The notes under the pieces were generated by a model that was given only the letters and a program-made list of their open reading frames with translations, did no database searches and was not told the origin of the DNA. The position numbers were made by a program, and so were the translations under genes. Below are positions 1-64,000 of a stretch of 64,000 nt of DNA, one piece after another. The DNA lies in the IMG/VR virus record IMGVR_UViG_3300037310_000496; one strand, 5' to 3'. Numbering within the stretch: position 1 is the stretch's first letter; each line of letters starts with the position of its first letter. The stretch comes from a virus.

Positions 1-252
1 AATGGTAACGGACAATCCGGAAGTATATGCCTCAAATAGTTCACGGTACATAGCTGAATTCTTGATGTATGAATCACACGAAATAGAAACAATTGGTTGG
101 GAACGTAAAGTGTCGGCTATTTTTTTACCTTTATAATGAACAATTTTGACGGCATCGCTTCCATTTAGCCTAATGTTGGATATTTTGGCGGGAATTTGAA
201 CTAAACCCACTTCAATGATGGCATATAGGTTTTTTGAATGGAGAAGCATCAT
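1..252 (-). CDS. Partial hypothetical tail-region protein (runs off left edge)
   Basis: Open frame MMLLHSKNLYAIIEVGLVQIPAKIS... begins 5 nt after the 258..803 stop and continues to position 1; not in ORF track. Confidence 0.5.
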   Translation of the reverse strand, partial: MMLLHSKNLYAIIEVGLVQIPAKISNIRLNGSDAVKIVHYKGKKIADTLRSQPIVSISCDSYIKNSAMYRELFEAYTSGLSVTI

Positions 253-257
253 ATGCC

Positions 258-803
258 CTAACCGTAGTTAACCATATTGTGGAACTTATGGGTTTCCAGT
301 GCAATAGCCATGGAAGTATATTCACCAGCCTGCATCCTATATCGTATTGACTTCACGACTGCATCATACATGACGGCTATGATGCCAGGTTGACTGATTA
401 AAGTGTTTAAGTCGGCAGCTTGCTCTTTTGTTATTCTTGTCTCAAGATTTGCGACAACTAAAGTTATTCGTCCAGTGATATGCCATGCTTCTTCGGCTTG
501 CATATCTTCCACTGCCTTGCGGAAATCAGTGTTGACTTGACCAGTTATTGGTGGATTATTGAAATCACCAAGTGTTTGGAATATTTCATACTCTTGACGA
601 GACAGAAACATGCTGATATCAGCACTCATGCTATATGATTGGGCTTCGACACCAGCTATAGCATCACTGCCTATGACTGGTGCCCTAGCCACTGACAATG
701 CGGTAAGGTCCATGTCAAGCGAATTAATAAATGAAAGGACTGACCCGCCATTGGAAGTGAGAAAGAGACCATAGCATTTTTTACCATGTAGGATTTTCGG
801 CAT
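258..803 (-). CDS. Probable tail tube protein
   Basis: 181 aa, beta-rich, immediately downstream of the sheath gene (typical position and size). Confidence 0.55.
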   Translation of the reverse strand: MPKILHGKKCYGLFLTSNGGSVLSFINSLDMDLTALSVARAPVIGSDAIAGVEAQSYSMSADISMFLSRQEYEIFQTLGDFNNPPITGQVNTDFRKAVEDMQAEEAWHITGRITLVVANLETRITKEQAADLNTLISQPGIIAVMYDAVVKSIRYRMQAGEYTSMAIALETHKFHNMVNYG

Positions 804-819
804 TGTCTTTTACCTCCTT

Positions 820-2067
820 TTAGCTCACCATGAAGGTGATAAATATTTTGTTTACTGGTTTTACAGTAACAAAGAATATCTTTGCCTGTATGGCATCCAC
901 TTGTGATGGATGATCTTTCACTGATGTGGTGTATTCACTTATGAGCAGTGCTTCTTTGGCTTCTCCCAATATACTGTCAAGCAATACTTTAGCAGCTACC
1001 AACAGTGATGTAGTTTTTGGTTTGCCTATAAATTGATCCAAATTTATAGTCATTGCCTTGTGTAATACATTGGTTATTTGACGATGTGAATATAGCATCC
1101 ATCCAGTAACACTAGAAAATGTAACGCCTTTTGTAAGTACATATGAATTGTTTTTATAGCGGGTTATGATAAAACCGCCGGCTATAGCATCAACAAGTTC
1201 GGTTTCCTTGAATATATATGGAAATCCATTGTATCTTGAAGGTGCCAACGCTGGATAGTTGGTGATGGAAAAATTGGCTAACTGTGCTGATAGAACTCCA
1301 GCCAACCATGCAGCTGTCAATTGACCACCTATTTCGACAATTACTTTTGTAGTGTCAGTTGAGTTGACACTATTTGTAAAGTCAAACTGGTGATTGCCGA
1401 TATAATTCATCACTAGTCCCTCTGCTGATTTATGGGTACTGAGAAATGACAAATCAGCGGAATTGAGGGGGAGTGCAGCTCCACCGTTGTTGGTAGCATC
1501 CCAGACTGTAAACAAATCAATTCCAGTTACATAAAAACGTGGACTGTTGTACGTTGAATTGGCTGAAGCAGCAGCTTCTGCATGACTTTTTCCTGCTGAA
1601 ATGGGGTTGATATTGCATAAAATGACATATCCAATGTCCTGGTAGTTGAGCAAAACATCCAAAGCTCGTTGTGCTCCAGCTGGAATAGATGATGTCCCAG
1701 TGAGTGGAGTGCCAACCCCATCAAGTACACAACAATATACTTTGGCACCGGAATTGGCATAGTAAACAAGATCCAAGGATCTGAGTAGATTATCTTTTGA
1801 GTCACGTGGACTTGTTGCGCCACTTCCAGCATCTGGGACACCTGGAACCCATCCAGTCCCATCACATCGTCCTCCTAGACCTGTGATAGCGTCGCTCAAA
1901 TTGGTATAAGAAAGAACGTCACCATCTACCGATGACGTGAATTTTCTTACAGTTCCCGGCAATGTCGCCCCAACATGTCCAATCAAGGCAATAGCCATTG
2001 GTGGAACACCTTGACTGGAAACCAGCACGTTTGTTGATGTTACGCTTACTCCAGGTAAGGTACTCAT
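820..2067 (-). CDS. Contractile tail sheath protein
   Basis: Sheath-like N-terminus (TLPGVSVT..AIALIG) and C-terminal domain (RQITNVLHKAM..LDQFIGKP..IQAKIFFVTVKPVNKIFITF). Confidence 0.85.
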   Translation of the reverse strand: MSTLPGVSVTSTNVLVSSQGVPPMAIALIGHVGATLPGTVRKFTSSVDGDVLSYTNLSDAITGLGGRCDGTGWVPGVPDAGSGATSPRDSKDNLLRSLDLVYYANSGAKVYCCVLDGVGTPLTGTSSIPAGAQRALDVLLNYQDIGYVILCNINPISAGKSHAEAAASANSTYNSPRFYVTGIDLFTVWDATNNGGAALPLNSADLSFLSTHKSAEGLVMNYIGNHQFDFTNSVNSTDTTKVIVEIGGQLTAAWLAGVLSAQLANFSITNYPALAPSRYNGFPYIFKETELVDAIAGGFIITRYKNNSYVLTKGVTFSSVTGWMLYSHRQITNVLHKAMTINLDQFIGKPKTTSLLVAAKVLLDSILGEAKEALLISEYTTSVKDHPSQVDAIQAKIFFVTVKPVNKIFITFMVS

Positions 2068-2202
2068 AAGTAATGACTACATGATGCCAGATATAAAAGC
2101 TTTCATGCTCACTTCAATTTTAAGATATGATTTTAATTAATGCATGGTTTTTTCTGATGCATCACCCGTTATACTTTTATGCTTTGTCGATAATATGCAG
2201 GT

Positions 2203-2889
2203 GTGATCATGGTGGATTACACTAAAGTATATACATATTCGCCTAGCATCATTCTTGCATCAATAGGCACATCAAAGACTCTCCTGAAAGAATGGAGTGG
2301 CAATGTCCACTATCCTAATGCAAATTTACCAATCTATGTGGCAAGTTCGTCAGCAAGCGACATCAACAAAATTTTAACTGTTGAAGGCATCGACTCATCG
2401 TTCAATGCCATATCGGAAAAAATTACACTTTCTGGACAGACCGCTAAACTTTTAGACAATTCCTATTATCGTATCAACCACTTGAGAGTTAATGCACCAC
2501 TAGTTGGAAACGTTCATGCTTCAGTTGATTCAGACTGGACAAATGGTGTTCCAGATGATGCCAACAGTAGCCTGAATTTTTTATTGGCAACTGAACTTGA
2601 AAACAATAGCTTAATTTATTGTGTACCTTCTTTTCGTGCACCATTCCATTTGGTGCAGTTATTTAGACGAGTTGAAGAAAATGGAGGAACTGTCATTTTG
2701 GAAGGCAGACGTTTTGGTGCCAGCTGGAAAGAAATTGACAAATGTGTTTTGGCTGCTAACAGTCGTCTTGATACCAGATTTGTCATCCCTTTCAAATTTG
2801 AAAAAGGAATGGATTTAGCAATGTATGGACAATCTGCCAGTTCAACCACTAAAATCGCAGGTTGTATGTCATTGCATGAAACATACTAA
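2203..2889 (+). CDS. Hypothetical phage protein
   Basis: 228 aa; LTVEGIDSSFNAISEKITLSGQT..YYRINHL segment resembles a recurring uncharacterised phage protein; first gene of a + strand operon. Confidence 0.6.
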   Translation: MIMVDYTKVYTYSPSIILASIGTSKTLLKEWSGNVHYPNANLPIYVASSSASDINKILTVEGIDSSFNAISEKITLSGQTAKLLDNSYYRINHLRVNAPLVGNVHASVDSDWTNGVPDDANSSLNFLLATELENNSLIYCVPSFRAPFHLVQLFRRVEENGGTVILEGRRFGASWKEIDKCVLAANSRLDTRFVIPFKFEKGMDLAMYGQSASSTTKIAGCMSLHETY

Positions 2890-2944
2890 AATCAACCGCA
2901 CTTATACCGCATAATTTATATTGCGTAATGATATATACAGTATA

Positions 2945-3373
2945 ATGGCAATAAAAAACATAAAGAAGATTCGAGTTCGTAAATCTTATTATGATTTAAT
3001 GGAAGATACAGTCACACTGATGAAAAAAAATATAGTGATGACAATCGATGAATTGGCATTAAAAACAGGATATTCAAAACGAAGAATTTATGATGTCACT
3101 ACAGCATTGCATGCTTTGCAGCTGGTAAGTGTACAGCGCAGGAAAAAATGCAAGAGTGAAGTAGTATGGCTTGGCAAGGAAATAACTGAAGCAATCCCAC
3201 CAATTCAACCAATTCAAATTGACAAGGAAATTGAATTGTTCACTTCTCACTTGGTCATACAAACCCAACAAACTGAAATCAACAAAATTTCCCATAGGGA
3301 AGATGGAATCTATATCCAGATGGCGGAACCATCGAAAATATTGATTAGGGGTGAGGACAATGTCCGGATCTGA
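2945..3373 (+). CDS. E2F/DP-like winged-helix DNA-binding protein
   Basis: RKSYYDL...KRRIYDVTTALHALQLVS...EVVWLG aligns by eye with the E2F/DP DBD (KSL...KRRIYDITNVLEGIGLIEK...IQWKG); ATG at 2945. Confidence 0.7.
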   Translation: MAIKNIKKIRVRKSYYDLMEDTVTLMKKNIVMTIDELALKTGYSKRRIYDVTTALHALQLVSVQRRKKCKSEVVWLGKEITEAIPPIQPIQIDKEIELFTSHLVIQTQQTEINKISHREDGIYIQMAEPSKILIRGEDNVRI

Positions 3374-4106
3374 AAAAATCTATCGTTGCATCAATATGGA
3401 ATGTCAAGGATATCAAACGATTGAAATTGACATTGAAGACAGTAAAATATGTCCGATTTGTTCGGTTCCAGTGGATGATCAAATGTCATCTTTGGTACCA
3501 AAGACCACATGGAGTGATTCAGTTGGAATAATTGATGGTTCGAATGATTTAAATGGACGGAACATGACCCATCAATTGAAAAAAGAAATTGGAGAAATAG
3601 TTGAACGATATTTATCTTTTATTGTTGATGAATCGGATATCGTTGACTTTCCATTGGACATTCATTTTGCTGTAGAGAATGAATATATAACATGGATGCC
3701 TATAGTTGAAAAGCAACCAAGTTGGTATATACATTCAGTTTCCTTAATAATTTCCCTGTTTATGTTTCATTCAATCAATTATCCTGTAAATTTTATTGGG
3801 ATGTTGAACACTGGAAATGTCGATATTCATTTAAATGTCAATAATACCATGTTGAAAATTCCAATAGGAATTTGTTGGGTGTTAGCCATGACAATCGAAA
3901 ATATTGCTATCTATATGGATAGCAATGAATTTGTCGACAGTCAATTCCGGTTGCTTTTTAATGTTTTCAGTCGAAAGTTTACTGTAGACAATATTAATCG
4001 TTCCACATTTAATACGGTCAACGAACTTATGAGGGCAAATGTTGACATTCCACAAGAACTTCTGGATTCGTTGTTCAAGATGGAAAAAAACAAAGGGGAA
4101 ATATAA
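3360..4106 (+). CDS. Hypothetical protein with N-terminal Zn finger
   Basis: CINMEC...CPIC at N-terminus; overlaps upstream stop, operon-like. Confidence 0.6.
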   Translation: MSGSEKIYRCINMECQGYQTIEIDIEDSKICPICSVPVDDQMSSLVPKTTWSDSVGIIDGSNDLNGRNMTHQLKKEIGEIVERYLSFIVDESDIVDFPLDIHFAVENEYITWMPIVEKQPSWYIHSVSLIISLFMFHSINYPVNFIGMLNTGNVDIHLNVNNTMLKIPIGICWVLAMTIENIAIYMDSNEFVDSQFRLLFNVFSRKFTVDNINRSTFNTVNELMRANVDIPQELLDSLFKMEKNKGEI

Positions 4107-4107
4107 A

Positions 4108-4464
4108 ATGAAAGTTGTAGAAGAGTCAAATAAAAATACAGATGTACATTACTCGATTGATACGCTTAAATGGAATGATGAACAGCTAGAACGATATGCA
4201 AAAGTAGTTGAAGCGTTTTGGAACATCAAAATTGCAAAAGGTGGAGCTATTATACTTCATTATTTGCATATACATGGTACTACCATAAATGCGAAATTGA
4301 GAGTTGATACCAATCTCCATCAAAAAACAATAACGTTGTGGGTTACAATATTCAAGGATGCTGGTATCATCAAGAAAATCATTAATTTAAATGATACACG
4401 TTCCGTCTTCATTTTTCTGTCAGACATTGCCCAACAGAAATTTGATTATGAGTTTAAATTATAG
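4108..4464 (+). CDS. MarR-like winged-helix protein
   Basis: ILHYLHIHG.T..KL...NLHQKTIT.WV..FKDAGII.K...DTRSVFIFLS pattern; ATG at 4108. Confidence 0.65.
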   Translation: MKVVEESNKNTDVHYSIDTLKWNDEQLERYAKVVEAFWNIKIAKGGAIILHYLHIHGTTINAKLRVDTNLHQKTITLWVTIFKDAGIIKKIINLNDTRSVFIFLSDIAQQKFDYEFKL

Positions 4465-5046
4465 TTTACTCATAAGTTCTTTCCAGATGCCATCAATATA
4501 TGGTATGTCCACAAATCGTTTCGAATAAATGGTACAATGAAAAACAATAGCAACGGACAAAATTAAAACACCTCCAAAGTTATTCATTTTAAGTTCTTTT
4601 TGGTATATTTCAATTTCATTGATTATATGCTGTATTTTTTCATCAAACGAATATGTATTATAAAGTCTATCACGTTCGATGATTTTAATTCTATTCATCA
4701 TATAATTTTCAATTTCAGGTTTTGTCCATTTAGTTGTCATTGAGAGTATTTCAATGAAAAATTGGATTAGCCAAGCTTCTGCAATTTTAAAACCTTTAAG
4801 TACAGATGATTCATTGTTGATGGTAAAAGCATATCGTTCTTCAATATTTTTCATGATCTGGTTAGTCACCAGATTTTGTTTTTCAATTATGTCGTCTAAT
4901 ATGTTTGGTATTTTGGATACCAAATTCAGTACGTATTGTTTTTGTTTAGCCTGATCTAGCATGATATACTTAAGTTCTTGCTGAAATGTCTGAATTTGGT
5001 CCAATATTGCTTTTATTATCTTCAGGGTATTGATGTCGTCAACCAT
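4459..5046 (-). CDS. Hypothetical helical/coiled-coil protein
   Basis: 195 aa ORF with hydrophobic segment near C-terminus. Confidence 0.55.
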   Translation of the reverse strand: MVDDINTLKIIKAILDQIQTFQQELKYIMLDQAKQKQYVLNLVSKIPNILDDIIEKQNLVTNQIMKNIEERYAFTINNESSVLKGFKIAEAWLIQFFIEILSMTTKWTKPEIENYMMNRIKIIERDRLYNTYSFDEKIQHIINEIEIYQKELKMNNFGGVLILSVAIVFHCTIYSKRFVDIPYIDGIWKELMSKL

Positions 5047-5059
5047 ATGTTTTTTTCAC

Positions 5060-5386
5060 CTATATTCCTTTGACAATGACAATCTGCATTCCGGTTAGTA
5101 TAGATATTGTACCATCACCGAAGGTAGTTGTAATTTGTACATCATATGTGCCAATCCTGCTCATTTCAGCAAGAGTCGGTGCCAAAGTGCAAATTCCATT
5201 GGTGGCTGGAGATGTCACTGTGGCATTTCGGTTGATAATGATAGTTCCATCATTATAATCCACCACCTTGACATTTATGGTAGCACCTGTAAGATTTACG
5301 GGACGGTTAGTCTTTTGGTCATATATTTGCCACTGCAACCCTTCTCGTGTCTGATTTTGAATGAAGATCAATTTGGTGTTGCCCAT
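5060..5386 (-). CDS. BppU N-terminal-like (Ig-like) virion protein
   Basis: PVNLTGATINVKV...GICT...GTYDVQITTTFGDG pattern typical of BppU_N/DUF2479-like domains. Confidence 0.65.
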   Translation of the reverse strand: MGNTKLIFIQNQTREGLQWQIYDQKTNRPVNLTGATINVKVVDYNDGTIIINRNATVTSPATNGICTLAPTLAEMSRIGTYDVQITTTFGDGTISILTGMQIVIVKGI

Positions 5387-5510
5387 AACATCTATTGTAC
5401 ATATACATTATTGACTATTAACTATTTTCTACTGTTTATTAACAATTGATTGCTGGTAACATTATTCCACATACTATACTTTATATAAATATTTAATTAT
5501 TCATGGTTAG

Positions 5511-6092
5511 ATGCTTATCGTCAATATCATCTCATTAATCATCACATCAATCAAAGAAATAATTGAAGGAATTTTCAATCCCATGATGGCAAGCCGAACA
5601 AAAATCACCTATCGATGTGATTTTCGACCGATTGTTCAAAATATGGATGTTTTGCTCAAAAAAATCAATGACATGTTGTTTAAAATCAATGAAGGAATAA
5701 GTGAAAAAGATATTCTAATCAACAAATTTGAATTGTGCAATGTAAGTAAATATAACTATCAATCGATGATCAACTCAATAGAAAATGGCTGCAGTGTCAT
5801 ATTTCTAAAATTTGACAGTCATCCACTAGTGGAAGTGCCGGAAGTCATTCAATTAGGACTAGTTGAATGCACTATACTGTTATTCCAGAACAAAAAAGAC
5901 ATGCATCGTCAAATCAAGACATATTCTGATTCGATAAACACGATAATAGCATCGATGCTTACCAAAGTGTTTAATCGACAATTTGATTCAATAAAAATGA
6001 ACGAGGAATTCATGGAAATCAAAAGTATAGTTGTAAAAAGTCTAAATGAAAAGACCGTCCATCATTATGTTTCTGATTATACGTATGAATGA
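5511..6092 (+). CDS. Hypothetical protein
   Basis: 193 aa ORF preceded by TTTATATA box (about 5480-5487). Confidence 0.55.
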   Translation: MLIVNIISLIITSIKEIIEGIFNPMMASRTKITYRCDFRPIVQNMDVLLKKINDMLFKINEGISEKDILINKFELCNVSKYNYQSMINSIENGCSVIFLKFDSHPLVEVPEVIQLGLVECTILLFQNKKDMHRQIKTYSDSINTIIASMLTKVFNRQFDSIKMNEEFMEIKSIVVKSLNEKTVHHYVSDYTYE

Positions 6093-6129
6093 TGAATCCA
6101 AAATTTATTAGCTTCATTCTCACAGGCAA

Positions 6130-6618
6130 TCAAGATATTTTTTCACCCTCGTGTAGTTTTCCGAGCGAGTTGGTGACTGTTGGCATGATTTTAGGTTGGA
6201 CAATATCGGCAAACAGGGCTATGTTGAAAAATAGGTCATAAATTAAGTTATGTTGTTTCGCATGGGTTTCATATCCACATTCTGGACAATTCAAAAACAC
6301 TACCGCATTCTTCTTGACCATTTCGATTGTAGTTGAATCCAATCTTAGAAAGCCATAGCCACAATTTAGGCAAGATACCCGAAATTCAAGGGAAAGTATG
6401 TCATTGCTTTGAGCGTGTTTAACCAGTCTTGGAATATATATGACATCCAAACTACTTTTGTCATGGAAATAGTCCAAGGTTGTCCAGAGATATCCTTCAA
6501 TAATCAGATCTTCAATTGTATTAGAGAAAGTTGTCCAACTCTCACTCAGACCAGTCGGTGGTTTAATTTCATGTAATATTCTTGATTTGATCAATGATTG
6601 TTTCAATCTGTTATTCAT
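6130..6618 (-). CDS. Zn-ribbon protein
   Basis: CLNCG...CPECG motif. Confidence 0.65.
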   Translation of the reverse strand: MNNRLKQSLIKSRILHEIKPPTGLSESWTTFSNTIEDLIIEGYLWTTLDYFHDKSSLDVIYIPRLVKHAQSNDILSLEFRVSCLNCGYGFLRLDSTTIEMVKKNAVVFLNCPECGYETHAKQHNLIYDLFFNIALFADIVQPKIMPTVTNSLGKLHEGEKIS

Positions 6619-6661
6619 TTGTACTCTTCGTAATGATGACGATGCTTTTGAATTATGGAAT

Positions 6662-7078
6662 TTAGCAAATTAAACATTCAAATTTATTTTCCTTGACTGC
6701 CTTCATTATGTACTCTCTGAAAATTGTAAATGGATGGAGATGTTCAGTTTCTATATGCCAGCTGAAGGCGCTATGTATTCCATTCATGTGATGAAGTATA
6801 CCTTCATGAATGAGTACATGAGTGCTGCCTGGAGTAATGTCCATTTCTTCCAGCATTTTTAAGTCTGAGTCGTTGGATTCAGACTTTAGCTTTTCAAGTA
6901 TCTCTGTATAGACAGAGATTTTCATTTTGTCCATAGTTTCAATGGGAGTGAAAAGAATATTTAAATATTGTTGTATGAACATGTTAGTAAATCGCCTATA
7001 TGATCGATGCTTTAGGCACTTTGCTTGCAACAACCTGTTTCCAGCCAAGATCGTCATTCGTTTTCCATCCGATTTCAT
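6662..7078 (-). CDS. Hypothetical His-rich protein
   Basis: 138 aa, HEGILHHMNGIHS..WHIETEHLH. Confidence 0.5.
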   Translation of the reverse strand: MKSDGKRMTILAGNRLLQAKCLKHRSYRRFTNMFIQQYLNILFTPIETMDKMKISVYTEILEKLKSESNDSDLKMLEEMDITPGSTHVLIHEGILHHMNGIHSAFSWHIETEHLHPFTIFREYIMKAVKENKFECLIC

Positions 7079-7256
7079 AGCCTACTGCATTTCTCAACAA
7101 CTCGTTTGCAACCTTGAGTGTAGTTCCACTTCCAGCAAATGGGTCAAGTATGGTTTCATCTGGAAAACTGAACATTTTTATTAGTCGCCTAGGCAGTTCT
7201 TCAGGAAACATTGCCATATGGTTATCCTGCTTTACTCCATTTAATCCAAAGTCCAT
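6996..7256 (-). pseudogene. C-terminal fragment of an N4-C/N6-A DNA methyltransferase (beta class)
   Basis: HMAMFPEELPRRLIKMFS..ETILDPFAGSGTT..GYEI (SAM-binding half); catalytic DPPY/SPPY half absent. Confidence 0.75.
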
Positions 7257-7498
7257 GAATTGACCATGCTATGACGCAAAGGTTGCCAAATGGCATTGCA
7301 GATTATTGGACATAGCTTATTCATTCGAGACAATTTTGTCAAATATAACGTCGAGAAATATAAGATAATCAATTGATATATTAAATAATATATTGATGAC
7401 GTTCTAAAATATCACTGTATTCCATGTTTTATTTACATATCTACAATATTTAAAGTAACGATGAAAAATTAGACATTTGAATGGATTGTGAAACCTGA

Positions 7499-8833
7499 TC
7501 AAGAATTTGCAATCATCTCCACTAAACCAAGAGGGTTACTAATAACTCCGAGATAGTCAAATATCTTGCTGCTAATGCCTGGAAGCTCAAGGATATTCGA
7601 CCCAACAGTCTGCGGTGACTGGGTACGGAGAAATCCATTGAGGTTGATGTTGATCACCAATCCTGAAGGTACAGAAACTGGTGGCGAATGGGAGTACTGC
7701 ATGTTACCCAATATGAATATGACATCATATGGCAGTGATGCCATATTGGCATATTCATAAACAGTGCACAATAATGGTATTTTTCCGACACGAGCCCTGA
7801 TGCGGTGATATAATTTCATTACATTGATTCCATTGCATTCGATTGTTTGGATCTTGTCATTGAATATCACCATATCAACCTCACCTCCCGATCTTCTGAC
7901 TGCATCATGAAGAACATAACCAAATACCGATGCATGTTTTATTGGATTTCCAGCCATGGTGATTGATCCATTGATTGCAATCAAGTATTTCCCTTTCTTG
8001 ACCTCGAAACTGCTAAATGAATACTTGATAGCCTTTACTATAGCCCGTCTGTAATGAATGGATGCAACAGCCTCATATGCATCAATGAATTCGAAAGGAA
8101 GAACTCCTGATTTTTTGACCTCATCAAGGTTCGATAACTTGCCAACTATCGCCTTACTGTCAACAATGGTTTTTTCAATTAATGGAAGATTCATCAAAAT
8201 ATTTTTGTATGACATAAAAGGGATAGACAACTCTAGATTATTTATAGACCACTTTCGTGAGGATTTGATTGACCCATCCAGGATGCTCTTAAATAGATGG
8301 CTTTGGATATCGTCTTTAGGCTTTGGATGGACAATCTTGATTATGTTTTTCAGGCTAGATCCAGAGATGTTGTCATCAATATAGTCTGATGGTTTTAACT
8401 CATTGAGCCAAATTTCAGTGGCATTCTTGAGAAGCCTAGGCAAGCTGGTTTTGCCCCCATAGTTCTTCGAAAGAAAGTATTTCCATATAGTCAACACATC
8501 ATCGACATCAATAAAGACATTTTTAGCCAAAATTTTTTTCGGGCTGATTTTATCACTCCTGAACATTCTCAATTCAGGATTCATTATATATTTAATGACT
8601 AGAACATATGTCACTGCACGCAAGTTCCAATCATTTCTGGTGTATTTCAATAGATTCCAGAGGAATGGGTAATTGGACTTGTCCTGGGAAAGGGTAGATA
8701 CTAACTTAATAATTCTCTTGATTCTGTCAGGCAATGTCTCGTGATATCCATTATCTTTGATTGCCGTGGATACTGCAGCTACCAGCTCATTTCTTGTATC
8801 CATGTATGGGTATGGTGCCAGTGTATATATCAC
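7499..8833 (-). CDS. rsr: Ro60/TROVE-domain RNA-binding protein
   Basis: YTRNDWNLRAV, SLPRLLK, SLKNIIKIVHPKP (TROVE) plus C-terminal vWA domain with degenerate MIDAS (AINGSITM; ILGNMQ). Confidence 0.85.
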   Translation of the reverse strand: MIYTLAPYPYMDTRNELVAAVSTAIKDNGYHETLPDRIKRIIKLVSTLSQDKSNYPFLWNLLKYTRNDWNLRAVTYVLVIKYIMNPELRMFRSDKISPKKILAKNVFIDVDDVLTIWKYFLSKNYGGKTSLPRLLKNATEIWLNELKPSDYIDDNISGSSLKNIIKIVHPKPKDDIQSHLFKSILDGSIKSSRKWSINNLELSIPFMSYKNILMNLPLIEKTIVDSKAIVGKLSNLDEVKKSGVLPFEFIDAYEAVASIHYRRAIVKAIKYSFSSFEVKKGKYLIAINGSITMAGNPIKHASVFGYVLHDAVRRSGGEVDMVIFNDKIQTIECNGINVMKLYHRIRARVGKIPLLCTVYEYANMASLPYDVIFILGNMQYSHSPPVSVPSGLVININLNGFLRTQSPQTVGSNILELPGISSKIFDYLGVISNPLGLVEMIANS

Positions 8834-8855
8834 ATGCCATATTTACGGCTATAAA

Positions 8856-8863
8856 TATTTAAA
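8856..8863 (-). promoter_or_regulatory. Archaeal TATA box for Ro60 gene (leaderless)
   Basis: TTTAAATA 23-30 nt upstream of GTG start at 8833, inside palindrome AATATTTAAATATT. Confidence 0.6.
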
Positions 8864-8906
8864 TATTCGTTTGTTAACTTATAACGTTCAAAACAAAATA
8901 AAAAAT

Positions 8907-9037
8907 GCGGAAACGAGGGATGAATGTTATGTATTTCAGTGTGTCTTAAACCGCCAAACGACCCTACCATACAAGCTGGCAGAGGGAAGGAGTCGAACTT
9001 TCCTTTTCACTGAAAAAACACTCCTATGGAATTCCGC
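8907..9037 (-). ncRNA. yrlA: Y RNA (YrlA-like, circularly permuted tRNA mimic)
   Basis: 5-prime GCGGAA pairs 3-prime UUCCGC; GAGUGUU/AACAUUC; UUUCAGUG/CACUGAAA; then T arm GGAAAG-UUCGACU-CCUUCC, closed acceptor-like stem CUCUGCCA/UGGUAGGG, D arm GUUU-GGCGGUUUA-AGAC; 3-prime U tract; directly upstream of Ro60. Confidence 0.8.
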
Positions 9038-9058
9038 AATGATCATATCGTCCATAAA

Positions 9059-9070
9059 TATTTAAACTTT
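9059..9070 (-). promoter_or_regulatory. BRE/TATA promoter of the Y RNA
   Basis: AAAG-TTTAAATA located 22-33 nt upstream of the predicted RNA 5-prime end. Confidence 0.6.
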
Positions 9071-9149
9071 AAGATGGCATTTGATTATTTTTGGATGAAA
9101 CATTAATGATATCTAATCAAAGGATCTATATTATAAAAAAATGTTTGAA

Positions 9150-9437
9150 CTATGGCATGTGAACAAATGGGTTGTTGTATCCATCATCAAAATCATCTTC
9201 GTCATTGTCATGCTTAATTTTAGTGGTATTGATGATTTCAATACAAATGATGTGACAATGTGGAAATATAAAATAGTCATTTAAGACAAGAAATTTGTGT
9301 GTAACATTAGTCACTATTCCAATCTTTTCGACTGTTGGTAAGATGATTTTACATTTTAATCCTACCAATTTTTTATATATGTCCTCTTCAGGTATTTTTC
9401 GTTTGCCAAATATTATTTTCTTTAAAAATGAAAACAT
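9150..9437 (-). CDS. Small protein, possible Sm/Hfq-like fold with acidic tail
   Basis: helix then CKIILP-KIGIVTNV-KFLVL-YFIFPHCHI-ICIEI beta pattern; ATG 9437 with GGAG upstream; lies between tRNA and Y RNA. Confidence 0.4.
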   Translation of the reverse strand: MFSFLKKIIFGKRKIPEEDIYKKLVGLKCKIILPTVEKIGIVTNVTHKFLVLNDYFIFPHCHIICIEIINTTKIKHDNDEDDFDDGYNNPFVHMP

Positions 9438-9472
9438 TTCATCATTCTCCGTGACATTTAAATATAGCACGA

Positions 9473-9543
9473 TGAATATATCCGGAATCGAACCGGAAAT
9501 GACAACTTATAAGACTGCAGTGATTCCATTTCACTATATATTC
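9473..9543 (-). tRNA. tRNA-Ile(UAU), CCA not encoded
   Basis: Acceptor GAAUAUA/UAUAUUC, A73, D arm GUGA-AAUGGAA-UCAC, anticodon loop CU-UAU-AA (stem has 3 G-U pairs), T arm UCCGG-UUCGAUU-CCGGA; TTTAAATA box at 9570-9577. Confidence 0.85.
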
Positions 9544-9611
9544 ATCAAAGAAACCATATTGCACCTTATTATTTAAATATTTGTAGAGGTAACCATAATA
9601 TGTCAATCATG

Positions 9612-9665
9612 TTATTCATATTATTTATATTATTTATATTATTCATATTATTTATATTATTCATA
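9612..9665. repeat. 9-bp tandem repeat x6 (TTATTYATA)
   Basis: ttattcata/ttatttata, six consecutive units. Confidence 0.9.
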
Positions 9666-9689
9666 TCATAATATTTATTAGTATCAAAT

Positions 9690-9923
9690 ATGTCATGTTT
9701 ATCAATGGTGACTATTCCAACAAGAAAGAAAATACAATTCCATGAAGATGACAACGGATTTTACGTGACAGTAAAATGTTCCAATTGCTACGAGCTGTTG
9801 ATGAAACATGATTATGATGTCATGCCTATTAATTCAAGAGCTGAAAGACAAAAAATTAGCAGAATTGTGACCGAATTGTTTGTTAGCCATATAAGAGAAA
9901 AACATAGGGTAATGATGGAATAA
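9690..9923 (+). CDS. Small protein with CxxC
   Basis: 77 aa, VKCSNCYELL; upstream of the MTase. Confidence 0.5.
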   Translation: MSCLSMVTIPTRKKIQFHEDDNGFYVTVKCSNCYELLMKHDYDVMPINSRAERQKISRIVTELFVSHIREKHRVMME

Positions 9924-9941
9924 TGGCAAAGTGATGATGAA

Positions 9942-11477
9942 ATGAATATACTGGATCTTTTTTGTGGTGCCGGTGGTTTGAGTTGTGGTTTCAAAAAAGC
10001 TGGTTTTGCAATTTATGCGGGAATTGACATTGATGGCACATCTTTGAAAACGTTTTCAGTCAATCATCCTAATGCCATTGTATTGAAACATGATATTAGT
10101 CGTCATTCTCCAGAGGAATCAACAAAGACATTAGGAATTGACATATCAAAAATAGACGGAATCATTGGTGGACCACCATGTCAAGGATTCAGTTACGCAG
10201 GGAAGAGACAAAAGACTGATTTGAATAATGTTCTATTATGGAAGTTTGTCGAGTGGGTAAATTATGTCAGACCAAAATTTTTTCTTATGGAAAATGTAAT
10301 TGGACTATTGACATTTGAAAAGGGAATGACATATCAATTATTGTACAATTTAATGTGTAATATGGGTTATGTTGTCCAATGTAAAGCCATGAATTTTGGA
10401 GAATATGGTTTACCTCAAAAAAGAGAACGAATTATTATAATTGGATTGAATATGAACAAGATAGGATTTCCAATTATTGAAAATTTTCATCCCAATGAAA
10501 CTCATTATGTTCCAAAAGAAATGACAGGAATTTATGGAAACAAATCGAAGATGATACACCATAATATTCATGGAATTGATTATTTCTTTGATGGATATGA
10601 CAATTTAAATTCATTGAAGAAATTTGTGAATATCGAAGAAGCCTTTTATGGATTATCAAATGATACTAGTAAATGTGATAATGTTATAAAATTAAATTAT
10701 AATGATAACGACAATGAAGATACTAAACAATCAAATAAATCAGAATTCATTGATTTCGTCACTGACAATAAAAAAACTATTTATACATCTAATCATATAT
10801 CAAAAAAAGTAAATCAAAAATATATCCCAATATTGAATTCAATTGCTGAAGGTCAAATGTATCGTAGCAATAGATTTGGAAACAAATATGTCGGAGTGTG
10901 GGATATTTATGGGAAATCATTTAGTGATATCCAAATTAAAATTTTAAAGGTGATTAGCAAACACAATGATCGATTGAAGAAAAAATATCCATATCAATAT
11001 CTATCATTGCAGGATCTGCATTCATTATTTTGTATACGCCAAGAATTATTGGAACGCATTGATCCGTTAATTCTAAATCACGCTATCGACAATTTAGTGG
11101 ACGATGGATGGATAAAAATAGTATGGGTCGATGACGACTATGACAATATCCCAACATATCGTTTGACAAATAAATCAGGATTATATCCACGTTTTCAACG
11201 ACTAGATAGAAAATCAATTTCAAATACCATCATGACAAATGATTTTGATGGCAGGAATAAAATTCATCCGACTATAAATAGAGGTCTATCATTACGAGAA
11301 GGAGCCAGAATACAATCATTTCCCGATGATTTTATTTTCTATGGTAATTTCAGTGATATTGTCAAGCAAATAGGGAATGCAGTTCCACCTTTAATTGCTT
11401 ACAAATTAGGCATTCATATAATAAAACTTCTTGGCGGAGAAAAAATATCGTCAATTCAATCAAATATAACTATTTGA
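9942..11477 (+). CDS. dcm: DNA (cytosine-5)-methyltransferase
   Basis: Motifs I LDLFCGAGG, IV GGPPCQGFS, VI ENV, VIII QKRERIII, IX-X REGARIQSFPD, QIGNAVPP; long variable region. Confidence 0.95.
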   Translation: MNILDLFCGAGGLSCGFKKAGFAIYAGIDIDGTSLKTFSVNHPNAIVLKHDISRHSPEESTKTLGIDISKIDGIIGGPPCQGFSYAGKRQKTDLNNVLLWKFVEWVNYVRPKFFLMENVIGLLTFEKGMTYQLLYNLMCNMGYVVQCKAMNFGEYGLPQKRERIIIIGLNMNKIGFPIIENFHPNETHYVPKEMTGIYGNKSKMIHHNIHGIDYFFDGYDNLNSLKKFVNIEEAFYGLSNDTSKCDNVIKLNYNDNDNEDTKQSNKSEFIDFVTDNKKTIYTSNHISKKVNQKYIPILNSIAEGQMYRSNRFGNKYVGVWDIYGKSFSDIQIKILKVISKHNDRLKKKYPYQYLSLQDLHSLFCIRQELLERIDPLILNHAIDNLVDDGWIKIVWVDDDYDNIPTYRLTNKSGLYPRFQRLDRKSISNTIMTNDFDGRNKIHPTINRGLSLREGARIQSFPDDFIFYGNFSDIVKQIGNAVPPLIAYKLGIHIIKLLGGEKISSIQSNITI

Positions 11478-12061
11478 CATATCAATCTACAAAAGTTTTT
11501 TTAACGGTAGATATATGTTCAAATATGAATTTAGGTGTTTTTAAAATTGAAGGGTTTCCAGTAATATCTATTCAAAATGAAGATGTCATGGAATGGGTAG
11601 GAATTTATCATGAAAATAACCAATATAAAATAATAAACCAATATCATCAAAACCAAGATGATGTCATAAATAAAGAAATATCAAGGTCAATCAACGACAT
11701 CAAATCTTTGAACGAACTAAAAATATTAATGAGGCTATATGTAATTTTTAGGTCGAAAACGACAGTGGCTTCATTAGATGATATCCAAAAAATAACACCA
11801 AGAATTGGAGTTGATCTTACTAACGGATTGTTCTATATCAACGGAACAATTGTCGATTTAGTGCCCAATGAAATAAAAGAAATGAAAGATGCCAAATTTA
11901 ACTTCATTTACTATCGTACTACTAGAGGAAGTATTGGGAATAACATAAACCCAATTTCATTCGTGTCGACATATAAAATAGGTTGGGAATGTGAACAAAT
12001 AAAAAGAGTTGCACACATAGACTTAATTTCCCAAGAACTTACATTCAAGGATGACAGATAA
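11474..12061 (+). CDS. Hypothetical protein
   Basis: ORF coupled to the MTase stop; true start may be ATG at about 11525. Confidence 0.55.
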   Translation: MTYQSTKVFLTVDICSNMNLGVFKIEGFPVISIQNEDVMEWVGIYHENNQYKIINQYHQNQDDVINKEISRSINDIKSLNELKILMRLYVIFRSKTTVASLDDIQKITPRIGVDLTNGLFYINGTIVDLVPNEIKEMKDAKFNFIYYRTTRGSIGNNINPISFVSTYKIGWECEQIKRVAHIDLISQELTFKDDR

Positions 12062-12233
12062 ATGCCGACCATTGCCATACTTGCCGATACGATCATAATT
12101 CTTGGTTATGACGAAATATTGGTTGAATTTACTAAATTTCAGCCATTGTCCATTTCAATTTCAAAACCCATTGATTATAGTGTCATGATGACAACATATT
12201 CAATACCATAAATTATATTTATAATGATAGAGA

Positions 12234-14444
12234 ATGGCAACTGAAGTTCAATATGGTGCATCTGCTACCAACGAAGCTCGTACAGGAGGAGATGTCGACT
12301 GGTCAAATCCTGGAAATAGCAATGGAAATACCACTTCAACTTATGCTGATGCCGTTTTGGATTTTAGTTCATCCCAAGAATCATCTAACTTTCTTCGAAG
12401 TATAATTGACAATTTTTCCGCAACTGGCACTATCAATAGCGTAAAACCAGCTGTATATTCAAAATATACAGATGCTGACAATATGACTATTTACATCTTA
12501 GTGTCAGCGAATGATGGAAGCAGTTACTGTTCTGGTCATAGTGTAGCTTTGACAACTACAGCGGGATGGAAAGAAGTTACATGTTCACATCATTCCTGGA
12601 CTGCCACCAATATTGACCAAATCAGGATAAGGTCATATGTCAGTGGAAGTGGCACCTTGTTTGGAACTGGATACATTTATTCATTTCGTGCTACCGTAGA
12701 CTATACTGCAGTTACTACTAATTCTACCACTCAACTATCTGACAGTAGAATCAAAACGATAGGAAATACATACCAAAGATTGTCTGATAGTCGTACGAAA
12801 GTTCTGGGAACTATATATCAGAGATCATCTGATAGTCGCACAAAAGTTCTAGGGACAATATATCAACAATTATCCGATAGTCGAACAAAAGTATTGGGAA
12901 CAACATATCAAAGGTTGTCTGACAGTCGTATAAAAGTACAGGAAATAACATTTCATAAACTGTCGGACAGTAGAGTTAAAGTTTTAGGAACAATATATCA
13001 ACGACAGTCAGACAGTCGTATTAAAAATCTTGGAGTGGTCTACCAGAGATTATCCGACAGTCACATACGAATAATAAATTCAGACATTGAATTGTTTTCG
13101 GATAGTAGAATTAGAACGAACATAACTTCATCCCTTATATCGGATAGTCGCATAAAGAAATTGGACAATGGATTTGTACTACTATCTAGCACTCAAATCA
13201 GAAATCTTAGCAAATTATTGACTACATTATCTGATTCAAGAATTAAACAAACTAGTAGTGGAATATATCCACCAATTCCCATACAGGAAAAAATTCATTA
13301 TCGTTTTGATTCAGGAGCTGAAGAAAAGATTTCTGGATTGATATCCACTGAAATTGGCACTATAACATATCCAATTTTTGGAATTGGCAAAGGTGCATTG
13401 TTTACTGGTAATGGAAGATTGGAAGTCATTGGCTATCCATTTGACCAGCATATTTTTTCCTTATCATTCTGGATTAGGCATACCAACTCATTGCCTATGG
13501 TTTCAGAACAGGTAATATTTTGGAGAGGTTCTCAATCATGGGGAGTGAAACTTACTGTTGATGGTCGAATTAGATTTTTCACTAACACTAGTGAAAATGG
13601 CGGAGGGTTGGGATCATATACAGAGATTACTACATCACAAATATTGTCAACAAACCAAATTTATCATGTTTTATGTATATATAATCCAGTTGAACGTCTT
13701 ATGAGTATATATATAAATGGAAGTATTCAATCACAAGGATTCCAACAATTTGATGTGAATGGTGGTGGTCAATATGCATATATTGGTGGAAATGACATAA
13801 GTCCATCTTTTCATGGTTATATTGACGAATTTCGGTTATGGCAAAGAACGATTGAACCTGAAACGCCAGATGAAATCCAGACAATGCAATCTCTTGGAAT
13901 ATCATCCATGAGTAGAATAAAAAAAGAGTTGTCAAATACTAAAACCAATGATACCAGAATTAAGAAAATGGACATTAAAATTGTAAAAGCGTCACTAAGT
14001 AAAATTATAGTGCCAACTACACATATACGCATCAGTGACAGTCGAATCAGAAAAAATGGCATTATTGTCAACAGTCTAAGCAATAGCCAAATAAGAAAGG
14101 ATTATGTCATCAGTCGAACTATAGACAGTCGTATCAAGTCAACACCAAAATTGATTGTAAGTGGTCATTCGATAATCAAAAGAAATGGCAACACCTTAAT
14201 GATAACATCTATTACGAAAGTCATTAAAACAAATGCCATAATATTAAATTCCAATACAAGAATCAAAAAATCGATTATGGTTTCTACAGTTTCCTCTTCG
14301 GTTGTTCGGCATCCAAATAAATTGCATACCAAATTAAGTGATTCACGAATAAGATTATCCAATCAGACATTGAAAACATCAGAGAGTAAAATAGTTGTTC
14401 TAAAAGGAAAGTTGGATGTCAAATTTACTAAGAAATTAATATAG
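12234..14444 (+). CDS. Virion/adhesin protein with LamG (concanavalin-like) domain and SDSRxK repeats
   Basis: FSLSFWI...YHVLCIY...IYING...YIGG...FHGYIDEFRLW (LamG) flanked on both sides by many SDSR(I/T)K-type repeats. Confidence 0.8.
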   Translation: MATEVQYGASATNEARTGGDVDWSNPGNSNGNTTSTYADAVLDFSSSQESSNFLRSIIDNFSATGTINSVKPAVYSKYTDADNMTIYILVSANDGSSYCSGHSVALTTTAGWKEVTCSHHSWTATNIDQIRIRSYVSGSGTLFGTGYIYSFRATVDYTAVTTNSTTQLSDSRIKTIGNTYQRLSDSRTKVLGTIYQRSSDSRTKVLGTIYQQLSDSRTKVLGTTYQRLSDSRIKVQEITFHKLSDSRVKVLGTIYQRQSDSRIKNLGVVYQRLSDSHIRIINSDIELFSDSRIRTNITSSLISDSRIKKLDNGFVLLSSTQIRNLSKLLTTLSDSRIKQTSSGIYPPIPIQEKIHYRFDSGAEEKISGLISTEIGTITYPIFGIGKGALFTGNGRLEVIGYPFDQHIFSLSFWIRHTNSLPMVSEQVIFWRGSQSWGVKLTVDGRIRFFTNTSENGGGLGSYTEITTSQILSTNQIYHVLCIYNPVERLMSIYINGSIQSQGFQQFDVNGGGQYAYIGGNDISPSFHGYIDEFRLWQRTIEPETPDEIQTMQSLGISSMSRIKKELSNTKTNDTRIKKMDIKIVKASLSKIIVPTTHIRISDSRIRKNGIIVNSLSNSQIRKDYVISRTIDSRIKSTPKLIVSGHSIIKRNGNTLMITSITKVIKTNAIILNSNTRIKKSIMVSTVSSSVVRHPNKLHTKLSDSRIRLSNQTLKTSESKIVVLKGKLDVKFTKKLI
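12735..13245 (+). repeat. 45-bp (15-aa) degenerate coding repeat xLSDSRxKVLGTIYQ
   Basis: About 11 units visible in protein 12234..14444; similar units recur after the LamG domain. Confidence 0.8.
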
Positions 14445-14495
14445 ATATCACCAATTGATATACCAATAGAAATCTTTTTCTTTGACCATATTCAT

Positions 14496-14936
14496 ATGTG
14501 GATAATGACATCTGAAATTAAAATAACTTCTGAACAAGTTATTAAGCTATTCAATCAAGCATTTGATTATCCAAATACACTAAAGGAACTGATGACAACA
14601 GGTGGTCTTACAGACCGACAAAGAGACACTCTTCTATGGTTGACTGACAACAGGTCAATCGAAGAAATTACACTCCTATTGGCGGAAAGAGGAGGTCATC
14701 AAGGACAAAATGAACATAAAGTGTTCACGTTCAATACCTATGAAGCTCTAAACGGTGCAATAAAAAAATATGCCCATGCAGTTTCACTGATAATGTCATT
14801 GACATATGATGAAAATGGCATTAAAATCATAAAAGCCATCATGAATCGTGTAGCCGAAATAAATCCGTCTAATAGACCGCTTTATGGGGTTGAATTGTCG
14901 TCGAAACTTAAAAAAATGAAGAAAAAGACCAGGTAA
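14496..14936 (+). CDS. Hypothetical protein
   Basis: 146 aa ORF in operon with the helicase. Confidence 0.55.
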   Translation: MWIMTSEIKITSEQVIKLFNQAFDYPNTLKELMTTGGLTDRQRDTLLWLTDNRSIEEITLLLAERGGHQGQNEHKVFTFNTYEALNGAIKKYAHAVSLIMSLTYDENGIKIIKAIMNRVAEINPSNRPLYGVELSSKLKKMKKKTR

Positions 14937-14942
14937 TAAAAA

Positions 14943-16613
14943 ATGTTAAAACCAATTGTACTGCCAGAAACATACCGAAAGAAAAAAATGTTGGACAGTG
15001 AACGAATCCTTATTGTAATGAGAAACGTTCTTTCCACTTTGACTGGACCAATCAATATTGTTCAGACAGTAAGTTATGCGCTCAGATATAAAGTGCCTAA
15101 TGCTGACAAGATAAGAGAATATCGAATTGGATATTATAATGAACAGGCACTCTTAGCCAAAAGGAATGGAGACGAAAATCTTTGTGAAAAATACCTAAAT
15201 AAGGCGTTAATTGCCCAAAATTGGGATGGCTACCAATATTTGATAACCAATGGTGTATTTGGCACTGGATTGATTGAAGACTTAGTGATGATCTTGATTG
15301 ATCTTGGAATTCCCTACCGAATAGAAGACAAAAGGGAAATGCAGGATGAATGTATTATTGAACCTTTGTCGTTGCAAACTTTGCGTGATGACCAACAGGA
15401 AGCAATGACGTCAATAGAAAAAAATGACTGGGTTGGTATTGTACATGCACCAACGGCATATGGAAAAACAGTATTGGGTTCAGCAATTATCAATCGACTA
15501 CAAAAATATACTATCATTGTAGTCGACAGGTCAGTCCTGATTGAGCAATGGAAAGATAGGCTTGTCCTTTCGTTTGACCTTACGGCTCATCCTATCAAAG
15601 GATCTTCAGGATATTACCTATATCCCAATAGCTATACGTCTGAATTTCCTGTGATAACCATTCTTGGATCAGCATTGTTGCGTGCAGTAAATACACATAA
15701 AAGTGACAAGAATGAAAAATTACTTAGGCGTGATCGAACGATAGAGTTTATCTGCTCCTCAAAAATTGGACTGGTCATTTATGATGAAGTCCACCATGCA
15801 GCTAGTCCAAGTGGACAAATTGCTCTCACGATGATAAAAGCCAGATATCGCATTGGACTGACTGCAACCGTAAACATAAGAGAAGATGGAAGTGACCCGG
15901 AATATCTCGCCTTGATTGGTCAAGTTATATATTATATGGCACCTGGCGACTTGATTGACTTAGGTCACGCTAAAAAAATTGAGGTTAACTTAATTCAACC
16001 GAACTATCACATCAATGAATTGACAGCTTACTTTCAATATGGCAATATTCAATATTCGGAATTTTACGAAAGCTTCATTGTTTTTAATGAGACAAGAAAC
16101 ATGTCAATTGTACGTGCAGTCTTGTCCCAAATATTGAACAATCGTTCAGTATTGGTTATTGTGGATAGAATTTTACATGCCCAATTATTGGCAAATAGAC
16201 TCGGTGAAAATGTAGCGCAATCAATTACTGGAAACGAATCAATCAGTGATAGACAAGAGAAAATAAAGAGATTCAATTCTGGTATGTTTAAATGTCTCAT
16301 TGGAACATTTGGTCTAGTAGGTGAAGGATTTGACATTCCACGAATTGAAAGTGTGGTATTGGTGTCCGGTCAAAGTGAAATAAAGATACGACAATCTATC
16401 GGTCGTCTTATGAGACTTTGGAACAATCCCATAGGTTATTTATATGATATAATTGATCAGGTTTCTCCTTTTAAGGATCATTTTGAAAATAGACTGGATA
16501 TTTATTTGTCTGATTCATCCATGTTTGTGTTTGATGCAAATGAAACAAAAAAATATCCAGAATGGATTCGTTCACGTATAGAAGAAACATACATTGATAT
16601 TGTCAATCATTGA
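14943..16613 (+). CDS. SF2 DNA helicase (XPB/Rad25/UvsW-like)
   Basis: APTAYGKT, DEVHH, GLTAT, EGFDIP, QSIGRLMR. Confidence 0.9.
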   Translation: MLKPIVLPETYRKKKMLDSERILIVMRNVLSTLTGPINIVQTVSYALRYKVPNADKIREYRIGYYNEQALLAKRNGDENLCEKYLNKALIAQNWDGYQYLITNGVFGTGLIEDLVMILIDLGIPYRIEDKREMQDECIIEPLSLQTLRDDQQEAMTSIEKNDWVGIVHAPTAYGKTVLGSAIINRLQKYTIIVVDRSVLIEQWKDRLVLSFDLTAHPIKGSSGYYLYPNSYTSEFPVITILGSALLRAVNTHKSDKNEKLLRRDRTIEFICSSKIGLVIYDEVHHAASPSGQIALTMIKARYRIGLTATVNIREDGSDPEYLALIGQVIYYMAPGDLIDLGHAKKIEVNLIQPNYHINELTAYFQYGNIQYSEFYESFIVFNETRNMSIVRAVLSQILNNRSVLVIVDRILHAQLLANRLGENVAQSITGNESISDRQEKIKRFNSGMFKCLIGTFGLVGEGFDIPRIESVVLVSGQSEIKIRQSIGRLMRLWNNPIGYLYDIIDQVSPFKDHFENRLDIYLSDSSMFVFDANETKKYPEWIRSRIEETYIDIVNH

Positions 16614-17109
16614 TTCCATAATAGTCAACCAAATTTTTAGGTATGTCTAGTATGTTCTTGGCAATATACATAAAATATAATTCATATAGCATTTCACGTT
16701 TTGTCTTCAAATTCAATGAATTGAAAAACATTCTTAAAGTGACAAGTTTTAGCCATCTATGGTTTTTATTTATAAAATATTTAATCATCTCATCTTTAGT
16801 ATCTAAAAATATGAATTTTGAATTCCTAATAATATCTATCATTTGATGATATTTCCCTTTCGCATCAAGAATGACAAACATCATTCCTGTGGAACCATCA
16901 TCTTTTTCATAGAGAAATGAACCTATGCCAGCAACAATAAAAATAGGGTATTTGTTTTTTCCTAACTGATATCCATTTACGTATCGACGATACCATTTAA
17001 TTTGTCTATTGGTATTCCATATTTCCTTTTCAATAAATCTACAATAATTGTCAAGTTCAAATAACATATTCTGTTGTGGTACAATTATCTGTTCCTCTAT
17101 TTTTTCCAC
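16603..17109 (-). CDS. Hypothetical protein
   Basis: 168 aa ORF, GTG start. Confidence 0.5.
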   Translation of the reverse strand: MEKIEEQIIVPQQNMLFELDNYCRFIEKEIWNTNRQIKWYRRYVNGYQLGKNKYPIFIVAGIGSFLYEKDDGSTGMMFVILDAKGKYHQMIDIIRNSKFIFLDTKDEMIKYFINKNHRWLKLVTLRMFFNSLNLKTKREMLYELYFMYIAKNILDIPKNLVDYYGIND

Positions 17110-17206
17110 ATCATATGTTTAATTCATGGTGAATTTAAATTGTTTGATGGAAAAATGAGATACAGAACATAAATAATGTTTAAATATTTCAGTTGGTCAT
17201 GTCATA

Positions 17207-17584
17207 TTGATGAACAGTCTATCGACACTTAAACCTCTAATGAAAAAAGAAGGTAGTATAAGAACTACTGTAAGCTTGACTCCAGATAGAAAAATATGGA
17301 GTGAATTTATGAACCAAATAAAAAAGAAGTATGGCGAAATGAAACAATCGGCAGCCACTGAAATGCTAGTCCATTGGTTTGTTGAAAATGTAACCAAATC
17401 AAATTTCGAAATGGACATATCAAAACGGACAACAACAATAAATATTACATTGTCTGTTGATTATATATTATGGACAAAATTCCATAGCAAATTAATTGGC
17501 ATGTATGGACATGACCGAAACCAATCATTGGTCATATCATTACTTGCCAATAAATACATAAATGATTTAAACCAATTATCTTAA
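17207..17584 (+). CDS. Tandem ribbon-helix-helix-like protein
   Basis: Two internal repeats: RTTVSL.PD.KIWSEF...KYG...S.ATEML..WFV and TINITLSVD..LW.KF......YG...S.VISLL..KYI. Confidence 0.55.
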   Translation: MMNSLSTLKPLMKKEGSIRTTVSLTPDRKIWSEFMNQIKKKYGEMKQSAATEMLVHWFVENVTKSNFEMDISKRTTTINITLSVDYILWTKFHSKLIGMYGHDRNQSLVISLLANKYINDLNQLS

Positions 17585-17590
17585 TATATC

Positions 17591-20500
17591 TTAATATCCA
17601 TCAAAGAAATTTATCAAAGATTGTTGTTTGGTTGTAATAGATACATCCAACAATTGCTGATATACACTTCCCACGATTGTGACATAATGTCTAAGATCTA
17701 TGTCGTTAATATCATTGACCAGTACACTTGGTATCCATCCATTATAACATTTCACATAGTCGACATGTATACCTTTTCTGATGGCTATATTCTTCCCAAT
17801 AGACTTAAAATGATTCTGGAGATTGTTTGCAGCTTGGACAATAGGTGTATTGTTTTTATAGTGATTTTGGTCATGGCATATAGAAAGGCAATTGCATAAT
17901 TCTTTAGTCAATATTTGAGTAAACTGTAACGATACTAGAGAAATATTATTACAATTCAAAATTGATAGGATTAATTTCTCTTTATTTTTGATGATATATT
18001 CTTCTATTTCTTTATTTGATTTTTCAAATGGGATACCATTGATACATTCTTTAAATGCTTTACGAATCAAAAGAGGAGTAGATTTTTTAATGCCTAAAAA
18101 ACCTTTTATTTTGATTTGATGGTCACTAAACAGAATGTAATTCTTTTTCTTATAGAAAAACATTGCCTTCCAAAATCCCTCGTTTGATACTTCCATACCG
18201 TCTTTTGACATTATTGAAACAATATCTGGTGAAACATTAGATGCAAATACTGAATCAGTATTATGACATTTTAAACCGTCAACTGCAAATGTACCCAATT
18301 TCGTCTCGAAGTCGTAGACATAGTTATCCAATCCTGGGAAATTCCGAAAATAAGTTCCGATTGTAAATTTTCTTAGATTTGAATTTCCGGATGTTTGTGC
18401 AAAAAAATATTTTTTTCTACTATAAGAATTAAAAACGAATTTAAATGCACCAAATTGATTGTGAAAAATACGAAATGATGCCATATGCAAATGGTTTGGA
18501 AAAACCCATCGACCATCGTTGAAATAATATCTTTCAATAAAATTATAATATAGTTTCGCTGCATCATAGGATAAATTAAATATTCCTGGATATGGCTTTA
18601 TTTTTTTGCCTTCTTCATCATATACTTCTCGTCTGACGATATCCCATAATTTATTGAACGATGAAAATGTTATGTCAAATCTTGGACGTGTACCATCTTT
18701 TATATATATGGTGTATGATATGCCCCAATCGTAAAACAATCTTCTGCAATATTCAAGAATGGCAATTATATGTTCCAGATATCGTGTATGCCCTTGTATA
18801 CTACAAAAATGGATATTACGTGAAATAGTCATATTGCGTGATGTTGTGCCACAAAGACTGAATATCGACAACATAAGAATTTGGTTGTCATAATTCCCTT
18901 TTGTTGTAGACAGATAATTGACAATAGGAAAAACCTTACTGGACAATGTTATCGAAGAATTGTTTATGTTCTTCATCAACAATATTGGTGATATTTCATG
19001 ACCATCATCAGTGACTAGAGAATGATCACCAGTGACATCAGCCATACCATGTTCCGTTGATACGCGAAACATGGATTTGCTAGTCAAATGTCTAATAAAA
19101 CCCAATAAAGGATTGAATTGGTCACCATCCCAAATTTCAAGATTTTTTCCTGATAAGTCAATCCTCTCTTTGGTTTCATGATGAGTCAATGCTGTATGTC
19201 CACGTTTGATTAATTGATTCCATAAACCAGTCACATCAATATTCATTATTTCTTTTGTTTCTGCAATACGAATGATGACTGGTGATGACCCAGCTACACT
19301 ATCACCATAATGTACTGTACCACCTTCATCTTGGACTGTTTTTATAAGGTGAGCCAAAGATCTTCGTGATGTTGCAGTGACAGCTTGGGCAATATCTCCA
19401 TTAAAAAACATAAATCCTTCATTTGCCATGCATCCATATACTGCATTCATGACAACCTTGAAAAATTGAGAAATGGAAACAGCCGACTGGCTAAATTCTT
19501 TGTGGATTGGATTGCTTCTAGGTTTGTATATTTTTAGTCGTGCACTCCTAAGAAAAATAAGTGACGCTGGAATAATTCCGACATAATGATTGCATGATTT
19601 TATTGGATATGTCGGTAGATCAATGATTGGACATTCAGAATGTCCACAATTGACTGTTGAAAAACATAGGTTATACTTGATGATATTTGTCGGGTATAAT
19701 GATGCAAAATCCAGGACGGAAATGTTGCGATAAATTCCAGGATTAGCTGTAATAACGTCTGCACCAATGATGTTGTTTTTTGTTTTATTACTATATGGGA
19801 TATGAATATTCCTTTGGTGGAGATATCTAATTAAAAATCCATTCCACCATGTAGTTACTCCACTCCTATTAGCTTTATATAAACTTAGGTCACTAAATCT
19901 CATGATAAAAAACAAAATGAAAACTGGAAAATTGTCATTGTGGGTCGCCAATTTAAATGTCAATTGTGCATCCTTAGCATTATAATAAGCCAATTCGTTT
20001 GAATCGAGTGATTCAATACTTCCCTCGTATAAATATTTGCCTTCCTTAATTACTGCCCTTGCAACAGTATCAAGTTTATTGTTTTCATATCCACCATAAA
20101 CATAATTGGATATGCTTGGATTTGAAAAATATTCATAAAGATCCAATACGATTTTATTTTTCCATTTTATTTTTCTGACTTTCATGAATCCAAAAGTTTC
20201 TTCACTCCAATAAATATTAAATTGATTGTTCAATCCAAATAATTCAATGCGGTGAACAATATATGGTACATCAAACCCATCACCATGATAAAATACGAGA
20301 AAAGGTTGAACCATTTGAGATATATAATTAAGGGATGCAACAAGAAGATCTTTTTCACTTTTGAATATTTCAAGTATAAAATTGTCAGGATTAGCATTGG
20401 CATTGGCATTTTCGATGTTCTTTTGATGGAGTATAAAATTATCAATGGTGAATACTCTAGTGCTATCGTATGTAGTAACAGCTATGGATGTTATCGGAAC

Positions 20501-21253
20501 TTGAGAATATAGTGGATCCATCGAATCCATGAAATTAGCTTGAATTTCAATGTCTATACATGCAATAAGTTTATGCCAAGGTGGTAAAGGTGCATGAATA
20601 ATTTCATGAAGTATTTTACCCATACCTATAGCTTCCTTAGGTATAGATTGGTAAACATCCGCATATAGTGCATCATTTGCACTGTCTTTGCTGACAACTT
20701 GAGTGAAAACACCATTGGAAAAAATATATGGCATGCCCATCATCATTTTTGTCTCGTTTAAAACAAGATTCGAATAAATGACTTTATTATTGTAAACAAG
20801 TTGGGAATCACTTTCAAAAAGGGAAGAAATGCCTTTTGGGCCAGAAACTGCTGATGGTGTATGAACCACGACTTTTGTCAATTTCACTTCCGATCCCCTA
20901 ACATCTTTCATGGTTATGTCGACCAATGACTTAATTTTAGAGTTGACATTATTTATCATTAACACCTTGACAACTTCATTTCTTGGCATCTTCACGAAAA
21001 AGAATGGTGATACTGTATTTACGACATATTTGAATAATTTTCCTGAAATATCAATGAAAACAAATTGATGATTACTATCTTTCATATAATTGGTGTCTAT
21101 TAACCAATACATCCCATCATTTTTAATCGTAGGTAAACTATAGTTGTTGAATCTACGATGTTTCTGATTAATAATACCATCTGAATCGGAAACATCGTCG
21201 TTTTGAATCCAAACCGATCCATGCTTTTTTCTCATGTCAACTGGTCTAAGCAT
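17591..21253 (-). CDS. polB: Family B DNA polymerase with intein and C-terminal PIP box
   Basis: ExoI DIE, ExoII YHGDGFDVPYI, ExoIII YNAKDA, A DFASLYP, B KVVMNAVYG, C YGD|TDS split by intein; QQSLINFF at C-terminus. Confidence 0.97.
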   Translation of the reverse strand: MLRPVDMRKKHGSVWIQNDDVSDSDGIINQKHRRFNNYSLPTIKNDGMYWLIDTNYMKDSNHQFVFIDISGKLFKYVVNTVSPFFFVKMPRNEVVKVLMINNVNSKIKSLVDITMKDVRGSEVKLTKVVVHTPSAVSGPKGISSLFESDSQLVYNNKVIYSNLVLNETKMMMGMPYIFSNGVFTQVVSKDSANDALYADVYQSIPKEAIGMGKILHEIIHAPLPPWHKLIACIDIEIQANFMDSMDPLYSQVPITSIAVTTYDSTRVFTIDNFILHQKNIENANANANPDNFILEIFKSEKDLLVASLNYISQMVQPFLVFYHGDGFDVPYIVHRIELFGLNNQFNIYWSEETFGFMKVRKIKWKNKIVLDLYEYFSNPSISNYVYGGYENNKLDTVARAVIKEGKYLYEGSIESLDSNELAYYNAKDAQLTFKLATHNDNFPVFILFFIMRFSDLSLYKANRSGVTTWWNGFLIRYLHQRNIHIPYSNKTKNNIIGADVITANPGIYRNISVLDFASLYPTNIIKYNLCFSTVNCGHSECPIIDLPTYPIKSCNHYVGIIPASLIFLRSARLKIYKPRSNPIHKEFSQSAVSISQFFKVVMNAVYGCMANEGFMFFNGDIAQAVTATSRRSLAHLIKTVQDEGGTVHYGDSVAGSSPVIIRIAETKEIMNIDVTGLWNQLIKRGHTALTHHETKERIDLSGKNLEIWDGDQFNPLLGFIRHLTSKSMFRVSTEHGMADVTGDHSLVTDDGHEISPILLMKNINNSSITLSSKVFPIVNYLSTTKGNYDNQILMLSIFSLCGTTSRNMTISRNIHFCSIQGHTRYLEHIIAILEYCRRLFYDWGISYTIYIKDGTRPRFDITFSSFNKLWDIVRREVYDEEGKKIKPYPGIFNLSYDAAKLYYNFIERYYFNDGRWVFPNHLHMASFRIFHNQFGAFKFVFNSYSRKKYFFAQTSGNSNLRKFTIGTYFRNFPGLDNYVYDFETKLGTFAVDGLKCHNTDSVFASNVSPDIVSIMSKDGMEVSNEGFWKAMFFYKKKNYILFSDHQIKIKGFLGIKKSTPLLIRKAFKECINGIPFEKSNKEIEEYIIKNKEKLILSILNCNNISLVSLQFTQILTKELCNCLSICHDQNHYKNNTPIVQAANNLQNHFKSIGKNIAIRKGIHVDYVKCYNGWIPSVLVNDINDIDLRHYVTIVGSVYQQLLDVSITTKQQSLINFFDGY
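18260..19300 (-). mobile_element. Intein (347 aa) in PolB motif C, with degenerate LAGLIDADG region
   Basis: YGD|SVAGSSPVIIR...FAVDGLKCHN|TDSVF; Ser1, block B TGDHS, terminal HN, Thr+1. Confidence 0.9.
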
Positions 21254-21414
21254 ATTTCATCCTAACTGTTCCGCAATATAAATATTGTGATTACATAATA
21301 ATTAGACTACGAATTGTCATAGTGCATTTTGAATGATATTAAGTTTTTTAACCGCAATAAATTCCAATTTCAATCTTAACATTTATAATGATCAAAATAC
21401 AATGATGTGTACCA

Positions 21415-24400
21415 ATGTATGACTTATCATTGTCACGTACCGTCTTGGCTTTGACTGGCATACAGGAATTATTGATGAACGCAACTGACTATGCCACTAA
21501 AAATGAGGATAAATGGGTGTGGTCTCAAGACAAGGATTTGATAACATTTATCAGACCATGTTTTAGGTCTGTGAAAGGTTTTGATCATACAATGTTCGTA
21601 TTGGACATTGACACCTATCCAGAAGAAGACCTAAAAAATCTGGCTACAGTTTTTGAAATAAGAGAAATAAGTCTGCGAGTCGTTACAACAATAATGGACA
21701 TCATATTAGCCAAAGATCCCAATTTTTTATGTTATCTATCGGGAAAAAAAGGAGGATATATGATACGCAAAGTAAAACCGAATGTATCTCCTAGAAGGTT
21801 TATGGATGTCATCATGACATTGTTGCCTGAATGTCCAATTGAACATCCAAAAGATGAGAATAGCTACTGTGAAAATTGGCATCTTTCTCCTAAAAAATAT
21901 TGGTGCTACCGTAAAGTAAAATTCATGGGTGACGAATTTGACATGGAAGTAGCGATAGATTTAAACATGATTCTCAAAGAAGGAAGACATGTTTTTAGAC
22001 TACCATATAGTCTCTATGAAATCCAAGGTAAAACATTGGTATGTCCATTAGTGTCATTTGGCAAGGATGGTAAAATAGATTTTGAACGAACACTTGACAA
22101 TTCCATAATTGATAAAGTCACTGTTGTAGATTTTGAGATCCCAATAATGGAATTAAAGGAATTAAAAGAATTAAAGGAATTAAATGATACACATGAATTT
22201 TTGACCGTCCGTCAAGTAAAGTCATCCATTCCAGCACTAGTCAACTATGACATTCCTTTGCCTAAAAGTACACTTTCTCCACGCGACCTAGATATGCTAG
22301 AAAAGATAGAGCTGATGTTGACAGGACCACCAGAAACTACTCCACCATGTATCCATAATGCATATGTTAAACATATGCCAAACAGGCATTGGAATAGGGT
22401 CTTGATAGGTCGATATTTGTTCAACAAAAATATTTCAATACGGGATATCGGTTTATTTATTAGATTTAGAATAAATGATGATGAAGACAACCAACCTGAA
22501 AATGTAAGTAAGATGAATGAAAATCTTCGGTATTTTATAGCACCAACTGATGACAATCCACGCCTACCTCCAAAATGCAGTAAGATCCAAGATTCCAGTG
22601 GCGATTTTTTCGCCTGCTATCCTGAAAACTCGATTGCTTGCAAACGTCCATATGTACTACAAAACCAAATAACTCTTGCGGTCACACCCAATGACAGTAA
22701 AATTAATGTCGAACCATCAGTATTTGACATTCCATATGTGCCAATTGACTACCTAAATCAACCTATGACTATAGATGAACAAAATGAAGTCAATTCGGAA
22801 GTCATGGACAATGTCAATATATTGCCAATCAATGTATTTCGCGGTTTGGATGGATTGGGAACAATTACAAATGCATATTCAAATCAGTGGGACAAAATTG
22901 AAACTGAATCATCTTTCGATACTGTAATACAAAATGTGACAGACATGTTGATGGACAGTTCACCAACAATGGTAAGAAAAACTACACGAGCTGGATTTAC
23001 AACAACATTAGTGATAGCTTGTCGACAAAAAGGATTGCGGTTGTTAGTATTGGAGCCAACAAATGCAATTCCGACTGAAACATTTCCAGATGCAATAAAA
23101 ATAGCCAATGAACAATATAAACTGGATGTAACTGCCGCTATAATTTCTGCCAATACTAAATCATGTCTTAAGGTAATGATGAAAAATAGACAGATCGAAA
23201 ACCATAAGACAATATATCCAAATTGGGGTTCAGAAACTATCCAGATACATAATATGCCATTTCTGATTAAACCGGCATGTTCAAGATATAATGCATCAGG
23301 TAATATAGTTAAAGTATGCGAATATTTCGATGAACTTTACCCTATCGAACCAAATAAAATCATATCAAATAGTGAAATAATTGAATTGCCTGTTGTCGAT
23401 GGTGATGAACAAGTACTTAAAACAACAGCTATGGGTGGTCAAGGTATATGTGCTAAAAATACAATCGTTCAAAACATCAATCGTCTTGACACATTATTTG
23501 CTACCTATGCAAAAATGGACACAATATTGATGGACAATTCTATAGAAGGAATCAACACTAGAATAGGCATAGGTGAATTTGATGTTGTCCTATTGGATGA
23601 AGTGTCAACATTGATTGAAGGAAGACCATTATCAACCATGATTGGACATATTGACATTAACGGAAAATCTTCAAATACCACCCAACATTATCTTAAACAA
23701 GTCGCCATGGTAAGGGATAGTACAAAGATTTCATTTCAGACTTTTATAGGGATTTCAGATCTCATATCTGAAACCATAAAAGTCATGAACCGTATTTTCT
23801 ATGATTATAAACAGAACAGATGGAATAATCAAGTCAACAATGCAATTCCAAATACAATAATACGAAGTGAAATTGAAGAACGAATAATGGGATATTATGC
23901 AACAATACAAGAAATTGTTGAACGAGAAAATTTGCCTGTTGTTCAGCTGGCACATCTGCTTCTCATTATAAAAAGTCCAGAATGGTTTATAAGTGCAAAT
24001 CCTACAATAGACGGATCAATAACTGTATCAATAATAACACGACCTGAAATAACAAGACTAAGATCATTTTTGGGTCAATTGATCGCCAATGGAGTCAAAA
24101 TACTGTCAACAGATGCATCTTTGCCATCCAGCAATTTGTTGCCGTTGCTTCAGCTAAACAATATCACTTGGAAAACGTATGATCTAGGAGACCCACGAAA
24201 AATCAATAGAAGCAGTCTTATCATTCCAGACACTAAAAACATTACAGTGACAGACCTCAATCGTAAAACTGAAATTGTACTTGAATTGGATAAGTTTGTC
24301 AAGTCGATATGTCATATTCACGATCAAAAAAATATCATGATGGTCTTCCCAAACAAAAAAATTGCCACGACAATTGGTAAGGATTTTAAACATAATTTTC

Positions 24401-25008
24401 CAGGAATTGAAATTACCTACTATAGAAGTGATAAGACTGTCGGCATAGCAAGTGACAAACGTATCATGATCGCAATTTGTCGACCTCTTCCTCCTGAAGA
24501 AGCATTTGAATGGATGGCTAGCAGTATAGAACATCAAGCGAACTTAAATGGACTTCAAGAAATGGGACACCGTGGCTTGACATTGAACCTACAAAATTTT
24601 GGGATGAATAAGACTTTCTATCAGACTGTAGGACGCATAAAAGATCCAACAGGCAAAGTGCCATCAATAGTTTATTGTTTTGGAATAAGAAAAGATGATA
24701 TTATTTCAATGATTACAGGTTATACTCCATTAAGAATTTATTCAACGACTCATTCGATTTCAAGTTATTTTAATTTACAGTCACGAATAATAGTAGGTCA
24801 ATACTGGATGAAAAAATATGTCGAAATGTCACCCAATATTGCCAGAATAATTGAATGGATAACTAAAACTGGTTCTTTAAGCATATCCAATATCAAAAGA
24901 AATTTACCACCTTTGGAATTTCAATCATTGATTGACAATTTAAGTGAATATCAATTGATCATTGAGAAAGGTATCATTGTAAATGAAAACTTACATAAGC
25001 ACAACTAA
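21415..25008 (+). CDS. Fused AEP primase (PriS + PriL-CTD) and SF2-like helicase
   Basis: LDID, SGKKG, IDLN..RHVFRLPYS (PriS); PPCI..H..R..L, CSKI..C..C (PriL Fe-S); TRAGFTT, LLDEVS, QTVGRIKD (helicase-like). Confidence 0.75.
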   Translation: MYDLSLSRTVLALTGIQELLMNATDYATKNEDKWVWSQDKDLITFIRPCFRSVKGFDHTMFVLDIDTYPEEDLKNLATVFEIREISLRVVTTIMDIILAKDPNFLCYLSGKKGGYMIRKVKPNVSPRRFMDVIMTLLPECPIEHPKDENSYCENWHLSPKKYWCYRKVKFMGDEFDMEVAIDLNMILKEGRHVFRLPYSLYEIQGKTLVCPLVSFGKDGKIDFERTLDNSIIDKVTVVDFEIPIMELKELKELKELNDTHEFLTVRQVKSSIPALVNYDIPLPKSTLSPRDLDMLEKIELMLTGPPETTPPCIHNAYVKHMPNRHWNRVLIGRYLFNKNISIRDIGLFIRFRINDDEDNQPENVSKMNENLRYFIAPTDDNPRLPPKCSKIQDSSGDFFACYPENSIACKRPYVLQNQITLAVTPNDSKINVEPSVFDIPYVPIDYLNQPMTIDEQNEVNSEVMDNVNILPINVFRGLDGLGTITNAYSNQWDKIETESSFDTVIQNVTDMLMDSSPTMVRKTTRAGFTTTLVIACRQKGLRLLVLEPTNAIPTETFPDAIKIANEQYKLDVTAAIISANTKSCLKVMMKNRQIENHKTIYPNWGSETIQIHNMPFLIKPACSRYNASGNIVKVCEYFDELYPIEPNKIISNSEIIELPVVDGDEQVLKTTAMGGQGICAKNTIVQNINRLDTLFATYAKMDTILMDNSIEGINTRIGIGEFDVVLLDEVSTLIEGRPLSTMIGHIDINGKSSNTTQHYLKQVAMVRDSTKISFQTFIGISDLISETIKVMNRIFYDYKQNRWNNQVNNAIPNTIIRSEIEERIMGYYATIQEIVERENLPVVQLAHLLLIIKSPEWFISANPTIDGSITVSIITRPEITRLRSFLGQLIANGVKILSTDASLPSSNLLPLLQLNNITWKTYDLGDPRKINRSSLIIPDTKNITVTDLNRKTEIVLELDKFVKSICHIHDQKNIMMVFPNKKIATTIGKDFKHNFPGIEITYYRSDKTVGIASDKRIMIAICRPLPPEEAFEWMASSIEHQANLNGLQEMGHRGLTLNLQNFGMNKTFYQTVGRIKDPTGKVPSIVYCFGIRKDDIISMITGYTPLRIYSTTHSISSYFNLQSRIIVGQYWMKKYVEMSPNIARIIEWITKTGSLSISNIKRNLPPLEFQSLIDNLSEYQLIIEKGIIVNENLHKHN

Positions 25009-25073
25009 TATCTTGCGTAAGACAACATTTATATATTGACCATGATAATACAATATGCTTATCGTGATGATAA

Positions 25074-26147
25074 GTGGTGTTTATACACATGACAATCGAA
25101 ATCGAGAACAAAAAAGACGAATTAAAACTTAAAGATGTTGATAGCGAATCGCTTATCACAATGATCTTAAATGGTATTTCAAATGAAAACAATCGTGAAA
25201 ACCTACATAAAATCATAGAACCTGTTGTGCAAAGAGTAAAAGGCAATCCGCTATTATCAGGAACTCTTTTAGTCGACATTGTCAATTATGTTAACCAAGA
25301 AATAAACAAAGGCGGAGATGGAACGATAGCCCATCTAATGTTTCTTGGCTCTGAAGATTTCTATGGCAAGAAATCAACAACAGATCCAATTGGTCATGTC
25401 GGTCTATTCGTTTATCTAGACCAGAATGGGCAAATTGTATTTTCTGATGAAGATGGCATTAAACAGCCAAAAACTGAGAAAACCACTATTTTCAAAGATA
25501 TATTGACAAGTGGCATGTCATACTATACCAAAATAAGTAGGACAATTAAAAACGGAGTTGAATATAGTAATTTTGAGTCCATTACTGAATCTCCACACAC
25601 TGTCAATCTGAAAAATATTACTGACAGTTTTGTACCTATGGTACAATACTATCTTGATGAACTTTCAAGGGATGACATTGACGAAAGAGTTGTTTCGACA
25701 ATGAATGACAGTCTAAAATATCAGACGGTCACTCAGACATTTGATGTCTCTGGAATAAGATATATCTCAACATCAAACCGCATTAAAACTGAAAATGGTT
25801 GGAAATGGCAAACTAACACTACTGAACAGCAGCCATTTTTCAGTGGTGGGAAATATGCAATGACCATCCTTGGAAAAATAACAGCTAAAAATGGAATCAA
25901 TGTAAATATCTATGCCAATTTCAGACCACCAAAAGCTGGAAAACAATTATTTAAGATTCCAGTGGTCGAAAACCTTGTAAGAAGCAAAGAATTCATTGCA
26001 TTGACACCGCAATCCCAAAATGATGTACTTGCAATGACAATGAAAAATATCAAGGTGATGGTAATAGGATCTGTACGAAATATAACTGTAAGTGGTGGCA
26101 TCATCAATCTTTCAATAGAATGTTTTGCTGGAGTTGAAATGACATGA
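25074..26147 (+). CDS. Hypothetical protein, possibly OB-fold ssDNA-binding
   Basis: 357 aa, beta-rich segments, in the replication/recombination operon; assignment is contextual. Confidence 0.35.
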   Translation: MVFIHMTIEIENKKDELKLKDVDSESLITMILNGISNENNRENLHKIIEPVVQRVKGNPLLSGTLLVDIVNYVNQEINKGGDGTIAHLMFLGSEDFYGKKSTTDPIGHVGLFVYLDQNGQIVFSDEDGIKQPKTEKTTIFKDILTSGMSYYTKISRTIKNGVEYSNFESITESPHTVNLKNITDSFVPMVQYYLDELSRDDIDERVVSTMNDSLKYQTVTQTFDVSGIRYISTSNRIKTENGWKWQTNTTEQQPFFSGGKYAMTILGKITAKNGINVNIYANFRPPKAGKQLFKIPVVENLVRSKEFIALTPQSQNDVLAMTMKNIKVMVIGSVRNITVSGGIINLSIECFAGVEMT

Positions 26148-26367
26148 GAAACATTCAAGACAACATCGAGGAAAAAAAAAGATAGATGAAATCTTAAAAC
26201 GACTTCTTAACGATCCTTATTTAAGAGTAGAACTTTACGGCAGTGACATTTTCAATAGCATATTACGTCTTTCTGAAATAGGTGACAAAAAAATATTTAT
26301 GAAACATCGTATATATGCCCTTTTTAAAACGGATAAATTAAAAGAAACATTAGGAAAGGTGAATTGA

Positions 26368-27153
26368 ATGTTATCAAAACCGAATATAAATATACCAAAA
26401 AAAATGTCCATGAGTGACAATTGGGAAAATCGTCCAGAAATGGGTTTCACTTTAATTTATGGAAAAGAAAACGGCGGTACGACAACTCTGTCATTAAGCA
26501 TCGTCGAAACTGAAACGCTAAAGATAAACAATGACAAAAATGTTTATGTCCTGTTAACCGAACCAGCGCATAATTTCACTGGTCCCATCAAGAAGCATTT
26601 TCCAGAATATAGTAAAAGATTTATCATGCCTGTTGATGAAAACAACGATATCACTCCAATTACATCACATTCAGAATTGACTTCATGGATTAAGACAATA
26701 TCAAATAAAAATGATGTAGGTGCTGTTATAATTGATGCCATAGATACAATAAGAAATATGCTATATCTCCATTATCTATTTCTGTCACCAGAACGTGGCG
26801 CCATGAACTACACATTTGTAGATAATGACTTGATGGGTCTATTTCTTAAATTGCAAGGATTGCATATTCCAGTAGTCATGATCATGAAACAAAAAGATGA
26901 GACAGAATGGGTATTTGATGGTCCAAGAATAAAAGAGATTGTAAAGACCGGTAAAATTGTACCTAGTGTGAATACTGAAAAAATACTTCGATGGAGCACT
27001 ACTAGAATTTGGTGCATAAAAATAGGTGAATATCAAATCGTAAAGACAAAAAGCAGCTATTCAACTGAAAAAATAAACGTGTTTGGGTTTGACGGATCAA
27101 CATCTAAAAGAACTGGAATTTGGTTGCCTGAACTATTTAACCAAATGAGGTGA
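26368..27153 (+). CDS. RecA-fold (AAA_24/Sak4/RadB-like) protein with degenerate Walker A
   Basis: LIYGKENGGTTTL (no Lys), Walker B AVIIDAID, PVVMIMKQK. Confidence 0.6.
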   Translation: MLSKPNINIPKKMSMSDNWENRPEMGFTLIYGKENGGTTTLSLSIVETETLKINNDKNVYVLLTEPAHNFTGPIKKHFPEYSKRFIMPVDENNDITPITSHSELTSWIKTISNKNDVGAVIIDAIDTIRNMLYLHYLFLSPERGAMNYTFVDNDLMGLFLKLQGLHIPVVMIMKQKDETEWVFDGPRIKEIVKTGKIVPSVNTEKILRWSTTRIWCIKIGEYQIVKTKSSYSTEKINVFGFDGSTSKRTGIWLPELFNQMR

Positions 27154-27476
27154 AAACAATGATATTGCGACAAATATCTGAACTAGAAAACCATGAAAGA
27201 AAATTGTTGTTAAACCAATTGACTGATAAAAAAAATACGGATCGAAAATTCATTGACACCATAAATCTTCCTGCACGAATAAATATAATCTACAAATGTG
27301 AAATATGTCCCAATCAATCAGGGACATTTAACTTATTTGTCTTTAAAAATGATATTGTCAATGTAAGTCAATTTATACCATGTCCTAAAAATCATACTGC
27401 CATATTGATTGACATTGGTCAAAATGATGACAATTCTATGGTCTTTAATTTGGATAATTTCATGGATGACGATTGA
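27150..27476 (+). CDS. Zn-ribbon protein
   Basis: CEIC...CPKNH. Confidence 0.55.
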   Translation: MKTMILRQISELENHERKLLLNQLTDKKNTDRKFIDTINLPARINIIYKCEICPNQSGTFNLFVFKNDIVNVSQFIPCPKNHTAILIDIGQNDDNSMVFNLDNFMDDD

Positions 27477-27532
27477 CATACCGCAAGTAATATTTTGCGA
27501 AAGTTTATTAGGGATATCATCAATAAACATTC

Positions 27533-28207
27533 ATGGATATTGACCGAATAGTCGACTTAAATCCTAAAACCAGGAAAATCCTGGAAGACAATAAAATTGA
27601 CATAAATCGTCTATCAATGATGAGACCAAAGGATCTCATCGAACTGGGAATTTCAAACCAAGTGGCGTCAAAAATTATCAGAAATGCACTTACCCTTACA
27701 ACAATCGATCCAACTAAAATCACCAAACAGACAAGCAGTCTACCATTAAAAAATGAAACGACAGCAGAAGAAGAAGCAATAATGGAAATCCAAAAAATAT
27801 CGAGAGATGAATGGAATGCCCTAAGTATCGAATATAAACAAAAACTACATCGTATTCATCGTTCAATGGTAAATTTTCCTATGGACAATACAAACAAATT
27901 TGAAGAAGTAAATATAAATGAAGTTGCAAAACTTGACAAAGGAATTGAATCTTTTGATCAAATGGAATATAACATAAAGAAAAAACTGATGGATACTAAA
28001 GAAAGTGATAAAGCTATATTAGATAAAATCATCGAAGAAAATGTACATGGAATTGAAATACCTCCACTTTTTATTGATCAACCACAAACTTCAGATGATA
28101 AAAAAACCGACAACTTGACTCCACGTCAGAGAAATCGTGCCGAAACACGAAAATCAATCGATAAAATGGTTGATGACATGATTGGAACTTCAGGACGGTT
28201 AATATAA
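27533..28207 (+). CDS. Protein with RadA/Rad51 N-terminal HhH-like domain
   Basis: IVDLNPKTRKILEDNKI..NRLSMMRPKDLIELGISNQVASKIIRNA resembles the RadA NTD; no ATPase domain follows. Confidence 0.55.
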   Translation: MDIDRIVDLNPKTRKILEDNKIDINRLSMMRPKDLIELGISNQVASKIIRNALTLTTIDPTKITKQTSSLPLKNETTAEEEAIMEIQKISRDEWNALSIEYKQKLHRIHRSMVNFPMDNTNKFEEVNINEVAKLDKGIESFDQMEYNIKKKLMDTKESDKAILDKIIEENVHGIEIPPLFIDQPQTSDDKKTDNLTPRQRNRAETRKSIDKMVDDMIGTSGRLI

Positions 28208-29157
28208 TGCCAAGTCTATCCAAAGATGGTGAATGGATAACCAGAACCACTGAAATATTAAGGGTGATTTCATGCCAGGAACAAGCATACCATACGAGAT
28301 CGTTGATTGAAAACCTTAACAAAGGCATCGTAAAACAGTACCATGAATTCAATACTATAACAGGAATAATTGGCACTAGCGTGCACCATGAAATACAAAA
28401 ACACCTATCAAAAAAAATCGGAGCAAATCCACCTGAAATAAGACTTAGCAAAACAGAACAGACATTCATTGCAAAAATCAATGAAATTCCAGAAACGAGA
28501 AATGCATTCAAAAGCGCCATGTTAAAATCACTCATGAACTATTATGATTTTATAACAAAATTAAATCCTCAACCTTGGGCTATTGAAAAAAACATTGAAT
28601 ATACAGTAAACAATGGAACTAAACGAGTGAAGGGGACAATTGACTTAGTAGCAATTGTTGATACAAACAAATTGACTGAGTTGACTGGTCAAAAATTTGA
28701 CAGAAGTCCAAATAACGAAAATGTCATTTTGATAGACTGGAAAACTGGACGCAGTTTTAATGATCAACATGCCATACAATTATCCGCTTATTATTATGGT
28801 TCCCAACATTACCTGAAAAAAATACCGGTTCCATATATTACATACAATCAAAAACCATATGCATTAGATGTATATTTAGGAGGAAATTCAGCCCATCCTC
28901 ATTTAGTGGAAATAAACACGGATTTTTTTTTTACAGCCGTTGATAAATTCTTTAATTCACAACAGATTCCAATTTCATTTCCTATAAATGGGAAACCAAC
29001 ATTGGTAACTGGAGGAAATACATGTTATTTTTGTTCATTTATTGGAGCTTGTTCCACTACTCAACGAATAACGAAAAAAATCGATGAAATCGATGAAATC
29101 GATGAAATCAATGAAATCAATGAAATCAATGAAATCAATGAAAAAGGAGAAACATGA
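28207..29157 (+). CDS. PD-(D/E)XK exonuclease (Cas4/RecB-like)
   Basis: GTSVHHEIQ, KGTIDL, IDWKTG, QLSAY, C-terminal CYFC....C. Confidence 0.85.
   Translation: MPSLSKDGEWITRTTEILRVISCQEQAYHTRSLIENLNKGIVKQYHEFNTITGIIGTSVHHEIQKHLSKKIGANPPEIRLSKTEQTFIAKINEIPETRNAFKSAMLKSLMNYYDFITKLNPQPWAIEKNIEYTVNNGTKRVKGTIDLVAIVDTNKLTELTGQKFDRSPNNENVILIDWKTGRSFNDQHAIQLSAYYYGSQHYLKKIPVPYITYNQKPYALDVYLGGNSAHPHLVEINTDFFFTAVDKFFNSQQIPISFPINGKPTLVTGGNTCYFCSFIGACSTTQRITKKIDEIDEIDEINEINEINEINEKGET
29078..29140 (+). repeat. 9-bp tandem repeat x7 (AAATCRATG) encoding DEI/NEI at nuclease C-terminus
   Basis: aaatcgatg x3 then aaatcaatg x4. Confidence 0.9.
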
Positions 29158-29158
29158 A

Positions 29159-29497
29159 ATGAATATGCTAAAAGATAAATTCCCAAATTTTGATGAACTT
29201 GTTACATTAGTGAAAAAAGTCACTCAACCAATGAGTAAAAACGTATGGATTGAATTCATACGAGTAAACTATAATGTTACTCAAAAAGATTCACTTTATC
29301 TATATGACCACATAATCAAAATTGGTTTATTGACATATGCTAGAGATGTAATGAGAACACGAGTCTATATTCCAGACAAATGTAATATAGATCCATATAA
29401 CACTCCGGCAATATTGCACCTTTTTGATGTACCTATCTATCACCATGACATCAATAAGAATATCAATAAGAATATGAACAACAAATGGTTAACATAA
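29159..29497 (+). CDS. Hypothetical protein
   Basis: ATG 29159 after AGGAG; the longer start in the track reads through the repeat. Confidence 0.55.
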   Translation: MNMLKDKFPNFDELVTLVKKVTQPMSKNVWIEFIRVNYNVTQKDSLYLYDHIIKIGLLTYARDVMRTRVYIPDKCNIDPYNTPAILHLFDVPIYHHDINKNINKNMNNKWLT

Positions 29498-29500
29498 TCA

Positions 29501-29968
29501 ATGAGCATTGTTGATTTAGTTGCACCAATTGTCGAAAAGACAGTGGGAATAGATGTACTTGAGCTCCTAAAACGGTATGAAAAAACATATCCACCTGAAA
29601 TTGGCTTGAAGTTGAATGACAGTGGCATCATGGATATACAAATCGACGGAGGCGATATAGCCATAGTCGGATTTTGGTACTATTGCACCTTGAAAACTGT
29701 AATTGCGGTAGCTACTCAAGACCTTATCCTTAGACTTTTAATTGGTGATGGAATGGGAATATTCTCGGAAGGATTTGGGGTTGGTCCTATCGATTCAATT
29801 CCTCGTGAAACATTGCAGGCTGTAATTCTCATGGCAATAAGTTATTCACCTTATATACGTGGATTATTACGCATGGACATAACTGTCAACGAACAAGACC
29901 AAGTCCAAATTGAATTGGAGGCAAAAACAGTCACTGGTGAAAATTTGACAATTGGATTGATACAATAA
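29501..29968 (+). CDS. Baseplate wedge subunit (gp25/W-like)
   Basis: AIS.SPYIRGLLRMDITV..QVQIELEAKTVTGE pattern; directly upstream of baseplate J. Confidence 0.55.
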   Translation: MSIVDLVAPIVEKTVGIDVLELLKRYEKTYPPEIGLKLNDSGIMDIQIDGGDIAIVGFWYYCTLKTVIAVATQDLILRLLIGDGMGIFSEGFGVGPIDSIPRETLQAVILMAISYSPYIRGLLRMDITVNEQDQVQIELEAKTVTGENLTIGLIQ

Positions 29969-29979
29969 GGTGATATTAA

Positions 29980-32241
29980 ATGGTGCGATTGATAAAAAAA
30001 TCTTTAGCTGATTTAATGGAAATAAGTAGATTGCTTCTTCAAGATAGCATAATTGAAGAACAAACCAGTATAGTTTATCATAGTGTTCAAACACAATATC
30101 CACTCCCTGGATATTCAACTGCAAATAGAAGAATATTGACCATTATGGCATTGGAAGGCATATCGTCAACAGGAAACTGGATAACTGAAGACAATTTAGT
30201 ACTAAATACTGACTATTACCCATATGGTGCTACAGGAATAGTGGAACAAGGATATGGCGCATCGTCAAGTCAAACAATATACACTGGAATTTTTATCAAC
30301 ACTGCCATATTCAAAGATGGAACTACCATATATATACGATATAGATACCAAAATCCTGATTTTCGACCAATATTGACCAATTTCAGCAACGATTCACAAT
30401 TGAGGAAAATATTGTCAGCAATACTTAATAATGTTCATTTGGATGTATCGAATTTATCGTCAACCATTGATTCATTCGGCATTGAAGCCAAAGGAAATGA
30501 CCTGGATCGTGTTGTCGGTCTAGCTGGAATTGTCAGAACCACAGGGTCATATACCACAGGTAGAGTTCAAGTTGTCAATTCAAGTAGCACCAATTCGTTT
30601 TCAGTAACATCGGGAACAGTTTTCACAGCAAGAAGAGGTGGCGGCTATATTAATTTCAGATCGTCAGGATCGATCAATATATCACCTCTGACAACCGCAA
30701 TATTTCAAGTCACGTCAAATGAAATAGGACGTGCTAACAATGTTGGACCTTATGCAATAACAGAAGTATATCTGTCTGATACCTTAAATGAAAAAGCACC
30801 ATCATACATTGTCGTATCAAACCCACCAATATTGGAAACCACTGAAAATTATTTCAACAATGGTAGCGACCCTGAAGGTGATATACCTTTAAAGGAACGG
30901 TATCTTACTGCAGTCAAAGCAACCAAGACTTCAAGTTCCGCAACGATAAAAAAAGCTATTGAAGACACGAATTTAGTAAAGGATGTCATAATTCAAGACA
31001 TAAACAACCGAAAGGGCATTTCTCAATTCAATGTCATTGCTGTAATACAAAGCCTAAGTGGAACTCCATTGACACCAACATCAGTGGCATTGGTTCAAAA
31101 TGCAGCTATAGATGTCATGCCTGCTGGTATCAGATTGAAAATAGAACAGACAATGCAGTCATACATATCCATTGTCGCTGTTGTGTCAATTCCTGCTATC
31201 AATCTTATCGATACATCAAGTGTAACTACAAATATAGAAAATGCCATCAATTCATATATCAATGGATTAAAACTAGGGGAAGACATTTACCCTAGCAATA
31301 TCATTGCAGCCATAGTGACTGTAAACCCTGTCGTTGATGCACAATTGACTGAAACGACCATTACTGAATATGTAAGTGAAACTTATGCCGTTGACACTGA
31401 AATAGAGCTGTCTAATTCAAGTGGAACTGAACAAAACAGAATAGCCCTCCAATTGCCATTCAACTCTGTTGTCCAGCGGGAAGTTGCCAACTATGATGGA
31501 ACCAATGCGTATCTTAATGTCACAAACACACCAATAGACGAAAGAATAGCACCTCGTGTCAATAAGTCAGTTGTTGATCATCTTGGATTGAATAGACCTT
31601 CTCCGTTAAACAGATTTGATTTTTTCAGTTCAGTATCTAACAGCAGTAGTCGAATAAACTTCAATCCAACTGGTGATACATCAGATCCGATAGTGAATGG
31701 TCAATCCGTATATTATGACTACAATCACTACGACAACAGGACAATACATGGAATACGCATTTTACTAGGAGGAGTAAGTGGTCAAAAAGTGAAAGTTGAA
31801 CTTAGGACTGGTTCAAATGTCGATACGGCTACCCTTGTCCATGCCGATACTCAACAGACCATTACTTTAGATAGTGAATCAGCTAAACTATATACAGCCA
31901 CATTTACAAATCCAGTAACATTGACTCCACAGACAAACACCTATTGGATCTATGTCACTAGAGATAACAGCAACGTAAACAAGACAACCATATGGATTGA
32001 TTCAACCAATCAGTATGTTGCAATGAATCCACAATTCTGGGTTGACGGTCAATATGAAACATCACCTGGTGCACCAAATGGCACCCATCAACGAAAATAT
32101 ATCAGGGGTCATTACCATAGCTTCACAAAAAATGTTGCCACTGTTTATCAAAAAATAATTATACCAACAAGATCATTCTACCCAGAATCCTCCAAATTAT
32201 TAAGTAGTACGATTACATATGTGGAGGCAAATGATCAATGA
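29980..32241 (+). CDS. Baseplate J-like protein
   Basis: AKGNDLDRVVGLAGIVR..G..T.G.V, GTVF, GRANNVG..AIT, GSDPEGD..LKERY. Confidence 0.85.
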   Translation: MVRLIKKSLADLMEISRLLLQDSIIEEQTSIVYHSVQTQYPLPGYSTANRRILTIMALEGISSTGNWITEDNLVLNTDYYPYGATGIVEQGYGASSSQTIYTGIFINTAIFKDGTTIYIRYRYQNPDFRPILTNFSNDSQLRKILSAILNNVHLDVSNLSSTIDSFGIEAKGNDLDRVVGLAGIVRTTGSYTTGRVQVVNSSSTNSFSVTSGTVFTARRGGGYINFRSSGSINISPLTTAIFQVTSNEIGRANNVGPYAITEVYLSDTLNEKAPSYIVVSNPPILETTENYFNNGSDPEGDIPLKERYLTAVKATKTSSSATIKKAIEDTNLVKDVIIQDINNRKGISQFNVIAVIQSLSGTPLTPTSVALVQNAAIDVMPAGIRLKIEQTMQSYISIVAVVSIPAINLIDTSSVTTNIENAINSYINGLKLGEDIYPSNIIAAIVTVNPVVDAQLTETTITEYVSETYAVDTEIELSNSSGTEQNRIALQLPFNSVVQREVANYDGTNAYLNVTNTPIDERIAPRVNKSVVDHLGLNRPSPLNRFDFFSSVSNSSSRINFNPTGDTSDPIVNGQSVYYDYNHYDNRTIHGIRILLGGVSGQKVKVELRTGSNVDTATLVHADTQQTITLDSESAKLYTATFTNPVTLTPQTNTYWIYVTRDNSNVNKTTIWIDSTNQYVAMNPQFWVDGQYETSPGAPNGTHQRKYIRGHYHSFTKNVATVYQKIIIPTRSFYPESSKLLSSTITYVEANDQ

Positions 32242-32888
32242 CAAACCAACTTATAGCTGATGTATTTAAAAAATACTATGACACCAAATTACTTGAATCG
32301 GTCATAGGCGGAATGCCTAATAGCAACATTGTGACAATGTTATCATCAATCATGTCAACTACAAAAATAATTTTACAGTCATCAGATGTAACTAAAAATT
32401 GGTTTTCAAATTCAACAATAACTTATTATACTGCTAAGATGCACGATTTGATACAATATCCCAAATTTTCGGGCGACAATGAAGAATGGTTTTTAAATCG
32501 TCTTAATAAAAACCTTGAAGCATTGACTTATGGTGGTCAATCGTATAAGTCATTACAAGTAGCCATTGGTGGACTACTAAGAACTGCAATATTGAATCCA
32601 TTTTCCGACATAACTTTTATAACGATTGAAGACCATACACAATGGAAAAACGAATTAGAAGACCCTGATGCATATTGGAGCATTGGTGGATATGTATGGG
32701 GAACAGGAACTGAAAGCATGAGATCCAGTCTTATTATCAGAATAAAATTTGCCATAACTGGATCTAATAGTGACCCAACGACATACAACTATTGGAATTT
32801 GCCTGCCAACTACACTAAAATAGCCGATATCGTCACACTGTTTATAACTCCTGGTAGCAATTATGAATTGCTGTTGGTGTCACCATGA
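32238..32888 (+). CDS. Baseplate wedge protein (I/gp48-like)
   Basis: Position between J and fibre; R..GDNEEWFLNRL...G...SLQ.AI pattern. Confidence 0.5.
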   Translation: MTNQLIADVFKKYYDTKLLESVIGGMPNSNIVTMLSSIMSTTKIILQSSDVTKNWFSNSTITYYTAKMHDLIQYPKFSGDNEEWFLNRLNKNLEALTYGGQSYKSLQVAIGGLLRTAILNPFSDITFITIEDHTQWKNELEDPDAYWSIGGYVWGTGTESMRSSLIIRIKFAITGSNSDPTTYNYWNLPANYTKIADIVTLFITPGSNYELLLVSP

Positions 32889-34762
32889 CAATAGGTATAG
32901 TGCCAAATCTAAATACCACTTGGTATGACCCTGGACGAATTTCCGGAGATCCAATCATCATTCATGACATCAACTACGTTGGCGGATCATTAACTGCCAA
33001 ATCGACAACCAAAACAATCCATAGGTATTTGCAAGACTTCCTTAAGCAAACCATATCCACCAGCATACGTGATGGGCTTGGATTGAACGTCAGCAGCCAA
33101 ACCATCACAATTGCTACCGGTCATGCAATCATCAATGGAAGATGGATATATAATGATGCCCAAGCATCATATAACTGTTCTGGGCTTTCAAATGGTGACT
33201 ATTACCTTCATTTCACCTTAATCGAGCAATTAGCGTCCGCTACAAGAGATCTTCAACAGGAGACCATTTCCATCCAGTCAACATTGGTTGGTTCATATAG
33301 TCACACCTCAGCTAAATTGATACTGGGACGATTTACAGTGACAAGTGGAACTCCGGTCATCACATCATCAAACATTGTCACCCAAGCAATAGCAACAACT
33401 GCAATCATACCAGCGACAAGTCCTACCGGTTCGATATCATCAGTCGTGGATATATATTCTGGTTCACACATCCTAACCAAACAATTGACTAGCGAAGACA
33501 ATGGAACAAGAATACATAAAAAAGCTATATTCAATGACCAAGACACAACACCAGTTGGAGATATTCAACTGATAAACAAAGACCAAATATCTACGTTCAG
33601 AAATAATGCTGACAGTGATTATGTGTCCATTGACATCAAAAGTGTAAAAATTTCAGGAACTGAAATCATTACATCCGGAAGGGGACTTATCTCAATAACT
33701 TCCTTAAACGGATTACCAATTCCATCAAGCAATATAGTTGGCATAAATGATACCCAAACGATATCAAATAAAACACTGCTTGACACTACCGTATTTGCAG
33801 ATGCTACTGATCAGACCAAAAAAGCACGATTTGAACCAGGATCAATTAGTGCAGGTCAAACACGTGTCATCACACTTGTTGATGAAAATATAACCATCGT
33901 CGGTCAAGACAATGTGCAGACACTTACCAATAAAACTCTCACCACACCTACCATCTCCTCGTTTGCAAATGCACCACATAACCATAGCAATAGTGATGGT
34001 GGTAGTCAGTTCAATCCCAACAATGCATTTTCAACAATATTGAACGTTCCACTTGGCGGAACCGGTCTATCAAGCATCACATCAGGAGGATTCATCATTG
34101 GAAATGGATCATCCACACCTACAGTGACTGCAAGACCAAATACTGCCCAATTGTTTATTGGACAGGCTAGTGGAAACCCAATATTGGCAGCTCTTTCCGG
34201 TGATGTGACAATGGATGCAAATGGAGTAGTTACAATATTAGACAACAGTCATGCTCATGGTGACACTTATGAAACAAAAACCATTCTCAATAGTAGATTT
34301 AGAGTAGGATCTTCCAATGAAAATCTTATACATGGTCACTATATCGGTGGACAAGGTAGCAAACTAAAAACTGGTGGCTCCAATACATACCTTCCCATAG
34401 TTGAACCAACGACAACAGGTTCATTGAGCGTCTATATGTCTTTTTTCGTTCCGCTTCCAGCTGTTCTCCGTTCAGGAGAAATACTTAGGGTTACCGAAAT
34501 AAAATTTAACTTGATAGATGCTGATTCATCCAATTATGTAAACAGTACTTATATCTATGAATTGAAATCTACTTTAGATATTGAACAGGTAGAATTTAAT
34601 GCAACTGATTTTAATACCATTGGTATCAAAACATTAGCTGTAAGCACCACTTCAATTGAATCCAATTCATCCGGAATAATAGTGAGTTTTCTCATTGCGG
34701 TAACAAACGTCAATGATTTCGCCATGTCAGGATTAATATCAGTCAAATATCACTACGACTAA
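32885..34762 (+). CDS. Tail fibre protein
   Basis: ITIATGHAIING anchor, LTNKTLTTPTI and VPLGGTG..S fibre repeats, C-terminal beta-sandwich. Confidence 0.7.
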   Translation: MTIGIVPNLNTTWYDPGRISGDPIIIHDINYVGGSLTAKSTTKTIHRYLQDFLKQTISTSIRDGLGLNVSSQTITIATGHAIINGRWIYNDAQASYNCSGLSNGDYYLHFTLIEQLASATRDLQQETISIQSTLVGSYSHTSAKLILGRFTVTSGTPVITSSNIVTQAIATTAIIPATSPTGSISSVVDIYSGSHILTKQLTSEDNGTRIHKKAIFNDQDTTPVGDIQLINKDQISTFRNNADSDYVSIDIKSVKISGTEIITSGRGLISITSLNGLPIPSSNIVGINDTQTISNKTLLDTTVFADATDQTKKARFEPGSISAGQTRVITLVDENITIVGQDNVQTLTNKTLTTPTISSFANAPHNHSNSDGGSQFNPNNAFSTILNVPLGGTGLSSITSGGFIIGNGSSTPTVTARPNTAQLFIGQASGNPILAALSGDVTMDANGVVTILDNSHAHGDTYETKTILNSRFRVGSSNENLIHGHYIGGQGSKLKTGGSNTYLPIVEPTTTGSLSVYMSFFVPLPAVLRSGEILRVTEIKFNLIDADSSNYVNSTYIYELKSTLDIEQVEFNATDFNTIGIKTLAVSTTSIESNSSGIIVSFLIAVTNVNDFAMSGLISVKYHYD

Positions 34763-34766
34763 AAAA

Positions 34767-35486
34767 TCATGGTATATTTGGAGTAAAAGTAATCCTTAAA
34801 CTTCTATGTGCTGTCGGATAGCCTGAAATAACTATGTCATCAACTGTAGTTTCTGTTGCTGAACTGCCAGATACTCCAGTCCATGAATCATCCAATTCCG
34901 GCAAACCAGTTCTGAATTGTTCAACCAGACCCATAAAAAATGTAGACATCCTGACAAAAACAGTCTCGTTCATGTTTTGCCAGAGTGTATTTGCCAAAAA
35001 CCTTTCACTCCCAGTAAAACCACGATCATCAGCATAACTTGTCCGTTGGCAATACATAACTGGACTGTCAATATCACCAGACATAAGATCCATTTGCTGA
35101 GCTATAAGTGCATCCAAGGACGATGCATACCTGGCACTATTGGCAATAATAGCAACACTTATCCTAGCTGTTCTGACGCCACCTGGAACAAATCCACCAA
35201 TACCATCTCCAATAATGTCACCTAATCTCAATTCACTGGTAAGCATGATGTCAATTGCTACCGCTGGTGATTTGAGCAATGATTGTGGATTTCCAGGCTT
35301 TTGATCATAGTACCAACTATAGTATATGACTTCAGATCCATTTTTTGTCTTTAGACTAGGAAGCTTACTTTTTAGACGTTCAAGTATCCACATACCCAAA
35401 GCATCCACTGTCATTTCGACAATGCCATCTGTTGCAGAAACATAAGGTGGAACAGTCCCAATAACTGAAGGTTTTTCAAAACTCAT
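34767..35486 (-). CDS. Probable tail terminator/completion protein
   Basis: Last gene of head-neck operon; PAVAID, RISVAIIA pattern. Confidence 0.4.
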   Translation of the reverse strand: MSFEKPSVIGTVPPYVSATDGIVEMTVDALGMWILERLKSKLPSLKTKNGSEVIYYSWYYDQKPGNPQSLLKSPAVAIDIMLTSELRLGDIIGDGIGGFVPGGVRTARISVAIIANSARYASSLDALIAQQMDLMSGDIDSPVMYCQRTSYADDRGFTGSERFLANTLWQNMNETVFVRMSTFFMGLVEQFRTGLPELDDSWTGVSGSSATETTVDDIVISGYPTAHRSLRITFTPNIP

Positions 35487-35590
35487 TCAATCACATGCAT
35501 ATACAATCTCATTTGATATTTAGTAATTTCTATTATTCAGTCGGAAGTTGACAATGACAACAGTGTCATAAGAATATTACGATGTTCGCA

Positions 35591-35656
35591 TTGCTCACAT
35601 TGCTCACATTGCTCACATTGCTCACATTGCTCACATTGCTCACATTGCTCACATTG
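35591..35656. repeat. Perfect 9-bp tandem repeat x7 (TTGCTCACA)
   Basis: Seven exact copies between 35486 and 35709; on the minus strand could encode a 32-aa (NVS)n peptide. Confidence 0.95.
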
Positions 35657-35708
35657 TTATTCATTCCACTGACTATTTGAAAAAATGTAAGCGAATAAGA
35701 CAACTATT

Positions 35709-38645
35709 CTACTTCTTTTTAGTGGTTCCCTTAACAGGTTTATCAGATGAATTTGATTCATTTGAAGGCTTATAGAATTTTACATAGCGGTTTGGTTCGG
35801 GAGGCACTTGTATTTCGTCGTCTTTTACTTCACTGATGTCACGATATACCTTTTTCGGAGGTCTATATGGTTTAAATGGTGTTGTTGGTTTACGGGGTTC
35901 TTCTTGTGGCAAATCAAAATTACGGACATGATCACCAAACTGTTGTTTACGTTTAGATGGCACTTTGATTTTTGGAGTCGGTTCCACTCTTGGTTTTTTA
36001 TCATTTACAATTTTAATATCATTCAAATCAATATTGACAACTCCTGTAACAACAGGAGGAACAAAAGGAACATCTACAATATTTTTCTCAACTTGGTCTG
36101 ATTTTTTAATGTCATTGACACTGGGATCATTTACAGTTGACAACTCTTGAATTGCAACAGGGATATCTTTCTTGGTATCAGGCAAACCTTTGTTGACACT
36201 AGGCACCATCTTTTCTTTTTTATCAATGGGTTGTTTTCTACCAATAGGATCTTTCATTTTTGGAATAAAGACCTTAGGTGAAATCCTACTAAGTTCCCAT
36301 TCCTTTTTTCGATCCTCTTCTTGTTTTAGAAATCTTTCCATTGTCCCTGAAATTATACGTTTATTTTTATTCTTCGATTCTTCTGTTGTTTCTTCTTTTG
36401 TTTCAAGATCCTTTGATGTAATTTCCTTTTCAGATTTTGCTGCCTTACCTTTTGATGTCTTTTTAACTTCACCTGTTTCAACACCAACAACTCCACTATG
36501 AATATTATCCATTTGTTTATCAGTTGGCATCTTGTCAATTTTCGACTTGACTATTCTTTTCTTGGTAACTTTAGGTTTATCTACGAGTGGTTCATCAACA
36601 TTGGATTTTCCAGTCGGTTGGTTTTCTACCGCCGAATTTACCACTTTTTTTGATTTGGATTTTGATTCAACCGTTTTAGGTTTTTCAGTCCTCGACTTTG
36701 ACACCTTCGTCCTTTCAACTTTAGCTTTCTCAATTTTTGGTTTACCAACTGCTGGCACATTGACATTTGGCGATTCGTCACTGTTTATCCACGAAATTAA
36801 ACTTGACCTAGGATTCTTTTTTATAATGCCCTTTTCAGGAGTAAAACCTCGTCTATATTTAGATGTCTTCATTTCCATAGCTGTAATATCTGCATCGATT
36901 TCATCGTCAACATTGAAATCACCAGGATTTCGTTTAGGCAATACTGATCTTGGTTTTGCAACTATAGCTGGTTTATCACCATATTTGTGACCATAAATTA
37001 CATCATTATGCAATGTCGGTTCATAACTAGTTGTTTGTTTCTCAGATGAATGAATGTCTTTTGTCACCGAAGGAACTGATGTTGAATTTTCAGGATTTGA
37101 CTTTGAAATTGAAGGTTTGGACGCCGAAATTGACGGTTTTGACACCCCTGTCGTTTTCGACAAAGTTGAAACTGAAGTGGAAGAACTATTTTTCGCAGCT
37201 TTAGGTTTAGTGACTGAAGGTTCTGAAGATGAAGTTTTTGGTTTACTAGGCTTTTCTTTTTTCATTACCGATGGTGTTGATGACCCTTTTTTAGTTTCAA
37301 CCACTTTTTTTTCAGAAACAACTTCGCTCTGGTTAACATTAGGTTTACTGGAAACTTTGGATGGTTTATCTTTTTCTGCCTTGATCACATTTTTGACTTC
37401 AGGTTTTTTGCTTGTTGTTGAATCACCAGTACTTTCCAAACCCATTGATTGACGATATTTTTTTGAAATCGGTTTATCTCTCATTTTTTCAAGCAATCTC
37501 ATCTGCCCTTTTGAAGCTGGTCTAACACTTCTAGATACTCCAATGCCTTTACCTTTACCTTGGCTTTTGCCATCATCAACATCAGGATCAGGAAACTGTT
37601 CAACTTCCTTGACAGTTTTTAATTTTCCTGTCGATCTTTTGGTTTTAGTAATTTGACTGTCTTTTGTTTTAGCAGGTTTGACTTTGCTTGTAATTCTTGG
37701 TTCTTTCGATTTGGCTGTTTTCGAATCCACCTGTTTTTTTTTTCTGTCAACTGATGGTTTTTTATTGGACGTTTTAGATTTTACACTATTGGATGATCTT
37801 TTTGATCCCGACTTACCAAACAATGAAGTTATACCCTTATCCAATTCATCAAAAACAGCATTTTCCGACCTAAACTTCTCCATTTCAATTTTCTGTTGTT
37901 TTATTTTTAAGGCAAGCTCCTTACGAATAGCTCTAGCTTGCTTCAAAGCTAACGTCTTTCCGGTTGACGGTCGCCCACGAACTTTTGGACCACTACGCTT
38001 GACGAGATATTTTGGTGGTGTCCCAGCCTCTTCCATCGCTTTTATGCTTGCCTTGAATGCCTTCCTTCTTTGGGCAATTTTAGCCCAATCTCGTATAATT
38101 GGACGGGAATCAACAAAATCCCTAATTTCAGTATTGATTGACTGTTCCACAAAATGAGATACATCATCAACTGCTTTTCCAACATATGGACGTTCAGGTG
38201 ATTTTTGAATATGTTCACCAGCCGCAATCGATGATTCTATTTCTCTGATTAAGTTAAATGAATCTTTTTCAATCAATGCCGGTTTCCACAAACTTTCCCA
38301 TCGATCTACAATCCATCCAAATGACACCTCTCCACTTTCCAATTCGGAAAGCCTACCACGAACTTTTATTTGTATCTCGGGAGGTTCATGTTTGACACTC
38401 ATCTTCACTTCCTGGGCAAACACTTGGCCTGCATCAGATTCTAGGAATGATCCAATTGTATTGAATTTATGGTCAAATAAAATATCAAGCATTTTCAATA
38501 CATTAAAAGTAAACCGTTCACGAGGAATGAAACCACTCCTTGAATAACTAGTCATATAATCCTTTGTTTTTTCAGCTATTTTGTCTTGCGTTTCAAATAT
38601 AATGTTTGAAAGACGATTAATAAAATCAGTCACACTACGAGACAT
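35709..38645 (-). CDS. Neck/tail-completion-like domain fused to about 750 aa Lys/Ser/Pro-rich low-complexity region
   Basis: N-terminal 200 aa globular (ERPYV motif as in gp10-like neck proteins), remainder K/S/P/T/E-rich; located after head-closure gene. Confidence 0.6.
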   Translation of the reverse strand: MSRSVTDFINRLSNIIFETQDKIAEKTKDYMTSYSRSGFIPRERFTFNVLKMLDILFDHKFNTIGSFLESDAGQVFAQEVKMSVKHEPPEIQIKVRGRLSELESGEVSFGWIVDRWESLWKPALIEKDSFNLIREIESSIAAGEHIQKSPERPYVGKAVDDVSHFVEQSINTEIRDFVDSRPIIRDWAKIAQRRKAFKASIKAMEEAGTPPKYLVKRSGPKVRGRPSTGKTLALKQARAIRKELALKIKQQKIEMEKFRSENAVFDELDKGITSLFGKSGSKRSSNSVKSKTSNKKPSVDRKKKQVDSKTAKSKEPRITSKVKPAKTKDSQITKTKRSTGKLKTVKEVEQFPDPDVDDGKSQGKGKGIGVSRSVRPASKGQMRLLEKMRDKPISKKYRQSMGLESTGDSTTSKKPEVKNVIKAEKDKPSKVSSKPNVNQSEVVSEKKVVETKKGSSTPSVMKKEKPSKPKTSSSEPSVTKPKAAKNSSSTSVSTLSKTTGVSKPSISASKPSISKSNPENSTSVPSVTKDIHSSEKQTTSYEPTLHNDVIYGHKYGDKPAIVAKPRSVLPKRNPGDFNVDDEIDADITAMEMKTSKYRRGFTPEKGIIKKNPRSSLISWINSDESPNVNVPAVGKPKIEKAKVERTKVSKSRTEKPKTVESKSKSKKVVNSAVENQPTGKSNVDEPLVDKPKVTKKRIVKSKIDKMPTDKQMDNIHSGVVGVETGEVKKTSKGKAAKSEKEITSKDLETKEETTEESKNKNKRIISGTMERFLKQEEDRKKEWELSRISPKVFIPKMKDPIGRKQPIDKKEKMVPSVNKGLPDTKKDIPVAIQELSTVNDPSVNDIKKSDQVEKNIVDVPFVPPVVTGVVNIDLNDIKIVNDKKPRVEPTPKIKVPSKRKQQFGDHVRNFDLPQEEPRKPTTPFKPYRPPKKVYRDISEVKDDEIQVPPEPNRYVKFYKPSNESNSSDKPVKGTTKKK

Positions 38646-38646
38646 T

Positions 38647-39150
38647 TTAGAATATTACACCATCCAGTCTCCTTACTGCCAACGATTCACATTCAAGATT
38701 CCATGCTATCACTACCATTCCAGCCAAAAGAGGTAAACTATTCATGATCACATATTCATCACGAAATTCACCGAGCCTAATTACCAACGCGTCTCCTGGT
38801 CTTATTTCTGTTCCTTCCTTGAGACCGATAAGTATGAAAAATTTACTGCGGCTTTGGGTGCCACCACTACGGTTTGTCTGAGCGGAACTACCACCTGCAC
38901 CCCAAGGCTGTGTCATTGACAAAATTCCTTTCATTCTTCTAATGGATGAAATCAAAAATCCCGAACCATTGCATACACTACAGGCAGTTGAATAATCCCC
39001 TATAGTCTTGTTCCAACATGTAGGACATTGAGTGCTTTCAACTCTTGGCTGATGAAGCATACTAATGCCATTCTGTTGAATATGAGCTGCCACTTCATCT
39101 GAACCAGTCCTTGGAATACGATGGATCCTCAAACCCCTTCTCATACTCAT
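38647..39150 (-). CDS. Head-closure-like protein with Zn finger
   Basis: CPTC...CSVCNGSG followed by IRPGDAL..EYVI, typical of stopper-like proteins. Confidence 0.5.
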   Translation of the reverse strand: MSMRRGLRIHRIPRTGSDEVAAHIQQNGISMLHQPRVESTQCPTCWNKTIGDYSTACSVCNGSGFLISSIRRMKGILSMTQPWGAGGSSAQTNRSGGTQSRSKFFILIGLKEGTEIRPGDALVIRLGEFRDEYVIMNSLPLLAGMVVIAWNLECESLAVRRLDGVIF

Positions 39151-39153
39151 ATC

Positions 39154-39879
39154 TTATCCAACCCTCCATCGATCGTTATAAGTTGAACGATGGGCTGAAT
39201 CAACATTATATACCCAATCTTTCAAAATATTTTCATCACGCCAATAGACTTCAAATTGAGGACCAGCATATATATCGCTAGTGGTAGACAATATGAAAAC
39301 TCCACGCCTAACAACTTCCAATCTTTCACGCAATTGTTTAAACAAAGCTTCAGTGCCCATTCCTTCACCCCATAGCTTTGACATCTGACTATAGTTAAAA
39401 AGTGATATATTGCCATCACTTTGAATGAAGTTGACATTATTCATGAGCAGATAAGCATTATACAATGACAACATCTGCCAATAGACACGAGCCAGCCGTT
39501 CAAGTGGAGTTTTAGGACTATATAAATCCAGACCGAAATTTTGAATTTCCGCTAAAACTTCGGACAATCCCCATTCAATGACAGTCTCTGCCGTCTCATC
39601 GTTCAAGCCATCCCTAGAAACATAGGAAACCAAAACCTCAGTGCCAGCAGGTTGGATGACATCCAATTTCACCGATATCTTATCGTGTGATCCATTGATA
39701 GCCAAATTGGTTGTCCGTGATATATCAGTTTTTAGCCATACACCAATAACTTCAACAATCCTTCCAAATTGAACATATATTCGTCCTGAAGAAGTGACCG
39801 TCCTCAATTCATCAGTCGACTCCTGGAATTGTTCTGTCCCTATTTCCATAAGAAGAGACCGCAATTTCTTGACATCCAT
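39154..39879 (-). CDS. Probable head-tail adaptor
   Basis: Position two genes after MCP; helical domain with DGNISL. Confidence 0.45.
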   Translation of the reverse strand: MDVKKLRSLLMEIGTEQFQESTDELRTVTSSGRIYVQFGRIVEVIGVWLKTDISRTTNLAINGSHDKISVKLDVIQPAGTEVLVSYVSRDGLNDETAETVIEWGLSEVLAEIQNFGLDLYSPKTPLERLARVYWQMLSLYNAYLLMNNVNFIQSDGNISLFNYSQMSKLWGEGMGTEALFKQLRERLEVVRRGVFILSTTSDIYAGPQFEVYWRDENILKDWVYNVDSAHRSTYNDRWRVG

Positions 39880-39881
39880 AT

Positions 39882-40388
39882 CTATAAACCTCCACTAGTT
39901 GATTTTACCAATAGATAAAACTGACATTCACCATTGGCATTCAAATACGATTTCTGATCCGACACTAAACCTGATGCATTAAACTGGACTTCATATTGGT
40001 TGTATTGTCCACTCAACAATGTGTCATTTTCAATTTCATCCAACGGAAAAAGCCTAAGATTTTCAGAAACAACACCTCCCTGTTTAGCTGAATAAGTGCA
40101 TCTTCCCCGTATACCAGTATTGCTGCCTGATATTATACTATGTTTTCTGGTAGGCGGATGAACCATGTCAATCGACAACGACACTGCTTTGGGTATCGAC
40201 ACTAGACCACCTGGATTGTTCCACACTCGAAATGACAATGAATTTCCAGTCATGTTTATCGTTCCCATCGCTATAGAACGAATGGAATTATTTGATGTAT
40301 CCGTGACAACAATCAATGGATTACCCATAATATCATATGACATATGACATAAACATTCATTTAAACTTCCACATAGACCAATTGACAC
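39882..40388 (-). CDS. Hypothetical virion protein
   Basis: 168 aa ORF in head operon. Confidence 0.5.
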   Translation of the reverse strand: MSIGLCGSLNECLCHMSYDIMGNPLIVVTDTSNNSIRSIAMGTINMTGNSLSFRVWNNPGGLVSIPKAVSLSIDMVHPPTRKHSIISGSNTGIRGRCTYSAKQGGVVSENLRLFPLDEIENDTLLSGQYNQYEVQFNASGLVSDQKSYLNANGECQFYLLVKSTSGGL

Positions 40389-40435
40389 TTGATCATACTA
40401 GCAATCAAAAAGATCTCTAACATCTCCAACATCAA

Positions 40436-41524
40436 TTATGCAAATTTCGATTGTGGCAATGAAATGCCACGAACATTGATGCCTTTGACACCAGCGGAAG
40501 GCTCCTTAGCCGCAAAACCATATCTAGCTCTAAATGTCAATGACGATATGTCTTTAAAAGCATCATGTGGTGGAACTTCAGACGTTAATGGCTGACGTTC
40601 TACAAACTCGGCAAATTCTTCATGGTCATAAACAATAATTTCGTTGCCAACCAGTGGACTGATAACCAATCTTTCAATCTGACCAATATGAGGCAGTACT
40701 GGTGCACCTGGTGTAGCACCCTCAATTATTCTCATTGCCTTGTTTGACGAGACGTATTTCCATTTTCCTGCAGCATCCTTCCATTCATCTAACTTTAACC
40801 ATTCGTTAAAACTAGACGATGACATCAAACATGTAGTTGGTCGATACGATTGTTCTGTTTCAAGAATATAAACTAAATCAATAATCATATCATGGGATAA
40901 CCTATTTGAAGGATAATCTGGAGAATTGAAATTTAAAACATGTGAATTAAAACGTATTCCCTTAAAGTTAGTTCCATCAGCCACTCCTTTTGATATACCC
41001 GATAGGATTACACTGGTTTCAAGCTCGTCAAATGCATCTACAATCTTCTTGACAACCATACCCATCAAATCTGGTTCCATACTGGCTAGAAGTTCATCAG
41101 TAAACTCGACGGCCAAACCAACCTTATACACCCGTGTATACCGGCTGGACAAGTCAAACATCACTGTTCTTTTTTGGGCACCAGGAGCAGTCGGTGCCGC
41201 GGTTACACCACCACCAACCATCCATTGGTAGAAATCACTATCAGTCCGACTTGACATAACTAAATTTCTTGCCGGAAATTTGTTTCGTGTATATGTCTTT
41301 ATACTACGATCAACTGCCACCTTGGTAAATATACCAAGTGTACGCGGATCAACATAACTACTAATAATGTCCTCAATCGTTTGTTTGGTAGTACGATTTG
41401 ACCGGATCAACGATTGTGAACTTCCTGAAAAACTTTCAAGAGTAGCTCCAGGCTGTAAATAGTTGGAAATTATCTTGTCGGCAGACATATTAATTTGGAT
41501 TTGTTTTGGATGCATATTTATCAC
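40436..41524 (-). CDS. Major capsid protein (HK97 fold)
   Basis: YKVGLAVEFTDELL, IVDAFDELET.VILSG, TCLMS..F..W.KL, YGFAAKEPSA; follows protease/scaffold. Confidence 0.85.
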   Translation of the reverse strand: MINMHPKQIQINMSADKIISNYLQPGATLESFSGSSQSLIRSNRTTKQTIEDIISSYVDPRTLGIFTKVAVDRSIKTYTRNKFPARNLVMSSRTDSDFYQWMVGGGVTAAPTAPGAQKRTVMFDLSSRYTRVYKVGLAVEFTDELLASMEPDLMGMVVKKIVDAFDELETSVILSGISKGVADGTNFKGIRFNSHVLNFNSPDYPSNRLSHDMIIDLVYILETEQSYRPTTCLMSSSSFNEWLKLDEWKDAAGKWKYVSSNKAMRIIEGATPGAPVLPHIGQIERLVISPLVGNEIIVYDHEEFAEFVERQPLTSEVPPHDAFKDISSLTFRARYGFAAKEPSAGVKGINVRGISLPQSKFA

Positions 41525-41534
41525 TCCTTCAAAC

Positions 41535-42194
41535 TTAGACCGGTAACGGTCTCATAAACTGGATATAACCCCACTCACTGCCAACAACTGGCAGCATTGC
41601 CAATTCACCAATTTTCACAATACCTGAAACACCACTCTGGTCACTTATTGTCAAATATCCAGCCTTTCCTGTATGGGATCCATCCGTTTTACTTACATAG
41701 ACAGTTTTACCCACATCAGCTACACCAAGAACTGCAGCCGCATTTCCTGTGGTATTCCAAAACCGAGCTAACACCAATGGCTGTCCACCAATCAAACATG
41801 ACGTTCGAGCTAAAGGACCTCCAATAGTCGTGATAAGACGACCTAAGTCATAATCGTCCAAAACCAAATCACCATATTGATCACCCAAATTTGGACGGTT
41901 TTCCGGAAACGAATATGTAATTATGCCAGCTGGATTAAGAGCTGCCAAGTTTGAATATGTAGGGTCATGAAGGTCAACTTCAGCAACTAATGCCTCTCCT
42001 GAACCTCCAGTGGCATAATTCTGCCAAAATCCTTCTTTATAGGCGACAGGTGGAAAACGATACGATACAAACATGCCTGCCCTGAAAATTTTAGAATAAC
42101 TGGCAAGATATGGTACAACATCAATGATGGTCGCCCCTCCATTTCCATATGGAAAAACAGGGTGGGATATTTTTTGTGGAATAGGACTTGACAT
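41535..42194 (-). CDS. Probable head decoration/minor capsid protein
   Basis: FRAGMFV, VGKTVYVS..GYLT pattern, directly before MCP. Confidence 0.45.
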   Translation of the reverse strand: MSSPIPQKISHPVFPYGNGGATIIDVVPYLASYSKIFRAGMFVSYRFPPVAYKEGFWQNYATGGSGEALVAEVDLHDPTYSNLAALNPAGIITYSFPENRPNLGDQYGDLVLDDYDLGRLITTIGGPLARTSCLIGGQPLVLARFWNTTGNAAAVLGVADVGKTVYVSKTDGSHTGKAGYLTISDQSGVSGIVKIGELAMLPVVGSEWGYIQFMRPLPV

Positions 42195-42206
42195 TCTTAA
42201 AACCTC

Positions 42207-42662
42207 TCAATAATAAATTCCTTGGGACATGTGTTCAATCTTGACTTCATCCTTCTCGGAATCAGTCAAATCGATCGGCAGCCCAAATGCCAATCCTACC
42301 AAACTTATCAAACCATCAGTCAATTCCCGACCAGACGTCTTCGACATGGGTGGAATTGAACGATTGCCATTCAGGCGTGCCAAACCTGAATCAAGTTTCT
42401 TTTCAGGTACCTGAAATGACTGGAGCGTCTTCTCCAAAATCTTCAGGCTAGTTACATCCATAGCCTTCAAATTATCCAATTTGATTTCATCTTTCATCGA
42501 AGTGGATGAAGCTAAAGTGATGATATGGTCAATAATGTCATTTTTTGACTGGCTCTGGAGGGAATCCACTCTTTCCTTTAGAGAGGAGACCACTGACGTC
42601 AGACCTGAAATGACTCCAGCGATGTCGCCAGTAGTTGCAGTATGGGTTTCATTTTGGCTCAT
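42207..42662 (-). CDS. Probable scaffolding protein
   Basis: Coiled-coil N-terminus, between protease and capsid genes. Confidence 0.45.
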   Translation of the reverse strand: MSQNETHTATTGDIAGVISGLTSVVSSLKERVDSLQSQSKNDIIDHIITLASSTSMKDEIKLDNLKAMDVTSLKILEKTLQSFQVPEKKLDSGLARLNGNRSIPPMSKTSGRELTDGLISLVGLAFGLPIDLTDSEKDEVKIEHMSQGIYY

Positions 42663-43708
42663 TTGGAGATGCTCACCAGTATATGTTCAATAGACTCTAT
42701 TTGATCTATTAAAATCTTTAGACTGTTCAATATTTCAATATCTAATTTTGACGATTTAACTTCATTACCCAAATTTTTATTTGCGGTATTGGCATTTGCA
42801 GTATTGACATTTGCAGCATTGTCATTCGTTACATCCAAAGACAGTGCAAGACCACTATGTGCCTGCATCAATCCAGCTATCATTTTATTGCTTGACAACG
42901 ACACAACTGATGAATATGGAGATGAATTCATTTCCAATGATGTATCATACGCTGGCATAGTAACAATGCTCGTCTCGATATGCTTAGCATGATATGCCTC
43001 CGGAAAATTATTCTTGCCATCATAAGGATGATCACATGTATTTGACCACCCAAAAAACGATTGGTTATATTTCTTGCCACAATTTGATATACCACATCGG
43101 AAATCATCCACCAAAATAGATGCCGAAACACTCTTGAACATCTCAAGACGTTCCACAACCGGATGGCAACGATTGAGCTTGGCTTGATATACCACTTCCT
43201 GCCTATCCTTGTCATACTTCAAGTCAGTCACCCTTCCTACCATACTTTCCACATTCATGAAATCATGGTTAATGAAAAAATTATGGAGATATGGAACATC
43301 CCTAGTCTTATTGAAATCCTCAACAATGGATTCCATTGCCGAGGATGTCATTCTCCATCCTTTTCGGTTGATGGAGGAATTGAAAAGGATCCCACTTATC
43401 AAAGTATATTCATTGTCATTTTTACCATTCTTACCATTCCTGCCATTTTTATCATTCTTGCCATCTAATGAAAGAAACAAATGATCATTAGATATAGATG
43501 ACCATTCAACTACGATTGAATCATCTTTATACGATTCCTTCATTGAAGTTGGCAATTGGTCAATAGACTGTACCGACATTTGTGCCGTTGACTGTGCAAT
43601 CGTTTGAGTTGTCGACTGAATAGGCAACGAAACGATTGCCGGTACAGAAGATTGAATGGATAGTTGACTTGATGACATCATGATCAATATATCATTGCAA
43701 TCAATCAT
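42659..43708 (-). CDS. Prohead maturation protease
   Basis: FINHD..VESMVGRV (His), SVSAS (Ser), ETSIVTMPAY; internal CxxxxC..CDH insertion. Confidence 0.8.
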   Translation of the reverse strand: MIDCNDILIMMSSSQLSIQSSVPAIVSLPIQSTTQTIAQSTAQMSVQSIDQLPTSMKESYKDDSIVVEWSSISNDHLFLSLDGKNDKNGRNGKNGKNDNEYTLISGILFNSSINRKGWRMTSSAMESIVEDFNKTRDVPYLHNFFINHDFMNVESMVGRVTDLKYDKDRQEVVYQAKLNRCHPVVERLEMFKSVSASILVDDFRCGISNCGKKYNQSFFGWSNTCDHPYDGKNNFPEAYHAKHIETSIVTMPAYDTSLEMNSSPYSSVVSLSSNKMIAGLMQAHSGLALSLDVTNDNAANVNTANANTANKNLGNEVKSSKLDIEILNSLKILIDQIESIEHILVSISK

Positions 43709-43768
43709 TTATTAATTATATGTCTTTTCGTGACAATTTACATTGATTTTTTACAGTCAAACTGCAAT

Positions 43769-45589
43769 TCATTTCTTATGTGAAATATTCATGAATGTAT
43801 TTTTATAATCTTTGAAATCTTTAGACCCTTTAGAATATTTTAAACCTTTAGAATCTTTAGAACTTTTGGAATTTTTAGAATCTTTGGAATCTTTGGGATC
43901 TTTTGGATCTTTGGAATCACCATTGACGGAATTGACTCCACCATTGCCATCTGAACCATTATGGCTTTCCTTCATTACATTTTGTGGTTTTTGGTACCGA
44001 ATTGGCGCCGACAAATCCTCATCATTGACTTCCCCATCATATCCCATCTCCTCCCGAATTTCACGAGGAGTGAGAATGCCTTCCCTGGCATACACTTGAT
44101 GGCGCAGACGACGGTCAGCAACCGATTCCATAGTATTCCACACCAACTGCGGTATTCGGGAAAGAAACGATGGGGATAAGTTAGGATAGAAGACAACCGG
44201 AGGTTCATTGCCATTCTTGATGTCTTCCAGAACGGAATCACAGTCCTGGACATCCATGCGGGAACCATGCCTCAACGGATCGCCAATTATACAGTCAGGG
44301 TACAGTTGAGTCGAATGATGGTTGGAAACAACTTTTTGAATGAACATCAACTGACGTGACATGATTTCCAGTTGGATGACCGAACCTTCCCCACTTCCAC
44401 CACGACCTGTAAGAACCGGTGGCAAACCAATGCCGTTTGTTTCCTGCTCTTCAAAATATCTCAAGTATGGTTCTGCATTAGGCAAGTTCTTGCCAAGTTC
44501 TTTTTCTTCAACATCGAAATACCATGGCAACAAAATAAACTTGAGATCCGGACGTTTTACAACCTCACGAAAAATACTCTTGGCGCCATCACCTGAAACC
44601 ATGTTTGTCTCGGTACCATATTTGAAAACCATCAAGGATGAGGCTGAATTCTCTATCATCCGAAGAACCCTTTTCTGAATGCCTATCTTCGACTTGGCAT
44701 ACGAAATCAGAGGAACCCCCAATCCATAGCCATATACCGTATCGTCATAATAGGCATTGTAGTTATAATAGACTATCTTGTGACGAGGAAGCATCACGAT
44801 GCCACCCAAATCATCACCTGAATAATCATCACCCTTGGATCTCCTAATGTCCTCCATCTTCTTGATAAACTTGTCTACATCACGATAGGATATCGTAATA
44901 CCACCCAAAGTACGGGTAGTGTCAACCATACTTTGAATGAAATAAAGGATATTGCCATGGTCATCGACCACATTGTGCATGGTGTCAGGAGAAAGGACTT
45001 TTAGACCCTGCACACCCCATCCTCCATCTGCCATACCTTTCTTATCATATATTTTCTCGACCCATACATTGCCAGTCGCCATCATGGAATGAATCTCTTG
45101 ACGAAGGACATGGTCATAGTTGACCTTACGAGCCCACAACTTCCAATAACCCTCCGAAATCTCCGGAAACACCGGACTGGGAGATATCTCCATTGGGACA
45201 TCCACCATCTTGAAACGATAGCCATATCCAATGGAAAGTTCCGACCTAATATTCAAACCCTGGTTTATACCAGGCTCCGCATTGATCATGTCAATGATAG
45301 ACCGATACTTGATATTGTGGGACACCCCACCAAACTCATCCCCAAATTGATCCTCAGACATCACCACCTTAGACTCCTTGCCAGAACCATTGCCCACTGA
45401 CATGGTTTCGTCAGCCAACCCTAGATCAATGACCCGCTTAGTCTTGGTGTTATATATCCCGATATGATTGGACGGAAGACCCTTAAAGATATCATTGAGC
45501 TTGTCAAAAGCCTCTTTCGTGTCCCCATCCGATTCAATCGTCACCGCATTCATCATATCCTTCCACTGGACATTCCCATTATTAACCAT
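43769..45589 (-). CDS. Portal protein
   Basis: ATGNVWVEKI, VYGYGLGVPL, GLPPVLTG, GILTPREIREEMGY. Confidence 0.9.
   Translation of the reverse strand: MVNNGNVQWKDMMNAVTIESDGDTKEAFDKLNDIFKGLPSNHIGIYNTKTKRVIDLGLADETMSVGNGSGKESKVVMSEDQFGDEFGGVSHNIKYRSIIDMINAEPGINQGLNIRSELSIGYGYRFKMVDVPMEISPSPVFPEISEGYWKLWARKVNYDHVLRQEIHSMMATGNVWVEKIYDKKGMADGGWGVQGLKVLSPDTMHNVVDDHGNILYFIQSMVDTTRTLGGITISYRDVDKFIKKMEDIRRSKGDDYSGDDLGGIVMLPRHKIVYYNYNAYYDDTVYGYGLGVPLISYAKSKIGIQKRVLRMIENSASSLMVFKYGTETNMVSGDGAKSIFREVVKRPDLKFILLPWYFDVEEKELGKNLPNAEPYLRYFEEQETNGIGLPPVLTGRGGSGEGSVIQLEIMSRQLMFIQKVVSNHHSTQLYPDCIIGDPLRHGSRMDVQDCDSVLEDIKNGNEPPVVFYPNLSPSFLSRIPQLVWNTMESVADRRLRHQVYAREGILTPREIREEMGYDGEVNDEDLSAPIRYQKPQNVMKESHNGSDGNGGVNSVNGDSKDPKDPKDSKDSKNSKSSKDSKGLKYSKGSKDFKDYKNTFMNISHKK
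43802..43918 (-). repeat. Degenerate 9-bp coding repeat x13 (xSK/xxK) at portal C-terminus
   Basis: DSKDPKDPKDSKDSKNSKSSKDSKGLKYSKGSKDFKDYK. Confidence 0.85.
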
Positions 45590-45622
45590 TTACCATTACA
45601 TCCTATGGCAGAAGGGATCCGG

Positions 45623-45690
45623 CGGCAAAACCAGACGGCAAAACCAGACGACAAAACCAGGCAGCGAAAATCAAACGCCAAAAACCAGAA
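45623..45690. repeat. 13-14 bp intergenic direct repeats upstream of portal
   Basis: cggcaaaaccaga x2, cgacaaaaccagg, cagcgaaaatcaaa, cgccaaaaaccaga. Confidence 0.7.
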
Positions 45691-45719
45691 AGTGAACAAG
45701 CAGGCAGCGAAAAATACCA

Positions 45720-46289
45720 TCAACGAGGAACATAACCATAACCACGAATAATGCACTGAATGAACGCCGCAGTGGATATGCCAGTATTGTTGTCACTAAC
45801 CGTGACCAAAATAGCATCCTTCGCTGAATCAAGAAGATTGACCATCACATCAAGCTTCTTGACCGCCCTAACCAAAGTATTGGGCGTCGTCGCCTTAGTG
45901 TCCGTCGTGAACGTCACTGTGTCAAAATACTTGATCAAATCCGCCAACGACTTAATCGTGACCTGAAGAATCGTAAACGACCGCAACTTAATCTCAATCT
46001 TCACTCCATTCGTCAAGGCAGTAGCCCCGAAAAACTTGTCAAACTCCAAAGTAGCCGCCGTCACCATCCCAACTATCTCAATGGACGATACCGTGGTGAC
46101 CACCGTATCAGCCTCCGACGTCGGATTGTCATCCATGTTCAGCCACTTCACCAAGGAATCTACAATGGGAGTTCCACCATTCGTTTTCAAGTCTACCGTA
46201 TGCTGATTAGGAACCGGCACATAATTGTCATCCTCCCTCTTGAGTCTGGCTAAGCTCAGAGAATTCAGGACATGATCATCATAAACCAT
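45720..46289 (-). CDS. Hypothetical protein (first gene of head operon)
   Basis: 189 aa, FDKFFGATALTNGVKIE. Confidence 0.6.
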   Translation of the reverse strand: MVYDDHVLNSLSLARLKREDDNYVPVPNQHTVDLKTNGGTPIVDSLVKWLNMDDNPTSEADTVVTTVSSIEIVGMVTAATLEFDKFFGATALTNGVKIEIKLRSFTILQVTIKSLADLIKYFDTVTFTTDTKATTPNTLVRAVKKLDVMVNLLDSAKDAILVTVSDNNTGISTAAFIQCIIRGYGYVPR

Positions 46290-46555
46290 TTGATTCCCAT
46301 CAATCCCGAAAAACTTAAAGATATCGATCCTAATATTTTTGCATGAATGGCATACGAAGATTTCATTTGTGGAAGGTTATATTATAATAAACAGTAAATA
46401 ACATTCGGATGGAACCATGAAAAACATTTGTATGGTCTACCCGAAGGGAGTGCCATTTTATGATGTCTGTAGAGTCTCTCTGTTTATTTTAATATACACC
46501 ATCATTTTTTTGTTGGAAATGCTTGATATATTTTGAACCGCATAGTATGGTTGTC

Positions 46556-46882
46556 GGTTTGATGACTGATTACCCCCGGGACAGCCGGGCACAAGAAAAT
46601 CGACTAAGGAATATATGGAAGAGGGGTCAGGAACTTAGTGCAATAGCGCAAAAGTTCCAATTATTCCTGATACCGTAAAGCAGCCGTACAGTGGCAACTG
46701 TCAAGCCATTTGATTTTGACAAATGAGAAATGGAACAGCCTGACAATCATTTAGTATAGCTGAAGGAAGGCACGGAGAGTAACACCCGTAGCCAATACAC
46801 CCCCCGAGCGAGTGTAGCTAACACCAGTCTGAAGCTCCGGGGAAAGCTAGTAGCTCTAGCAAGGTTCGGTTCAATCATCACC
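46556..46882 (+). ncRNA. Large structured RNA, raiA-motif-like
   Basis: Ends pair (GGU..GAUGA.UGA / UCA.UCAUC.ACC), CCCCG/CGGGG, GGAC/GUCU; ordered blocks GAAAAUCGA, GAUACCGUAAAG, AUGG, GUAGCCAAUAC, GCGAGUGU..ACCAGUC resemble raiA blocks as recalled; U6 tract follows; no ORF. Confidence 0.5.
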
Positions 46883-46933
46883 TTTTTTATCCATATTTTT
46901 TACCGGGCATTTTTATTTACGCCCACTTTTTTA
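46883..46933 (+). terminator. Oligo-T terminator-like tracts after the ncRNA
   Basis: Four T5-T6 runs in 50 nt. Confidence 0.4.
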
Positions 46934-46989
46934 TGTTTACACCTAAAGGTGCATAGACTACCTCAGTAGCCCTAGCACCGGGTGAGAAC

Positions 46990-47238
46990 ATGGTAACACA
47001 AGAAAAATACATAACAACTGGAAAAAGGCTCATTCGAGCCCTTCAGAATTCCGGCATTGGTTATGCCGTAAAATTGTCTAGACAACCATTTATCAGATAT
47101 CAATCTGGTAAATATATAGTGTATGAGGTTCGGTTAAATTCCGGAATTCACAAGTTCCACATAAATGTAACCAATGAAAAAGAAGCCATAATGTGGGAAA
47201 ACCCATATCGGCAACATATTTCGGAACTGAAGGAGTAG
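46990..47238 (+). CDS. Early-region hypothetical protein
   Basis: 82 aa; hairpin GGTGC/GCACC then GGGTGA-4nt-ATG. Confidence 0.6.
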   Translation: MVTQEKYITTGKRLIRALQNSGIGYAVKLSRQPFIRYQSGKYIVYEVRLNSGIHKFHINVTNEKEAIMWENPYRQHISELKE

Positions 47239-47259
47239 AGCTCCTTCAGTTCAGAAACC

Positions 47260-47310
47260 AAACCTAGCCAAGACTAGCTTGGCATGCTGGTGCGACTCCA
47301 GCTAGGTTTA
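47260..47310 (+). ncRNA. Anticodon-less tRNA-like element 1
   Basis: AAACCUA/UAGGUUU acceptor, GCCAAG/CUUGGC hairpin, T arm GCUGG-UGCGACU-CCAGC. Confidence 0.7.
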
Positions 47311-47660
47311 TGAGCCTCTCTCGGAGGCTACTTGAGGACCGTCCGGTAGAAGTCCTGTAGCTCCTACCAGGAACGGTCCTATACGGTGAAATACCCACCG
47401 AGCCATATAGTGAAAACTATATGGACGATGGGTATGGTAGCCCTAGTAGCCGAGAAAAGAGGCTCCAGCTACCGATATTACCTATCGGTAGCATTCTTGC
47501 CCTAGGCATAGGGCAAGAAAAAGAGTCGATGACCTCGACTCTAGGCAGACCCTAGGCGTGACTAGGGTCGGACCAACATACCTCCAGTCATGAAGGAGGT
47601 ATGGACATCACCCACTAGCTATGGGTGATGTCGAGGGTGGAGTAGCCCTATGGGCTACTT
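47311..47660 (+). other. Array of about 11 back-to-back hairpins (non-coding)
   Basis: e.g. TTGCCCTA/TAGGGCAA 47497-47516, GAGTCGA/TCGACTC 47523-47541, CATACCTCC/GGAGGTATG 47577-47603, GACATCACCCA/TGGGTGATGTC 47604-47632, GTAGCCC/GGGCTAC 47642-47658. Confidence 0.85.
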
Positions 47661-47663
47661 CTA

Positions 47664-47706
47664 GTTCCCCCGAAGTAATATGGGAGTGCAACTCTTCCAG
47701 GGGACA
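47664..47706 (+). ncRNA. Anticodon-less tRNA-like element 2
   Basis: GUUCCC/GGGGAC stem, T arm GGGAG-UGCAACU-CUUCC, followed by AUCC and hairpin. Confidence 0.65.
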
Positions 47707-47781
47707 TCCGCCTATAGATCACATATCTATAGGTTTATCAGGCACTCGTCTGCCTGGGAATCCAGACGAGGGGTGAAAAAA

Positions 47782-48114
47782 ATGAACAACATAAATAAAA
47801 CAGAAGATGTCATAATTTTCTGTATGTGCACAAAGGAATGCACCTTTGTGCACGTACAGAAAACTGACTGTCAATGGGACTGTCGTTCCATTGACAGTTT
47901 GACCATCTGTCGGGACCACTCGTATGTCCCGACAGATACACCTTTCTGTCGGGGTTGCAGTCTAAAAATCAAAAAGACTGCCGCCCCGGCAGATCTTCCA
48001 AGTTGCAGAATTAACTGTGACGTACGTTCGATACGTCACAGTGAATTCTGTGACCGGTTCATGAACAACCATGCCAAATTATGGCGTGGTAATGATTACA
48101 TAGGACCTGAGTAA
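47782..48114 (+). CDS. Cys/His-rich small protein
   Basis: ATG 47782 after GGGTGA; about 10 Cys in CxxC-like spacing. Confidence 0.65.
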   Translation: MNNINKTEDVIIFCMCTKECTFVHVQKTDCQWDCRSIDSLTICRDHSYVPTDTPFCRGCSLKIKKTAAPADLPSCRINCDVRSIRHSEFCDRFMNNHAKLWRGNDYIGPE

Positions 48115-48126
48115 TCTCAGGTCTAA

Positions 48127-48176
48127 ACCCCTAGCCTAGATGGAGGCTAGCGGAGGTTCGATTCCTCCTAGGGGTA
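48127..48176 (+). ncRNA. Anticodon-less tRNA-like element 3
   Basis: ACCCCUA/UAGGGGU, GCCU-AGAUGG-AGGC, T arm GGAGG-UUCGAUU-CCUCC, then AUCC. Confidence 0.8.
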
Positions 48177-48254
48177 TCCGATCCATGGGAACATATCCAT
48201 GGATCATAAAGGGTCCCAGCCTACCCTGGAGACTAGGCTGGAAAGGTGAGTGCA

Positions 48255-48710
48255 ATGAAAGTGATTTTTAGATCGGCATCTCTGCCGTTTTTCTCGTGGC
48301 TTATAGCCACGAAAAAAGAACGGGCAGAGATAGCCCGCCGTGGCGGGTATAGCCACGGCGAAAAATTCGAAGCCTCCACAGGTGACTTTGTCACCTGTGG
48401 TGGCAACCGATACGGAAGAACCGGTACATATACCGGTTCGTTCCGGGGAATAACTGGAAGTAACGGTCTAATTGACCAATACTTCCAGTACAAGACCCTC
48501 CCGGGTAAAATTACCCGGGAGTGGAAATATCTCCCCAAGGAGGAGAAAAACCTCCTCCTTGAGGAATTTTCACAGTTAGTGATCATGGCGATCACTAGCT
48601 GCGAAACCGAAGGGGTTAATAGACTCCTTCGGTTAAAAATTCCACGAGGAAGAATCCTCGTGAAGGGTGAGCACCACAAGAATTGTGGTGCTTGCACCGT
48701 TTGGAAATAG
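48255..48710 (+). CDS. Early-region hypothetical protein
   Basis: ATG 48255 after AGGTGA; C-terminal HHKNCGAC. Confidence 0.65.
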   Translation: MKVIFRSASLPFFSWLIATKKERAEIARRGGYSHGEKFEASTGDFVTCGGNRYGRTGTYTGSFRGITGSNGLIDQYFQYKTLPGKITREWKYLPKEEKNLLLEEFSQLVIMAITSCETEGVNRLLRLKIPRGRILVKGEHHKNCGACTVWK

Positions 48711-48724
48711 AAAACCTATTTCCT

Positions 48725-48779
48725 ATCTCCCGCCCAGAGTAGGCTGGGCATTGATGGAGTTCGAATCTCCAGGGAGACA
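48725..48779 (+). ncRNA. Anticodon-less tRNA-like element 4
   Basis: UCUCCC/GGGAGA, GCCCAG/CUGGGC, T arm UGGAG-UUCGAAU-CUCCA, then AUCC. Confidence 0.8.
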
Positions 48780-48851
48780 TCCCCCATAGGTTTTCACCTA
48801 TGGGTATCAATGGTACTAGCCTGCCATGGAAACTAGGCTAGAGGTGGAAAA

Positions 48852-49181
48852 ATGAGTGAAACGAAAATTCCAGACGATCTAGATCATCTAGATCATCTAG
48901 ATGATCTAGATAATATAGATGATCTAGATGATCTAGATGATCTAGATGATTTAGATGATCTAGATCTAGACTCTCATATTCATGAGAGTCTAGAAGAGGT
49001 GGAGACACCTGATCTCCACATACTCAACGGGGACATGTACTGTCCCTGTCATTGTCCCGCCACTTCATGTGGCGGGACTGAGCGGGATGAAAACCCGCAC
49101 AACCATTTCCCCCAAGAGGGGGAATTGGAAGCAGGGGATTCCTGCTTCTATTGTAATATGAAAGAGCCCTGCGAGTGCTAG
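48852..49181 (+). CDS. Acidic-repeat, Cys/His-rich small protein
   Basis: (DDL)n N-terminus then YCPCHC..C, CFYC..PCEC; AGGTGG SD. Confidence 0.65.
   Translation: MSETKIPDDLDHLDHLDDLDNIDDLDDLDDLDDLDDLDLDSHIHESLEEVETPDLHILNGDMYCPCHCPATSCGGTERDENPHNHFPQEGELEAGDSCFYCNMKEPCEC
48873..48962 (+). repeat. 9-bp coding repeat x10 (GATGATCTA, DDL)
   Basis: Ten consecutive units with minor variants. Confidence 0.9.
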
Positions 49182-49226
49182 AGCTCTTTCGAAAAAATCA
49201 CCTAGGATTTATCTAGGTGATTTTAC

Positions 49227-49278
49227 ATTTTCTGCCCAGGAAAGGCTGGGCTTGGGTGTTCGACTCACCCAGAAAATA
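49227..49278 (+). ncRNA. Anticodon-less tRNA-like element 5
   Basis: AUUUUCU/AGAAAAU, GCCCAG-GAAAGG-CUGGGC, T arm GGGUG-UUCGACU-CACCC, then AUCC. Confidence 0.8.
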
Positions 49279-49279
49279 T

Positions 49280-49510
49280 CCGATCCATAAGAATCTAGGA
49301 GGCGTTTTACGCTTCCTTGATATCAAGAGTGACCTTAGGGTTATTCTTGGAACTCGGCGAGTATATCTCGCCGACTGGATAGCGGAAAATGAGTTAGCCT
49401 GCCAATGGCAGGCTGACTGTCTATAAAAATAAATATGTCACCTAGTATAGCTAGGTGACATATTTCATGAATGATTTGGATGATATGGACAATTGTTCAT
49501 ATCATCCATA
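49280..49510 (+). other. Second hairpin array (non-coding)
   Basis: TCGGCGAG/CTCGCCGA 49354-49374, 15-bp perfect IR 49431-49465, GGATGATATG/CATATCATCC 49478-49507 and others. Confidence 0.8.
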
Positions 49511-49529
49511 ACCATAAGAAGGTGAAAAA

Positions 49530-50087
49530 ATGAGTGTAAGCGAAAAAACTTATCGAATCTTCACGCTCAAAGGACGAGCAGACTGGCTCGTCGAAGGAGC
49601 TGAAGTAGAGGAATTCATTCTTTCCAACGGCACCGCCATCACGGCAGTTGCCGTTGGAGAGACTGGAAGAGGGAGAAGCCTAGGACTTCTCCCGATCAAC
49701 GCTAACAAGGGTAGATTTGTTACCCTTGTAACCATTGGAACAACCAAGGCGGGGCATCCTCGCCTGTTTGTCTCCAATGGAAAACCAACAGACGACGAAG
49801 CAATCGTCGTCTGGAAACTAGAGGGAGGCTACCGAGGTAGCCTTTCCTATACTCCCAATCCCCCTGGGCGAGTGCTAGCCCAGGGGAACACCGCCCAAGG
49901 GGATGCTGGGAGGATGGGATCTAGCTTACAGCTAGTTACCATCCTCCCCATTTCCACCCCAGTGAGGGTGGAATATTCTGGTCGGCTCTACGGAGCCGAC
50001 CCAGCTCATACGATTGAACTGCATCCAGGTGGAGTCCTGGATGTAGCAACGGACTTAGAGATCCAAGTCCGTAATGCAACCGATTGA
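49530..50087 (+). CDS. Conserved phage hypothetical protein
   Basis: VAVGETGRGR..., LAQG.TAQGDAGRMGS motif; AGGTGA SD. Confidence 0.7.
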   Translation: MSVSEKTYRIFTLKGRADWLVEGAEVEEFILSNGTAITAVAVGETGRGRSLGLLPINANKGRFVTLVTIGTTKAGHPRLFVSNGKPTDDEAIVVWKLEGGYRGSLSYTPNPPGRVLAQGNTAQGDAGRMGSSLQLVTILPISTPVRVEYSGRLYGADPAHTIELHPGGVLDVATDLEIQVRNATD

Positions 50088-50180
50088 ACCCATTTTTCTT
50101 ATTATCTATTTATCATTTTTTATTTCCATCTTTTTTTATTGTGTCATTGGGATATTCCAGAAGGATATCCCAATGACACA

Positions 50181-50221
50181 ATCCCCAATAGTGACAAGGA
50201 GTGCAAATCTCCTAGGGGATA
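50181..50221 (+). ncRNA. Anticodon-less tRNA-like element 6
   Basis: AUCCCC/GGGGAU, T arm AGGAG-UGCAAAU-CUCCU, then AUCC. Confidence 0.75.
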
Positions 50222-50286
50222 TCCACCAATGGATATTTTTCCATTGGTCAAAAGGATACTAGCCTATCCTGGACTCTAGGCTAGAG

Positions 50287-50511
50287 GTGAACGAATGGAT
50301 ACCATTATGGTATCTTGAGCGTCTATATACGCTCAAAAACAGCGTTTATGTAATCTATTCTTTTGAATATCGAAACATACTCGACAGGAGAATGGAAAAA
50401 ATGAGTATGGAAATTACCCGTACTCCCGCCAGTACCATCTGGCATTTGGAAATTGCTTCCATGTCAGATGGTGTGATTTCCCAACGGAAGCTGGAAAAAT
50501 CGAAAAGATGA
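50287..50511 (+). CDS. Possible small or decayed ORF
   Basis: The SD-positioned ATG (50295) opens only a 7-codon frame; the 74-aa frame starts at GTG inside the SD. Confidence 0.3.
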   Translation: MNEWIPLWYLERLYTLKNSVYVIYSFEYRNILDRRMEKMSMEITRTPASTIWHLEIASMSDGVISQRKLEKSKR

Positions 50512-50563
50512 CTAGTCTATGACTGTCGTCTAGCATCTAGCTAGGTGCTAGACAACAACATAA

Positions 50564-50603
50564 ATCCCTACTAGTATTAGGAGTGCAAGTCTCCTGAGGG
50601 ATG
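50564..50603 (+). ncRNA. Anticodon-less tRNA-like element 7
   Basis: AUCCCU/AGGGAU, T arm AGGAG-UGCAAGU-CUCCU, then GUCC. Confidence 0.75.
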
Positions 50604-50686
50604 TCCACCTATGAAAAACCCAATATAGGTTTCCATAGGCAATAAGGATATCCGCCTATCCAGGAATCCAGGCGGAAGGTGACAAT

Positions 50687-51835
50687 ATGACCAGACAACC
50701 AAATTTCAGCTTTGTCCAGCTGAAAAATGCATCGGCGTCGAAGTTCAACAATTCGGCGTCTATTTCATTGATGGACAAAGCCTCTGAATTTGAGTCGGAA
50801 ATGGAGTCCATCCATTTCCGACCTCAGGAAATGGAGTTTGAAGGTCGGGCGACCAATTTTGGTCGCCTAACCGATAGAAGTATCGGCGACCTTCTTTCCA
50901 AGTCGACCATAGACGTCAAGAAAGACGATTACGATCGACTTGGGACTCTCATGAACGGAGAAATTGGCAGGCTCCTTTTGGTAGCGGCATCCAGCCGCCC
51001 CACCAAGGAGCAGCACAAGCTCCTAAGATACGATGGCGAAATAAAAGCCATCGTAGGGACTAACTACCCCTCTCCTAGGGAGATGGGGTTTTCTGTCCCC
51101 AGATTGGTCAAGGAAATCAATTCCTTGACAACAGTGCACAAGATGCACTCAGTCTGGGAACCGAACACTGGCATCCAGGGTGCCCAGATGATCCTCCACA
51201 TAGAAGATCACCCAGTCCTGGGGCAACCCATGGGCTATGGAATTGACATCTTCAATTCCATCTATGGCGGAGCAAGTCTCCGCATAAATCTGACCACCCT
51301 GAACCTGGTCTGCACCAATGGTGCGACCAGCAGGTCTCCATTGACAGGAGTGGAAATTGTCCACTCCTCCACTGCAAATGTGGCGAAAGGATTGATTCGC
51401 CTACTTAGCAGCAGTGGAAATTCCGACTTGAACATTGTTCGGCAGCTAGAATCTGCTGCCATGGTCAACGGAAGTCGCAGACTAGTTCGAGAGGAAAACA
51501 TCCCCTCTTTCCACACCCAAATTGCCAAAGCAATTTTGGGCAAGACCAAGATCAATGTGGCAAATGATCGTGACACGATCACCCAAGCCACCCAAACAAA
51601 AATTGATGTTGATCTTGGGATCAGCAAACTAGTCAATGGGAAATCCCTCACAAAAAGTGAGGGTGAACAAGTAAAAGAAATCATGGTGGTAGATGACACC
51701 ATCCCCCATGATTTTCTTTACACTAGATATGGATTGGCGGCAGCCATATCCCGGCTAGCCAATCTGCCAACTATTGGAGCATCCCGATCTCGGGATCTCC
51801 AAATTTTGTCACAGGAGACTATGATAGCCACGTAG
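50687..51835 (+). CDS. DUF932-like protein
   Basis: LRYDGEIKAIVGTNY, IFNSIYGGASLRI...LVCTNGA; AGGTGA SD. Confidence 0.75.
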   Translation: MTRQPNFSFVQLKNASASKFNNSASISLMDKASEFESEMESIHFRPQEMEFEGRATNFGRLTDRSIGDLLSKSTIDVKKDDYDRLGTLMNGEIGRLLLVAASSRPTKEQHKLLRYDGEIKAIVGTNYPSPREMGFSVPRLVKEINSLTTVHKMHSVWEPNTGIQGAQMILHIEDHPVLGQPMGYGIDIFNSIYGGASLRINLTTLNLVCTNGATSRSPLTGVEIVHSSTANVAKGLIRLLSSSGNSDLNIVRQLESAAMVNGSRRLVREENIPSFHTQIAKAILGKTKINVANDRDTITQATQTKIDVDLGISKLVNGKSLTKSEGEQVKEIMVVDDTIPHDFLYTRYGLAAAISRLANLPTIGASRSRDLQILSQETMIAT

Positions 51836-51863
51836 TTCACTAGTACATGATCGTGGTAAAAAC

Positions 51864-51923
51864 GATCATGTATACGATGATGTATACGATGATGTATACG
51901 ATGATGTATACGATGATGTATTG
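51864..51923. repeat. 12-bp tandem repeat x5 (GATGATGTATAC)
   Basis: Five near-identical units just after the DUF932 stop. Confidence 0.9.
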
Positions 51924-52104
51924 ATACATGATCGCATACATGATCGTTTCATGTCGGTCATGTATCCATGCATGACCGATGCAAAAATGAACCGAAGGGC
52001 TAGTCCGCCCACAAGGTTGAAGATGTGCATTCACCCACACATCGCCAGACACTCACTCACCATCTGGCAACCTGGGTAAGGGACTACAGTCCCAAGGTGA
52101 ACAC

Positions 52105-52863
52105 ATGAAAATGGAAGACCTCGCAAATCTCCTGAAGACCGAAAGTATTCAAGAGATTGGAATGGAGATTCTGAAGAAATTCATTGACCGTCACTCGAAA
52201 GTAACGATAAAAGAATTTCTCAACGATTTTGTCGGGATTTCAGCAATTCGCTGTGACGAGTTGCTGGACTCTCTCAATCGTGAAACTGGTATTTTTCCTG
52301 ATAAGTCATACCAAAAAAACATCAGTGCCGATAATAAAAATATACAAAACGGCGCCGAATTGGTAGCGAAAAAGTTGCCTATTGTTGAAAAACCATTCAT
52401 CACCGAACCGGTGGAATGGTTAACAATTGTCAGTGAAACCACTGATGAAGTCTCCGGTGTGTTGACGGATGAAAAAACCGTCAACATAGAAACTGACGAC
52501 AAAAAGGAAAAAAACCGACCAATAACTGGTCGGTATATAAAGAAAAATACCGAGAATAAACCCATAATCCATGAAGAGCCAAAAGGCGCCATGGTATACG
52601 AGCTGAAATATTTAATTGAAATGGCTCGATCCGAATATCCCATCCAAAGCGGGAATTGGATAAAAATATCATGGGAAAATGGGAAAAAATACAGTAAGCC
52701 ATTCTGTAAATTGACAAACGAGAATGGTGAACAATGGTTAGAAGTGGTGGATCGTATCTACCACGAAGATGGTAAAAGAGAAGGGAAGGTTTATATTCCC
52801 TTGCCCGGGAAAATATTTTTCCCAATAAGTGGAAATGAAGCCATCCGTATAATGGTTGTGTAG
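52105..52863 (+). CDS. Early-region hypothetical protein
   Basis: 252 aa; GGGACT/AGTCCC hairpin then AGGTGA-4nt-ATG. Confidence 0.65.
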   Translation: MKMEDLANLLKTESIQEIGMEILKKFIDRHSKVTIKEFLNDFVGISAIRCDELLDSLNRETGIFPDKSYQKNISADNKNIQNGAELVAKKLPIVEKPFITEPVEWLTIVSETTDEVSGVLTDEKTVNIETDDKKEKNRPITGRYIKKNTENKPIIHEEPKGAMVYELKYLIEMARSEYPIQSGNWIKISWENGKKYSKPFCKLTNENGEQWLEVVDRIYHEDGKREGKVYIPLPGKIFFPISGNEAIRIMVV

Positions 52864-53377
52864 GGTTATTCCCTACATTTAACCAAAAGTGTAAAATCAC
52901 AAAACACATTTTACGATTTTACATGGAATCTAAATAAAGGTGTTTTTCACATAACCCTTATATATCCCGCTTATATACCATTTATATACAAAAACGGCTA
53001 TTTAAAGGGTATTTAAACCATGAAATTTTTATCATTTTTTTGATCATTATTTCCCACGGGTTTTTATAATAACCATTCCAAATTTACTGGAACCAGTAAG
53101 AAATGCCTTTAAAAAAAAAACACTGAAAAAAAGGAAAGGTAACCATAAAACTATATTCCAGATCTTACGAAAAGGTTTGTTTGTAGTTTGAAAAGCATCA
53201 AATGCACGTCCACCCACGTAATATATGTATACGTAGTATATTCAACATGGGGTGGACGTGAACCAATCCTGTAAAAAACCCCACAAATCAGTATTGACCA
53301 TGGTATGACTTTTTATTCCACCATGGTTTAAATATAAGGTACTCTATAGTGGGTTAGGAGTTTACGTTTCTCCTGAT

Positions 53378-53971
53378 TTGGTGTACTGTAATATTACAGC
53401 ACAACCGAAAAACGTAGGGAACATGTATGTGAAAAAAAGAAAACCTCAACACCTAAACAAAACCAAACATAAGCCGCTGTACCCAACAAATGAGAATATA
53501 ACTTCCTGGAAGAGGGAATTGACGTTCGCCAATTCCTCCCCAGCAAGAAATATCCAAATTGTTAAGTTCTGGACTTGGTGGAATGTAGCAAAGGCAATGG
53601 GGTTCATTCCCAAGGACTTATCGTTCTTGGTGGAGGATGCCATTGTTCACGACATTCCCATCAAAGTATCAGCTCCAAAGGCTGACATCATCTACAATGA
53701 TGGAATAGTATGCTTGATCAGAACGCAGGTCGCACATGATCTAGACAGTCAGGGAGCATATGACCGTCTTGATCCGGAAGTTCATGGTGCCACTTGGATA
53801 TCCCAGTTTGGATTATACCTATGGGTGGTCACTGATCCGTCTGTCCTGGCAGAATGGAGGAAATGGAAATCCAAAACCCATAATTGGCAGTGGTGGCAGC
53901 AACAAGAGCAACGGAAACAGCAACAGCAACAGCAACAGCAACAACAACAACGACAGCAAAGACAACCATAA
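53378..53971 (+). CDS. Hypothetical protein with poly-Gln C-terminus
   Basis: KADIIY..CLIRTQ weakly PD-(D/E)XK-like; CAG/CAA run 53896-53968; true start may be ATG about 53424. Confidence 0.55.
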   Translation: MVYCNITAQPKNVGNMYVKKRKPQHLNKTKHKPLYPTNENITSWKRELTFANSSPARNIQIVKFWTWWNVAKAMGFIPKDLSFLVEDAIVHDIPIKVSAPKADIIYNDGIVCLIRTQVAHDLDSQGAYDRLDPEVHGATWISQFGLYLWVVTDPSVLAEWRKWKSKTHNWQWWQQQEQRKQQQQQQQQQQQRQQRQP

Positions 53972-53985
53972 AAAAAGGTGGTAGT

Positions 53986-54378
53986 ATGTACAGAAAAAAG
54001 AAGACAATGAGTCAAGAAATGACTCAACTAAAACTGATCCTCGGATATAAACATCTATCCGAAGTGATCACTGGCACTGCAGGCAAAAGCATGTCTGCAG
54101 TTTCAATGATGGTAATCAGAAAACTGATTGTCATGGAAAATATCATTCGAAAAAATGACTGGTATATCATCAAATGGACACGAAGAAAACATTTTGTGTT
54201 CACTCAAGCCAATGGGATTGACCTTGTCCTATATATCCATCCCGAACTGGTTGATGAGGGATATGTCATTGTTCTCCATCGACAAAAATACACGGTCAGC
54301 CAAATTTTGCTGGTTGAGGATCTTTATAATGAATACCATGAGCTGGTGATGAAATACAGCGGAACCTGGATGGAGTAG
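53986..54378 (+). CDS. Hypothetical protein
   Basis: ATG 53986 after AGGTGG. Confidence 0.6.
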   Translation: MYRKKKTMSQEMTQLKLILGYKHLSEVITGTAGKSMSAVSMMVIRKLIVMENIIRKNDWYIIKWTRRKHFVFTQANGIDLVLYIHPELVDEGYVIVLHRQKYTVSQILLVEDLYNEYHELVMKYSGTWME

Positions 54379-54541
54379 GCATTCCATCCAAGGAGCTCCG
54401 ACAATAGACTTCGCCATATAGAAGCCTAAACTAAAAAACTGAACCTCCGTCCATTCATGTTCATATTCTTTGTTTTTATTTTTGTTTTTATTTCTATTTT
54501 TATTTTTATATCCAGATCGTTGAATATGTCTCTGAAGGACG

Positions 54542-54558
54542 TAAATATTTAAATATTC
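54542..54558. promoter_or_regulatory. Palindromic TATA element identical to the one at 8852-8868
   Basis: TAAATATTTAAATATTC, exact 17-mer match. Confidence 0.55.
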
Positions 54559-54562
54559 AGTA

Positions 54563-54602
54563 GTCCTCAATAGTATTGGGAGTGCAAGTCTCCTAGAGGA
54601 TG
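54563..54602 (+). ncRNA. Anticodon-less tRNA-like element 8
   Basis: GUCCUC/GAGGAU, T arm GGGAG-UGCAAGU-CUCCU, then GUCC and hairpin GCCUUUG/CAAAGGC. Confidence 0.75.
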
Positions 54603-54718
54603 TCCGCCTTTGGCAAATTATATATTCAAAGGCAGGAATGGCGACGGTTGCCTTAAACCGGATGGTGAAAACATAATGAATGAAAGACATTCAAAAATTC
54701 TTAGGAGTGTGAAGCAAA

Positions 54719-54916
54719 ATGAGCATGAACAGAAAAAAAGACAAGAAAAATAAATATGCTGGCAACATAACTGTTGCCGAGGAAATGTCAGCCACAAAAT
54801 GGCTGGTATGGAAATGGGACGGCAAAAAGTATGCCGATCCCCAGATAGCCCATGTTGATGGACACATATCCCAGATGACATGGGTGGACTTTGGCACGGA
54901 AGAGGAAAAGATGTGA
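54719..54916 (+). CDS. Small hypothetical protein
   Basis: 65 aa, coupled to next ORF. Confidence 0.5.
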   Translation: MSMNRKKDKKNKYAGNITVAEEMSATKWLVWKWDGKKYADPQIAHVDGHISQMTWVDFGTEEEKM

Positions 54917-55161
54917 AAGATCTCATAACCCTGCAGAAAGACAGGATCATGGCAACCATGGATGAATTGTGCCAAATGATCCAGCGTCTTGAGGGACATG
55001 AGGGACATGGAGAAATTGAGTCATGGTGCATAACCATGATGAAGGAGATGGTGGATAGTCACCACGATCTCCTCAATAGGCTGGCAATCCTGGAGGATAT
55101 CCGGGATGACCGGAAGATTGAAGGATTGGGACATGTGCCACATCTACCACATCTACCGTGA
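54880..55161 (+). CDS. Small helical hypothetical protein
   Basis: Coiled-coil-like; start uncertain. Confidence 0.45.
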   Translation: MGGLWHGRGKDVKDLITLQKDRIMATMDELCQMIQRLEGHEGHGEIESWCITMMKEMVDSHHDLLNRLAILEDIRDDRKIEGLGHVPHLPHLP

Positions 55162-55291
55162 TGCATGTCCAATGACCACATCAACATGGTGTGGTCGAAA
55201 GGGTCATTCGATTGAAGTGCCGAATGGGACCATCCGGATATGCCAGGATTGCCTCAAGAAATCAGGTGGATCCAAGGCGTTTCGGAACTGA
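55106..55291 (+). CDS. Small Zn-finger protein
   Basis: CH...C.....CG......ICQDC. Confidence 0.45.
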   Translation: MTGRLKDWDMCHIYHIYRDACPMTTSTWCGRKGHSIEVPNGTIRICQDCLKKSGGSKAFRN

Positions 55292-55523
55292 TGGTCTGAA
55301 GCTGAACCATCGTACAGATATTTCAATGGTCATAATTGACCACCAATTCACATGATGTGGATGGTAAGTCACATATTTGCATATGTGGTCTGTATTGATG
55401 TGAAATCAATATCCTTGACGATATGGCTATAATTGGTGCCATATCATCAAAAACAGTCTGGAAAGTTGGCAATGTTGTCAACTATTCTGACATGGACTAT
55501 ATCAAAAAAAGAGTAAAGAAAAC

Positions 55524-55727
55524 ATGTCAACAAACCAAAATGAAAAACCAAGTGGCGAAATCCGCCATATCATCCACCGCAACGGATCTATCTTTTGCGG
55601 CAAGGATGTTGCAAATGCGATGACAATCGAGAATGACATTTTTTATGATGTCGTTTATGAAGAACGACTCATTCCAGTGTCAAAAATATGCAAGGAATGC
55701 ATGGAGATATTCTGGAATAGTGACTGA
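55524..55727 (+). CDS. Small Zn-finger protein
   Basis: HIIH...IFCG...ICKECM. Confidence 0.55.
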   Translation: MSTNQNEKPSGEIRHIIHRNGSIFCGKDVANAMTIENDIFYDVVYEERLIPVSKICKECMEIFWNSD

Positions 55728-55730
55728 ACA

Positions 55731-56174
55731 ATGACTAAACAGGTGGAAATCAAAAAAAAGAATAGGTTGCACTATTTAGCGATTAGCTGGCATAAAATGC
55801 CGGAGGAACTACTCATGACACTGAGACTTGTTGGAAAAACAATTTCTGGAGTCAATATGGTGTTCAAATCGTATGTCAACCGAATAGAGATATTTGGTGA
55901 CATTGTGGAAACTCAAGATAGGTGGTTCCATATTGTTCAGCCATATATAACCAACTCGTTCTGGATAACATTTTGCGGTGACGTCAATGAATTGACTGGA
56001 ATTTTAACTAATTCAGAAATAATCGAATTGGAATATCCCAGTTCGCTTCGCAGGATGAATTTCCATGACGAGAAAAAATGGGTGGTGCTAGAGGAACAAC
56101 CTATGACTGACGAATATTTCTCGATGGTCAAGTCGGAATATCCATGGCTCCATAAAAAATTGTGGGAGCATTGA
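55731..56174 (+). CDS. Hypothetical protein
   Basis: 147 aa, coupled to upstream stop. Confidence 0.55.
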   Translation: MTKQVEIKKKNRLHYLAISWHKMPEELLMTLRLVGKTISGVNMVFKSYVNRIEIFGDIVETQDRWFHIVQPYITNSFWITFCGDVNELTGILTNSEIIELEYPSSLRRMNFHDEKKWVVLEEQPMTDEYFSMVKSEYPWLHKKLWEH

Positions 56175-56244
56175 TGGCGTCAATTGTCGACTTCGAAAAA
56201 ATGACCGTGTTGGATCAATACCCCAATTGTAGGTAAGAAGAAAG

Positions 56245-56502
56245 ATGATTAAAGGAAAAAAACTTGTCGATGCTACTGTCACGTGGACTAATGGCTACCT
56301 GGAAATTACGAGATGGTGGCGAGAAAATATTGAAGGAATGGTGGAAGTGACTACCATATCATTCAATAAGAAGACTGGGGAAAGGAAGGAATACCAGAAG
56401 TATGTCACGGTAAAGGAAAGTCGTGAAAATATGAATGGATTTAATTTGCAGAAGCGCAAAGAAGTTAAGGCAAGATCAGGATCAAGATCAAGAAAATGGT
56501 GA
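56245..56502 (+). CDS. Hypothetical protein
   Basis: 85 aa with basic RS-rich tail. Confidence 0.5.
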   Translation: MIKGKKLVDATVTWTNGYLEITRWWRENIEGMVEVTTISFNKKTGERKEYQKYVTVKESRENMNGFNLQKRKEVKARSGSRSRKW

Positions 56503-56531
56503 TTTGATATTCTTGATCCTGTTTGACTATG

Positions 56532-58139
56532 CTATTTGAATTCAGTGTCCACAGAAAATTCATAGTTGTCGTGGGTAAACAGGGAGTCTGATGATGTATA
56601 TATGTCACCATATTGGGTCCCTATGGTATTGGGCTCATATACTTCAAAAAATGGTCGATGGGGCACTGTTTCAGCTGCACGATCAGTTTCGACACCTACG
56701 AACCTAATATGGCTGATTGCAAGGACAAAGGCATCCGCAAAGTCATCAAAACTTCCTTTGGGCGAATGGATCTTTTGGATCTTGCTGATATGGCTTTCTT
56801 CTTCAGTTATATTCTGAAGTTCATGGATCAATTCCTCGTGGTTTTTTTGGATCAGGACCCTGCCAAGACCCATGCCCATCTTGGCATTGTTGTACATGCG
56901 GGCTTTGGGCACCAGATCCATTGATTCACCACGGAGATTGAAACTGATATGGCGTGATATGTTCCTTAGCCATACACTAAGGACATCACCCACATTTTTT
57001 TTGTCAAAAATGACATAGGTGACTGAAAATTGGTTGATGATGTCAATGACATGCTCAAAAATTATTTGCCAGTCATTTCGCCGAATGCGGAATGTATGGA
57101 TAATGACAACCATATCTGTCACTTCATTCACTTCACCTACGACTATGGCAGTATAGTCATGGAGACGTCCGAAGTCGACACCCATGATATAGTATGGGCG
57201 TTGGTTGGAACTCAATCGGTAACCGGTCTCCACGAGGGAATTGAAGATGGTGTGTGACGAGAAAAATGTTGAGCTGGATTCACTCCATCGTGCCAGGTAT
57301 TCTCGCTCAAATTCGTAGTAGTTGGAGTTCCTGGCACTTTCCACTTCGTATATGTTTATTTGGGGCAGTTTGGTAATGGGATTGATGACTTTGAGACCCC
57401 ATGTATAATCATAGTGGTATCCGACAAATCCGTACTTTCTCCCGACTGGAGTCTTGTATGGCTCTTCTCCTGGTGCCAATGGTCGAAGACCCTCAAATTT
57501 CATTCGTGCATCCCATGCATCTTGAAAACGTTTGTAGAATGGTCCTCCTATTTTTCGGCTGGGCGTAGTGGTCATGAGAATTTTTCCATGGGTTGATGAT
57601 GTAGTTGGCAAAGCTGCCGGAAATACATCCGGATGAATAAAATCAGCTTCGTCAAGGATTAGGAGATCAATCACTTCACCACGTATCGATTTGCCTTCCA
57701 TTCCCGGAGGGAAATATTTGACGGTAGATGGTCTTCCGTTGTCCCCTAGCAGGGACAACTCCATTCTTGTCTCCAAGTCATGTTCATGTGGCAAAAATGA
57801 TGACAGGAGTGGATTGAACCGTTGGAAAAGTTTTATCCGTTTGAATGGTTTCATGCCTCCGCTTTCATCTTGACCCATGATTCCTACAGCAGAGCCAGGG
57901 AACATATTTATTTGGTGGGTTGCAACGACCGCTATCGTATCGGTCTTTCCTAGTTGTCTAGAAAAAAGACCCATTTTGCGTGGGTAGGGGTCATTTGCTA
58001 AACCTTCTTGGTAAATGTAGAAATTATAGTTCAAGAATTTTTCAGCGAAATAGCTTACTGATTGTTTAGCTCTTTTGAGAACTTTAGGAGTGATTTGGTC
58101 GATTGATGTGATCATATGATTGCACCTATTGTTTGCCAT
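56532..58139 (-). CDS. terL: Terminase large subunit
   Basis: FSRQLGKT, IRGEVIDLLILDEAD, TTP, REYLARW, GVDFGRLHDYTA, DDFADAFVLA. Confidence 0.95.
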   Translation of the reverse strand: MANNRCNHMITSIDQITPKVLKRAKQSVSYFAEKFLNYNFYIYQEGLANDPYPRKMGLFSRQLGKTDTIAVVATHQINMFPGSAVGIMGQDESGGMKPFKRIKLFQRFNPLLSSFLPHEHDLETRMELSLLGDNGRPSTVKYFPPGMEGKSIRGEVIDLLILDEADFIHPDVFPAALPTTSSTHGKILMTTTPSRKIGGPFYKRFQDAWDARMKFEGLRPLAPGEEPYKTPVGRKYGFVGYHYDYTWGLKVINPITKLPQINIYEVESARNSNYYEFEREYLARWSESSSTFFSSHTIFNSLVETGYRLSSNQRPYYIMGVDFGRLHDYTAIVVGEVNEVTDMVVIIHTFRIRRNDWQIIFEHVIDIINQFSVTYVIFDKKNVGDVLSVWLRNISRHISFNLRGESMDLVPKARMYNNAKMGMGLGRVLIQKNHEELIHELQNITEEESHISKIQKIHSPKGSFDDFADAFVLAISHIRFVGVETDRAAETVPHRPFFEVYEPNTIGTQYGDIYTSSDSLFTHDNYEFSVDTEFK

Positions 58140-58895
58140 TCATTTTTGCTTTATTTTTTCATTGACTGTCCCATCTTCCTTTTCGTCATCTTTTTCGGGT
58201 GATTCGGCAAGGTTTGCTTTGTTGGCAATTCGCAATGCATTGCTAAAGACATCCACGGTTCGTACGATTTCCTGTTTTACACGGATTCGGTCTTTCCGTG
58301 TTGCCACCATTTCCTTGAGTGAATTTATATAGCGACCGCTTACAGCACCACTCATATTTACCAATTTGGTCAATAGCTCGATGGTCTCTTTCGTCTGGAA
58401 GTTAGTGAGGTCGACTTGGGCTCCTATTCTTTGGAGCCGATGCATGTACAACAGGTTCACGAGCACATTGTAAAGAGTGAGCTCGTCAAGTTGGTTGCTG
58501 TTTTCACCCATGAGCGACTGACTGGCTTCAATTGCTATGGCTTCCTCGATTTGGCAATGGGAACCAGGTGTATATATCTGGCATGGTGGTCCTTTCACTA
58601 TGCCTGGTCTTAGGGGACAGAGATTGCATTGTGAATACGATGGCTGCAATAATTGTCTCAAGTCAGTTATTTGACCATTTAAATAGATGACTTTCCGGCT
58701 TTTCATGCTTGTTTCTAGTTCTGGCATGATGGTGGTTTCCAGGTCATCGATGTTTTCATTTTCCTTGATTTCTCTCTCTTCAGCCTCCTGATCGAACATG
58801 GTGTTGTTTTTTAATTCCTCCTTTTCATCATGGTGATTGTCATTATCATGGTAGCTGTCGTTTTTTCTTGACTTGAACTTGCTGTGTATTGTCAT
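58140..58895 (-). CDS. Probable terminase small subunit with Cys cluster
   Basis: Abuts terL; CNLCP..PPC..HC then helical hairpin; likely ATG at 58895. Confidence 0.5.
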   Translation of the reverse strand: MTIHSKFKSRKNDSYHDNDNHHDEKEELKNNTMFDQEAEEREIKENENIDDLETTIMPELETSMKSRKVIYLNGQITDLRQLLQPSYSQCNLCPLRPGIVKGPPCQIYTPGSHCQIEEAIAIEASQSLMGENSNQLDELTLYNVLVNLLYMHRLQRIGAQVDLTNFQTKETIELLTKLVNMSGAVSGRYINSLKEMVATRKDRIRVKQEIVRTVDVFSNALRIANKANLAESPEKDDEKEDGTVNEKIKQK

Positions 58896-58948
58896 TACCA
58901 ATTGTAGGTCAAGGAAAAATTTAAGTATGCCGATAGTATATGTAAATA

Positions 58949-59128
58949 ATGGAAGACATTGCCACATTGAGCAATAAAATAGAGATGATTTTAGATAAAT
59001 TTACAAATTTAGAGAATCGTGTTAGTCAAATAATCAGTGATATTGCAGTATTGTCAGCTAAAATTGATAGGGCAGAAGTTTTTGCAGAATCACTGCATAT
59101 CAAGTTATTCAATCATTCACATAAATAA
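58949..59128 (+). CDS. 59-aa coiled-coil protein (not in ORF track)
   Basis: MEDIATLSNKIEMILDKFTNLENRVSQI...; TTTAAGTA box 22-29 nt upstream. Confidence 0.45.
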   Translation: MEDIATLSNKIEMILDKFTNLENRVSQIISDIAVLSAKIDRAEVFAESLHIKLFNHSHK

Positions 59129-59206
59129 ATCCATATATTTTTCAACATATAAATCCATAAGTTTTTTAATATGATATTATGATGATAATTATCACACGAA
59201 AAAGGG

Positions 59207-59581
59207 ATGATAATTAAAGTGCTAATAAAAAAACCCAAATCATTGGATATAATATTGGATCTCAGTGGTCATAAAACCCATAAGGTTCAAGTGGACAATA
59301 TGGCTGATCCATATTCGGTATTGACGGAAGCTCATCGACTTGTGGGTCTTATTGAAGCTGATCCAACCTTTCGTGATTACGCTTCAATCGGGAAGTTGAT
59401 TGTAATACTTCCTGGTCTTTCTGTTGTTTCGGCAGCATTCATTGCCGTGTATCATGGAAAATTCGGACATTTTCCAATGATATTATGGTATTTAAAGACT
59501 GCTGATGGCTTTGAAATATCCGATGCCGGATTGGATCTTGCAAGCGTTCGAATTGACGCACGCAAGATCCGTAAGCTATAG
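59207..59581 (+). CDS. csx15: Csx15-like (CARF-related) protein, stand-alone
   Basis: LIVILPGLS..SAAFIAVYHGKFGHFPMI...FEI..LDLASVRIDAR matches Csx15 pattern (P.L....LLAELHGRMGYFP...EV..I.DLQ.VR..AR). Confidence 0.7.
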   Translation: MIIKVLIKKPKSLDIILDLSGHKTHKVQVDNMADPYSVLTEAHRLVGLIEADPTFRDYASIGKLIVILPGLSVVSAAFIAVYHGKFGHFPMILWYLKTADGFEISDAGLDLASVRIDARKIRKL

Positions 59582-59667
59582 TTCCTATTGTTTCCATTCA
59601 TTCCATTCTTTTCAATTTTTTACTTGTTTTATTTTAAATACTGCAATTGCCAATAAGATACTGTCAT

Positions 59668-60507
59668 TTAGGCATCTTTGATGGGTGATTTTAAATTATT
59701 GAAAAAAACATCGAATTCGTTGGTGTTTGAATTTGATGGTATTGTTGACACTTTCTTTATTTCAGGAGGTGTCGGAATAGGTCTTTCTGTCTGTATATCT
59801 GATTTGCCAGATATTTTTTTGGCAATTTCCAAGATTTCTTCAGTGACTGTCAGATATTCTTGGCGAGTGATATCACCAGTTTTTTGTAGGATGAATTCCT
59901 TGAATGTCATTTCAATTTGTTTTGGAAGATTTCGTATTTCTGTAGTGATTAGTCTCATTCGATCTCTGAAACGTTCAAGTTCGCGTGACAGAATGGATTG
60001 GTCTAGATCCATTGTCAGTGAATCAATAATAAAAATGATATTGGAGACAATATAGAGTAATTCTTCATAATATGAGTTTGATTGGTTTGCCAACAGGAAC
60101 AGCTGATATTTTTTCTGCTCCTCGTATGTTGTCATGGCAAACTTGTCCAATTCATGTTTGTATTTTATTTCATCGTTTCTTATTTTTATTTCCATGTCCA
60201 TTTTTTGGTTAAACTGTTCATGGTTTCGGTCGTTTTCAAGATATTTCATTACTCTCTCGTTTGTTTTTCCTGTTGTGAATATGATTACACTTACCGAGAC
60301 AATTATGATGAACATATATGTAAAAACAATTCCAAAATCTCGTGGGGATTTAAAATTGAATTCCTGTACGGTGTAGATGAGTGATGGAATTATTACCATC
60401 AAGATTGTAACAAATAATCCACCTACAGGATTGGCTTTGATGATAGACCTGAGTTTTTCCCTTGTTTCTTTGTCCAGGACCATTTTAAAACTATCTTTGA
60501 TTATCAT
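59668..60507 (-). CDS. Membrane protein (2 TM helices plus coiled coil)
   Basis: GGLFVTILMVIIPSLIY and FGIVFTYMFIIIVSVSVIIF segments; lysis role possible but unshown. Confidence 0.55.
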   Translation of the reverse strand: MIIKDSFKMVLDKETREKLRSIIKANPVGGLFVTILMVIIPSLIYTVQEFNFKSPRDFGIVFTYMFIIIVSVSVIIFTTGKTNERVMKYLENDRNHEQFNQKMDMEIKIRNDEIKYKHELDKFAMTTYEEQKKYQLFLLANQSNSYYEELLYIVSNIIFIIDSLTMDLDQSILSRELERFRDRMRLITTEIRNLPKQIEMTFKEFILQKTGDITRQEYLTVTEEILEIAKKISGKSDIQTERPIPTPPEIKKVSTIPSNSNTNEFDVFFNNLKSPIKDA

Positions 60508-60547
60508 CGTTTCACCTTATTGCTTCATTTTTTTCATTTCTCTCTAA

Positions 60548-61084
60548 TTACTGTTCATCGTATTGGAAGTTGAATGTTTTTTGTAGGAGATTGCCTGGCG
60601 CTGCACCACTTCCGACCTGCAGCTGGAACACGATATAGTCTGAATATGTACCATTGGTGCTTAATCCGCCTGTACCTGCAGATACTCCGATATTTGTAGC
60701 GCCAGGATCTGAAGTTGGCATTGCCAAGTCTGCTACAGTGGATGTGGATGTTGTCGGTCCACTTCCAGGATATGAATCATTTTGGAGCGTAGTGCTCAAG
60801 TTGGTCTTGTATGTTATGCCAGTTTCTGCAGTGCTTGGTGTCATCCAAACTTGGAAATTGTCAATTTTGTTTGAATCGTTCTTGGCTGAAAGATAATACC
60901 TCACCCATTTTTCAAATGCATTTGTGCCGGCATTAACAGGATTGTTGGCTGCAACTAGGTTTGGGGTATCCACCGATCCCATGTTGATATTGCTTATGTT
61001 GTTGGTAACTGTTGCTCCAGCACCATTTGTTTCGCTAATTTGGACAGTTGCGACTACCATATGTATATCAGCATCTAAATACAA
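60548..61084 (-). CDS. Virion structural protein
   Basis: Thr/Gly/Asn-rich beta protein ending YSDYIVFQLQV...FNFQYDE. Confidence 0.55.
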   Translation of the reverse strand: MYLDADIHMVVATVQISETNGAGATVTNNISNINMGSVDTPNLVAANNPVNAGTNAFEKWVRYYLSAKNDSNKIDNFQVWMTPSTAETGITYKTNLSTTLQNDSYPGSGPTTSTSTVADLAMPTSDPGATNIGVSAGTGGLSTNGTYSDYIVFQLQVGSGAAPGNLLQKTFNFQYDEQ

Positions 61085-61140
61085 TTAAAAACTTAGGGAC
61101 TTGAAATTTAAATATAGATGGATTAATGTCAATTGATCCA

Positions 61141-61566
61141 TTATACTGTCATGAATTTGCTGCTGGTGGAATCGGTGATTTGTGCCGATACTGTAGTAGG
61201 TGGACTTGGATCCGGATTTAAAGTGTTTGGATCTACAGCTGGAACAGCAGTCACTGTGACATCCCAAGTGGCATTGGTTCTTGCAACCTTAATTCCTTCA
61301 ATATATAATTTAGTAGCCATACCAGTGATATTAGTTGCACCAGTGCCAGTTAATAATCCGGGTGTAACATAAATACCTTTAGTGTATGTGGAAATATATG
61401 TTGCAGACCAAGTGCCAATGTCACTTTCAGTCAGCAGTTTTTTCGTCAACAATGTAACCTTGGATTGATCAACAGCTGGAATTGTGCCAGTTATGGTGCC
61501 TAGCACTTCAGTTCCTTTTGGACTAATTGATACATTTGCACCGTCCACTGCAACTGATATGCTCAT
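61141..61566 (-). CDS. Spike-tip protein (PAAR-like, eCIS Afp10/Pvc10 type)
   Basis: VAVDG..V...SKVT...KKLL.E.D...Y.TPG...T....ATK..IEG..V...PAVDP...PDP; directly after spike gene. Confidence 0.6.
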   Translation of the reverse strand: MSISVAVDGANVSISPKGTEVLGTITGTIPAVDQSKVTLLTKKLLTESDIGTWSATYISTYTKGIYVTPGLLTGTGATNITGMATKLYIEGIKVARTNATWDVTVTAVPAVDPNTLNPDPSPPTTVSAQITDSTSSKFMTV

Positions 61567-62615
61567 ATCACTTCCACCTTATCACCAGGATCTAATATGA
61601 CTTTATCTGCTTCGACCCTCACTGTATGGGTCGTAGCTATTATTTTTATTTCGTCACTCACTCCAATGGTAATTTTATCGTTACCTTTAGATATTTCGAT
61701 GTTTCCATTGCTGTCGATCCCGATTTTATTTAATACACTAGCAAAATCTGATGAGAACCGTTCTATAAAAATTCCGTTGGCATTTATTCGTAAAAATATC
61801 TTTTGGGCTATATTGACTATTCCCCATTCACCATCTGCTGGAAAAATCCCATTGGTCAAAATGGCATTTAGGTTGCTTGAAATTTGAGCTGACATTTGAG
61901 TCTCAATGTTTGGCAGTGTAACGGAATCTCGGTTGCTGTCAGAAATGGGTGATGTTTCAACTAACTTAACGAGACCAGTATCAGAAGCTGCACGCACAAA
62001 CGTGATAAATCCAGTTGCTTCGTTTATTTCGGTTGCTGAACCGCTCTCTGTTTTTTTGCCCTTTACATAGTGTTTGTATCCATTTGGGGTAGTTATCAAC
62101 TGAACCACTTGGTTGATATCCTGTCCGACTGAATTTTTGTTGGGTGGAAACAAGGGAACTTTAGTGGGATTGATGGCAGCTAGATTGTGGATATCTTCCA
62201 GATTCAGGGTACCGCCAAGATGGAGGACATCTTGGGCTAAACCAGTTCTTCGGTTGCCAACTGTATTTTTGGCTTCGTCATATGCAGCCTCGTTTGTATT
62301 TGGTGGGGTCGTGTATAATGAATTTACAGGATCGTTAATTATTACACCCATATTTCGGACGGATATGTCATATATATCCTCATCTGACATGATGAAACTT
62401 CTTTTCATCATTATTTGAGTGACAATGTTGCCTTGACTGTCTTCGTGTAAATCCGCATCTATTCCACTAGTTGGATTGGTATAATTATAGGGAAAAAGTA
62501 TTCGATTTGATAGTCGAGGGAGATTGTGGCTTACGATGGGGATGATGCTGGATGTAAGTTCGCTGAATGACCACCTTCGGAGCAGGGTGTCATATATTGG
62601 AATGATGATGACCAT
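61563..62615 (-). CDS. Baseplate central spike (gpV/gp45/gp5-like)
   Basis: C-terminal beta-helix repeats IGIDSNGNIEISKGNDKITIG..EIKI..VRVEADKVILD. Confidence 0.6.
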   Translation of the reverse strand: MVIIIPIYDTLLRRWSFSELTSSIIPIVSHNLPRLSNRILFPYNYTNPTSGIDADLHEDSQGNIVTQIMMKRSFIMSDEDIYDISVRNMGVIINDPVNSLYTTPPNTNEAAYDEAKNTVGNRRTGLAQDVLHLGGTLNLEDIHNLAAINPTKVPLFPPNKNSVGQDINQVVQLITTPNGYKHYVKGKKTESGSATEINEATGFITFVRAASDTGLVKLVETSPISDSNRDSVTLPNIETQMSAQISSNLNAILTNGIFPADGEWGIVNIAQKIFLRINANGIFIERFSSDFASVLNKIGIDSNGNIEISKGNDKITIGVSDEIKIIATTHTVRVEADKVILDPGDKVEVI

Positions 62616-62617
62616 GG

Positions 62618-63979
62618 TTATCTCCCCCCTCGTGACAGGAAGAAATTACCCATTCCACGTTTCAGGTAATATTCAGAAATCCTAGTCAGCATAGTGTCTT
62701 CACGATAGAAAATGGTCCAATCGAAAGAACCCTCGGTACAATAGGCACTAATGTTCATGCCTTGGTCGGCACTAATGAAAGTCGTTAGCTTGCTTACATA
62801 CCATACCAAGAAATAATCACTGCTGTCATATTGGAGTGAGCTTAATTTGTGGTTTTTTACAGTTTGCAGTAATTGAATTGAATTTACTGGAAACAAAAAT
62901 TCTTTCAAGTTGGATTTTACTGGTTGAACGTTACGATACACTTGGGTATTTTCCTTGTCATCCGATGTAAAAATGATGGATGAACCAGGTCCAATGATAT
63001 TGTTGGGATTGGCTATAGGTATTTCAGCATCTGGGTTTAGGTGTTTGGATGGAATCAATGGAAGGGTGACATAACAAAGGAATCTACTTTTGTTGAGTGT
63101 CCAAAGTATATATCTCAATCCTTTAACGATCAAGTCGATTAGACTAATGACCAAGTAGTTGTTGACATATGGTTGGAAGGGTCTTGAATGTTCAATTAGG
63201 GTAACTGGATATATATGGAGATTTTCAGGATTCCTGGTAGTTCCTGTTCCGACATTTATGTTGCGAAGGACATATCCTTCCAGAGGATAATTCCACATCA
63301 TTTGGTCGACTGTTATTTTAGTAAATGGTTCTATGGTCCGTAGGAATTCAGTCACGCTTATGAATTCACTGGTTTCATCTTGGGTGACAGATAGTCTTCC
63401 ATTGTTCATGATTTCAATTTTAAATGGAATATGAATCATCAGAATGTCAAGTAGTTTTTTTCTGCTCCGTGAGTTTGATAATTCTGTATAGGCGATGAAT
63501 TCATCAGTAGATAATTTGGTAAGAGTCTGTATTTCCTTTTGAAGGTCACTTATATCCACATATGATCGTATCCCTATTAATCTGGCTGATTCTTTGCCAA
63601 CATGGATATTGCTTGGATTGCATAGAGTTTCCTTGGTTACCATTATGTTTCCAAATTGATTTTTTCTAGTAATGCACAGACCTTTTCCATAGTCAAGCAC
63701 ACTGGATTTTTTGGAAGCCCATGCCAATTCAGGGTTGTTTACTGGTCTCTCTTCTCCAGTTCCAGCTTCTGGACGTATAAATGTATTTGGTTGTATTCTA
63801 GAAAACAATGGATGGTAATTGTCATCTTGCATCATGTCCTGCAATGACAGAATTGCCATTTCCGGTGGGGAGACCCCAAGTCCACTTTCACCTCGTTCGC
63901 CTTCAAGGTTGTATTTTAGTGTTATTTGACCTATTTCGCTGATAGGTATGTTGTTAGATGTTGAGATGATGTTTGACAT
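62618..63979 (-). CDS. Probable baseplate hub protein (gp27/gp44-like)
   Basis: Upstream of spike; IGPGSSIIF...YLVWYV..LT..IS..GM.ISAYC OB-like end. Confidence 0.5.
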   Translation of the reverse strand: MSNIISTSNNIPISEIGQITLKYNLEGERGESGLGVSPPEMAILSLQDMMQDDNYHPLFSRIQPNTFIRPEAGTGEERPVNNPELAWASKKSSVLDYGKGLCITRKNQFGNIMVTKETLCNPSNIHVGKESARLIGIRSYVDISDLQKEIQTLTKLSTDEFIAYTELSNSRSRKKLLDILMIHIPFKIEIMNNGRLSVTQDETSEFISVTEFLRTIEPFTKITVDQMMWNYPLEGYVLRNINVGTGTTRNPENLHIYPVTLIEHSRPFQPYVNNYLVISLIDLIVKGLRYILWTLNKSRFLCYVTLPLIPSKHLNPDAEIPIANPNNIIGPGSSIIFTSDDKENTQVYRNVQPVKSNLKEFLFPVNSIQLLQTVKNHKLSSLQYDSSDYFLVWYVSKLTTFISADQGMNISAYCTEGSFDWTIFYREDTMLTRISEYYLKRGMGNFFLSRGGR

Positions 63980-64000
63980 ATATTTTATGTCATCCCAAGG

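What the first reader, a model, noticed from the sequence alone, without database searches (positions are those of the whole stretch)
2945..3373. Viral E2F/DP-like transcription factor
The protein carries the RRIYD motif with matching flanks (KS at helix 1, L..L.LV after, W.G at the wing) of the E2F/DP DNA-binding domain. This family is established as a eukaryotic cell-cycle regulator in which RRXYD contacts the GC core of the site. The conserved N of NVL is replaced by T. It lies in an operon with a Zn-finger protein and a MarR-like wHTH. A homologue in an archaeal virus could inform the prokaryotic origin of E2F/DP, or indicate control of host replication genes (inference).
Basis: partly seen in the sequence, partly recalled or inferred. 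Interest (0 to 1): 0.8.

Follow-up and report, generated by a model that had tools for sequence, protein, structure and literature searches.

The report
Asgard-type E2F/DP gene in archaeal virus
A tailed virus from freshwater metagenomes, probably infecting archaea, encodes a small DNA-binding protein of the E2F/DP family, known so far only from eukaryotic cell-cycle control and Asgard archaea, and a distantly related virus carries one too, so this family also occurs in viruses.

Summary
ORF 2945-3373 (142 aa) passes Pfam's own threshold for the E2F/DP winged helix (30.7 bits, cut-off 25.7). It carries RRIYD on the recognition helix. Against a eukaryotic E2F alignment built without it, hhalign gives 96% probability; the neighbouring MarR-like protein gives 0.1%.

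The protein looks like the E2F/DP homologues already published for Asgard archaea (Eme et al. 2023) more than like eukaryotic E2F. It has the same short layout and a longer wing. Its beta-rich tail, searched alone, best matches an archaeal E2F/DP structure cluster (TM 0.58).

An 86.9-kb related virus carries a 145-aa homologue (RRLYD plus the same tail) inside its replication module.

Canonical TTTSSCGC sites are not enriched. Instead, an 18-bp palindrome, C[G/A]CA-N10-TGCG, lies at four promoter regions: the gene's own, PolB's and two further ones in the replication block. It is a candidate operator, inferred and not shown.

Fold searches recover only a generic winged helix, so membership rests on sequence. 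An archaeal host is likely; an Asgard host is plausible but unproven.

This scan has often found chromosomal Asgard E2F/DP genes, never one in a virus. Verdict: a new, viral member of a known family.

The parts
2945..3373 (+). E2F/DP-like gene (142 aa, P0001)
   Evidence: ORF and translation. Pfam E2F_TDP 30.7 bits, above the 25.7 cut-off. hhalign 96.4% against a eukaryotic E2F alignment.
3014..3175 (+). Winged-helix DNA-binding domain (residues 24-77); RRIYD lies at nt 3080-3094
   Evidence: Extent of the Pfam match. AF2 with an alignment gives pLDDT 83-96 for residues 11-80, with topology H15-28, E31-33, H34-41, H45-57, E61-65, E71-75.
3221..3367 (+). Beta-rich C-terminal tail (residues about 93-141), shared with Asgard E2F/DP homologues
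   Evidence: The tail alone best matches the archaeal E2F/DP structure cluster: TM 0.58, 48 residues aligned, next rows 0.34-0.44. Beta strands appear in the single-sequence AF2 model. The tail aligns with that of the related virus's homologue.
2895..2925 (+). Promoter and candidate operator: two ACCGCA copies 11 bp apart, then the palindrome CGCA-N10-TGCG around a TATA-like TTTATAT centred about 27 nt before the ATG
3360..4106 (+). Downstream gene of unknown function with an N-terminal zinc-ribbon-like motif; its start overlaps the E2F-like stop codon
   Evidence: ORF list and sequence. Only a weak YdjO hit.
4108..4464 (+). Third gene of the unit, a MarR/SarA-like winged helix (weak)
   Evidence: Pfam Staph_reg_Sar_Rot 20.8 bits and MarR 16.3 bits, both below their cut-offs. 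No relation to E2F (hhalign 0.14%).
21272..21289 (-). Second copy of the palindrome (CACA-N10-TGCG), ending 18 nt before the PolB start; shares the 11-mer TTTATATTGCG with the first copy
25000..25017 (+). Third copy of the palindrome, upstream of the gene at 25074
27482..27499 (+). Fourth copy of the palindrome (ACCGCA-N9-TTGCG, as at 2906), upstream of gene 27533 and the PD-(D/E)XK exonuclease gene 28207

Best explanation
The gene encodes a sequence-specific DNA-binding regulator of the E2F/DP winged-helix family. It is of the compact type found in Asgard archaea: a winged helix with RRxYD, a short linker and a small beta-rich tail. It is carried by a myovirus-like virus that most likely infects an archaeon, possibly an Asgard archaeon. 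Shown: family membership by sequence, the two-part layout, and a homologue in a second, distantly related virus, where it lies among replication genes. Inferred: the protein binds as a dimer to CGC-containing half-sites through the two arginines of RRIYD. Its likely targets are the 18-bp palindromes C[G/A]CA-N10-TGCG that overlap or abut the TATA-like boxes of its own promoter, the PolB promoter and two further promoters in the replication block. Binding there would time or repress its own expression and that of the viral replication genes.
For: Sequence membership:
- Pfam E2F_TDP is above its gathering score, and TrmB is below its own.
- hhalign gives 96.4%, E 1.3e-9, against an E2F alignment that excludes the query; the neighbouring winged-helix protein gives 0.14%.
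- The best sequence hits among solved structures are E2F8 and E2F4 for the single protein, and DP-2 and E2F8 for the two-virus profile.
- In a phmmer search of 1.8 billion representatives, the only real non-self hit is a eukaryotic E2F.

Asgard-type layout:
- The published Asgard sequences are 115-185 aa, with a winged helix plus a beta-rich tail.
- The viral wing has a 4-residue insertion relative to eukaryotes. The Asgard sequences have the same longer wing, by eye.
- The tail alone best matches the archaeal E2F/DP structure cluster (TM 0.58).

A second virus:
- L077:10251-10685 matches P0001 at BLASTP E 4e-6 over residues 46-135, including RRLYDV, the wing Trp and the tail. Its best Pfam family is E2F_TDP.

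Palindromes:
- 6 strand matches (4 sites) against 1.34 expected.
- With an A/T-only spacer, 5 against 0.72 expected, reached by 0 of 100 shuffles.
- All four sites lie in promoter regions.

Virus and host:
- Sheath, baseplate J, HK97-type capsid and TerL are present.
- PolB scores best on the archaeal PolB models, 277 bits against 91 for bacterial Pol II.
Against: - No binding data exist.
- The canonical E2F site is not enriched.
- The palindrome half-sites are 14 bp apart, unlike the abutting half-sites of E2F-DP.
- The MarR-like protein of the same operon could be the binder.
- The palindrome is absent from the related virus that has a homologue.
- Fold searches do not single out E2F/DP among winged helices, and the AFDB match to E2F is circular because the model was made with E2F sequences.
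- No host link was found: no spacer, no provirus, no relatives in the species genomes.
Confidence: 0.7

Rival explanations
1. It is a true E2F/DP-type protein, but its targets are in the host. The virus would use a captured copy of the host's own E2F/DP-like factor to take over that factor's regulon, for example host replication or nucleotide genes. The palindromes in the viral genome would then belong to another regulator or be plain promoter elements.
For: Eme et al. propose that Asgard homologues read E2F-like sites. Canonical sites are missing from the viral genome. The related virus has the gene but not the palindrome.
Against: No host genome is available, so no host site could be examined. 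The palindrome sits directly on the gene's own promoter, the usual place for an autoregulated operator.
Confidence: 0.2
2. The four palindromes are real, but they are the operator of the MarR-like protein (4108-4464) or a virus-specific promoter element read by the basal machinery. The E2F-like protein would have other targets.
For: MarR-type dimers typically bind palindromes with separated half-sites. The palindromes enclose or abut TATA-like boxes. The 14-bp half-site spacing differs from E2F-DP sites.
Against: The half-sites contain the CGC/GCG triplet that RRxYD arginines read in E2F4-DP2 (established from structure 1CF7). Nothing distinguishes the two candidate binders computationally.
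Confidence: 0.3
3. It is a generic archaeal winged-helix regulator (TrmB, MarR or ArsR-like) that reached an RRIYD-like recognition helix by convergence, and is not a member of E2F/DP.
For: Foldseek on the PDB ranks MarR, TrmBL2, TFE and SSV1 F-112 first. VIA-align ties many winged-helix families at Z 9-10.6. The Atlas's own model of the whole protein is nearest to TrmB clusters. There is a weak TrmB Pfam hit, E 0.0026.
Against: E2F_TDP is above its curated cut-off and 12.7 bits above TrmB. Similarity extends over helix 1, helix 3 and the wing, not just the motif. The separate tail also points to archaeal E2F/DP proteins. The neighbouring winged-helix control scores nothing.
Confidence: 0.1
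4. It acts in replication and not in transcription, for example as an origin-binding or replisome-loading winged-helix protein.
For: In the related virus the homologue lies between the SF2 helicase and the HHH and PD-(D/E)XK genes, downstream of PolB. In this virus the palindromes cluster in the replication block.
Against: The sites sit at fixed distances from start codons and on TATA-like boxes, as operators do. Known E2F/DP members are transcription factors.
Confidence: 0.1

Closest known systems
Asgard archaeal E2F/DP homologues (eukaryotic signature protein 'E2F/DP', PF02319, arCOG02749; Eme et al. 2023, Nature, Suppl. 4.1.5 and sequence table)
   Same: Similar size (115-185 aa). Winged helix with [KR]RR[IVL]YD. 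A wing longer than in eukaryotes. In some members the N of NVL is replaced (one Sifarchaeia protein has T-T as here). A short beta-rich tail and no eukaryotic pocket-protein or DP/E2F dimerisation domains.
   Different: It is encoded on a tailed-virus contig, not a cellular genome. It is very divergent: phmmer over 1.8 billion representatives does not reach the Asgard proteins. A Pro-rich linker replaces the coiled coil seen in many Asgard members. Its place in the family tree was not tested.
Eukaryotic E2F1-6, DP and E2F7/8 DNA-binding domains (Pfam E2F_TDP; structures 1CF7 and 4YO2)
   Same: The recognition helix RRIYD, the helix-1 pattern and the wing Trp; about 30% identity over 64-70 columns.
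   Different: No coiled-coil or marked-box domain and no DP domain. A 4-residue insertion in the wing. T for the conserved N. Canonical TTTSSCGC sites are not enriched in the virus.
Small winged-helix regulators of archaeal viruses (e.g. SSV1 F-112, pSSVx Stf76)
   Same: A compact winged-helix protein encoded by an archaeal virus, probably controlling viral promoters. Both appear among the structural neighbours.
   Different: Those proteins have no E2F_TDP signature, no RRxYD motif and no beta tail.

Membership tests
E2F/DP winged helix (Pfam PF02319 E2F_TDP) | Score at or above the curated gathering threshold of the family model | tested here: met
   30.7 bits against a cut-off of 25.7, E 2.7e-7, residues 24-77 on profile positions 14-65 of 65.
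E2F/DP winged helix (Pfam PF02319 E2F_TDP) | RRxYD DNA-contact motif on the recognition helix | tested here: met
   R46-R47-I48-Y49-D50 lies in predicted helix 45-57. These columns are invariant in the alignment with 37 E2F sequences.
E2F/DP winged helix (Pfam PF02319 E2F_TDP) | Winged-helix topology ending in the conserved wing Trp | tested here: met
   H-E-H-H-E-E topology in both AF2 models. W75 is invariant in A3.
E2F/DP winged helix (Pfam PF02319 E2F_TDP) | Structure closer to E2F4/DP2/E2F8 than to other winged-helix families | tested here: inconclusive
   Foldseek on the PDB and VIA-align list MarR, IclR, ArsR, Z-alpha and TFE at tied scores, and E2F is not in the top 50. AFDB clusters list E2F first, but the model was built with E2F sequences.
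E2F/DP winged helix (Pfam PF02319 E2F_TDP) | Binds TTTSSCGC-type sites | not testable with these tools
   Only site counts could be made: 1 TTTSSCGC against 2.6 expected, and 5 SGCGCS against 4.7 expected.
Eukaryotic typical E2F or DP (PF02319 + PF16421 E2F_CC-MB, or PF08781 DP) | Coiled-coil/marked-box or DP dimerisation domain after the DNA-binding domain | tested here: not met
   No Pfam hit to PF16421 or PF08781 up to E = 1. The tail is 50 residues and beta-rich in the single-sequence model.
Asgard archaeal E2F/DP homologues (arCOG02749; Eme et al. 2023) | Compact layout: DNA-binding domain plus a short beta-rich tail | tested here: met
   The tail alone best matches the 93%-archaeal E2F/DP structure cluster (TM 0.58, 48 aligned). 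The whole-protein feature search lists the same cluster (0.83). The layout was read from the published sequences.
Asgard archaeal E2F/DP homologues (arCOG02749; Eme et al. 2023) | Falls within the Asgard clade in a family tree | not tested
The comparison was by eye: wing length, and LV-x-x-QRR shared with a Gerdarchaeales protein.
TrmB family (PF01978) | Score at or above the gathering threshold | tested here: not met
   18.0 bits against a cut-off of 25.6.

The most novel reading that the evidence does not exclude
E2F/DP-type regulators are a standing part of the replication modules of a lineage of Asgard-archaeal tailed viruses. They are used to time viral replication genes or to seize the host's own E2F-like regulon. 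This would be a prokaryotic counterpart of the way eukaryotic DNA viruses subvert E2F. It would also mean that viruses have carried this eukaryotic signature protein between lineages, as was argued for the fungal SBF and the viral KilA-N domain.
Probability: 0.15. Interest if true: 0.85.

Novelty: new member of a known kind. Interest (0 to 1): 0.6.

Why it matters
E2F/DP is listed as a eukaryotic signature protein shared only by eukaryotes and Asgard archaea (Eme et al. 2023). No function is known for any archaeal member.

A viral copy, kept in two distantly related viruses and tied to replication genes, gives three things:
- a hint that the family is linked to DNA replication control already in the archaeal world;
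- a marker that may point to Asgard hosts for an uncultured virus group found in freshwater and marine sediment;
- a small, self-contained system (one protein and four 18-bp sites) in which DNA recognition by an archaeal-type E2F/DP domain can be tested in vitro.

No paper in the searched library links E2F to an archaeal virus.

Tried and rejected
**Searches for close relatives**
- Only the protein's own fragment was found in the 5.8-billion collection.
- Nothing was found in GenBank phages, IMG/VR or the GTDB species genomes.
- The metagenome scan with A2 returned only eukaryotic E2F genes and transcripts. The profile search with A2 was likewise swamped by eukaryotic E2F.

**Handles and hosts**
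- No whole genome is held for the window.
- Loci from the look-up of encoding contigs gave no genome handle.
- The control genomes gave no Asgard handle, so Asgard genomes could not be searched.

**Structure**
- Single-sequence AF2 was poor (pLDDT 44.8).
- The model made with an alignment has a long C-terminal helix, which I regard as an artefact of eukaryotic coiled-coil rows aligned to the tail.

**DNA motifs**
- The canonical E2F site and the GCGC core are not enriched.
- ACCGCA is over-represented (24 found, 11.9 expected), but most copies lie in coding sequence.

**Other relatives**
- Ten distant IMG/VR relatives hold no match.
- The TerL flanks of three other relatives hold none.
- The PolB upstream region of the related virus has no CGC palindrome.

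**Expression and variation**
- No RNA holder is listed for the stretch.
- Contigs of a second freshwater study are identical, so no substitution pattern could be read.

**Neighbouring genes**
- Genes 21415, 25074 and 27533 gave nothing in Pfam, PHROGs, NCBIfam or PDB sequence searches.

- Aligning the Asgard sequences of the Eme supplement with P0001. They have no reference, and long strings are not to be pasted into calls.

Full report
**1. The observation**

The + strand has an ORF from ATG 2945 to TGA 3373 (142 aa, P0001). An upstream TTG at 2921 is an unlikely start, because it lies inside a TATA-like box. RRIYD is residues 46-50 (nt 3080-3094).

Pfam gives E2F_TDP at 30.7 bits, E 2.7e-7, residues 24-77. 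That is above the curated cut-off of 25.7. The next family, TrmB, reaches 18 bits, below its cut-off.

Other sequence tests agree:
- Against the sequences of solved structures, the best hits are E2F8 (4yo2) and E2F4 (1cf7).
- In an exhaustive phmmer search of 1.8 billion representatives, the only hits were the protein's own fragment, a repeat protein matching the Pro-rich linker, and a eukaryotic E2F.
- An alignment with 37 E2F sequences shows K45, R46, R47, Y49, D50, T52, L55, K67, K70 and W75 invariant.
- hhalign of P0001 against an E2F alignment built without it gives 96.4% probability, E 1.3e-9, over 64 columns. The MarR-like protein two genes downstream, used as a control, gives 0.14%.

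**2. The surroundings**

The window is a myovirus-like genome. I found:
- tail sheath, 820-2067 (PHROG 279);
- baseplate J, 29980-32241;
- HK97-type capsid protein, 40436-41524, and large terminase, 56532-58139;
- family B DNA polymerase, 17591-21253; SF2 helicase; C5 methyltransferase;
- PD-(D/E)XK exonuclease, 28207-29157;
- one tRNA-Ile(UAU).

Its own contig is 69,421 bp, and no whole genome is held for it.

PolB scores best on the archaeal PolB models of NCBIfam: NF004417 at 277 bits, against 91 bits for bacterial Pol II. For the E2F-like gene and for PolB, a TATA-like box lies about 27 nt before the start codon and there is no room for a leader. This is the archaeal pattern, from established knowledge of archaeal promoters.

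The DNA occurs in freshwater metagenomes of two studies and in a JGI sample. Terminase relatives of 36-47% identity lie on 50-87-kb contigs (53-87 kb), one of them from the Loki's Castle marine sediment metagenome. GenBank phages give only T4-like matches at 22-27% identity.

The E2F-like gene starts a three-gene unit. The next ORF (ATG 3360) overlaps its stop codon and begins with a zinc-ribbon-like motif. The third (probable start 4108) is a weak MarR/SarA-like winged helix.

**3. Which kind of E2F/DP**

Eme et al. 2023 (Suppl. 4.1.5) report E2F/DP homologues in most Asgard groups. [quoted passage not shown]

Their sequence table shows proteins of 115-185 aa with a winged helix, a linker (often a coiled coil) and a beta-rich tail. 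Read against these by eye, the viral protein shares:
- the longer wing. There are 13-14 residues between the hydrophobic pair after helix 3 and the Trp, as in Asgard proteins, against 10 in eukaryotes. In A3 this shows as a 4-residue insertion;
- LV-x-x-QRR, as in a Gerdarchaeales protein;
- T-T in place of T-N-V, as in a Sifarchaeia protein;
- a tail with the same alternation ([VI]S[NH]R ... [VI]x[VI][EQ] ... PS).

The tail similarity is weak at sequence level; my rough BLOSUM count is about 15 raw. An independent test supports it. The Atlas structure search with residues 84-142 alone puts the 93%-archaeal (mostly Thorarchaeota) E2F/DP cluster first, at TM 0.58 over 48 residues, with the next rows at 0.34-0.44. 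The same cluster is among the top feature matches for the whole protein.

I could not align the Asgard sequences with tools, because they have no reference.

**4. A second virus**

I walked the whole 86,925-bp contig Ga0643517_0000023, whose terminase is 45% identical to this virus's. I then scanned its six frames.

It encodes a 145-aa protein, L077:10251-10685. This matches P0001 at BLASTP E 4e-6 over residues 46-135, including RRLYDV, the wing Trp and the tail (...YRE..IYI...). Its best Pfam family is E2F_TDP, at 17.5 bits, below threshold. On its own it is not recognisable as E2F by hhalign (3.7%). The two-virus profile still has DP-2 and E2F8 as its best matches among solved structures.

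In that virus the gene lies between the SF2 helicase and the HHH and PD-(D/E)XK genes, downstream of PolB, which is inside the replication module. No homologue was seen within 10 kb of the terminase in three other relatives or in ten distant IMG/VR records.

**5. Structure**

- Single-sequence AF2 was poor (pLDDT 44.8), but it gave the winged-helix order of elements and beta strands in the tail.
- With the E2F alignment, residues 11-80 reach pLDDT 83-96. The long C-terminal helix in that model is most likely imposed by eukaryotic coiled-coil rows.
- Foldseek against the PDB ranks MarR-type proteins, SSV1 F-112, TrmBL2 and TFE first, at E about 1e-3.
- VIA-align ties dozens of winged-helix families at Z 9-10.6.
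- AFDB clusters list E2F/DP proteins first, but this is circular.

The fold confirms a winged helix and cannot decide the family.

**6. Possible targets**

TTTSSCGC occurs once in the window (2.6 expected) and SGCGCS five times (4.7 expected).

Directly upstream of the gene are two ACCGCA copies 11 bp apart and the palindrome CGCA-N10-TGCG (2908-2925). The palindrome encloses TTTATAT, centred about 27 nt before the ATG.

The pattern C[G/A]CA-N10-TGCG occurs at four places:

| Site | Position relative to genes |
|---|---|
| 2908-2925 | own promoter |
| 21272-21289 | ends 18 nt before the PolB start; shares TTTATATTGCG with the first site |
| 25000-25017 | before gene 25074 |
| 27482-27499 | before gene 27533 and the exonuclease gene; same ACCGCA-N9-TTGCG as at 2906 |

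That makes 6 strand matches against 1.34 expected, a count reached by 2 of 100 shuffles. With an A/T-only spacer and one mismatch allowed, there are 5 against 0.72 expected, reached by 0 of 100 shuffles. All four sites are promoter-proximal, while only 8.7% of the window is intergenic.

The half-sites contain the CGC/GCG triplet that the RRxYD arginines contact in E2F4-DP2 (established from structure 1CF7). That this protein binds them is inference. The MarR-like neighbour is an equally plausible binder, and the related virus lacks the pattern.

**7. Comparison and novelty**

The family is known in eukaryotes and in Asgard archaea. Earlier notes of this scan describe many chromosomal Asgard copies, and none in a virus.

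No paper in the library links E2F to an archaeal virus. I therefore file this as a new, viral member of a known family.

An Asgard host is plausible, given the family's reported distribution, one Hodarchaeota cluster among the PolB neighbours and sediment relatives. I put it at about even odds.

**8. Verdict**

- The mechanism (an autoregulated dimeric regulator of the viral replication genes) is a testable inference.

Noticed in passing
window 17591-21253 (-): The PolB gene is 1,219 codons long, but the Pfam polymerase-domain match stops at profile position 202 of 453 (residue 642). The nearest Atlas clusters often carry intein or LAGLIDADG domains. The gene probably holds an intein or another large insertion.
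   Followed up: no
window about 9615-9690: An AT-rich run of head-to-tail repeats (units such as TTATTTATA and TTATTCATA) fills the gap between the tRNA-Ile gene and the ORF at 9690. It could be an origin or a promoter array.
   Followed up: no
window about 45600-45660: Three direct repeats of about 13 nt (GTCTGGTTTTGYCG-like) lie just upstream of the 606-codon gene 43769-45589 on the - strand.
   Followed up: no
window, whole: The hexamer ACCGCA/TGCGGT occurs 24 times against 11.9 expected (reached by 0 of 100 shuffles). Most copies lie in coding sequence, on both strands.
   Followed up: partly
L074-L081 (JGI Ga0643517_0000023 and Ga0643518_0000034): The 86,925-bp related virus was assembled at identical length in two samples, but with different start points, so it is a circular or circularly permuted genome. 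Its structural genes are contiguous, whereas in the window they are scattered.
   Followed up: partly
window 2203-2889 (+): The 228-aa gene just upstream of the E2F-like unit matches only PHROG 8198 (unknown function, E 5.8e-7). It lies opposite in direction to the adjacent sheath gene.
   Followed up: no

What the first reader, a model, noticed from the sequence alone, without database searches (positions are those of the whole stretch)
7499..9070. Ro60/TROVE gene with its own Y RNA (YrlA-type tRNA mimic) in an archaeal virus
Seen: a 131-nt minus-strand element (8907-9037) folds as a long terminal stem carrying T arm (UUCGACU), closed acceptor-like stem and D arm (GG) in permuted order. It has its own BRE/TATA (9059-9070) and a U-rich 3-prime end, and sits immediately upstream of a separately promoted Ro60. 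Established: bacterial Rsr is accompanied by YrlA RNAs with this permuted tRNA-like fold, and Rsr-Y RNA tethers nucleases (PNPase) or acts with RNA repair. I am not aware of this pair being described in an archaeal virus. Inference: it may recruit the host exosome, or act as a decoy or repair aid against tRNA-cleaving defences.
Basis: partly seen in the sequence, partly recalled or inferred. Interest (0 to 1): 0.9.

Follow-up and report, generated by a model that had tools for sequence, protein, structure and literature searches.

The report
Viral Ro60 gene with tRNA-shaped Y RNA
A tailed virus that probably infects archaea carries a very divergent Ro60 RNA-binding ring protein and, just upstream, its own small RNA built like the tRNA-mimicking Y RNAs of bacteria and phages. 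This extends a known RNA-surveillance particle to archaeal viruses, but it is not a new kind of system.

Summary
At 8907-9037 (minus strand) there is a 131-nt element with a long terminal stem and a tRNA-like core in the order T arm, closed acceptor-like stem, D arm.

- **RNA core:** when circularly permuted, ARAGORN accepts it as a tRNA. The same permutation at all 127,740 other offsets gives no other sense-strand hit.
- **Transcription signals:** it has its own TATA box 29 nt upstream and a U-rich tail. It sits 74 nt before a separately promoted gene.
- **Protein:** the modelled product (pLDDT 88.5) matches every solved Ro60 structure, phage phiLo Ro60 best.
- **Relatives:** the nearest TROVE homologues (30-38% identity) also have upstream same-strand tRNA-like or stem-bulge-stem RNAs. 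Several share the end-module motifs.

Caveats:
- Rfam YrlA does not hit the window RNA at all.
- A model rebuilt from other YrlA-like RNAs scores it at noise level (E = 2).
- There are no close orthologues, so covariation of this RNA itself cannot be tested.
- Four of the five MIDAS residues of the protein are uniquely lost.

An archaeal host is inferred, not shown. The evidence is TATA boxes at -27 to -32 of start codons, a Sulfolobus-type PolB1 and a PIP box.

Phage Ro60-Y RNA pairs are published, and Ro60 genes in Asgard viruses have been reported. This scan has already found similar pairs on other DNA. I rate it a new variant of a known kind, of moderate interest.

The parts
9059..9070 (-). 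BRE/TATA-like promoter of the Y-like RNA (TATA 8-mer TTTAAATA at 9066-9059, 29 nt before the RNA 5' end)
   Evidence: Sequence. TTTAAATAT occurs 13 times against 3.0 expected. TATA-like motifs peak at -32 to -27 of start codons.
8907..9037 (-). 131-nt Y RNA-like gene (YrlA-type permuted tRNA mimic)
   Evidence: Fold. ARAGORN accepts the circular permutation, and this is unique among 127,740 offsets. Model R1 built from it retrieves YrlA-like RNAs beside TROVE genes elsewhere.
9024..9037 (-). 5' strand of the putative Ro60-binding module: terminal-stem strand GCGGAA (9037-9032) plus internal loop UUCCAUAG (9031-9024)
   Evidence: L113 has GCAGGA-UUCCGAAG at the same place, with two compensatory changes in the terminal stem. 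L112 has GAAG-UUCCAUAG. L109, L108 and L111 have UUCCGAAG, UUCCGAAC and UUCCAAAG.
8907..8928 (-). 3' strand of the stem module: helix-2 strand AACAUUC (8928-8922), pyrimidine-rich loop AUCCCUCGU (8921-8913), terminal-stem strand UUCCGC (8912-8907)
   Evidence: Fold. Similar 3' ends followed by U tracts occur in L112, in L110 (second RNA) and at the cut start of L001.
8985..9003 (-). T-arm mimic: 6-bp stem with one A.C mismatch, loop UUCGACU
   Evidence: and the ARAGORN drawing.
8962..8984 (-). Closed acceptor-like stem (7-8 bp, 7-nt loop GCUUGUA)
   Evidence: This helix covaries strongly in the class alignments.
8943..8959 (-). D-arm mimic (4-bp stem, 9-nt loop with GG and a terminal A), preceded by U8-like U at 8961
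8890..8906 (-). U-rich tract after the terminal stem (likely terminator)
8856..8863 (-). TATA box of the TROVE gene, 30 nt before GTG 8833 (leaderless arrangement)
7499..8833 (-). Ro60-like gene (TROVE ring plus vWA). 444 aa from GTG 8833, or 434 aa from ATG 8803. MIDAS residues degenerate and the N-terminus short.

Best explanation
The locus encodes a two-part ribonucleoprotein of the Ro60/Y RNA kind, carried by a tailed dsDNA virus that most likely infects an archaeon.

The 131-nt RNA is transcribed from its own TATA promoter and ends at a U tract. Its paired 5' and 3' ends form a stem-loop-stem module: a 6-bp terminal stem, the loop UUCCAUAG opposite a pyrimidine-rich loop, and a 7-bp helix. 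I infer that this module is the docking site for the ring-shaped TROVE protein encoded 74 nt downstream.

The distal half folds as a tRNA look-alike in the YrlA order: variable region, T arm, closed acceptor stem, U8, D arm. It would be displayed to tRNA-recognising host factors. By analogy with bacterial and phage systems, the RNA would tether Ro60 to a host RNA-processing or decay enzyme, or gate its cavity. That would let the virus redirect or blunt host RNA turnover, or protect and mend RNAs during infection.

Shown here: the gene pair, its signals, the RNA architecture and the protein fold. Inferred: expression, RNA-protein binding, the host partner and the benefit to the virus.
For: Protein:
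- phmmer to phiLo Ro60 (9KOP/9L5Y) gives E = 6e-9.
- HMMER finds 559 relatives; P0002-P0011 all pass Pfam TROVE and most show vWA_Ro60.
- The ESM Atlas model has TM about 0.8 to TROVE clusters.
- The AF2 model has pLDDT 88.5 and pTM 0.83. Its 13 Foldseek matches with E <= 0.001 (ranks 1-13) are all Ro60/Rsr chains, from E = 3e-14 to 3e-10.

RNA:
- The permuted core passes ARAGORN and is unique in the window.
- Conserved tRNA positions U8, R15, G18G19, A21, G53:C61, U54, U55, C56, R57 and A58 are present (and direct reading).
- Model R1 finds 17 matches at E<5 in 113 TROVE loci. Sixteen are on the TROVE strand, mostly next to the gene.
- Four of these coincide with sub-threshold Rfam YrlA hits.
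- In the class alignment 94% of cells pair, against 37-50% in slid controls, and 30 of 39 pairs show compensatory change. That alignment is fitted to the model.
- An independent MAFFT/RNAalifold alignment of Rfam-selected RNAs gives the same T-acceptor-D core.

Nearest homologues' loci carry upstream Y-like RNAs:
- L110 has two and L109 one, with YrlA E = 7e-6 to 0.37.
- L111 has a YrlA hit at E = 0.02.
- L002 has z = -3.5.
- L113 has a 72-nt stem-bulge-stem RNA with CGAA, z = -3.2.
- The loop motif UUCC[GA][AU]A[GCA] occurs in 6 of 9 upstream regions, against about 0.6 expected.

Literature precedent: PMC4201824 and PMC12135203.

Promoter spacing.
Against: - Rfam YrlA (RF02553) gives no hit at any threshold tried.
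- Model R2, built only from Rfam-selected YrlA-like RNAs of other loci, scores the window RNA at 10.8 bits, E = 2, rank 6. That is noise level.
- The canonical GNCGAAN0-1G / CGAA motif is not present as such; the loop reads CAUA.
- The T stem has an A.C mismatch, A14 is G, and no Levitt pair can form.
- Fold energy is unremarkable (z = -1.5).
- No close orthologue of this RNA or of this virus was found, so covariation of this RNA itself cannot be assessed.
- The protein lacks about 15-25 N-terminal residues.
- It has lost four of five MIDAS residues, each of which is kept in 59 of 59 aligned homologues. It could be a decaying or repurposed copy.
- No expression or binding data exist.
Confidence: 0.75

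Rival explanations
1. The tRNA-like element is not a stable Ro60 partner. It is a processing signal or 5' leader: a tRNA-like punctuation cut by RNase P or tRNase Z, belonging to a longer transcript that runs from the tRNA-Ile gene into the TROVE mRNA.
For: The genome holds eight other T-arm-bearing tRNA-like elements on the plus strand at 47.3-54.6 kb. tRNA-Ile lies 435 nt upstream on the same strand. The 7-8-bp acceptor-like stem is the feature that makes M. smegmatis YrlA an RNase P substrate (PMC4201824).
Against: The element has its own TATA box at the standard distance and a U tract. The TROVE gene has a separate TATA 30 nt before its start. The long terminal stem with a conserved loop motif shared with TROVE-adjacent RNAs elsewhere is not needed for a punctuation mark. 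R1 finds no second copy in the window.
Confidence: 0.1
2. It is a decayed tRNA-derived remnant, or a chance structure with no function, that merely happens to lie beside the TROVE gene.
For: The fold z-score is only -1.5. Neither Rfam YrlA nor the rebuilt model R2 recognises it. There is a T-stem mismatch and a non-canonical D arm.
Against: The exact YrlA order and spacing is unique among 127,740 offsets. It has a dedicated promoter and terminator. Its position and strand match those in the nearest homologues' loci. It shares end-module motifs with them, with compensatory changes against L113.
Confidence: 0.08
3. It is a circularly permuted tRNA gene that is processed, through a circular intermediate, into a working tRNA.
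For: The 3' half precedes the 5' half, the acceptor halves are joined by a short linker, and ARAGORN accepts the permuted form.
Against: Direct reading shows no bulge-helix-bulge motif at the termini: the internal loops are 1x5 and 8x9 nt. The nucleotides after the 5-bp 'anticodon stem' (AAAUACA / UUUUUU) cannot give a 7-nt loop with U33. The helix continues for 8 bp and then into a 7-bp and a 6-bp helix.
Confidence: 0.03
4. The pair is real, but the virus is a bacteriophage, not an archaeal virus.
For: Most viral TROVE clusters are from phages. The only weak TerL matches are to Thermus and T4-like phages. No host was identified. L109, a near homologue's locus, has a hairpin-plus-U terminator of bacterial type.
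Against: - TATA-like 8-mers peak at -32 to -27 of start codons (9 of 67 genes), with no peak at -10.
- The tRNA, the Y RNA and the TROVE gene each have TTTAAATA 29-33 nt upstream.
- PolB matches Sulfolobus PolB1 (1S5J) at E = 3e-49, against 1e-9 for RB69.
- PolB ends with a PIP box, QQSLINFF.
- GGTGA-type SD sequences predominate.
- There is an E2F/DP-type winged helix.
Confidence: 0.2

Closest known systems
Bacterial and phage Rsr/Ro60 with YrlA-type Y RNAs (Salmonella, Mycobacterium smegmatis, mycobacteriophages; Chen et al. 2014, PMC4201824; Rfam RF02553)
   Same: - The RNA gene lies next to the Ro60 gene on the same strand.
- The 5' and 3' ends pair into a stem interrupted by an internal loop.
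- The distal domain mimics tRNA in the order V, T arm, closed acceptor stem, D arm.
- The acceptor-like stem is 7-8 bp, as in M. smegmatis YrlA.
- The protein is a TROVE ring plus a vWA domain.
   Different: - The Rfam model does not hit.
- The loop reads UUCCAUAG instead of a GNCGAA-type motif.
- The D arm is GUUU/AGAC rather than the near-invariant GCUC/GAGC.
- The T stem has a mismatch.
- The promoter is archaeal-type (TATA) and the Ro60 mRNA is leaderless.
- The MIDAS site of the vWA domain is lost.
- PNPase, the known effector, is not expected in an archaeal host (my own knowledge).
Thermus phage phiLo Ro60 with Yrl1/Yrl2 (PMC12135203; PDB 9KOP, 9L5Y)
   Same: It is the best sequence and structure match of the protein. 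It is virus-encoded, the Y-like RNAs lie upstream of the gene, and they have a stem-bulge-stem module with a loop motif.
   Different: Identity is only about 20%. The phiLo paper's text has no occurrence of 'tRNA-like', and it describes the Yrl RNAs as hairpins with CGAA. phiLo has a bacterial host and a PNPase partner.
Ro60 genes annotated in Asgard-archaeal Nidhogg viruses and in Borg elements (10.1101/2021.07.29.454249; PMC11208441)
   Same: A TROVE plus vWA protein encoded by a virus or extrachromosomal element of archaea.
   Different: In the passages I read, those reports name only the protein and describe no partner RNA gene. I did not compare the sequences.
Eukaryotic Ro60-Y RNA particles (Xenopus 1YVP, human 9NEN)
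   Same: The same protein fold, and a partner RNA whose paired ends carry the binding site.
   Different: The metazoan RNAs have no tRNA-like domain, and they have a conserved bulged helix. Identity to the metazoan proteins is 12-13%.

Membership tests
Ro60 / TROVE protein family | Pfam TROVE (PF05731) match above the curated cut-off | tested here: not met
   12.5 bits against a cut-off of 23, E = 0.08. The ten nearest homologues do pass.
Ro60 / TROVE protein family | Significant sequence homology to an experimentally characterised Ro60 | tested here: met
   phmmer to phiLo Ro60 (9KOP/9L5Y) gives E = 6.2e-9 over residues 9-182. HMMER finds 559 relatives, 10 of them at E<1e-30.
Ro60 / TROVE protein family | HEAT-repeat ring closed by a vWA domain | tested here: met
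   The AF2 model has pLDDT 88.5. Foldseek ranks 1-13 are all Ro60/Rsr chains, TMq 0.61-0.70, E = 3e-14 to 3e-10. Atlas TM is about 0.8.
Ro60 / TROVE protein family | Intact MIDAS motif (DxSxS...T...D) in the vWA domain | tested here: not met
   The protein has N278, S280, T282, P343 and N367. In the 59 aligned homologues these positions are D, S, S, T and D in all 59.
Ro60 / TROVE protein family | Binds a Y RNA and misfolded RNAs | not testable with these tools
   Needs EMSA or co-purification.
YrlA-type Y RNA (Rfam RF02553; Chen et al. 2014) | Covariance-model match | tested here: not met
   No RF02553 hit at the gathering score or at E<=10, on 64 kb, 1 kb or 156 nt. The rebuilt model R2 gives 10.8 bits, E = 2.
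YrlA-type Y RNA (Rfam RF02553; Chen et al. 2014) | Encoded next to a Ro60 gene | tested here: met
   The RNA's 3' end is 74 nt upstream of the TROVE start, on the same strand.
YrlA-type Y RNA (Rfam RF02553; Chen et al. 2014) | 5' and 3' ends pair into a stem interrupted by an internal loop (Ro60-binding module) | tested here: met
   A 6-bp stem, an 8x9-nt loop and a 7-bp helix in both the MFE and centroid folds. The same layout occurs in L113, L110 and L002.
YrlA-type Y RNA (Rfam RF02553; Chen et al. 2014) | GNCGAAN0-1G / CGAA motif in the 5' strand | tested here: not met
   The loop reads UUCCAUAG. L113 and L109 have UUCCGAAG at the equivalent place. The terminal stem reads GCGGAA, which is one base off the motif.
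YrlA-type Y RNA (Rfam RF02553; Chen et al. 2014) | tRNA-like domain in the order V, T arm, closed acceptor stem, D arm | tested here: met
   ARAGORN accepts the circular permutation, and this is unique among 127,740 offsets. R1 retrieves YrlA-like RNAs.
YrlA-type Y RNA (Rfam RF02553; Chen et al. 2014) | Conserved tRNA tertiary-interaction nucleotides | tested here: inconclusive
   Present: U8, R15, G18G19, A21, G53:C61, U54, U55, C56 and A58. Absent: A14 (it is G) and a 15:48 Levitt pair. There is one extra C between the T and acceptor stems (direct reading).
YrlA-type Y RNA (Rfam RF02553; Chen et al. 2014) | Compensatory changes among orthologues | tested here: inconclusive
   No close orthologue was found. 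There are two compensatory changes in the terminal stem against L113. Class-level covariation is strong, but on a model-fitted alignment.
YrlA-type Y RNA (Rfam RF02553; Chen et al. 2014) | tRNA-type modifications, RNase P cleavage, CCA addition | not testable with these tools
   Biochemical assays are required.
Circularly permuted tRNA gene | Bulge-helix-bulge motif at the transcript ends, and a reconstructable 7-nt anticodon loop with U33 | tested here: not met
   Direct reading of the fold: the loops are 1x5 and 8x9 nt, and there is no U33.
Archaeal virus (host domain) | Archaeal-type transcription and replication signals | tested here: met
   The TATA peak lies at -32 to -27 of start codons. 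TTTAAATA lies 29-33 nt before the tRNA, the Y RNA and the TROVE gene. PolB is closest to Sulfolobus PolB1, E = 3e-49. There is a C-terminal PIP box. This evidence is indirect; no host match was obtained.

The most novel reading that the evidence does not exclude
In an archaeal host, which lacks PNPase, this MIDAS-less viral Ro60 and its tRNA-shaped Y RNA would recruit a different machine. Candidates are the archaeal exosome, RNase P or tRNase Z, the CCA-adding enzyme, or RtcB. The particle would either process the virus's own array of eight tRNA-like elements (47.3-54.6 kb) or neutralise a tRNA-targeting host defence. That would be a new effector logic for Ro60 particles.
Probability: 0.15. 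Interest if true: 0.8.

Novelty: new variant of a known kind. Interest (0 to 1): 0.55.

Why it matters
Ro60-Y RNA particles are well studied in animals, bacteria and a few phages. There the Y RNA tethers Ro60 to PNPase or acts alongside RNA repair.

For archaea and their viruses, the literature I could search mentions only the protein gene, never a partner RNA. A promoter-equipped, YrlA-shaped RNA beside a Ro60 gene in a probable archaeal virus gives a concrete, cloneable pair. It can be used to ask what Ro60 particles do where PNPase is absent, and why viruses of all domains keep acquiring them.

The complete loss of the metal-binding MIDAS site in an otherwise well-folded Ro60 also offers a natural test of whether that site matters for Y RNA binding.

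The gain is incremental rather than categorical. The architecture is the known one, and this scan has already met similar pairs in haloarchaeal and other archaeal viral contigs.

Tried and rejected
- **Rfam.** I searched the whole window, a 1-kb slice and a 156-nt slice. YrlA, Y_RNA and tRNA gave no hit on the element.
- **Independent model R2.** I built it from 11 Rfam-selected YrlA-like RNAs and searched the window with filters off. The element scored only 10.8 bits, E = 2, at rank 6. The top hit was the T arm of the true tRNA-Ile.
- **Single-sequence AF2 model.** It was useless, at pLDDT 38.
- **Close relatives for covariation.**
  - The word-based protein search found only the protein itself.
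  - The profile search added nothing close.
  - IMG/VR and metagenome scans reached at best 25-28% identity.
  - Two exact RNA-pattern scans of IMG/VR found nothing.
- **Host identification.**
  - No genome is held for the window.
  - The genome holding L110 is not held.
  - The genome-contig scans failed or found nothing.
  - The window protein is not on record in the contig index.
  - The cultured-phage collection gives only remote PolB and TerL matches.
  - Atlas taxa were uninformative.
- **RNA-repair or nuclease neighbours.** Pfam and PHROGs found none among the flanking ORFs.
- **Plus-strand ORF 8757-9065 over the RNA.** It has no family support.
- **MAFFT/RNAalifold on the window plus three near-homologue RNAs.** The alignment was poor and I did not use it.
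Full report
**What is at the locus.**

Read on the minus strand, the region contains, in order:
- a BRE/TATA-like AAAGTTTAAATA at 9070-9059;
- a 131-nt ORF-free element at 9037-8907;
- a U-rich tract at 8906-8890;
- a second TATA box at 8863-8856;
- an ORF from GTG 8833 (or ATG 8803) to the stop at 7499.

tRNA-Ile(UAU) lies 435 nt further upstream on the same strand, at 9544-9471. It also has a TTTAAATA box, 33 nt before its 5' end.

**The protein is a real but very divergent Ro60.**

- Pfam TROVE scores below its cut-off (12.5 against 23 bits), and NCBIfam finds nothing.
- phmmer against PDB sequences hits the TROVE protein of Thermus phage phiLo (9KOP/9L5Y) at E = 6e-9.
- An exhaustive HMMER search finds 559 relatives.
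- The ten nearest (28-43% identity) all pass Pfam TROVE, and most also show the Ro60 vWA domain.
- The ESM Atlas model has TM about 0.8 to TROVE clusters, most of them viral.
- With a 60-sequence alignment, AlphaFold2 gives pLDDT 88.5 and pTM 0.83.
- Foldseek ranks 1-13 are all Ro60/Rsr chains: phiLo, Xenopus, human and Deinococcus, at E = 3e-14 to 3e-10 and TMq 0.61-0.70. Generic vWA domains follow far behind.

The protein has two peculiarities.
- It starts about 15-25 residues later than its homologues. Similarity runs right up to the GTG at 8833, which sits 30 nt after the TATA box. I therefore take GTG 8833 as a leaderless start.
- Four of the five MIDAS residues are replaced: D278N, S282T, T343P and D367N. 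All 59 aligned homologues keep D, S, T and D at these positions.

**The RNA has the YrlA architecture.**

The minimum-energy and centroid folds give:
- a 6-bp terminal stem (GCGGAA/UUCCGC);
- an 8x9-nt internal loop (UUCCAUAG opposite AUCCCUCGU);
- a 7-bp helix;
- an 8-bp helix closing a three-way junction.

In tRNA numbering the junction reads:
- a 4-5-nt variable region;
- a T arm with loop UUCGACU and G53:C61, with one A.C mismatch;
- a 7-8-bp acceptor-like stem closed by 7 nt;
- U8-N9;
- a 4-bp D stem with a loop carrying R15, G18G19 and A21;
- one nucleotide at position 26;
- the closing helix in place of the anticodon stem.

This is the order Chen et al. (PMC4201824) describe for YrlA: T, acceptor stem-loop, D, with a V region.

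Folding energy alone is unremarkable (z = -1.5), so I tested the architecture directly.
- I joined the parts in tRNA order, adding only a synthetic 7-nt anticodon loop. ARAGORN accepts the result as a tRNA at default settings.
- I applied the same permutation at all 127,740 offsets on both strands. It gives a sense-strand tRNA call only at this locus and at a 3-nt shift of it.

**Membership in the described family is not demonstrated by profile methods.**

- Rfam RF02553 (YrlA) does not hit the element at the gathering score or at E<=10. This holds for the whole window, a 1-kb slice and a 156-nt slice.
- I built an independent model, R2, from 11 TROVE-adjacent RNAs chosen only by their Rfam YrlA scores. 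With filters off it scores the element at 10.8 bits, E = 2, rank 6, which is noise.
- The reasons are visible in the sequence. The D arm is GUUU/AGAC instead of the near-invariant GCUC/GAGC. The T stem has a mismatch. The flanks differ.

**The reverse search does connect it to the class.**

- Model R1 is a single-sequence model of the window RNA with my structure. I searched it over 113 loci that had been fetched only because they encode TROVE relatives.
- It gives 17 matches at E<5, the best at E = 4e-4. Sixteen are on the TROVE strand and mostly within a few hundred bases of the gene.
- In L054, L076, L079 and L101 these matches coincide with sub-threshold Rfam YrlA hits of 34-40 bits.
- Even these phage RNAs fall far below Rfam's gathering score of 69 bits, so the curated model is narrow.
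- In the R1-made alignment 94% of cells pair, against 37-50% when partners are slid. Thirty of 39 pairs show changes on both sides. That alignment is fitted to the model and leans towards it.
- The MAFFT/RNAalifold alignment made without the window gives the same core: a T arm abutting a 7-bp closed stem, then 2 nt, then a D arm. Thirteen of its 16 pairs show compensatory change.

**The nearest TROVE homologues have partner RNAs too.**

I fetched contigs for eight proteins of the window's own clade, P0002 and P0004-P0010.

| Locus | What lies upstream of the TROVE gene, same strand |
|---|---|
| L110 | Two YrlA-like RNAs, E = 7e-6 and 0.37 |
| L109 | One YrlA-like RNA, E = 5e-4 |
| L111 | One, E = 0.02, overlapping a tRNA with a 38-nt insertion |
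| L108 | A permuted element cut by the contig end, plus a second tRNA-like RNA |
| L002 | A long-stem RNA, z = -3.5, holding a tRNA-like core that passes Rfam tRNA at 34 bits. ARAGORN calls no tRNA. The TROVE gene is followed by a CCA-adding enzyme. |
| L113 | A 72-nt stem-bulge-stem RNA, z = -3.2 |
| L112 | An RNA whose ends resemble the window's |
| L001 | Begins 73 nt before the gene, with a 3' end and U tract like the window's |

The 5' module is shared.
- The window has GCGGAA-UUCCAUAG.
- L113 has GCAGGA-UUCCGAAG, with matching 3' strands UUCCGC and UCCUGC. That is two compensatory pairs.
- L112 has GAAG-UUCCAUAG.
- L109, L108 and L111 have UUCCGAAG, UUCCGAAC and UUCCAAAG.

The degenerate 8-mer occurs in 6 of 9 upstream regions, against about 0.6 expected. 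I derived the pattern after seeing the data.

This loop sits where bacterial and phage Y RNAs carry the GNCGAA/CGAA motif that contacts Ro60 (PMC4201824; PMC12135203). In the window it reads CAUA, so the canonical motif is not met.

**Host.**

The window is a tailed dsDNA virus. It has:
- an HK97-type capsid and a terminase;
- baseplate J, PolB, a C5 methylase and a helicase;
- a tail sheath.

It is remote from all cultured phages. No host could be matched.

Indirect evidence favours an archaeon.
- TTTAAATAT is enriched, 13 occurrences against 3.0 expected.
- TATA-like 8-mers peak at -32 to -27 of start codons (9 of 67 genes, against about 2 per bin elsewhere). There is no peak near -10.
- The tRNA, the Y RNA and the TROVE gene each have the box at -29 to -33.
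- GGTGA-type ribosome-binding sites outnumber GGAGG.
- PolB matches 1S5J at E = 3e-49, Thermococcales PolB at about 1e-20 and RB69 at 1e-9. From my own knowledge, 1S5J is Sulfolobus solfataricus PolB1.
- PolB ends in QQSLINFF, which fits the PIP consensus.
- An E2F/DP-type winged helix passes Pfam.

I put the archaeal host at about 0.8.

**How it most likely works.**

The shown steps are the gene pair with separate promoters, the RNA architecture and the Ro60 fold. The rest is inferred from the families.
- The TROVE ring would bind the terminal stem-loop-stem module.
- The tRNA-like half, with its D-loop GG and T-loop UUC able to form the tRNA elbow, would be presented to tRNA-recognising proteins.
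- In bacteria and in phage phiLo the Y RNA bridges Ro60 to PNPase (PMC12135203).
- Archaea lack PNPase (my own knowledge), so the effector here must differ. It cannot be named from the sequence.

The loss of MIDAS suggests that whatever this vWA site does in other Ro60 proteins is dispensable or replaced here. It could also mark a copy drifting from the ancestral function.

**Rivals.**

- **Leader or punctuation element for the TROVE transcript (0.10).** The other tRNA-like elements in this genome favour it. The separate promoters, the U tract and the conserved end module count against it.
- **Non-functional remnant (0.08).** The failed profile searches favour it. The unique architecture, the signals and the synteny count against it.
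- **Permuted tRNA gene (0.03).** There is no bulge-helix-bulge motif and no usable anticodon loop.

**Novelty.**

- Phage Ro60 with YrlA or Yrl RNAs is published (PMC4201824, PMC12135203), and jumbo phages are noted to carry TROVE proteins (PMC7824862).
- Ro60 genes have been annotated in Asgard Nidhogg viruses (10.1101/2021.07.29.454249) and in Borgs (PMC11208441). The passages I read describe no partner RNA.
- Three full-text searches found no description of a Y RNA in an archaeal virus.
- This scan's own earlier notes report similar Ro60-plus-Y-RNA pairs on other archaeal-virus DNA. I did not test those notes.

I therefore class this as a new variant of a known kind, of moderate interest.

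Noticed in passing
window 47291-54583 (+): Eight elements have a perfect 5-bp T stem with G53:C61 and a T-loop-like 7-mer (UUCGANU or UGCRANU). All are on the plus strand within 7.3 kb, against 0.27 expected in shuffles. The only other such site in the window is the real tRNA-Ile. R1 finds none of them, so they are not YrlA-type. They might be substrates or relatives of the Ro60/Y RNA system.
   Followed up: partly
window 9471-9544 (-): tRNA-Ile with anticodon UAU (Rfam 58.5 bits; also called by ARAGORN). It has its own TTTAAATA box 33 nt upstream and lies 435 nt before the Y-like RNA on the same strand. TROVE loci in phage contigs also often sit beside tRNA genes.
   Followed up: partly
window 7499-8833 (-), residues 278, 282, 343, 367: The MIDAS site of the vWA domain is uniquely degenerate: D to N, S to T, T to P and D to N. 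All 59 aligned homologues keep the canonical residues. The model is confident across the domain.
   Followed up: yes
window 6662-7256 (-): An 86-aa ORF (6996-7256) matches the middle of DNA methyltransferase families (phrog_67, E = 4e-19). It overlaps a 138-aa ORF (6662-7078) in another frame. This could be a frameshifted or fragmented methyltransferase gene.
   Followed up: no
window 17591-21253 (-): PolB is 1220 aa, but PDB and Pfam matches stop at about residue 650. The best match is 1S5J (E = 3e-49), which from my own knowledge is Sulfolobus solfataricus PolB1. The C-terminal 570 residues are unmatched except for the terminal PIP box QQSLINFF. Atlas neighbours often carry inteins or homing endonucleases.
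   Followed up: partly
window 2921-3373 (+): A 150-aa protein passes Pfam E2F_TDP (30.2 bits against a cut-off of 25.7). This is an E2F/DP-type winged helix in a viral genome.
   Followed up: no
L002 85-260 and 1768-3084: In the contig of homologue P0004, the upstream long-stem RNA contains a D-anticodon-T tRNA-like core. It passes Rfam tRNA (34.4 against 29 bits), though its acceptor strands do not pair and ARAGORN calls nothing. The TROVE gene is followed directly by a CCA-adding enzyme (PolyA_pol plus HD).
   Followed up: partly
L111 1181-1369: A YrlA-like hit (E = 0.02) overlaps a tRNA-model hit (50 bits). The latter needs a 38-nt insertion in the anticodon region and a long variable region. 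The shared acceptor 5' strand pairs better with the downstream 3' strand. It may be an intron-containing tRNA preceded by a lone T arm.
   Followed up: no
L110 4394-4510 and 4850-4970: In a 400-kb contig of a cellular assembly (GCA_026702845.1), two tandem YrlA-like RNAs precede the TROVE gene. Each has a GAUUACAUC-type 5' motif, which also recurs at 4310 and 4770. The organism could not be identified here.
   Followed up: partly

What the first reader, a model, noticed from the sequence alone, without database searches (positions are those of the whole stretch)
47227..54660. Eight anticodon-less tRNA mimics punctuate the early operon: a candidate tRNA-punctuation mRNA-processing system
Seen at 47260, 47664, 48127, 48725, 49227, 50181, 50564, 54563: a 6-7 bp acceptor-like stem stacked on a 5-bp T arm with a 7-nt T-loop. 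Class I has UUCGANU or UGCGACU plus one D-like hairpin; class II has UGCAANU plus a 9-12 nt linker. There is no anticodon arm. Stem sequences differ between copies but pairing is kept, which is natural covariation. Seven are followed by RUCC. The usual cassette is: hairpin at the upstream stop codon, tRNA mimic, RUCC, second hairpin, third hairpin, AGGUGA SD, ATG. Established: acceptor stem plus T arm is the minimal substrate of RNase P and RNase Z (mascRNA, mitochondrial tRNA punctuation). Inference: host enzymes cut the early polycistronic RNA into hairpin-protected monocistronic mRNAs, analogous to RNase III sites in T7, and release mini-tRNAs that could be decoys for anticodon nucleases, uncharged-tRNA sensors or the viral Ro60.
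Basis: partly seen in the sequence, partly recalled or inferred. Interest (0 to 1): 0.93.

Follow-up and report, generated by a model that had tools for sequence, protein, structure and literature searches.

The report
tRNA top-half mimics before viral genes
Eight short RNA folds that copy the acceptor stem, T arm and elbow of a tRNA, but have no anticodon arm, sit in front of the small orphan genes of a probably archaeal tailed virus; they most likely recruit the host's tRNA-trimming enzymes to cut the viral messages, though no RNA data exist to show it.

Summary
Eight 40-55 nt elements lie at the stated places, all on the + strand. Each has a 7-position acceptor stem stacked on a 5-bp T stem with a 7-nt loop U[U/G]C[G/A]ANU. 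A descriptor scan finds these eight against 0.8 expected and none on the minus strand. A covariance model scores them 42-55 bits; the next hit scores 13. Eleven of 12 pairs show compensatory changes, and G53-C61, U54, C56 and A58 are invariant.

New here: the D-like loop or linker covaries with T-loop position 55 (GG with U55, AG with G55). True tRNA genes of a related virus follow the same rule, so the elements probably keep a tRNA elbow.

They are not tRNAs: ARAGORN finds none and Rfam's best score is 24.5, below the threshold of 29.

My best reading (about 0.5) is that they are viral "t-elements". Host RNase P and/or RNase Z would cut there, giving each mRNA a uniform 5' end that is paired into a helix. 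Processing is inferred only, because no RNA run holds this DNA and no relative carries the elements.

Two elements sit just after terminator/promoter regions, so "5'-end maturation" describes them better than pure punctuation.

Earlier notes from this scan report similar minihelices in other phages and in a haloarchaeal virus.

The surrounding 5 kb is saturated with perfect palindromes, which remain unexplained.

The parts
47260..47309 (+). e1: mimic with a 7-bp acceptor stem, a 6-bp D-like hairpin (loop ACUAG) and a T arm with loop UGCGACU. It is followed by AUGA, not RUCC.
   Evidence: 50.0 bits; z -3.29
47664..47705 (+). e2: class II mimic with a 6-bp acceptor stem plus a C.A at 7:66, an 11-nt linker containing AAGU, and T loop UGCAACU. 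AUCC follows at 47706-47709.
   Evidence: (41.6 bits)
48127..48175 (+). e3: class I mimic with a 7-bp acceptor stem, a 4-bp D-like hairpin (loop AGAUGG) and T arm GGAGG-UUCGAUU-CCUCC. AUCC follows at 48176-48179.
   Evidence: Rfam tRNA 24.5 bits, below the gathering score of 29; 51.6 bits
48725..48778 (+). e4: class I mimic with a 6-bp acceptor stem (A.C at 1:72), a 6-bp D-like hairpin (loop AGUAGG) and T loop UUCGAAU. AUCC follows at 48779-48782.
   Evidence: 51.4 bits; z -3.24
49227..49277 (+). e5: class I mimic with a 7-bp acceptor stem, a 6-bp D-like hairpin (loop GAAAGG) and T loop UUCGACU. AUCC follows at 49278-49281. A 248-nt multi-hairpin leader runs from there to gD.
   Evidence: 54.7 bits; z -3.32
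50181..50220 (+). e6: class II mimic with a 6-bp acceptor stem plus A.A, a linker containing UAGU, and T loop UGCAAAU. AUCC follows at 50221-50224. It lies just after a terminator/promoter region and an 18-bp hairpin.
   Evidence: (49.7 bits)
50564..50602 (+). e7: class II mimic with a 6-bp acceptor stem plus A.G, a linker containing UAGU, and T loop UGCAAGU. GUCC follows at 50603-50606.
   Evidence: (44.7 bits)
54563..54601 (+). e8: class II mimic with a 6-bp acceptor stem (G.U at 1:72) plus A.A, a linker containing UAGU, and T loop UGCAAGU. GUCC follows at 54602-54605. It lies just after an oligo-T cluster and TATA-like boxes.
   Evidence: 42.0 bits; z -2.55
47224..47252 (+). A perfect 12-bp hairpin holding the stop codon of g0 in its loop, 7 nt before e1. 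Equivalent hairpins lie 0-10 nt before e2-e7, at 47641-47659, 48104-48123, 48703-48723, 49194-49224, 50138-50182 and 50528-50553.
47311..47660 (+). An ORF-free array of about ten back-to-back hairpins between e1 and e2. No reading frame shows coding signal.
47711..47733 (+). Hairpin A of the leader. Others lie at 48180-48205, 48783-48804, 50225-50248, 50608-50639 and 54606-54633. In e3, e5, e6 and e7 (3 bp in e8) the UCC of RUCC pairs with a GGR just 3' of hairpin A, enclosing it.
47745..47770 (+). Hairpin B, which ends immediately 5' of the SD and has a CCWGG-type loop. Others lie at 48216-48241, 48816-48841, 50259-50284 and 50651-50676. The stem sequence is nearly identical in the e3, e4 and e6 leaders.
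   Evidence: (family D7)
47782..50087 (+). Small orphan genes served by e2-e5: gA 47782-48114, gB 48255-48710, gC 48852-49181 and gD 49530-50087. Each has an AGGTGA-type SD 5-8 nt before its ATG.
   Evidence: the annotated frame scores best
50093..50137 (+). An oligo-T cluster (T5, T6, T7) after gD with a TATA-like box at 50107. I infer a terminator plus promoter, which places e6 at the head of a second transcription unit.
   Evidence: inference from archaeal oligo-T termination
50687..51835 (+). gF, a 382-aa orphan protein served by e7. No mimic precedes the next gene, gG (52105-52863).
54473..54555 (+). An oligo-T cluster (five T5 runs) followed by TATA-like boxes at 54505 and 54548, immediately before e8.
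9471..9544 (-). The virus's only true tRNA gene, tRNA-Ile(UAU), for comparison. Its T loop is UUCGAUU, CCA is not encoded, and the trailer starts A-UCG.

Best explanation
The eight elements are viral 't-elements': cis-acting RNA mimics of the top half of a tRNA (acceptor stem, T arm and a minimal D-loop/T-loop elbow) embedded in the leaders of small orphan, presumably early, genes.

What is shown. They are strand-specific and structurally conserved. They carry tRNA invariants and an elbow-type covariation. They always lie 70-250 nt upstream of an SD-led gene.

What is inferred. Host RNase P cuts at position +1, and/or RNase Z cuts after the purine discriminator, next to the conserved U74. This would detach the upstream RNA just after a stop-codon hairpin. 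It would give each downstream mRNA the same 5'-monophosphate end, UCC..., which is base-paired around hairpin A and followed by hairpin B and the SD. It would also release 40-55 nt mini-tRNAs that the CCA-adding enzyme could extend.

Because e6 and e8 head their own transcription units, the shared function is probably uniform maturation of the 5' leader. Separation of cistrons (e1-e5, e7) would follow from that.

The elements probably descend from viral tRNA genes that were co-transcribed with early genes and then lost their decoding parts.
For: The structure is real and far above chance.

tRNA-specific invariants are kept: G53-C61 in 8 of 8, and U54, C56 and A58 in 8 of 8.

The stack has exactly 7 + 5 positions with no indel in any copy. 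This is the part of a tRNA that RNase P, RNase Z and the CCA-adding enzyme recognise together with the elbow (PMC4810234).

The elbow covaries. The three U55 elements have ..GG at the 3' end of the D-like loop. The five G55 elements have AG followed by U or C, and no GG. True tRNAs of a TerL relative follow the same rule: 4 of 4 U55 tRNAs have GG, and 6 of 7 G55 tRNAs lack it. G18-psi55 and G19-C56 are the canonical elbow contacts (PMC4810234).

Four G.U pairs and the asymmetric T loop point to an RNA read from the + strand.

Position is regular: a hairpin 0-10 nt upstream, and R73-U74 in 8 of 8.

RUCC pairs with GGR after hairpin A.

The host must have CCA-independent 3' processing, since the viral tRNA-Ile gene lacks an encoded CCA.

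Precedents exist. Plant mitochondrial t-elements define mRNA 5' and 3' ends (PMC1920247). Haloferax t-elements are cut by RNase P and tRNase Z in vivo, even when transplanted around a crRNA (PMC4326828, PMC4946936).
Against: There is no RNA evidence at all: no RNA run was listed, and the contigs of two DNA runs gave no ends and no variation.

No other virus was found with these elements. TerL relatives at 40-47% identity lack them within 10 kb, and pattern scans of the viral and metagenome collections found none. All covariation therefore comes from paralogues within one genome.

In five of the eight, a stable perfect hairpin ends 0-4 nt before position +1. That leaves almost no single-stranded 5' leader for RNase P.

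e6 and e8 are not between co-transcribed cistrons. gG and the genes at 53.4-54.4 kb have no element.

The region's extreme density of strand-symmetric palindromes shows that some other force, possibly acting on DNA, shapes this locus.
Confidence: 0.5

Rival explanations
1. The product is what matters, not the cut. The elements are genes for trans-acting mini-tRNAs, released from the operon and probably CCA-tailed. These would titrate or occupy a host or viral factor that reads the acceptor/T-arm/elbow half of tRNA. Candidates are an acceptor-end-directed defence toxin, the CCA-adding enzyme, T-loop modification enzymes, or the viral TROVE (Ro60-like) protein.
For: There are eight copies with different acceptor stems but the same elbow. 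The virus encodes a TROVE-domain protein (E 5e-9 to PDB TROVE chains). Bacterial Ro60 partners (YrlA-type Y RNAs) are tRNA mimics (PMC4201824). e1 precedes no gene.
Against: The strict placement in front of SD-led genes and the conserved RUCC/hairpin leader argue for a cis role. There is no anticodon loop, so they cannot be decoys for anticodon nucleases. There is no Ro-binding helix and no Y RNA hit in Rfam. This reading also requires the same processing as the best explanation, so it extends that explanation rather than replacing it.
Confidence: 0.15
2. The elements are not cleaved. They act in cis as structured modules of the 5' UTR, for example as a stable 5' cap-like fold that blocks 5'-to-3' exonucleases, or as a platform that recruits a translation factor or the ribosome to the SD-led early genes.
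For: The distance to the SD is fixed and the leader architecture is shared. e6 and e8 sit near the predicted 5' ends of primary transcripts. Tight hairpins abut position +1, which is unfavourable for RNase P.
Against: A generic stabiliser would not need the tRNA invariants, the exact 7+5 stack or the D-loop/T-loop covariation. The region already has many ordinary hairpins for that purpose. e1 has no downstream gene.
Confidence: 0.15
3. The elements work at DNA level, as boundaries of gene cassettes recognised by a recombinase or as folded single-stranded DNA signals. They would then be part of the same process that fills this region with perfect palindromes.
For: Perfect palindromes occur at 11-24 per kb in 47-52 kb against about 0.5 per kb elsewhere. 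They also occur inside coding sequence, and stem ends show no G.U over A.C bias (17 vs 13). The flanked genes are orphans. Structure is conserved while sequence varies, as in integron attC sites.
Against: Unlike the surrounding palindromes, the mimics are strand-asymmetric: the T-loop motif occurs 7 times on + and 0 on - within the region. They contain G.U pairs and non-Watson-Crick positions. They share a tertiary-contact covariation with real tRNAs, which only makes sense in RNA. No integrase or other recombinase was identified among the ORFs scanned.
Confidence: 0.07
4. They are decaying relics of a viral tRNA gene array that lost its anticodon arms, and have no present function.
For: A TerL relative carries an ordinary array of at least 12 tRNA genes (12 by ARAGORN, 13 by Rfam), with the same unusual UGCAA T loops.
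Against: Relics would accumulate stem-breaking changes. Here 94.8% of cells pair, with compensatory changes in 11 of 12 pairs. All eight lost the same part, and all keep the same position relative to the genes.
Confidence: 0.05

Closest known systems
t-elements of plant mitochondria (wheat, Arabidopsis; PMC1920247)
   Same: They are non-decoding tRNA-like folds with a conserved T arm, embedded in mRNA precursors. Their ends coincide with mRNA 5' or 3' ends, and the excised piece can receive non-templated C/A.
   Different: The plant elements are roughly cloverleaf-sized (74 nt for cox1), scattered singly and found in an organelle. Here the elements are 40-55 nt, lack the anticodon arm entirely, form two structural classes, and occur eight times in 7.4 kb of a viral genome. 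Cleavage is shown for the plant elements but not here.
Haloferax volcanii t-element upstream of 5S rRNA (PMC4326828, PMC4946936)
   Same: It is a tRNA-like structure in an archaeal transcript that is cut by tRNase Z and RNase P. It works as a portable processing signal when placed beside another RNA.
   Different: It is a single cellular element in the rRNA operon. The viral elements precede protein-coding genes.
tRNA punctuation of animal mitochondrial transcripts and phage tRNA-mRNA co-transcripts
   Same: tRNA-shaped units between cistrons serve as cutting sites for RNase P and RNase Z.
   Different: Those units are functional tRNAs. Here the decoding half is missing, and two of the eight do not lie between co-transcribed cistrons.
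mascRNA/MALAT1-type tRNA-like 3'-end signals (Rfam RF01684)
   Same: They use tRNA mimicry to recruit RNase P and RNase Z for end formation of a longer RNA, releasing a small tRNA-like RNA.
   Different: They are eukaryotic, cloverleaf-like and found at 3' ends. There is no Rfam match here.
Bacterial YrlA-type Y RNAs (PMC4201824)
   Same: They mimic the tRNA acceptor/T/D region without an anticodon, and occur in genomes with a Ro60/TROVE protein. This virus has such a protein.
   Different: Y RNAs have a Ro-binding terminal helix and a closed acceptor-like stem, in permuted order. The eight elements have open acceptor ends and no such helix.

Membership tests
Canonical tRNA (Rfam RF00005) | Cloverleaf with an anticodon arm carrying a 7-nt loop; detected by tRNA finders | tested here: not met
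   ARAGORN finds only tRNA-Ile at 9471-9544. The best Rfam tRNA score is 24.5 bits for e3, below the gathering score of 29, and the other elements do not score. The single internal hairpin has a 5-6 nt loop, and class II has no internal hairpin at all.
Canonical tRNA (Rfam RF00005) | T arm: 5-bp stem closed by G53-C61, with a 7-nt loop carrying U54, C56 and A58 | tested here: met
   These are invariant in all eight. Position 55 is U in three elements and G in five.
t-elements (tRNA-like processing signals) | Acceptor-like stem coaxial with a T arm, embedded in a longer non-tRNA transcript | tested here: met
   The 7+5 stack has strong covariation. The elements are intergenic, on the sense strand and between SD-led genes. 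Co-transcription is inferred from the lack of oligo-T runs between 46990 and 50092, apart from two inside gB.
t-elements (tRNA-like processing signals) | Cleavage at +1 by RNase P and/or after the discriminator by RNase Z | not testable with these tools
   No RNA run was listed. Only DNA contigs could be laid on the sequence.
tRNA elbow mimics | D-loop/T-loop tertiary contact (18-55 and 19-56) | tested here: inconclusive
   The covariation fits: GG with U55 in 3 of 3, and AG with G55 in 5 of 5. The same rule holds in 10 of 11 of the first eleven ARAGORN-called tRNAs of locus L003. No 3D test was possible.
YrlA-type Y RNA | Ro60-binding terminal helix with a tRNA-like domain in permuted order | tested here: not met
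   The 5' and 3' ends form the acceptor stem itself, and there is no additional terminal helix. No Y RNA family appears in the Rfam E<=10 list.
mascRNA / viral 3' TLS (RF01684, RF00233) | Match to the family covariance model | tested here: not met
   Neither appears in the Rfam lists for 46500-55500 at E<=10 or for the whole window at gathering score.
tRNA-derived attP / integration site | A 3' tRNA fragment next to an integrase, usually in a single copy | tested here: not met
   There are eight copies, and each has its own complementary 5' acceptor strand. No integrase family was found among the roughly 60 ORFs scanned.

The most novel reading that the evidence does not exclude
The virus has turned a former tRNA array into a dedicated RNA-processing and decoy system. 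Every early message would be matured by host tRNA enzymes at an anticodon-less mini-tRNA. The eight released, CCA-tailed mini-tRNAs would carry an unusual A18-G55 elbow and would themselves act in trans. They might saturate or divert a host factor that reads the acceptor/elbow half of tRNA, or feed the viral TROVE/Ro60 protein. Meanwhile the palindrome-saturated messages would resist host single-strand RNases or RNA-guided defence.
Probability: 0.12. Interest if true: 0.9.

Novelty: new variant of a known kind. Interest (0 to 1): 0.72.

Why it matters
If the cuts occur, this would be the clearest case so far of a prokaryotic virus using tRNA-shaped signals, rather than real tRNAs or RNase III sites, to mature a whole set of messages. 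That would extend the organellar tRNA-punctuation and t-element principle to (probably archaeal) viruses.

It would also be directly testable: eight natural variants in two minimal designs define what archaeal RNase P and RNase Z need. The 40-nt class II design, with no D stem but a linker that seems to keep the elbow contact, is close to a minimal substrate. It could serve as a compact, portable processing tag in archaeal genetics, as Haloferax t-elements already do.

The G55/A18 elbow variant shared with real viral tRNAs is a separate small finding about tRNA structure.

Tried and rejected
Searches for RNA evidence
- Two run searches listed only two DNA runs from freshwater metagenomes. Laying their contigs gave identical sequence, with no ends and no variants.

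Searches for relatives carrying the elements
- gF has no homologue other than itself among 5.8 billion proteins.
- gF and TerL have no relative in the viral contig collection.
- The phage collection has no DNA match and only distant protein matches.
- TerL homologues at 40-47% identity were fetched. Their loci hold no element. The R1 hits in L002-L004 are parts of true tRNA genes, and the one in L001 lies inside a coding sequence.
- A class II pattern scan gave 0 hits in viral contigs and 21 in metagenome contigs. Three of those are full tRNAs with UGCAA T loops. None of the other 18 shows a mini-tRNA architecture: the three-contig locus inspected lies antisense in a 913-aa ORF and the remainder look like chance matches.
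- Whole-record searches through handles were not possible.

Host assignment
- TerL relatives in species genomes gave only 22-23% matches in Actinomycetes prophages.
- The Atlas search with the methylase was uninformative.

Readings considered and rejected
- True tRNAs, attP fragments, Y RNAs, mascRNA or viral TLS, integron-like sites and decaying pseudogenes (see the membership tests and rival explanations).

Other
- A short 'joint' reported between 50651 and 54955 rests on 18-21 nt matches to a foreign contig and was ignored.

Full report
**Context.** The window is most of a roughly 69-kb contig of a tailed virus from a freshwater metagenome.
- It encodes a large terminase, an HK97-type capsid protein, baseplate J, a family B DNA polymerase, a helicase and a C5 methylase.
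- The polymerase ends in QQSLINFF, a canonical PCNA-interacting motif.
- TATA-like boxes (TTTAWAW) are enriched 21-50 nt before start codons: 8 observed against about 0.9 expected, and none in the flanking bins.
- One protein has an E2F/TrmB-type winged helix.
- The single tRNA gene, Ile-UAU, has no encoded CCA.

Together these make an archaeal host likely, but it is not proven. Homology-based attempts to name a host failed.

**The observation.** All eight elements are present at the stated coordinates on the + strand.
- Each folds alone into a 7-position acceptor stem directly stacked on a 5-bp stem with a 7-nt loop. MFE and centroid agree or nearly agree, and z-scores run from -1.3 to -3.3.
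- A descriptor scan of the whole window finds exactly these eight on + and none on -. Markov simulations expect 0.83.
- MAFFT aligns them without gaps in the paired columns (A1).
- On that alignment 94.8% of cells are standard pairs, against 72% in shuffles and 33-60% when partners are slid. Eleven of 12 pairs have changes on both sides, and 0 of 500 shuffles reach the observed values.
- A covariance model (R1) scores the eight at 41.6-54.7 bits and nothing else in 64 kb above 13.2.
- The pair closing the loop is G-C in all eight, and loop positions 1, 3 and 5 are U, C and A in all eight. These are the tRNA invariants G53-C61, U54, C56 and A58.
- They are not tRNAs. ARAGORN calls none, and Rfam's tRNA model reaches only 24.5 bits on e3.
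- [A/G]UCC follows seven of them, and R-U follows all eight.

**Two classes and an elbow.**
- e3, e4 and e5 have the loop UUCGANU and a 4-6 bp hairpin that starts at position 8. The loop of that hairpin ends in GG.
- e1 has the same hairpin, but its loop ends in AG and its T loop is UGCGACU.
- e2, e6, e7 and e8 have no hairpin. They have an 8-11 nt linker containing (U/A)AGU and the T loop UGCAANU. Their innermost acceptor position is never Watson-Crick: C.A, A.A, A.G and A.A.

So GG goes with U55 (3 of 3) and AG goes with G55 (5 of 5).

A TerL relative at 40% identity (locus L003) carries an ordinary tRNA gene array (12 genes by ARAGORN, 13 by Rfam) with encoded CCA. Among the first eleven ARAGORN calls, whose folds were displayed, the four tRNAs with U55 all have GG in the D loop. 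Six of the seven with the unusual UGCAA T loop lack GG and have AG instead.

In canonical tRNA, G18 contacts psi55 and G19 pairs with C56 to form the elbow. RNase P, the flexible arm of RNase Z and the CCA-adding enzyme all read that elbow (PMC4810234). I therefore infer two things. The mimics, including the 40-nt class II form, keep an elbow. And they share ancestry or selective constraints with this viral lineage's own tRNAs.

**Position and leaders.** The gene map is as follows.
- g0 (46990-47238), then e1, then a 350-nt ORF-free hairpin array.
- e2, gA; e3, gB; e4, gC; e5, gD.
- An oligo-T cluster with a TATA-like box.
- An 18-bp hairpin, e6, short ORFs, e7, gF, gG.
- After two more genes and another oligo-T/TATA region: e8 and short ORFs.

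Other points on the leaders:
- A codon-frame test supports the annotated frames of g0, gA-gD, gF and gG, and finds no coding frame in the array.
- The proteins are orphans.
- Seven elements are preceded within 0-10 nt by a perfect 8-18 bp hairpin. Three of these hairpins contain the upstream stop codon.
- Downstream come hairpin A, then hairpin B with a CCWGG-type loop, then the SD.
- The UCC of RUCC pairs with a GGR just after hairpin A in e3, e5, e6 and e7, and partly in e8.
- Oligo-T runs are nearly absent between 46990 and 50092. They cluster at 50093-50137, 52943-53065 and 54473-54507.

By inference e1-e5 lie inside one transcript, whereas e6 and e8 lie near the start of their own.

**Mechanism.** The part of a tRNA that is kept is exactly the part read by the end-processing enzymes, and the part that is lost is the decoding part. 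The simplest explanation is that host RNase P and/or RNase Z cut here, as shown for plant mitochondrial t-elements (PMC1920247) and Haloferax t-elements (PMC4326828, PMC4946936).
- A cut after R73 would give every downstream mRNA the same 5'-monophosphate UCC end, sequestered in a helix.
- A cut at +1 would leave the upstream RNA ending just after a hairpin.
- From memory, not checked here: uridines just after the discriminator stimulate Bacillus RNase Z. U74 is conserved 8 of 8 here, and the real tRNA-Ile trailer also starts UC.

Because e6 and e8 are not between cistrons, I prefer 'uniform 5'-leader maturation' to 'punctuation' as the shared role.

None of these cleavage steps is shown. No RNA data could be found.

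**Weak points.**
- All covariation comes from paralogues in one genome. No other virus with the elements was found.
- Hairpins abutting +1 leave little leader for RNase P.
- The elements sit in a very odd landscape. Perfect palindromic hairpins with stems of at least 8 bp occur 11-24 times per kb in 47-51 kb (6 per kb in the next kilobase), against about 0.5 per kb elsewhere; counted from 7 bp, 77 occur in 47.2-52.0 kb once gC's tandem repeat is set aside. They also occur within coding sequence. They end abruptly, and stem ends show no excess of G.U over A.C (17 vs 13).
- That symmetry hints at a DNA-level process or a very unusual RNA strategy. It also means the hairpins flanking the mimics are not specific evidence.

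The mimics differ from this background. They are branched or bulged, contain G.U and non-canonical positions, and carry the T-loop motif on one strand only: 7 against 0 among 33 and 41 generic architectures.

**Rivals.** These are trans-acting mini-tRNAs (which still need processing), uncleaved 5'-UTR modules, DNA-level cassette boundaries, and dead tRNA relics. They are weighed in the rival explanations. A decoy role against anticodon nucleases is excluded by the absence of an anticodon loop.

**Novelty.**
- I found no paper describing such elements in phages or archaeal viruses.
- Earlier unchecked notes of this scan report similar acceptor/T-arm minihelices between genes of other phages and of a haloarchaeal virus. 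The general phenomenon has therefore been seen before in this scan on other DNA.
- What is particular here: eight copies in 7.4 kb, two structural classes, the elbow covariation shared with real viral tRNAs, and the common RUCC/hairpin leader.

Noticed in passing
window 47200-52000: The region is saturated with perfect palindromic hairpins. Counted from 7-bp stems (7-18 bp, loops 3-14 nt), 77 occur outside gC's tandem repeat, about one per 50-60 nt. With stems of at least 8 bp the density is 11-24 per kb in 47-51 kb and 6 per kb in the next kilobase, against about 0.5 per kb in the rest of the window. They occur inside coding sequence (gA, gB, gC, gD, gF) as well as between genes. Stems end abruptly, with no G.U over A.C bias. 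The cause is unknown.
   Followed up: partly
L003:180-2300 (relative with TerL 40% identical): An ordinary viral tRNA gene array with encoded CCA. Seven of the first eleven ARAGORN-called tRNAs have a T loop UGCAANU (G at position 55) and, in 6 of 7, a D loop without GG (AG instead). This is a non-canonical elbow variant. Full tRNAs with the same T loop also occur in metagenome loci L012, L019 and L029.
   Followed up: partly
window 7499-8833 (-) and about 8900-9040 (-): The ORF matches PDB TROVE-domain proteins (E 5e-9 over residues 19-192) but missed Pfam at E 0.01.
   Followed up: partly
window 17603-17626 (-): The family B DNA polymerase ends ...KQQSLINFFDGY, a canonical PIP box. This argues for a PCNA-using, that is archaeal, host.
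   Followed up: yes
window 48872-48970: A 9-nt tandem repeat (about 11 units of a GATCTAGAT-like, itself palindromic sequence) inside gC encodes a D-L-D-type repeat. It produces spurious miRNA hits in Rfam. One contig of run X1 carries a 3-nt insertion here.
   Followed up: no
window 51862-51921: A 12-nt tandem repeat (4-5 units) flanked by palindromes lies in the gF-gG spacer. That spacer has an SD but no tRNA mimic.
   Followed up: no
window 47745-47770, 48216-48241, 48816-48841, 50259-50284, 50651-50676: The pre-SD hairpin B has a CCWGG-type loop. Its stem sequence is almost identical in three leaders (e3, e4, e6) but covaries in e2 and e7. This suggests a sequence-specific binding site or recent leader duplication.
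   Followed up: partly
window 52940-53070: An AT-rich, ORF-free stretch carries three closely spaced CTTATATA-type boxes and several T runs. It may hold promoters, terminators or an origin.
   Followed up: no
window 53895-53960: A CAG/CAA repeat encodes a poly-Q tract at the end of the ORF 53378-53971.
   Followed up: no
window 46300-55000 in runs X1 and X2: The same sequence, with no base differences, occurs in contigs of two freshwater metagenome runs filed under different studies.
   Followed up: yes

Follow-up and report, generated by a model that had tools for sequence, protein, structure and literature searches.

A stand-alone viral Csx15 protein as a candidate type III anti-CRISPR in a probable Asgard archaeal virus

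Main finding

The window analysed here, a 64,000-nt stretch of DNA from a freshwater metagenome, is the genome of a myovirus-type (contractile-tailed) virus and carries a stand-alone gene whose product is confirmed as a Csx15 protein. This protein adds an intact representative to the viral Csx15 proteins that have been proposed as AcrIII-3, rather than defining a system of a new kind. Its carrier is an undescribed virus that probably infects Asgard archaea. Judged on the combined analysis, it is a credible candidate anti-CRISPR. Counter-defence of some kind is probably its role, and there is about an even chance that it works specifically as a filament-forming cA4 ring nuclease that damps the type III signalling of the host.

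Two papers of 2026 disagree on the use of Csx15 by viruses. Chi et al. noted that none of 28,114 phage genomes contains Csx15 and doubted its use as an anti-CRISPR (PMC13148439), whereas a preprint of October 2026 described more than 20 metagenomic viral copies and tentatively proposed the name AcrIII-3 for URC17498, with its activity hypothesised (bioRxiv 10.64898/2026.10.26.761840). A reading of the window made from sequence alone (the sequence-only reading) had proposed a cyclic oligoadenylate sponge or ring nuclease, which is the right pair of options according to the papers on cellular Csx15, but the idea is not new, being present in the preprint for URC17498, a protein 42% identical to that of the window. 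With the concept of a viral Csx15 anti-CRISPR already in print, what is added here is an intact protein to set against a Skoll gene that looks frameshifted.

Identification of the csx15 gene

The reading frame at 59207-59581 encodes a 124-aa protein that scores 39.9 bits against the NCBIfam model NF040560 (CAS_Csx15; cutoff 35, E 4.4e-10), and Csx15 is its sole match in a PADLOC search (E 4.3e-9). Its best PDB sequence match by phmmer is 9TET (E 0.004), and a search of the PDB with a profile of its clade retrieves 9TET (7e-8) and 9TEU (8e-7), the structures of PfCsx15 and CliCsx15, respectively (PMC13148439; bioRxiv 10.64898/2026.10.26.761840). A Pfam search of the protein gave no match at E<=1, and PHROGs likewise offered no model. 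The Csx15 match claimed in the sequence-only reading is upheld by these searches, and the HMM comparison with Csx15 profiles that it had suggested as a check, now run, comes out above the curated NCBIfam cutoff. The same frame was also called by an independent gene caller on a second assembly of the same run. A GTG at 59219, preceded by an SD-like GGGATGA, may be the true start, and would give a protein of 120 aa.

Codon-position identity between the window csx15 and five relatives is 49-58% at position 1, 65-71% at position 2 and 28-38% at position 3, and this pattern, with its saturated third positions, points to strong purifying selection. That the gene is non-functional, as a spurious ORF or a pseudogene, is highly improbable and already largely refuted by the score above the family cutoff, the full length, the intact key residues, the selection seen at codon positions and a confident AlphaFold2 model.

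Genome context

The gene and the features discussed with it are the following.

28207-29157, plus strand: solo Cas4-like PD-(D/E)XK nuclease (PF12705 at its cutoff; Cys 23, 273, 276 and 282 in Cas4 spacing)
56532-58139, minus strand: terminase large subunit (PF17289; phrog_2, E 1e-36)
58949-59128, plus strand: 59-aa coiled-coil-like ORF of no family, the sole co-oriented neighbour of csx15
59164-59171, plus strand: archaeal TATA-like box, some 35 nt upstream of the ATG (motif scan; consensus match in AT-rich DNA)
59183-59194, no strand: 12-bp perfect palindrome in the interval between the TATA-like box and the start
59207-59581, plus strand: csx15, 124 aa, ATG start (ORF, HMMs and AlphaFold2 model)
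59582-59636, plus strand: T-rich tract 3' of the csx15 stop, putatively an archaeal terminator from its sequence
61141-61566, minus strand: contractile-tail spike tip (PF19267 above cutoff)

Together with the 59-aa ORF, csx15 forms a small plus-strand island that has terminase genes on one side and tail genes on the other, all on the minus strand. The opposite orientation of csx15 to the terminase and tail genes, pointed out in the sequence-only reading, is borne out, and the small ORF shares the orientation of csx15. The island sits amid late packaging and tail genes, outside the plus-strand early block at about 47-56.5 kb. The TATA-like box is a candidate for a promoter of csx15's own. The palindrome is a possible operator, a weak candidate because 31 such palindromes occur in the window. 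A scan of the window for sigma-70 promoters returned chance level only.

The virion and replication genes of the window comprise those for an HK97 capsid, portal, terminase, sheath, baseplate J, spike tip and PolB, and the stand-alone viral setting reported earlier is thereby confirmed. No CRISPR-like array was found within the 64,000-nt window (the source contig has 69,421 nt), nor a GGDD cyclase (Cas10) motif in any of its frames, so the virus has no signal of its own to regulate. Within the window, csx15 lies outside any CRISPR-cas locus and is flanked by virion genes. The earlier statement that cas genes and arrays are missing holds for the array and the GGDD motif, but it has to be amended for the solo Cas4-like nuclease, which lies 30 kb from csx15, and for about 5 kb of the contig that fall outside the window. 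Solo Cas4-like nucleases are usual in archaeal viruses. The PADLOC summary of the window was crowded by methylase matches.

Functional residues and predicted fold

The residues that correspond to functional positions of the characterised Csx15 proteins map as follows.

59264-59272, plus strand: S20-G21-H22 head motif, invariant in the clade and aligned to the SGH of 9TET and 9TEU
59453-59455, plus strand: H83, the central histidine (HG..GHFP), aligned to PfCsx15 H82 and CliCsx15 H90
59510-59512, plus strand: F102, the adenine-stacking aromatic (Y113 in CliCsx15, F106 in HaCsx15 and PfCsx15)
59549-59572, plus strand: tail arginines R115, R119 and R122 (RxxxRxxR), from direct alignment to 9TET and a residue table

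H22 is the counterpart of the catalytic HaCsx15 H8, CliCsx15 H13 and PfCsx15 H11, and S20 aligns with PfCsx15 S9. The three tail arginines correspond by direct alignment to PfCsx15 R116, R120 and R123, and to R118, R122 and the catalytic R125 of HaCsx15, whose equivalents (H8, R118, R122 and R125) were matched by motif and spacing only. In the published work, CliCsx15 H90 is required for oligomerisation and for most of the activity, and HaCsx15 R125, the equivalent of R122, is essential for catalysis (bioRxiv 10.64898/2026.10.26.761840; PMC13148439). With S20, H22, H83, F102, R115, R119 and R122 all kept, every residue of HaCsx15, CliCsx15 and PfCsx15 that was tested by mutation is present in the window protein. 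This conservation is not proof of catalysis and does not tell a nuclease from a sponge, since the almost inactive PfCsx15 carries these residues too.

The protein departs from the family at two well-conserved positions, K97 (usually R) and A112 (usually Q), and its head-side segment after the SGH motif lacks 10-17 residues relative to many homologues. The shorter segment, together with K97 and A112, may change the specificity. If position 112 is the equivalent of HaCsx15 D115, the resting tail-to-tail tetramer would lack one of its contacts and a ready dimer would be favoured.

The AlphaFold2 model of the protein has a pLDDT of 93.4 and a pTM of 0.86, with residues 1-10 less confident, and the predicted fold is Rossmann-like and SAVED/CARF-related. 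Comparison of the Atlas model with three Csx15-type clusters gave TM 0.66-0.67. In a PDB fold search the nearest structures were SAVED/CARF proteins, all weak matches (Z <= 4.8), and Csx15 crystal structures were absent from the rows of that search; Foldseek with the window protein returned nothing at E<=0.001. Published Csx15 models likewise score modestly against PDB folds (PMC13148439). A complex prediction with four copies and AMP scored 0.05 and was given no weight.

Relatives and mobility

An exhaustive homologue search identified 54 proteins, to which a profile search added four close ones; a word-index search with the single protein recovered only the protein itself. In an IQ-TREE phylogeny run without duplicated proteins, the window protein belongs to a clade of 12, itself included (SH-aLRT 95.8, UFBoot 97). 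The spacing from SGH to PG in this clade is 46-48 residues, compared with 48-65 in most other homologues, and 13 of 13 clade sequences match NF040560 alone in NCBIfam. One named member, MHA1488569, is 48% identical and comes from a Promethearchaeota (MAG) contig with MCM, TFIIB and ribbon-helix-helix genes. Another, URC17498 of Lokiarchaeota virus Skoll Meg22_1214, is 42% identical over 106 aa.

The clade was not found beside type III genes: at eight other clade loci there were no CRISPR arrays, and none of the 95 neighbour proteins gave a PADLOC match to Cas10, Csm or Cmr. The flanks of these eight loci carry helicase, integrase, MCM, TFIIB and many small orphan genes, with many virus-type PHROGs matches. 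One helicase apart, the window and the clade elements have no genes in common, and this near absence of other shared genes suggests that csx15 moves as an accessory gene; for several clade contigs that are small, or whose covered flank shows no virion gene, mobility is presumed.

No homologue was found among cultured phages and PLSDB plasmids, a GTDB genome scan with one exact pattern gave no clade member, and no true relative emerged from IMG/VR pattern scans (protein, clade profiles, terminase, PolB and capsid). Two further short candidate relatives were discarded as chance matches with no NF040560 match; the search concerned was silent in its control genomes as well and is therefore no sign of absence. 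A CARF3 match near one relative was rejected as a CARF sensor, since it covers the winged-helix part of the profile.

A second clade member, 42% identical, was observed at 698-1027 on a different contig of the same sequencing run. In a separate case, P0009 (GCA_027071915.1, locus 10001-10696) is a duplicated Csx15 that shares the short segment of the clade and whose first unit is degenerate; a quick tree placed both halves in the group of the clade. Its neighbours are leucine-rich-repeat genes, with no cas genes by Pfam matches, and it is relevant to the proposed route from Csx15 to SAVED.

Comparison with the Skoll protein

As expected of the viral group (vCsx15), the window virus encodes a Csx15 homologue, and URC17498 is related to it (42% identity; clade support 95.8/97). 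Both proteins have the same short head segment, and both are encoded by stand-alone viral genes with no cas genes nearby. The window virus itself is a different, freshwater one, and the 20 kb that surround the Skoll gene encode no other protein in common with it. That the window is Skoll itself was rejected, as NCBI has no entry for the window protein and the Skoll flank has no further gene in common with the window.

URC17498 has E and V at the positions of R119 and R122, and is the sole clade member without R119. At the Skoll locus (10295-10354, alike in three assemblies), the adjacent frame closes with an Arg-rich tail that is about as long as the tails of the relatives, and this suggests a short frameshifting deletion in the Skoll gene. 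From these sequences, the Skoll vCsx15 is probably impaired. Assaying this example, which has lost the catalytic tail arginine and looks frameshifted, could therefore yield a false negative, and the intact window protein is the better assay candidate. Together, the window protein and MHA1488569, two intact members of the same clade, make the viral Csx15 question testable with existing assays.

Probable host

The PolB of the window (1220 aa, 17591-21253, minus strand) is only about 23% identical to cultured-phage polymerases. It ends in a PIP-box-like C-terminus, and many window genes are preceded by TATA-like boxes and GGTGA ribosome sites; this C-terminus and these upstream sites jointly indicate an archaeal host. 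An E2F/DP winged-helix gene is present at 2921-3373 on the plus strand (PF02319, 30.2 bits; cutoff 25.7). Asgard archaea carry E2F/DP; a literature search for E2F/DP in Asgard archaea found nothing. This gene and the nearest named Csx15 relatives suggest that the host belongs to the Asgard archaea. The commonest CRISPR systems of these archaea are types I and III (PMC13700489). A figure legend names csm2-5 and csx1 in the Guaymas Asgard genomes tied to viruses of this kind. At the level of the lineage, the papers lend support to a type III system in the host.

Proposed mechanism

Four cellular homologues have been characterised. PfCsx15, CliCsx15 and CsCsx15 form dimers, and on cA4 the dimers of this family line up head to tail, creating a composite site from a head histidine and tail arginines. 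Metal-free cleavage of cA4 is reported for HaCsx15, CsCsx15 and CliCsx15, making three of the four ring nucleases, and CsCsx15 also accepts cA3-cA6 and CBASS trinucleotides including cAAG. PfCsx15, an orphan, only sequesters cA4 and has almost no nuclease activity. Over-expression of two cellular Csx15 proteins rescued E. coli from type III effectors. Their turnover is slow, with a kcat of 0.27-2.4 per min, and both papers consider them poor anti-CRISPRs for that reason (PMC13148439; bioRxiv 10.64898/2026.10.26.761840).

The window protein shares with HaCsx15, CsCsx15 and CliCsx15 the head histidine, the central histidine, the stacking aromatic and the three tail arginines, in a single stand-alone domain. 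The cellular ring nucleases are chromosomal, lie in or near CRISPR loci and reset the host's own signal, whereas the window protein is viral and differs in its shorter post-SGH segment, K97 and A112. Mechanism and in vivo neutralisation are established in the papers for the cellular homologues, and by analogy the viral Csx15 would be a ring nuclease that serves in counter-defence. Once the virus has infected its host, csx15 would be expressed from its own small plus-strand unit, and the protein would dimerise like PfCsx15, CliCsx15 and CsCsx15. The dimers would stack head to tail on cA4 supplied by the host Cas10, the ring being clamped between H22 and F102 in the head of one dimer and R115, R119, R122 and H83 in the tail of the next. 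H22 with R122 would then cut cA4 without metal into A2 products, and cA4 would drop below the level that activates host effectors such as Csx1, leaving type III immunity blunted. If active, the protein would represent a third ring-nuclease anti-CRISPR family, probably of Asgard-virus origin. The slow turnover of the cellular enzymes, the late-gene position, K97 and A112 with the short segment, and the inactivity of PfCsx15 all count against this ring-nuclease reading.

A bolder proposal, with a small though real chance of being right, is that the whole clade consists of dedicated counter-defence ring nucleases of Asgard viruses and mobile elements, in which the short head segment would make the enzyme faster or broader in specificity than cellular Csx15, so that it silences both type III and trinucleotide CBASS signals. 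If true, this would be the first working Csx15-type anti-CRISPR.

Alternative explanations

PfCsx15 provides the model for a second reading, in which the window protein would be a non-catalytic or very slow cA4 sponge that polymerises on cA4 and acts stoichiometrically, still directed against type III. PfCsx15, the best PDB sequence match, is another orphan; it shares the conserved residues and acts by sequestration alone, and the loss of two tail arginines in the Skoll member fits relaxed catalysis in the clade. However, 10 of 12 other aligned clade sequences keep all three arginines, PfCsx15 belongs to a bacterial chromosomal outlier cluster with low identity to the window protein, and type III systems make so much cA4 that sponging is inefficient (PMC13148439). 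A sponge is an unlikely, though still plausible, explanation.

The main target may instead be another cyclic oligonucleotide, such as the CBASS signals cA3 or 3'3'3'-cAAG, or the protein may be of broad spectrum and act against both systems. This is quite unlikely. In its favour, CsCsx15 cuts cA3-cA6 and cAAG, and about 4% of Csx15 genomes have CBASS and no Cas10; against it, HaCsx15, CliCsx15 and PfCsx15 all prefer cA4, and about 80% of Csx15 genomes have Cas10 (bioRxiv 10.64898/2026.10.26.761840). The shorter head-side segment of the clade would fit such a change of target, as would the SAVED domains found as best structural neighbours, although those scores are low (Z <= 4.8) and silent on specificity.

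The location of csx15 amid late genes also invites the view that it is a host-derived passenger or regulator of archaeal chromosomal origin and no counter-defence value, either neutral or tuning a different nucleotide signal at a late stage of infection. The low turnover rates of cellular Csx15 proteins agree with this. In related viruses (capsids 43-53% identical), the 10 kb around the capsid gene showed no csx15, although this stretch ends short of the equivalent site. In addition, one close relative lies on a Promethearchaeota MAG contig and another near an integrase and cellular-type genes. Nevertheless, such a passenger is improbable, given the strong purifying selection with saturated third positions, the recurrence of the clade on otherwise unrelated elements, as expected of a selected mobile accessory gene, and the fact that no clade member was seen in a CRISPR locus.

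Relation to known viral ring nucleases

The sequence-only reading had set the protein apart from AcrIII-1 as having a different fold. This is supported: no DUF1874 match was obtained in Pfam, NCBIfam, PADLOC or a PDB sequence search, and the fold is unrelated to that of AcrIII-1/Crn2 (DUF1874). The predicted SAVED/CARF-like fold points to a relationship with AcrIII-2, a known viral ring nuclease. AcrIII-1/Crn2 destroys cA4 on behalf of viruses, the same role as is proposed for the window Csx15, and is fast and proven in vivo. It has been described as structurally unrelated to CARF (PMC13148439; bioRxiv 10.64898/2026.10.26.761840), and an Asgard (Jordarchaeia) virus has been reported to carry an AcrIII-1 homologue (PMC13700489).

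AcrIII-2 (PDB 9R8S) is viral and cA4-directed, with a head-to-tail composite site. It is a tied top structural match of the window Csx15 (rmsd 4.4 over 98 residues, 7% identity), at a Z of 4.8 that is typical of common arrangements. Its single-chain SAVED domain has 238 aa compared with 124 aa for the Csx15 protomer, and the window protein, a single 124-aa unit with no SAVED Pfam match, is not a two-subdomain single-chain SAVED protein.

Other observations in the window

A C5 cytosine methyltransferase at 9942-11477 on the plus strand (PF00145, E 9e-66) is likely a second counter-defence gene. The portal-capsid-sheath gene order recurs in two related viruses, both undescribed, with lengths of 61 and 87 kb and capsids 43-49% identical. 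Short read matches to the window were rejected as spacers, being of low complexity or mismatched.

The window also encodes a tRNA-Ile with a UAU anticodon (9471-9544, minus strand), a tRNA that is rare in prokaryotes. The 14-bp palindrome AATATTTAAATATT occurs three times in the window, at 6956, 8854 and 54544; two of the three copies precede genes, and the palindrome is a possible bidirectional TATA element. A motif of 33-54 nt resembling a tRNA T arm is dispersed in six plus-strand copies (47681, 48754, 49253, 50196, 50578 and 54577) that precede small early genes; it gave no ARAGORN call and no Rfam match at cutoff, and one copy is common to another contig of the source run. Tandem microrepeats of 9 and 12 nt lie in or between genes at 29069-29149, 35574-35663, 43802-43900, 48863-48979 and 51862-51921.
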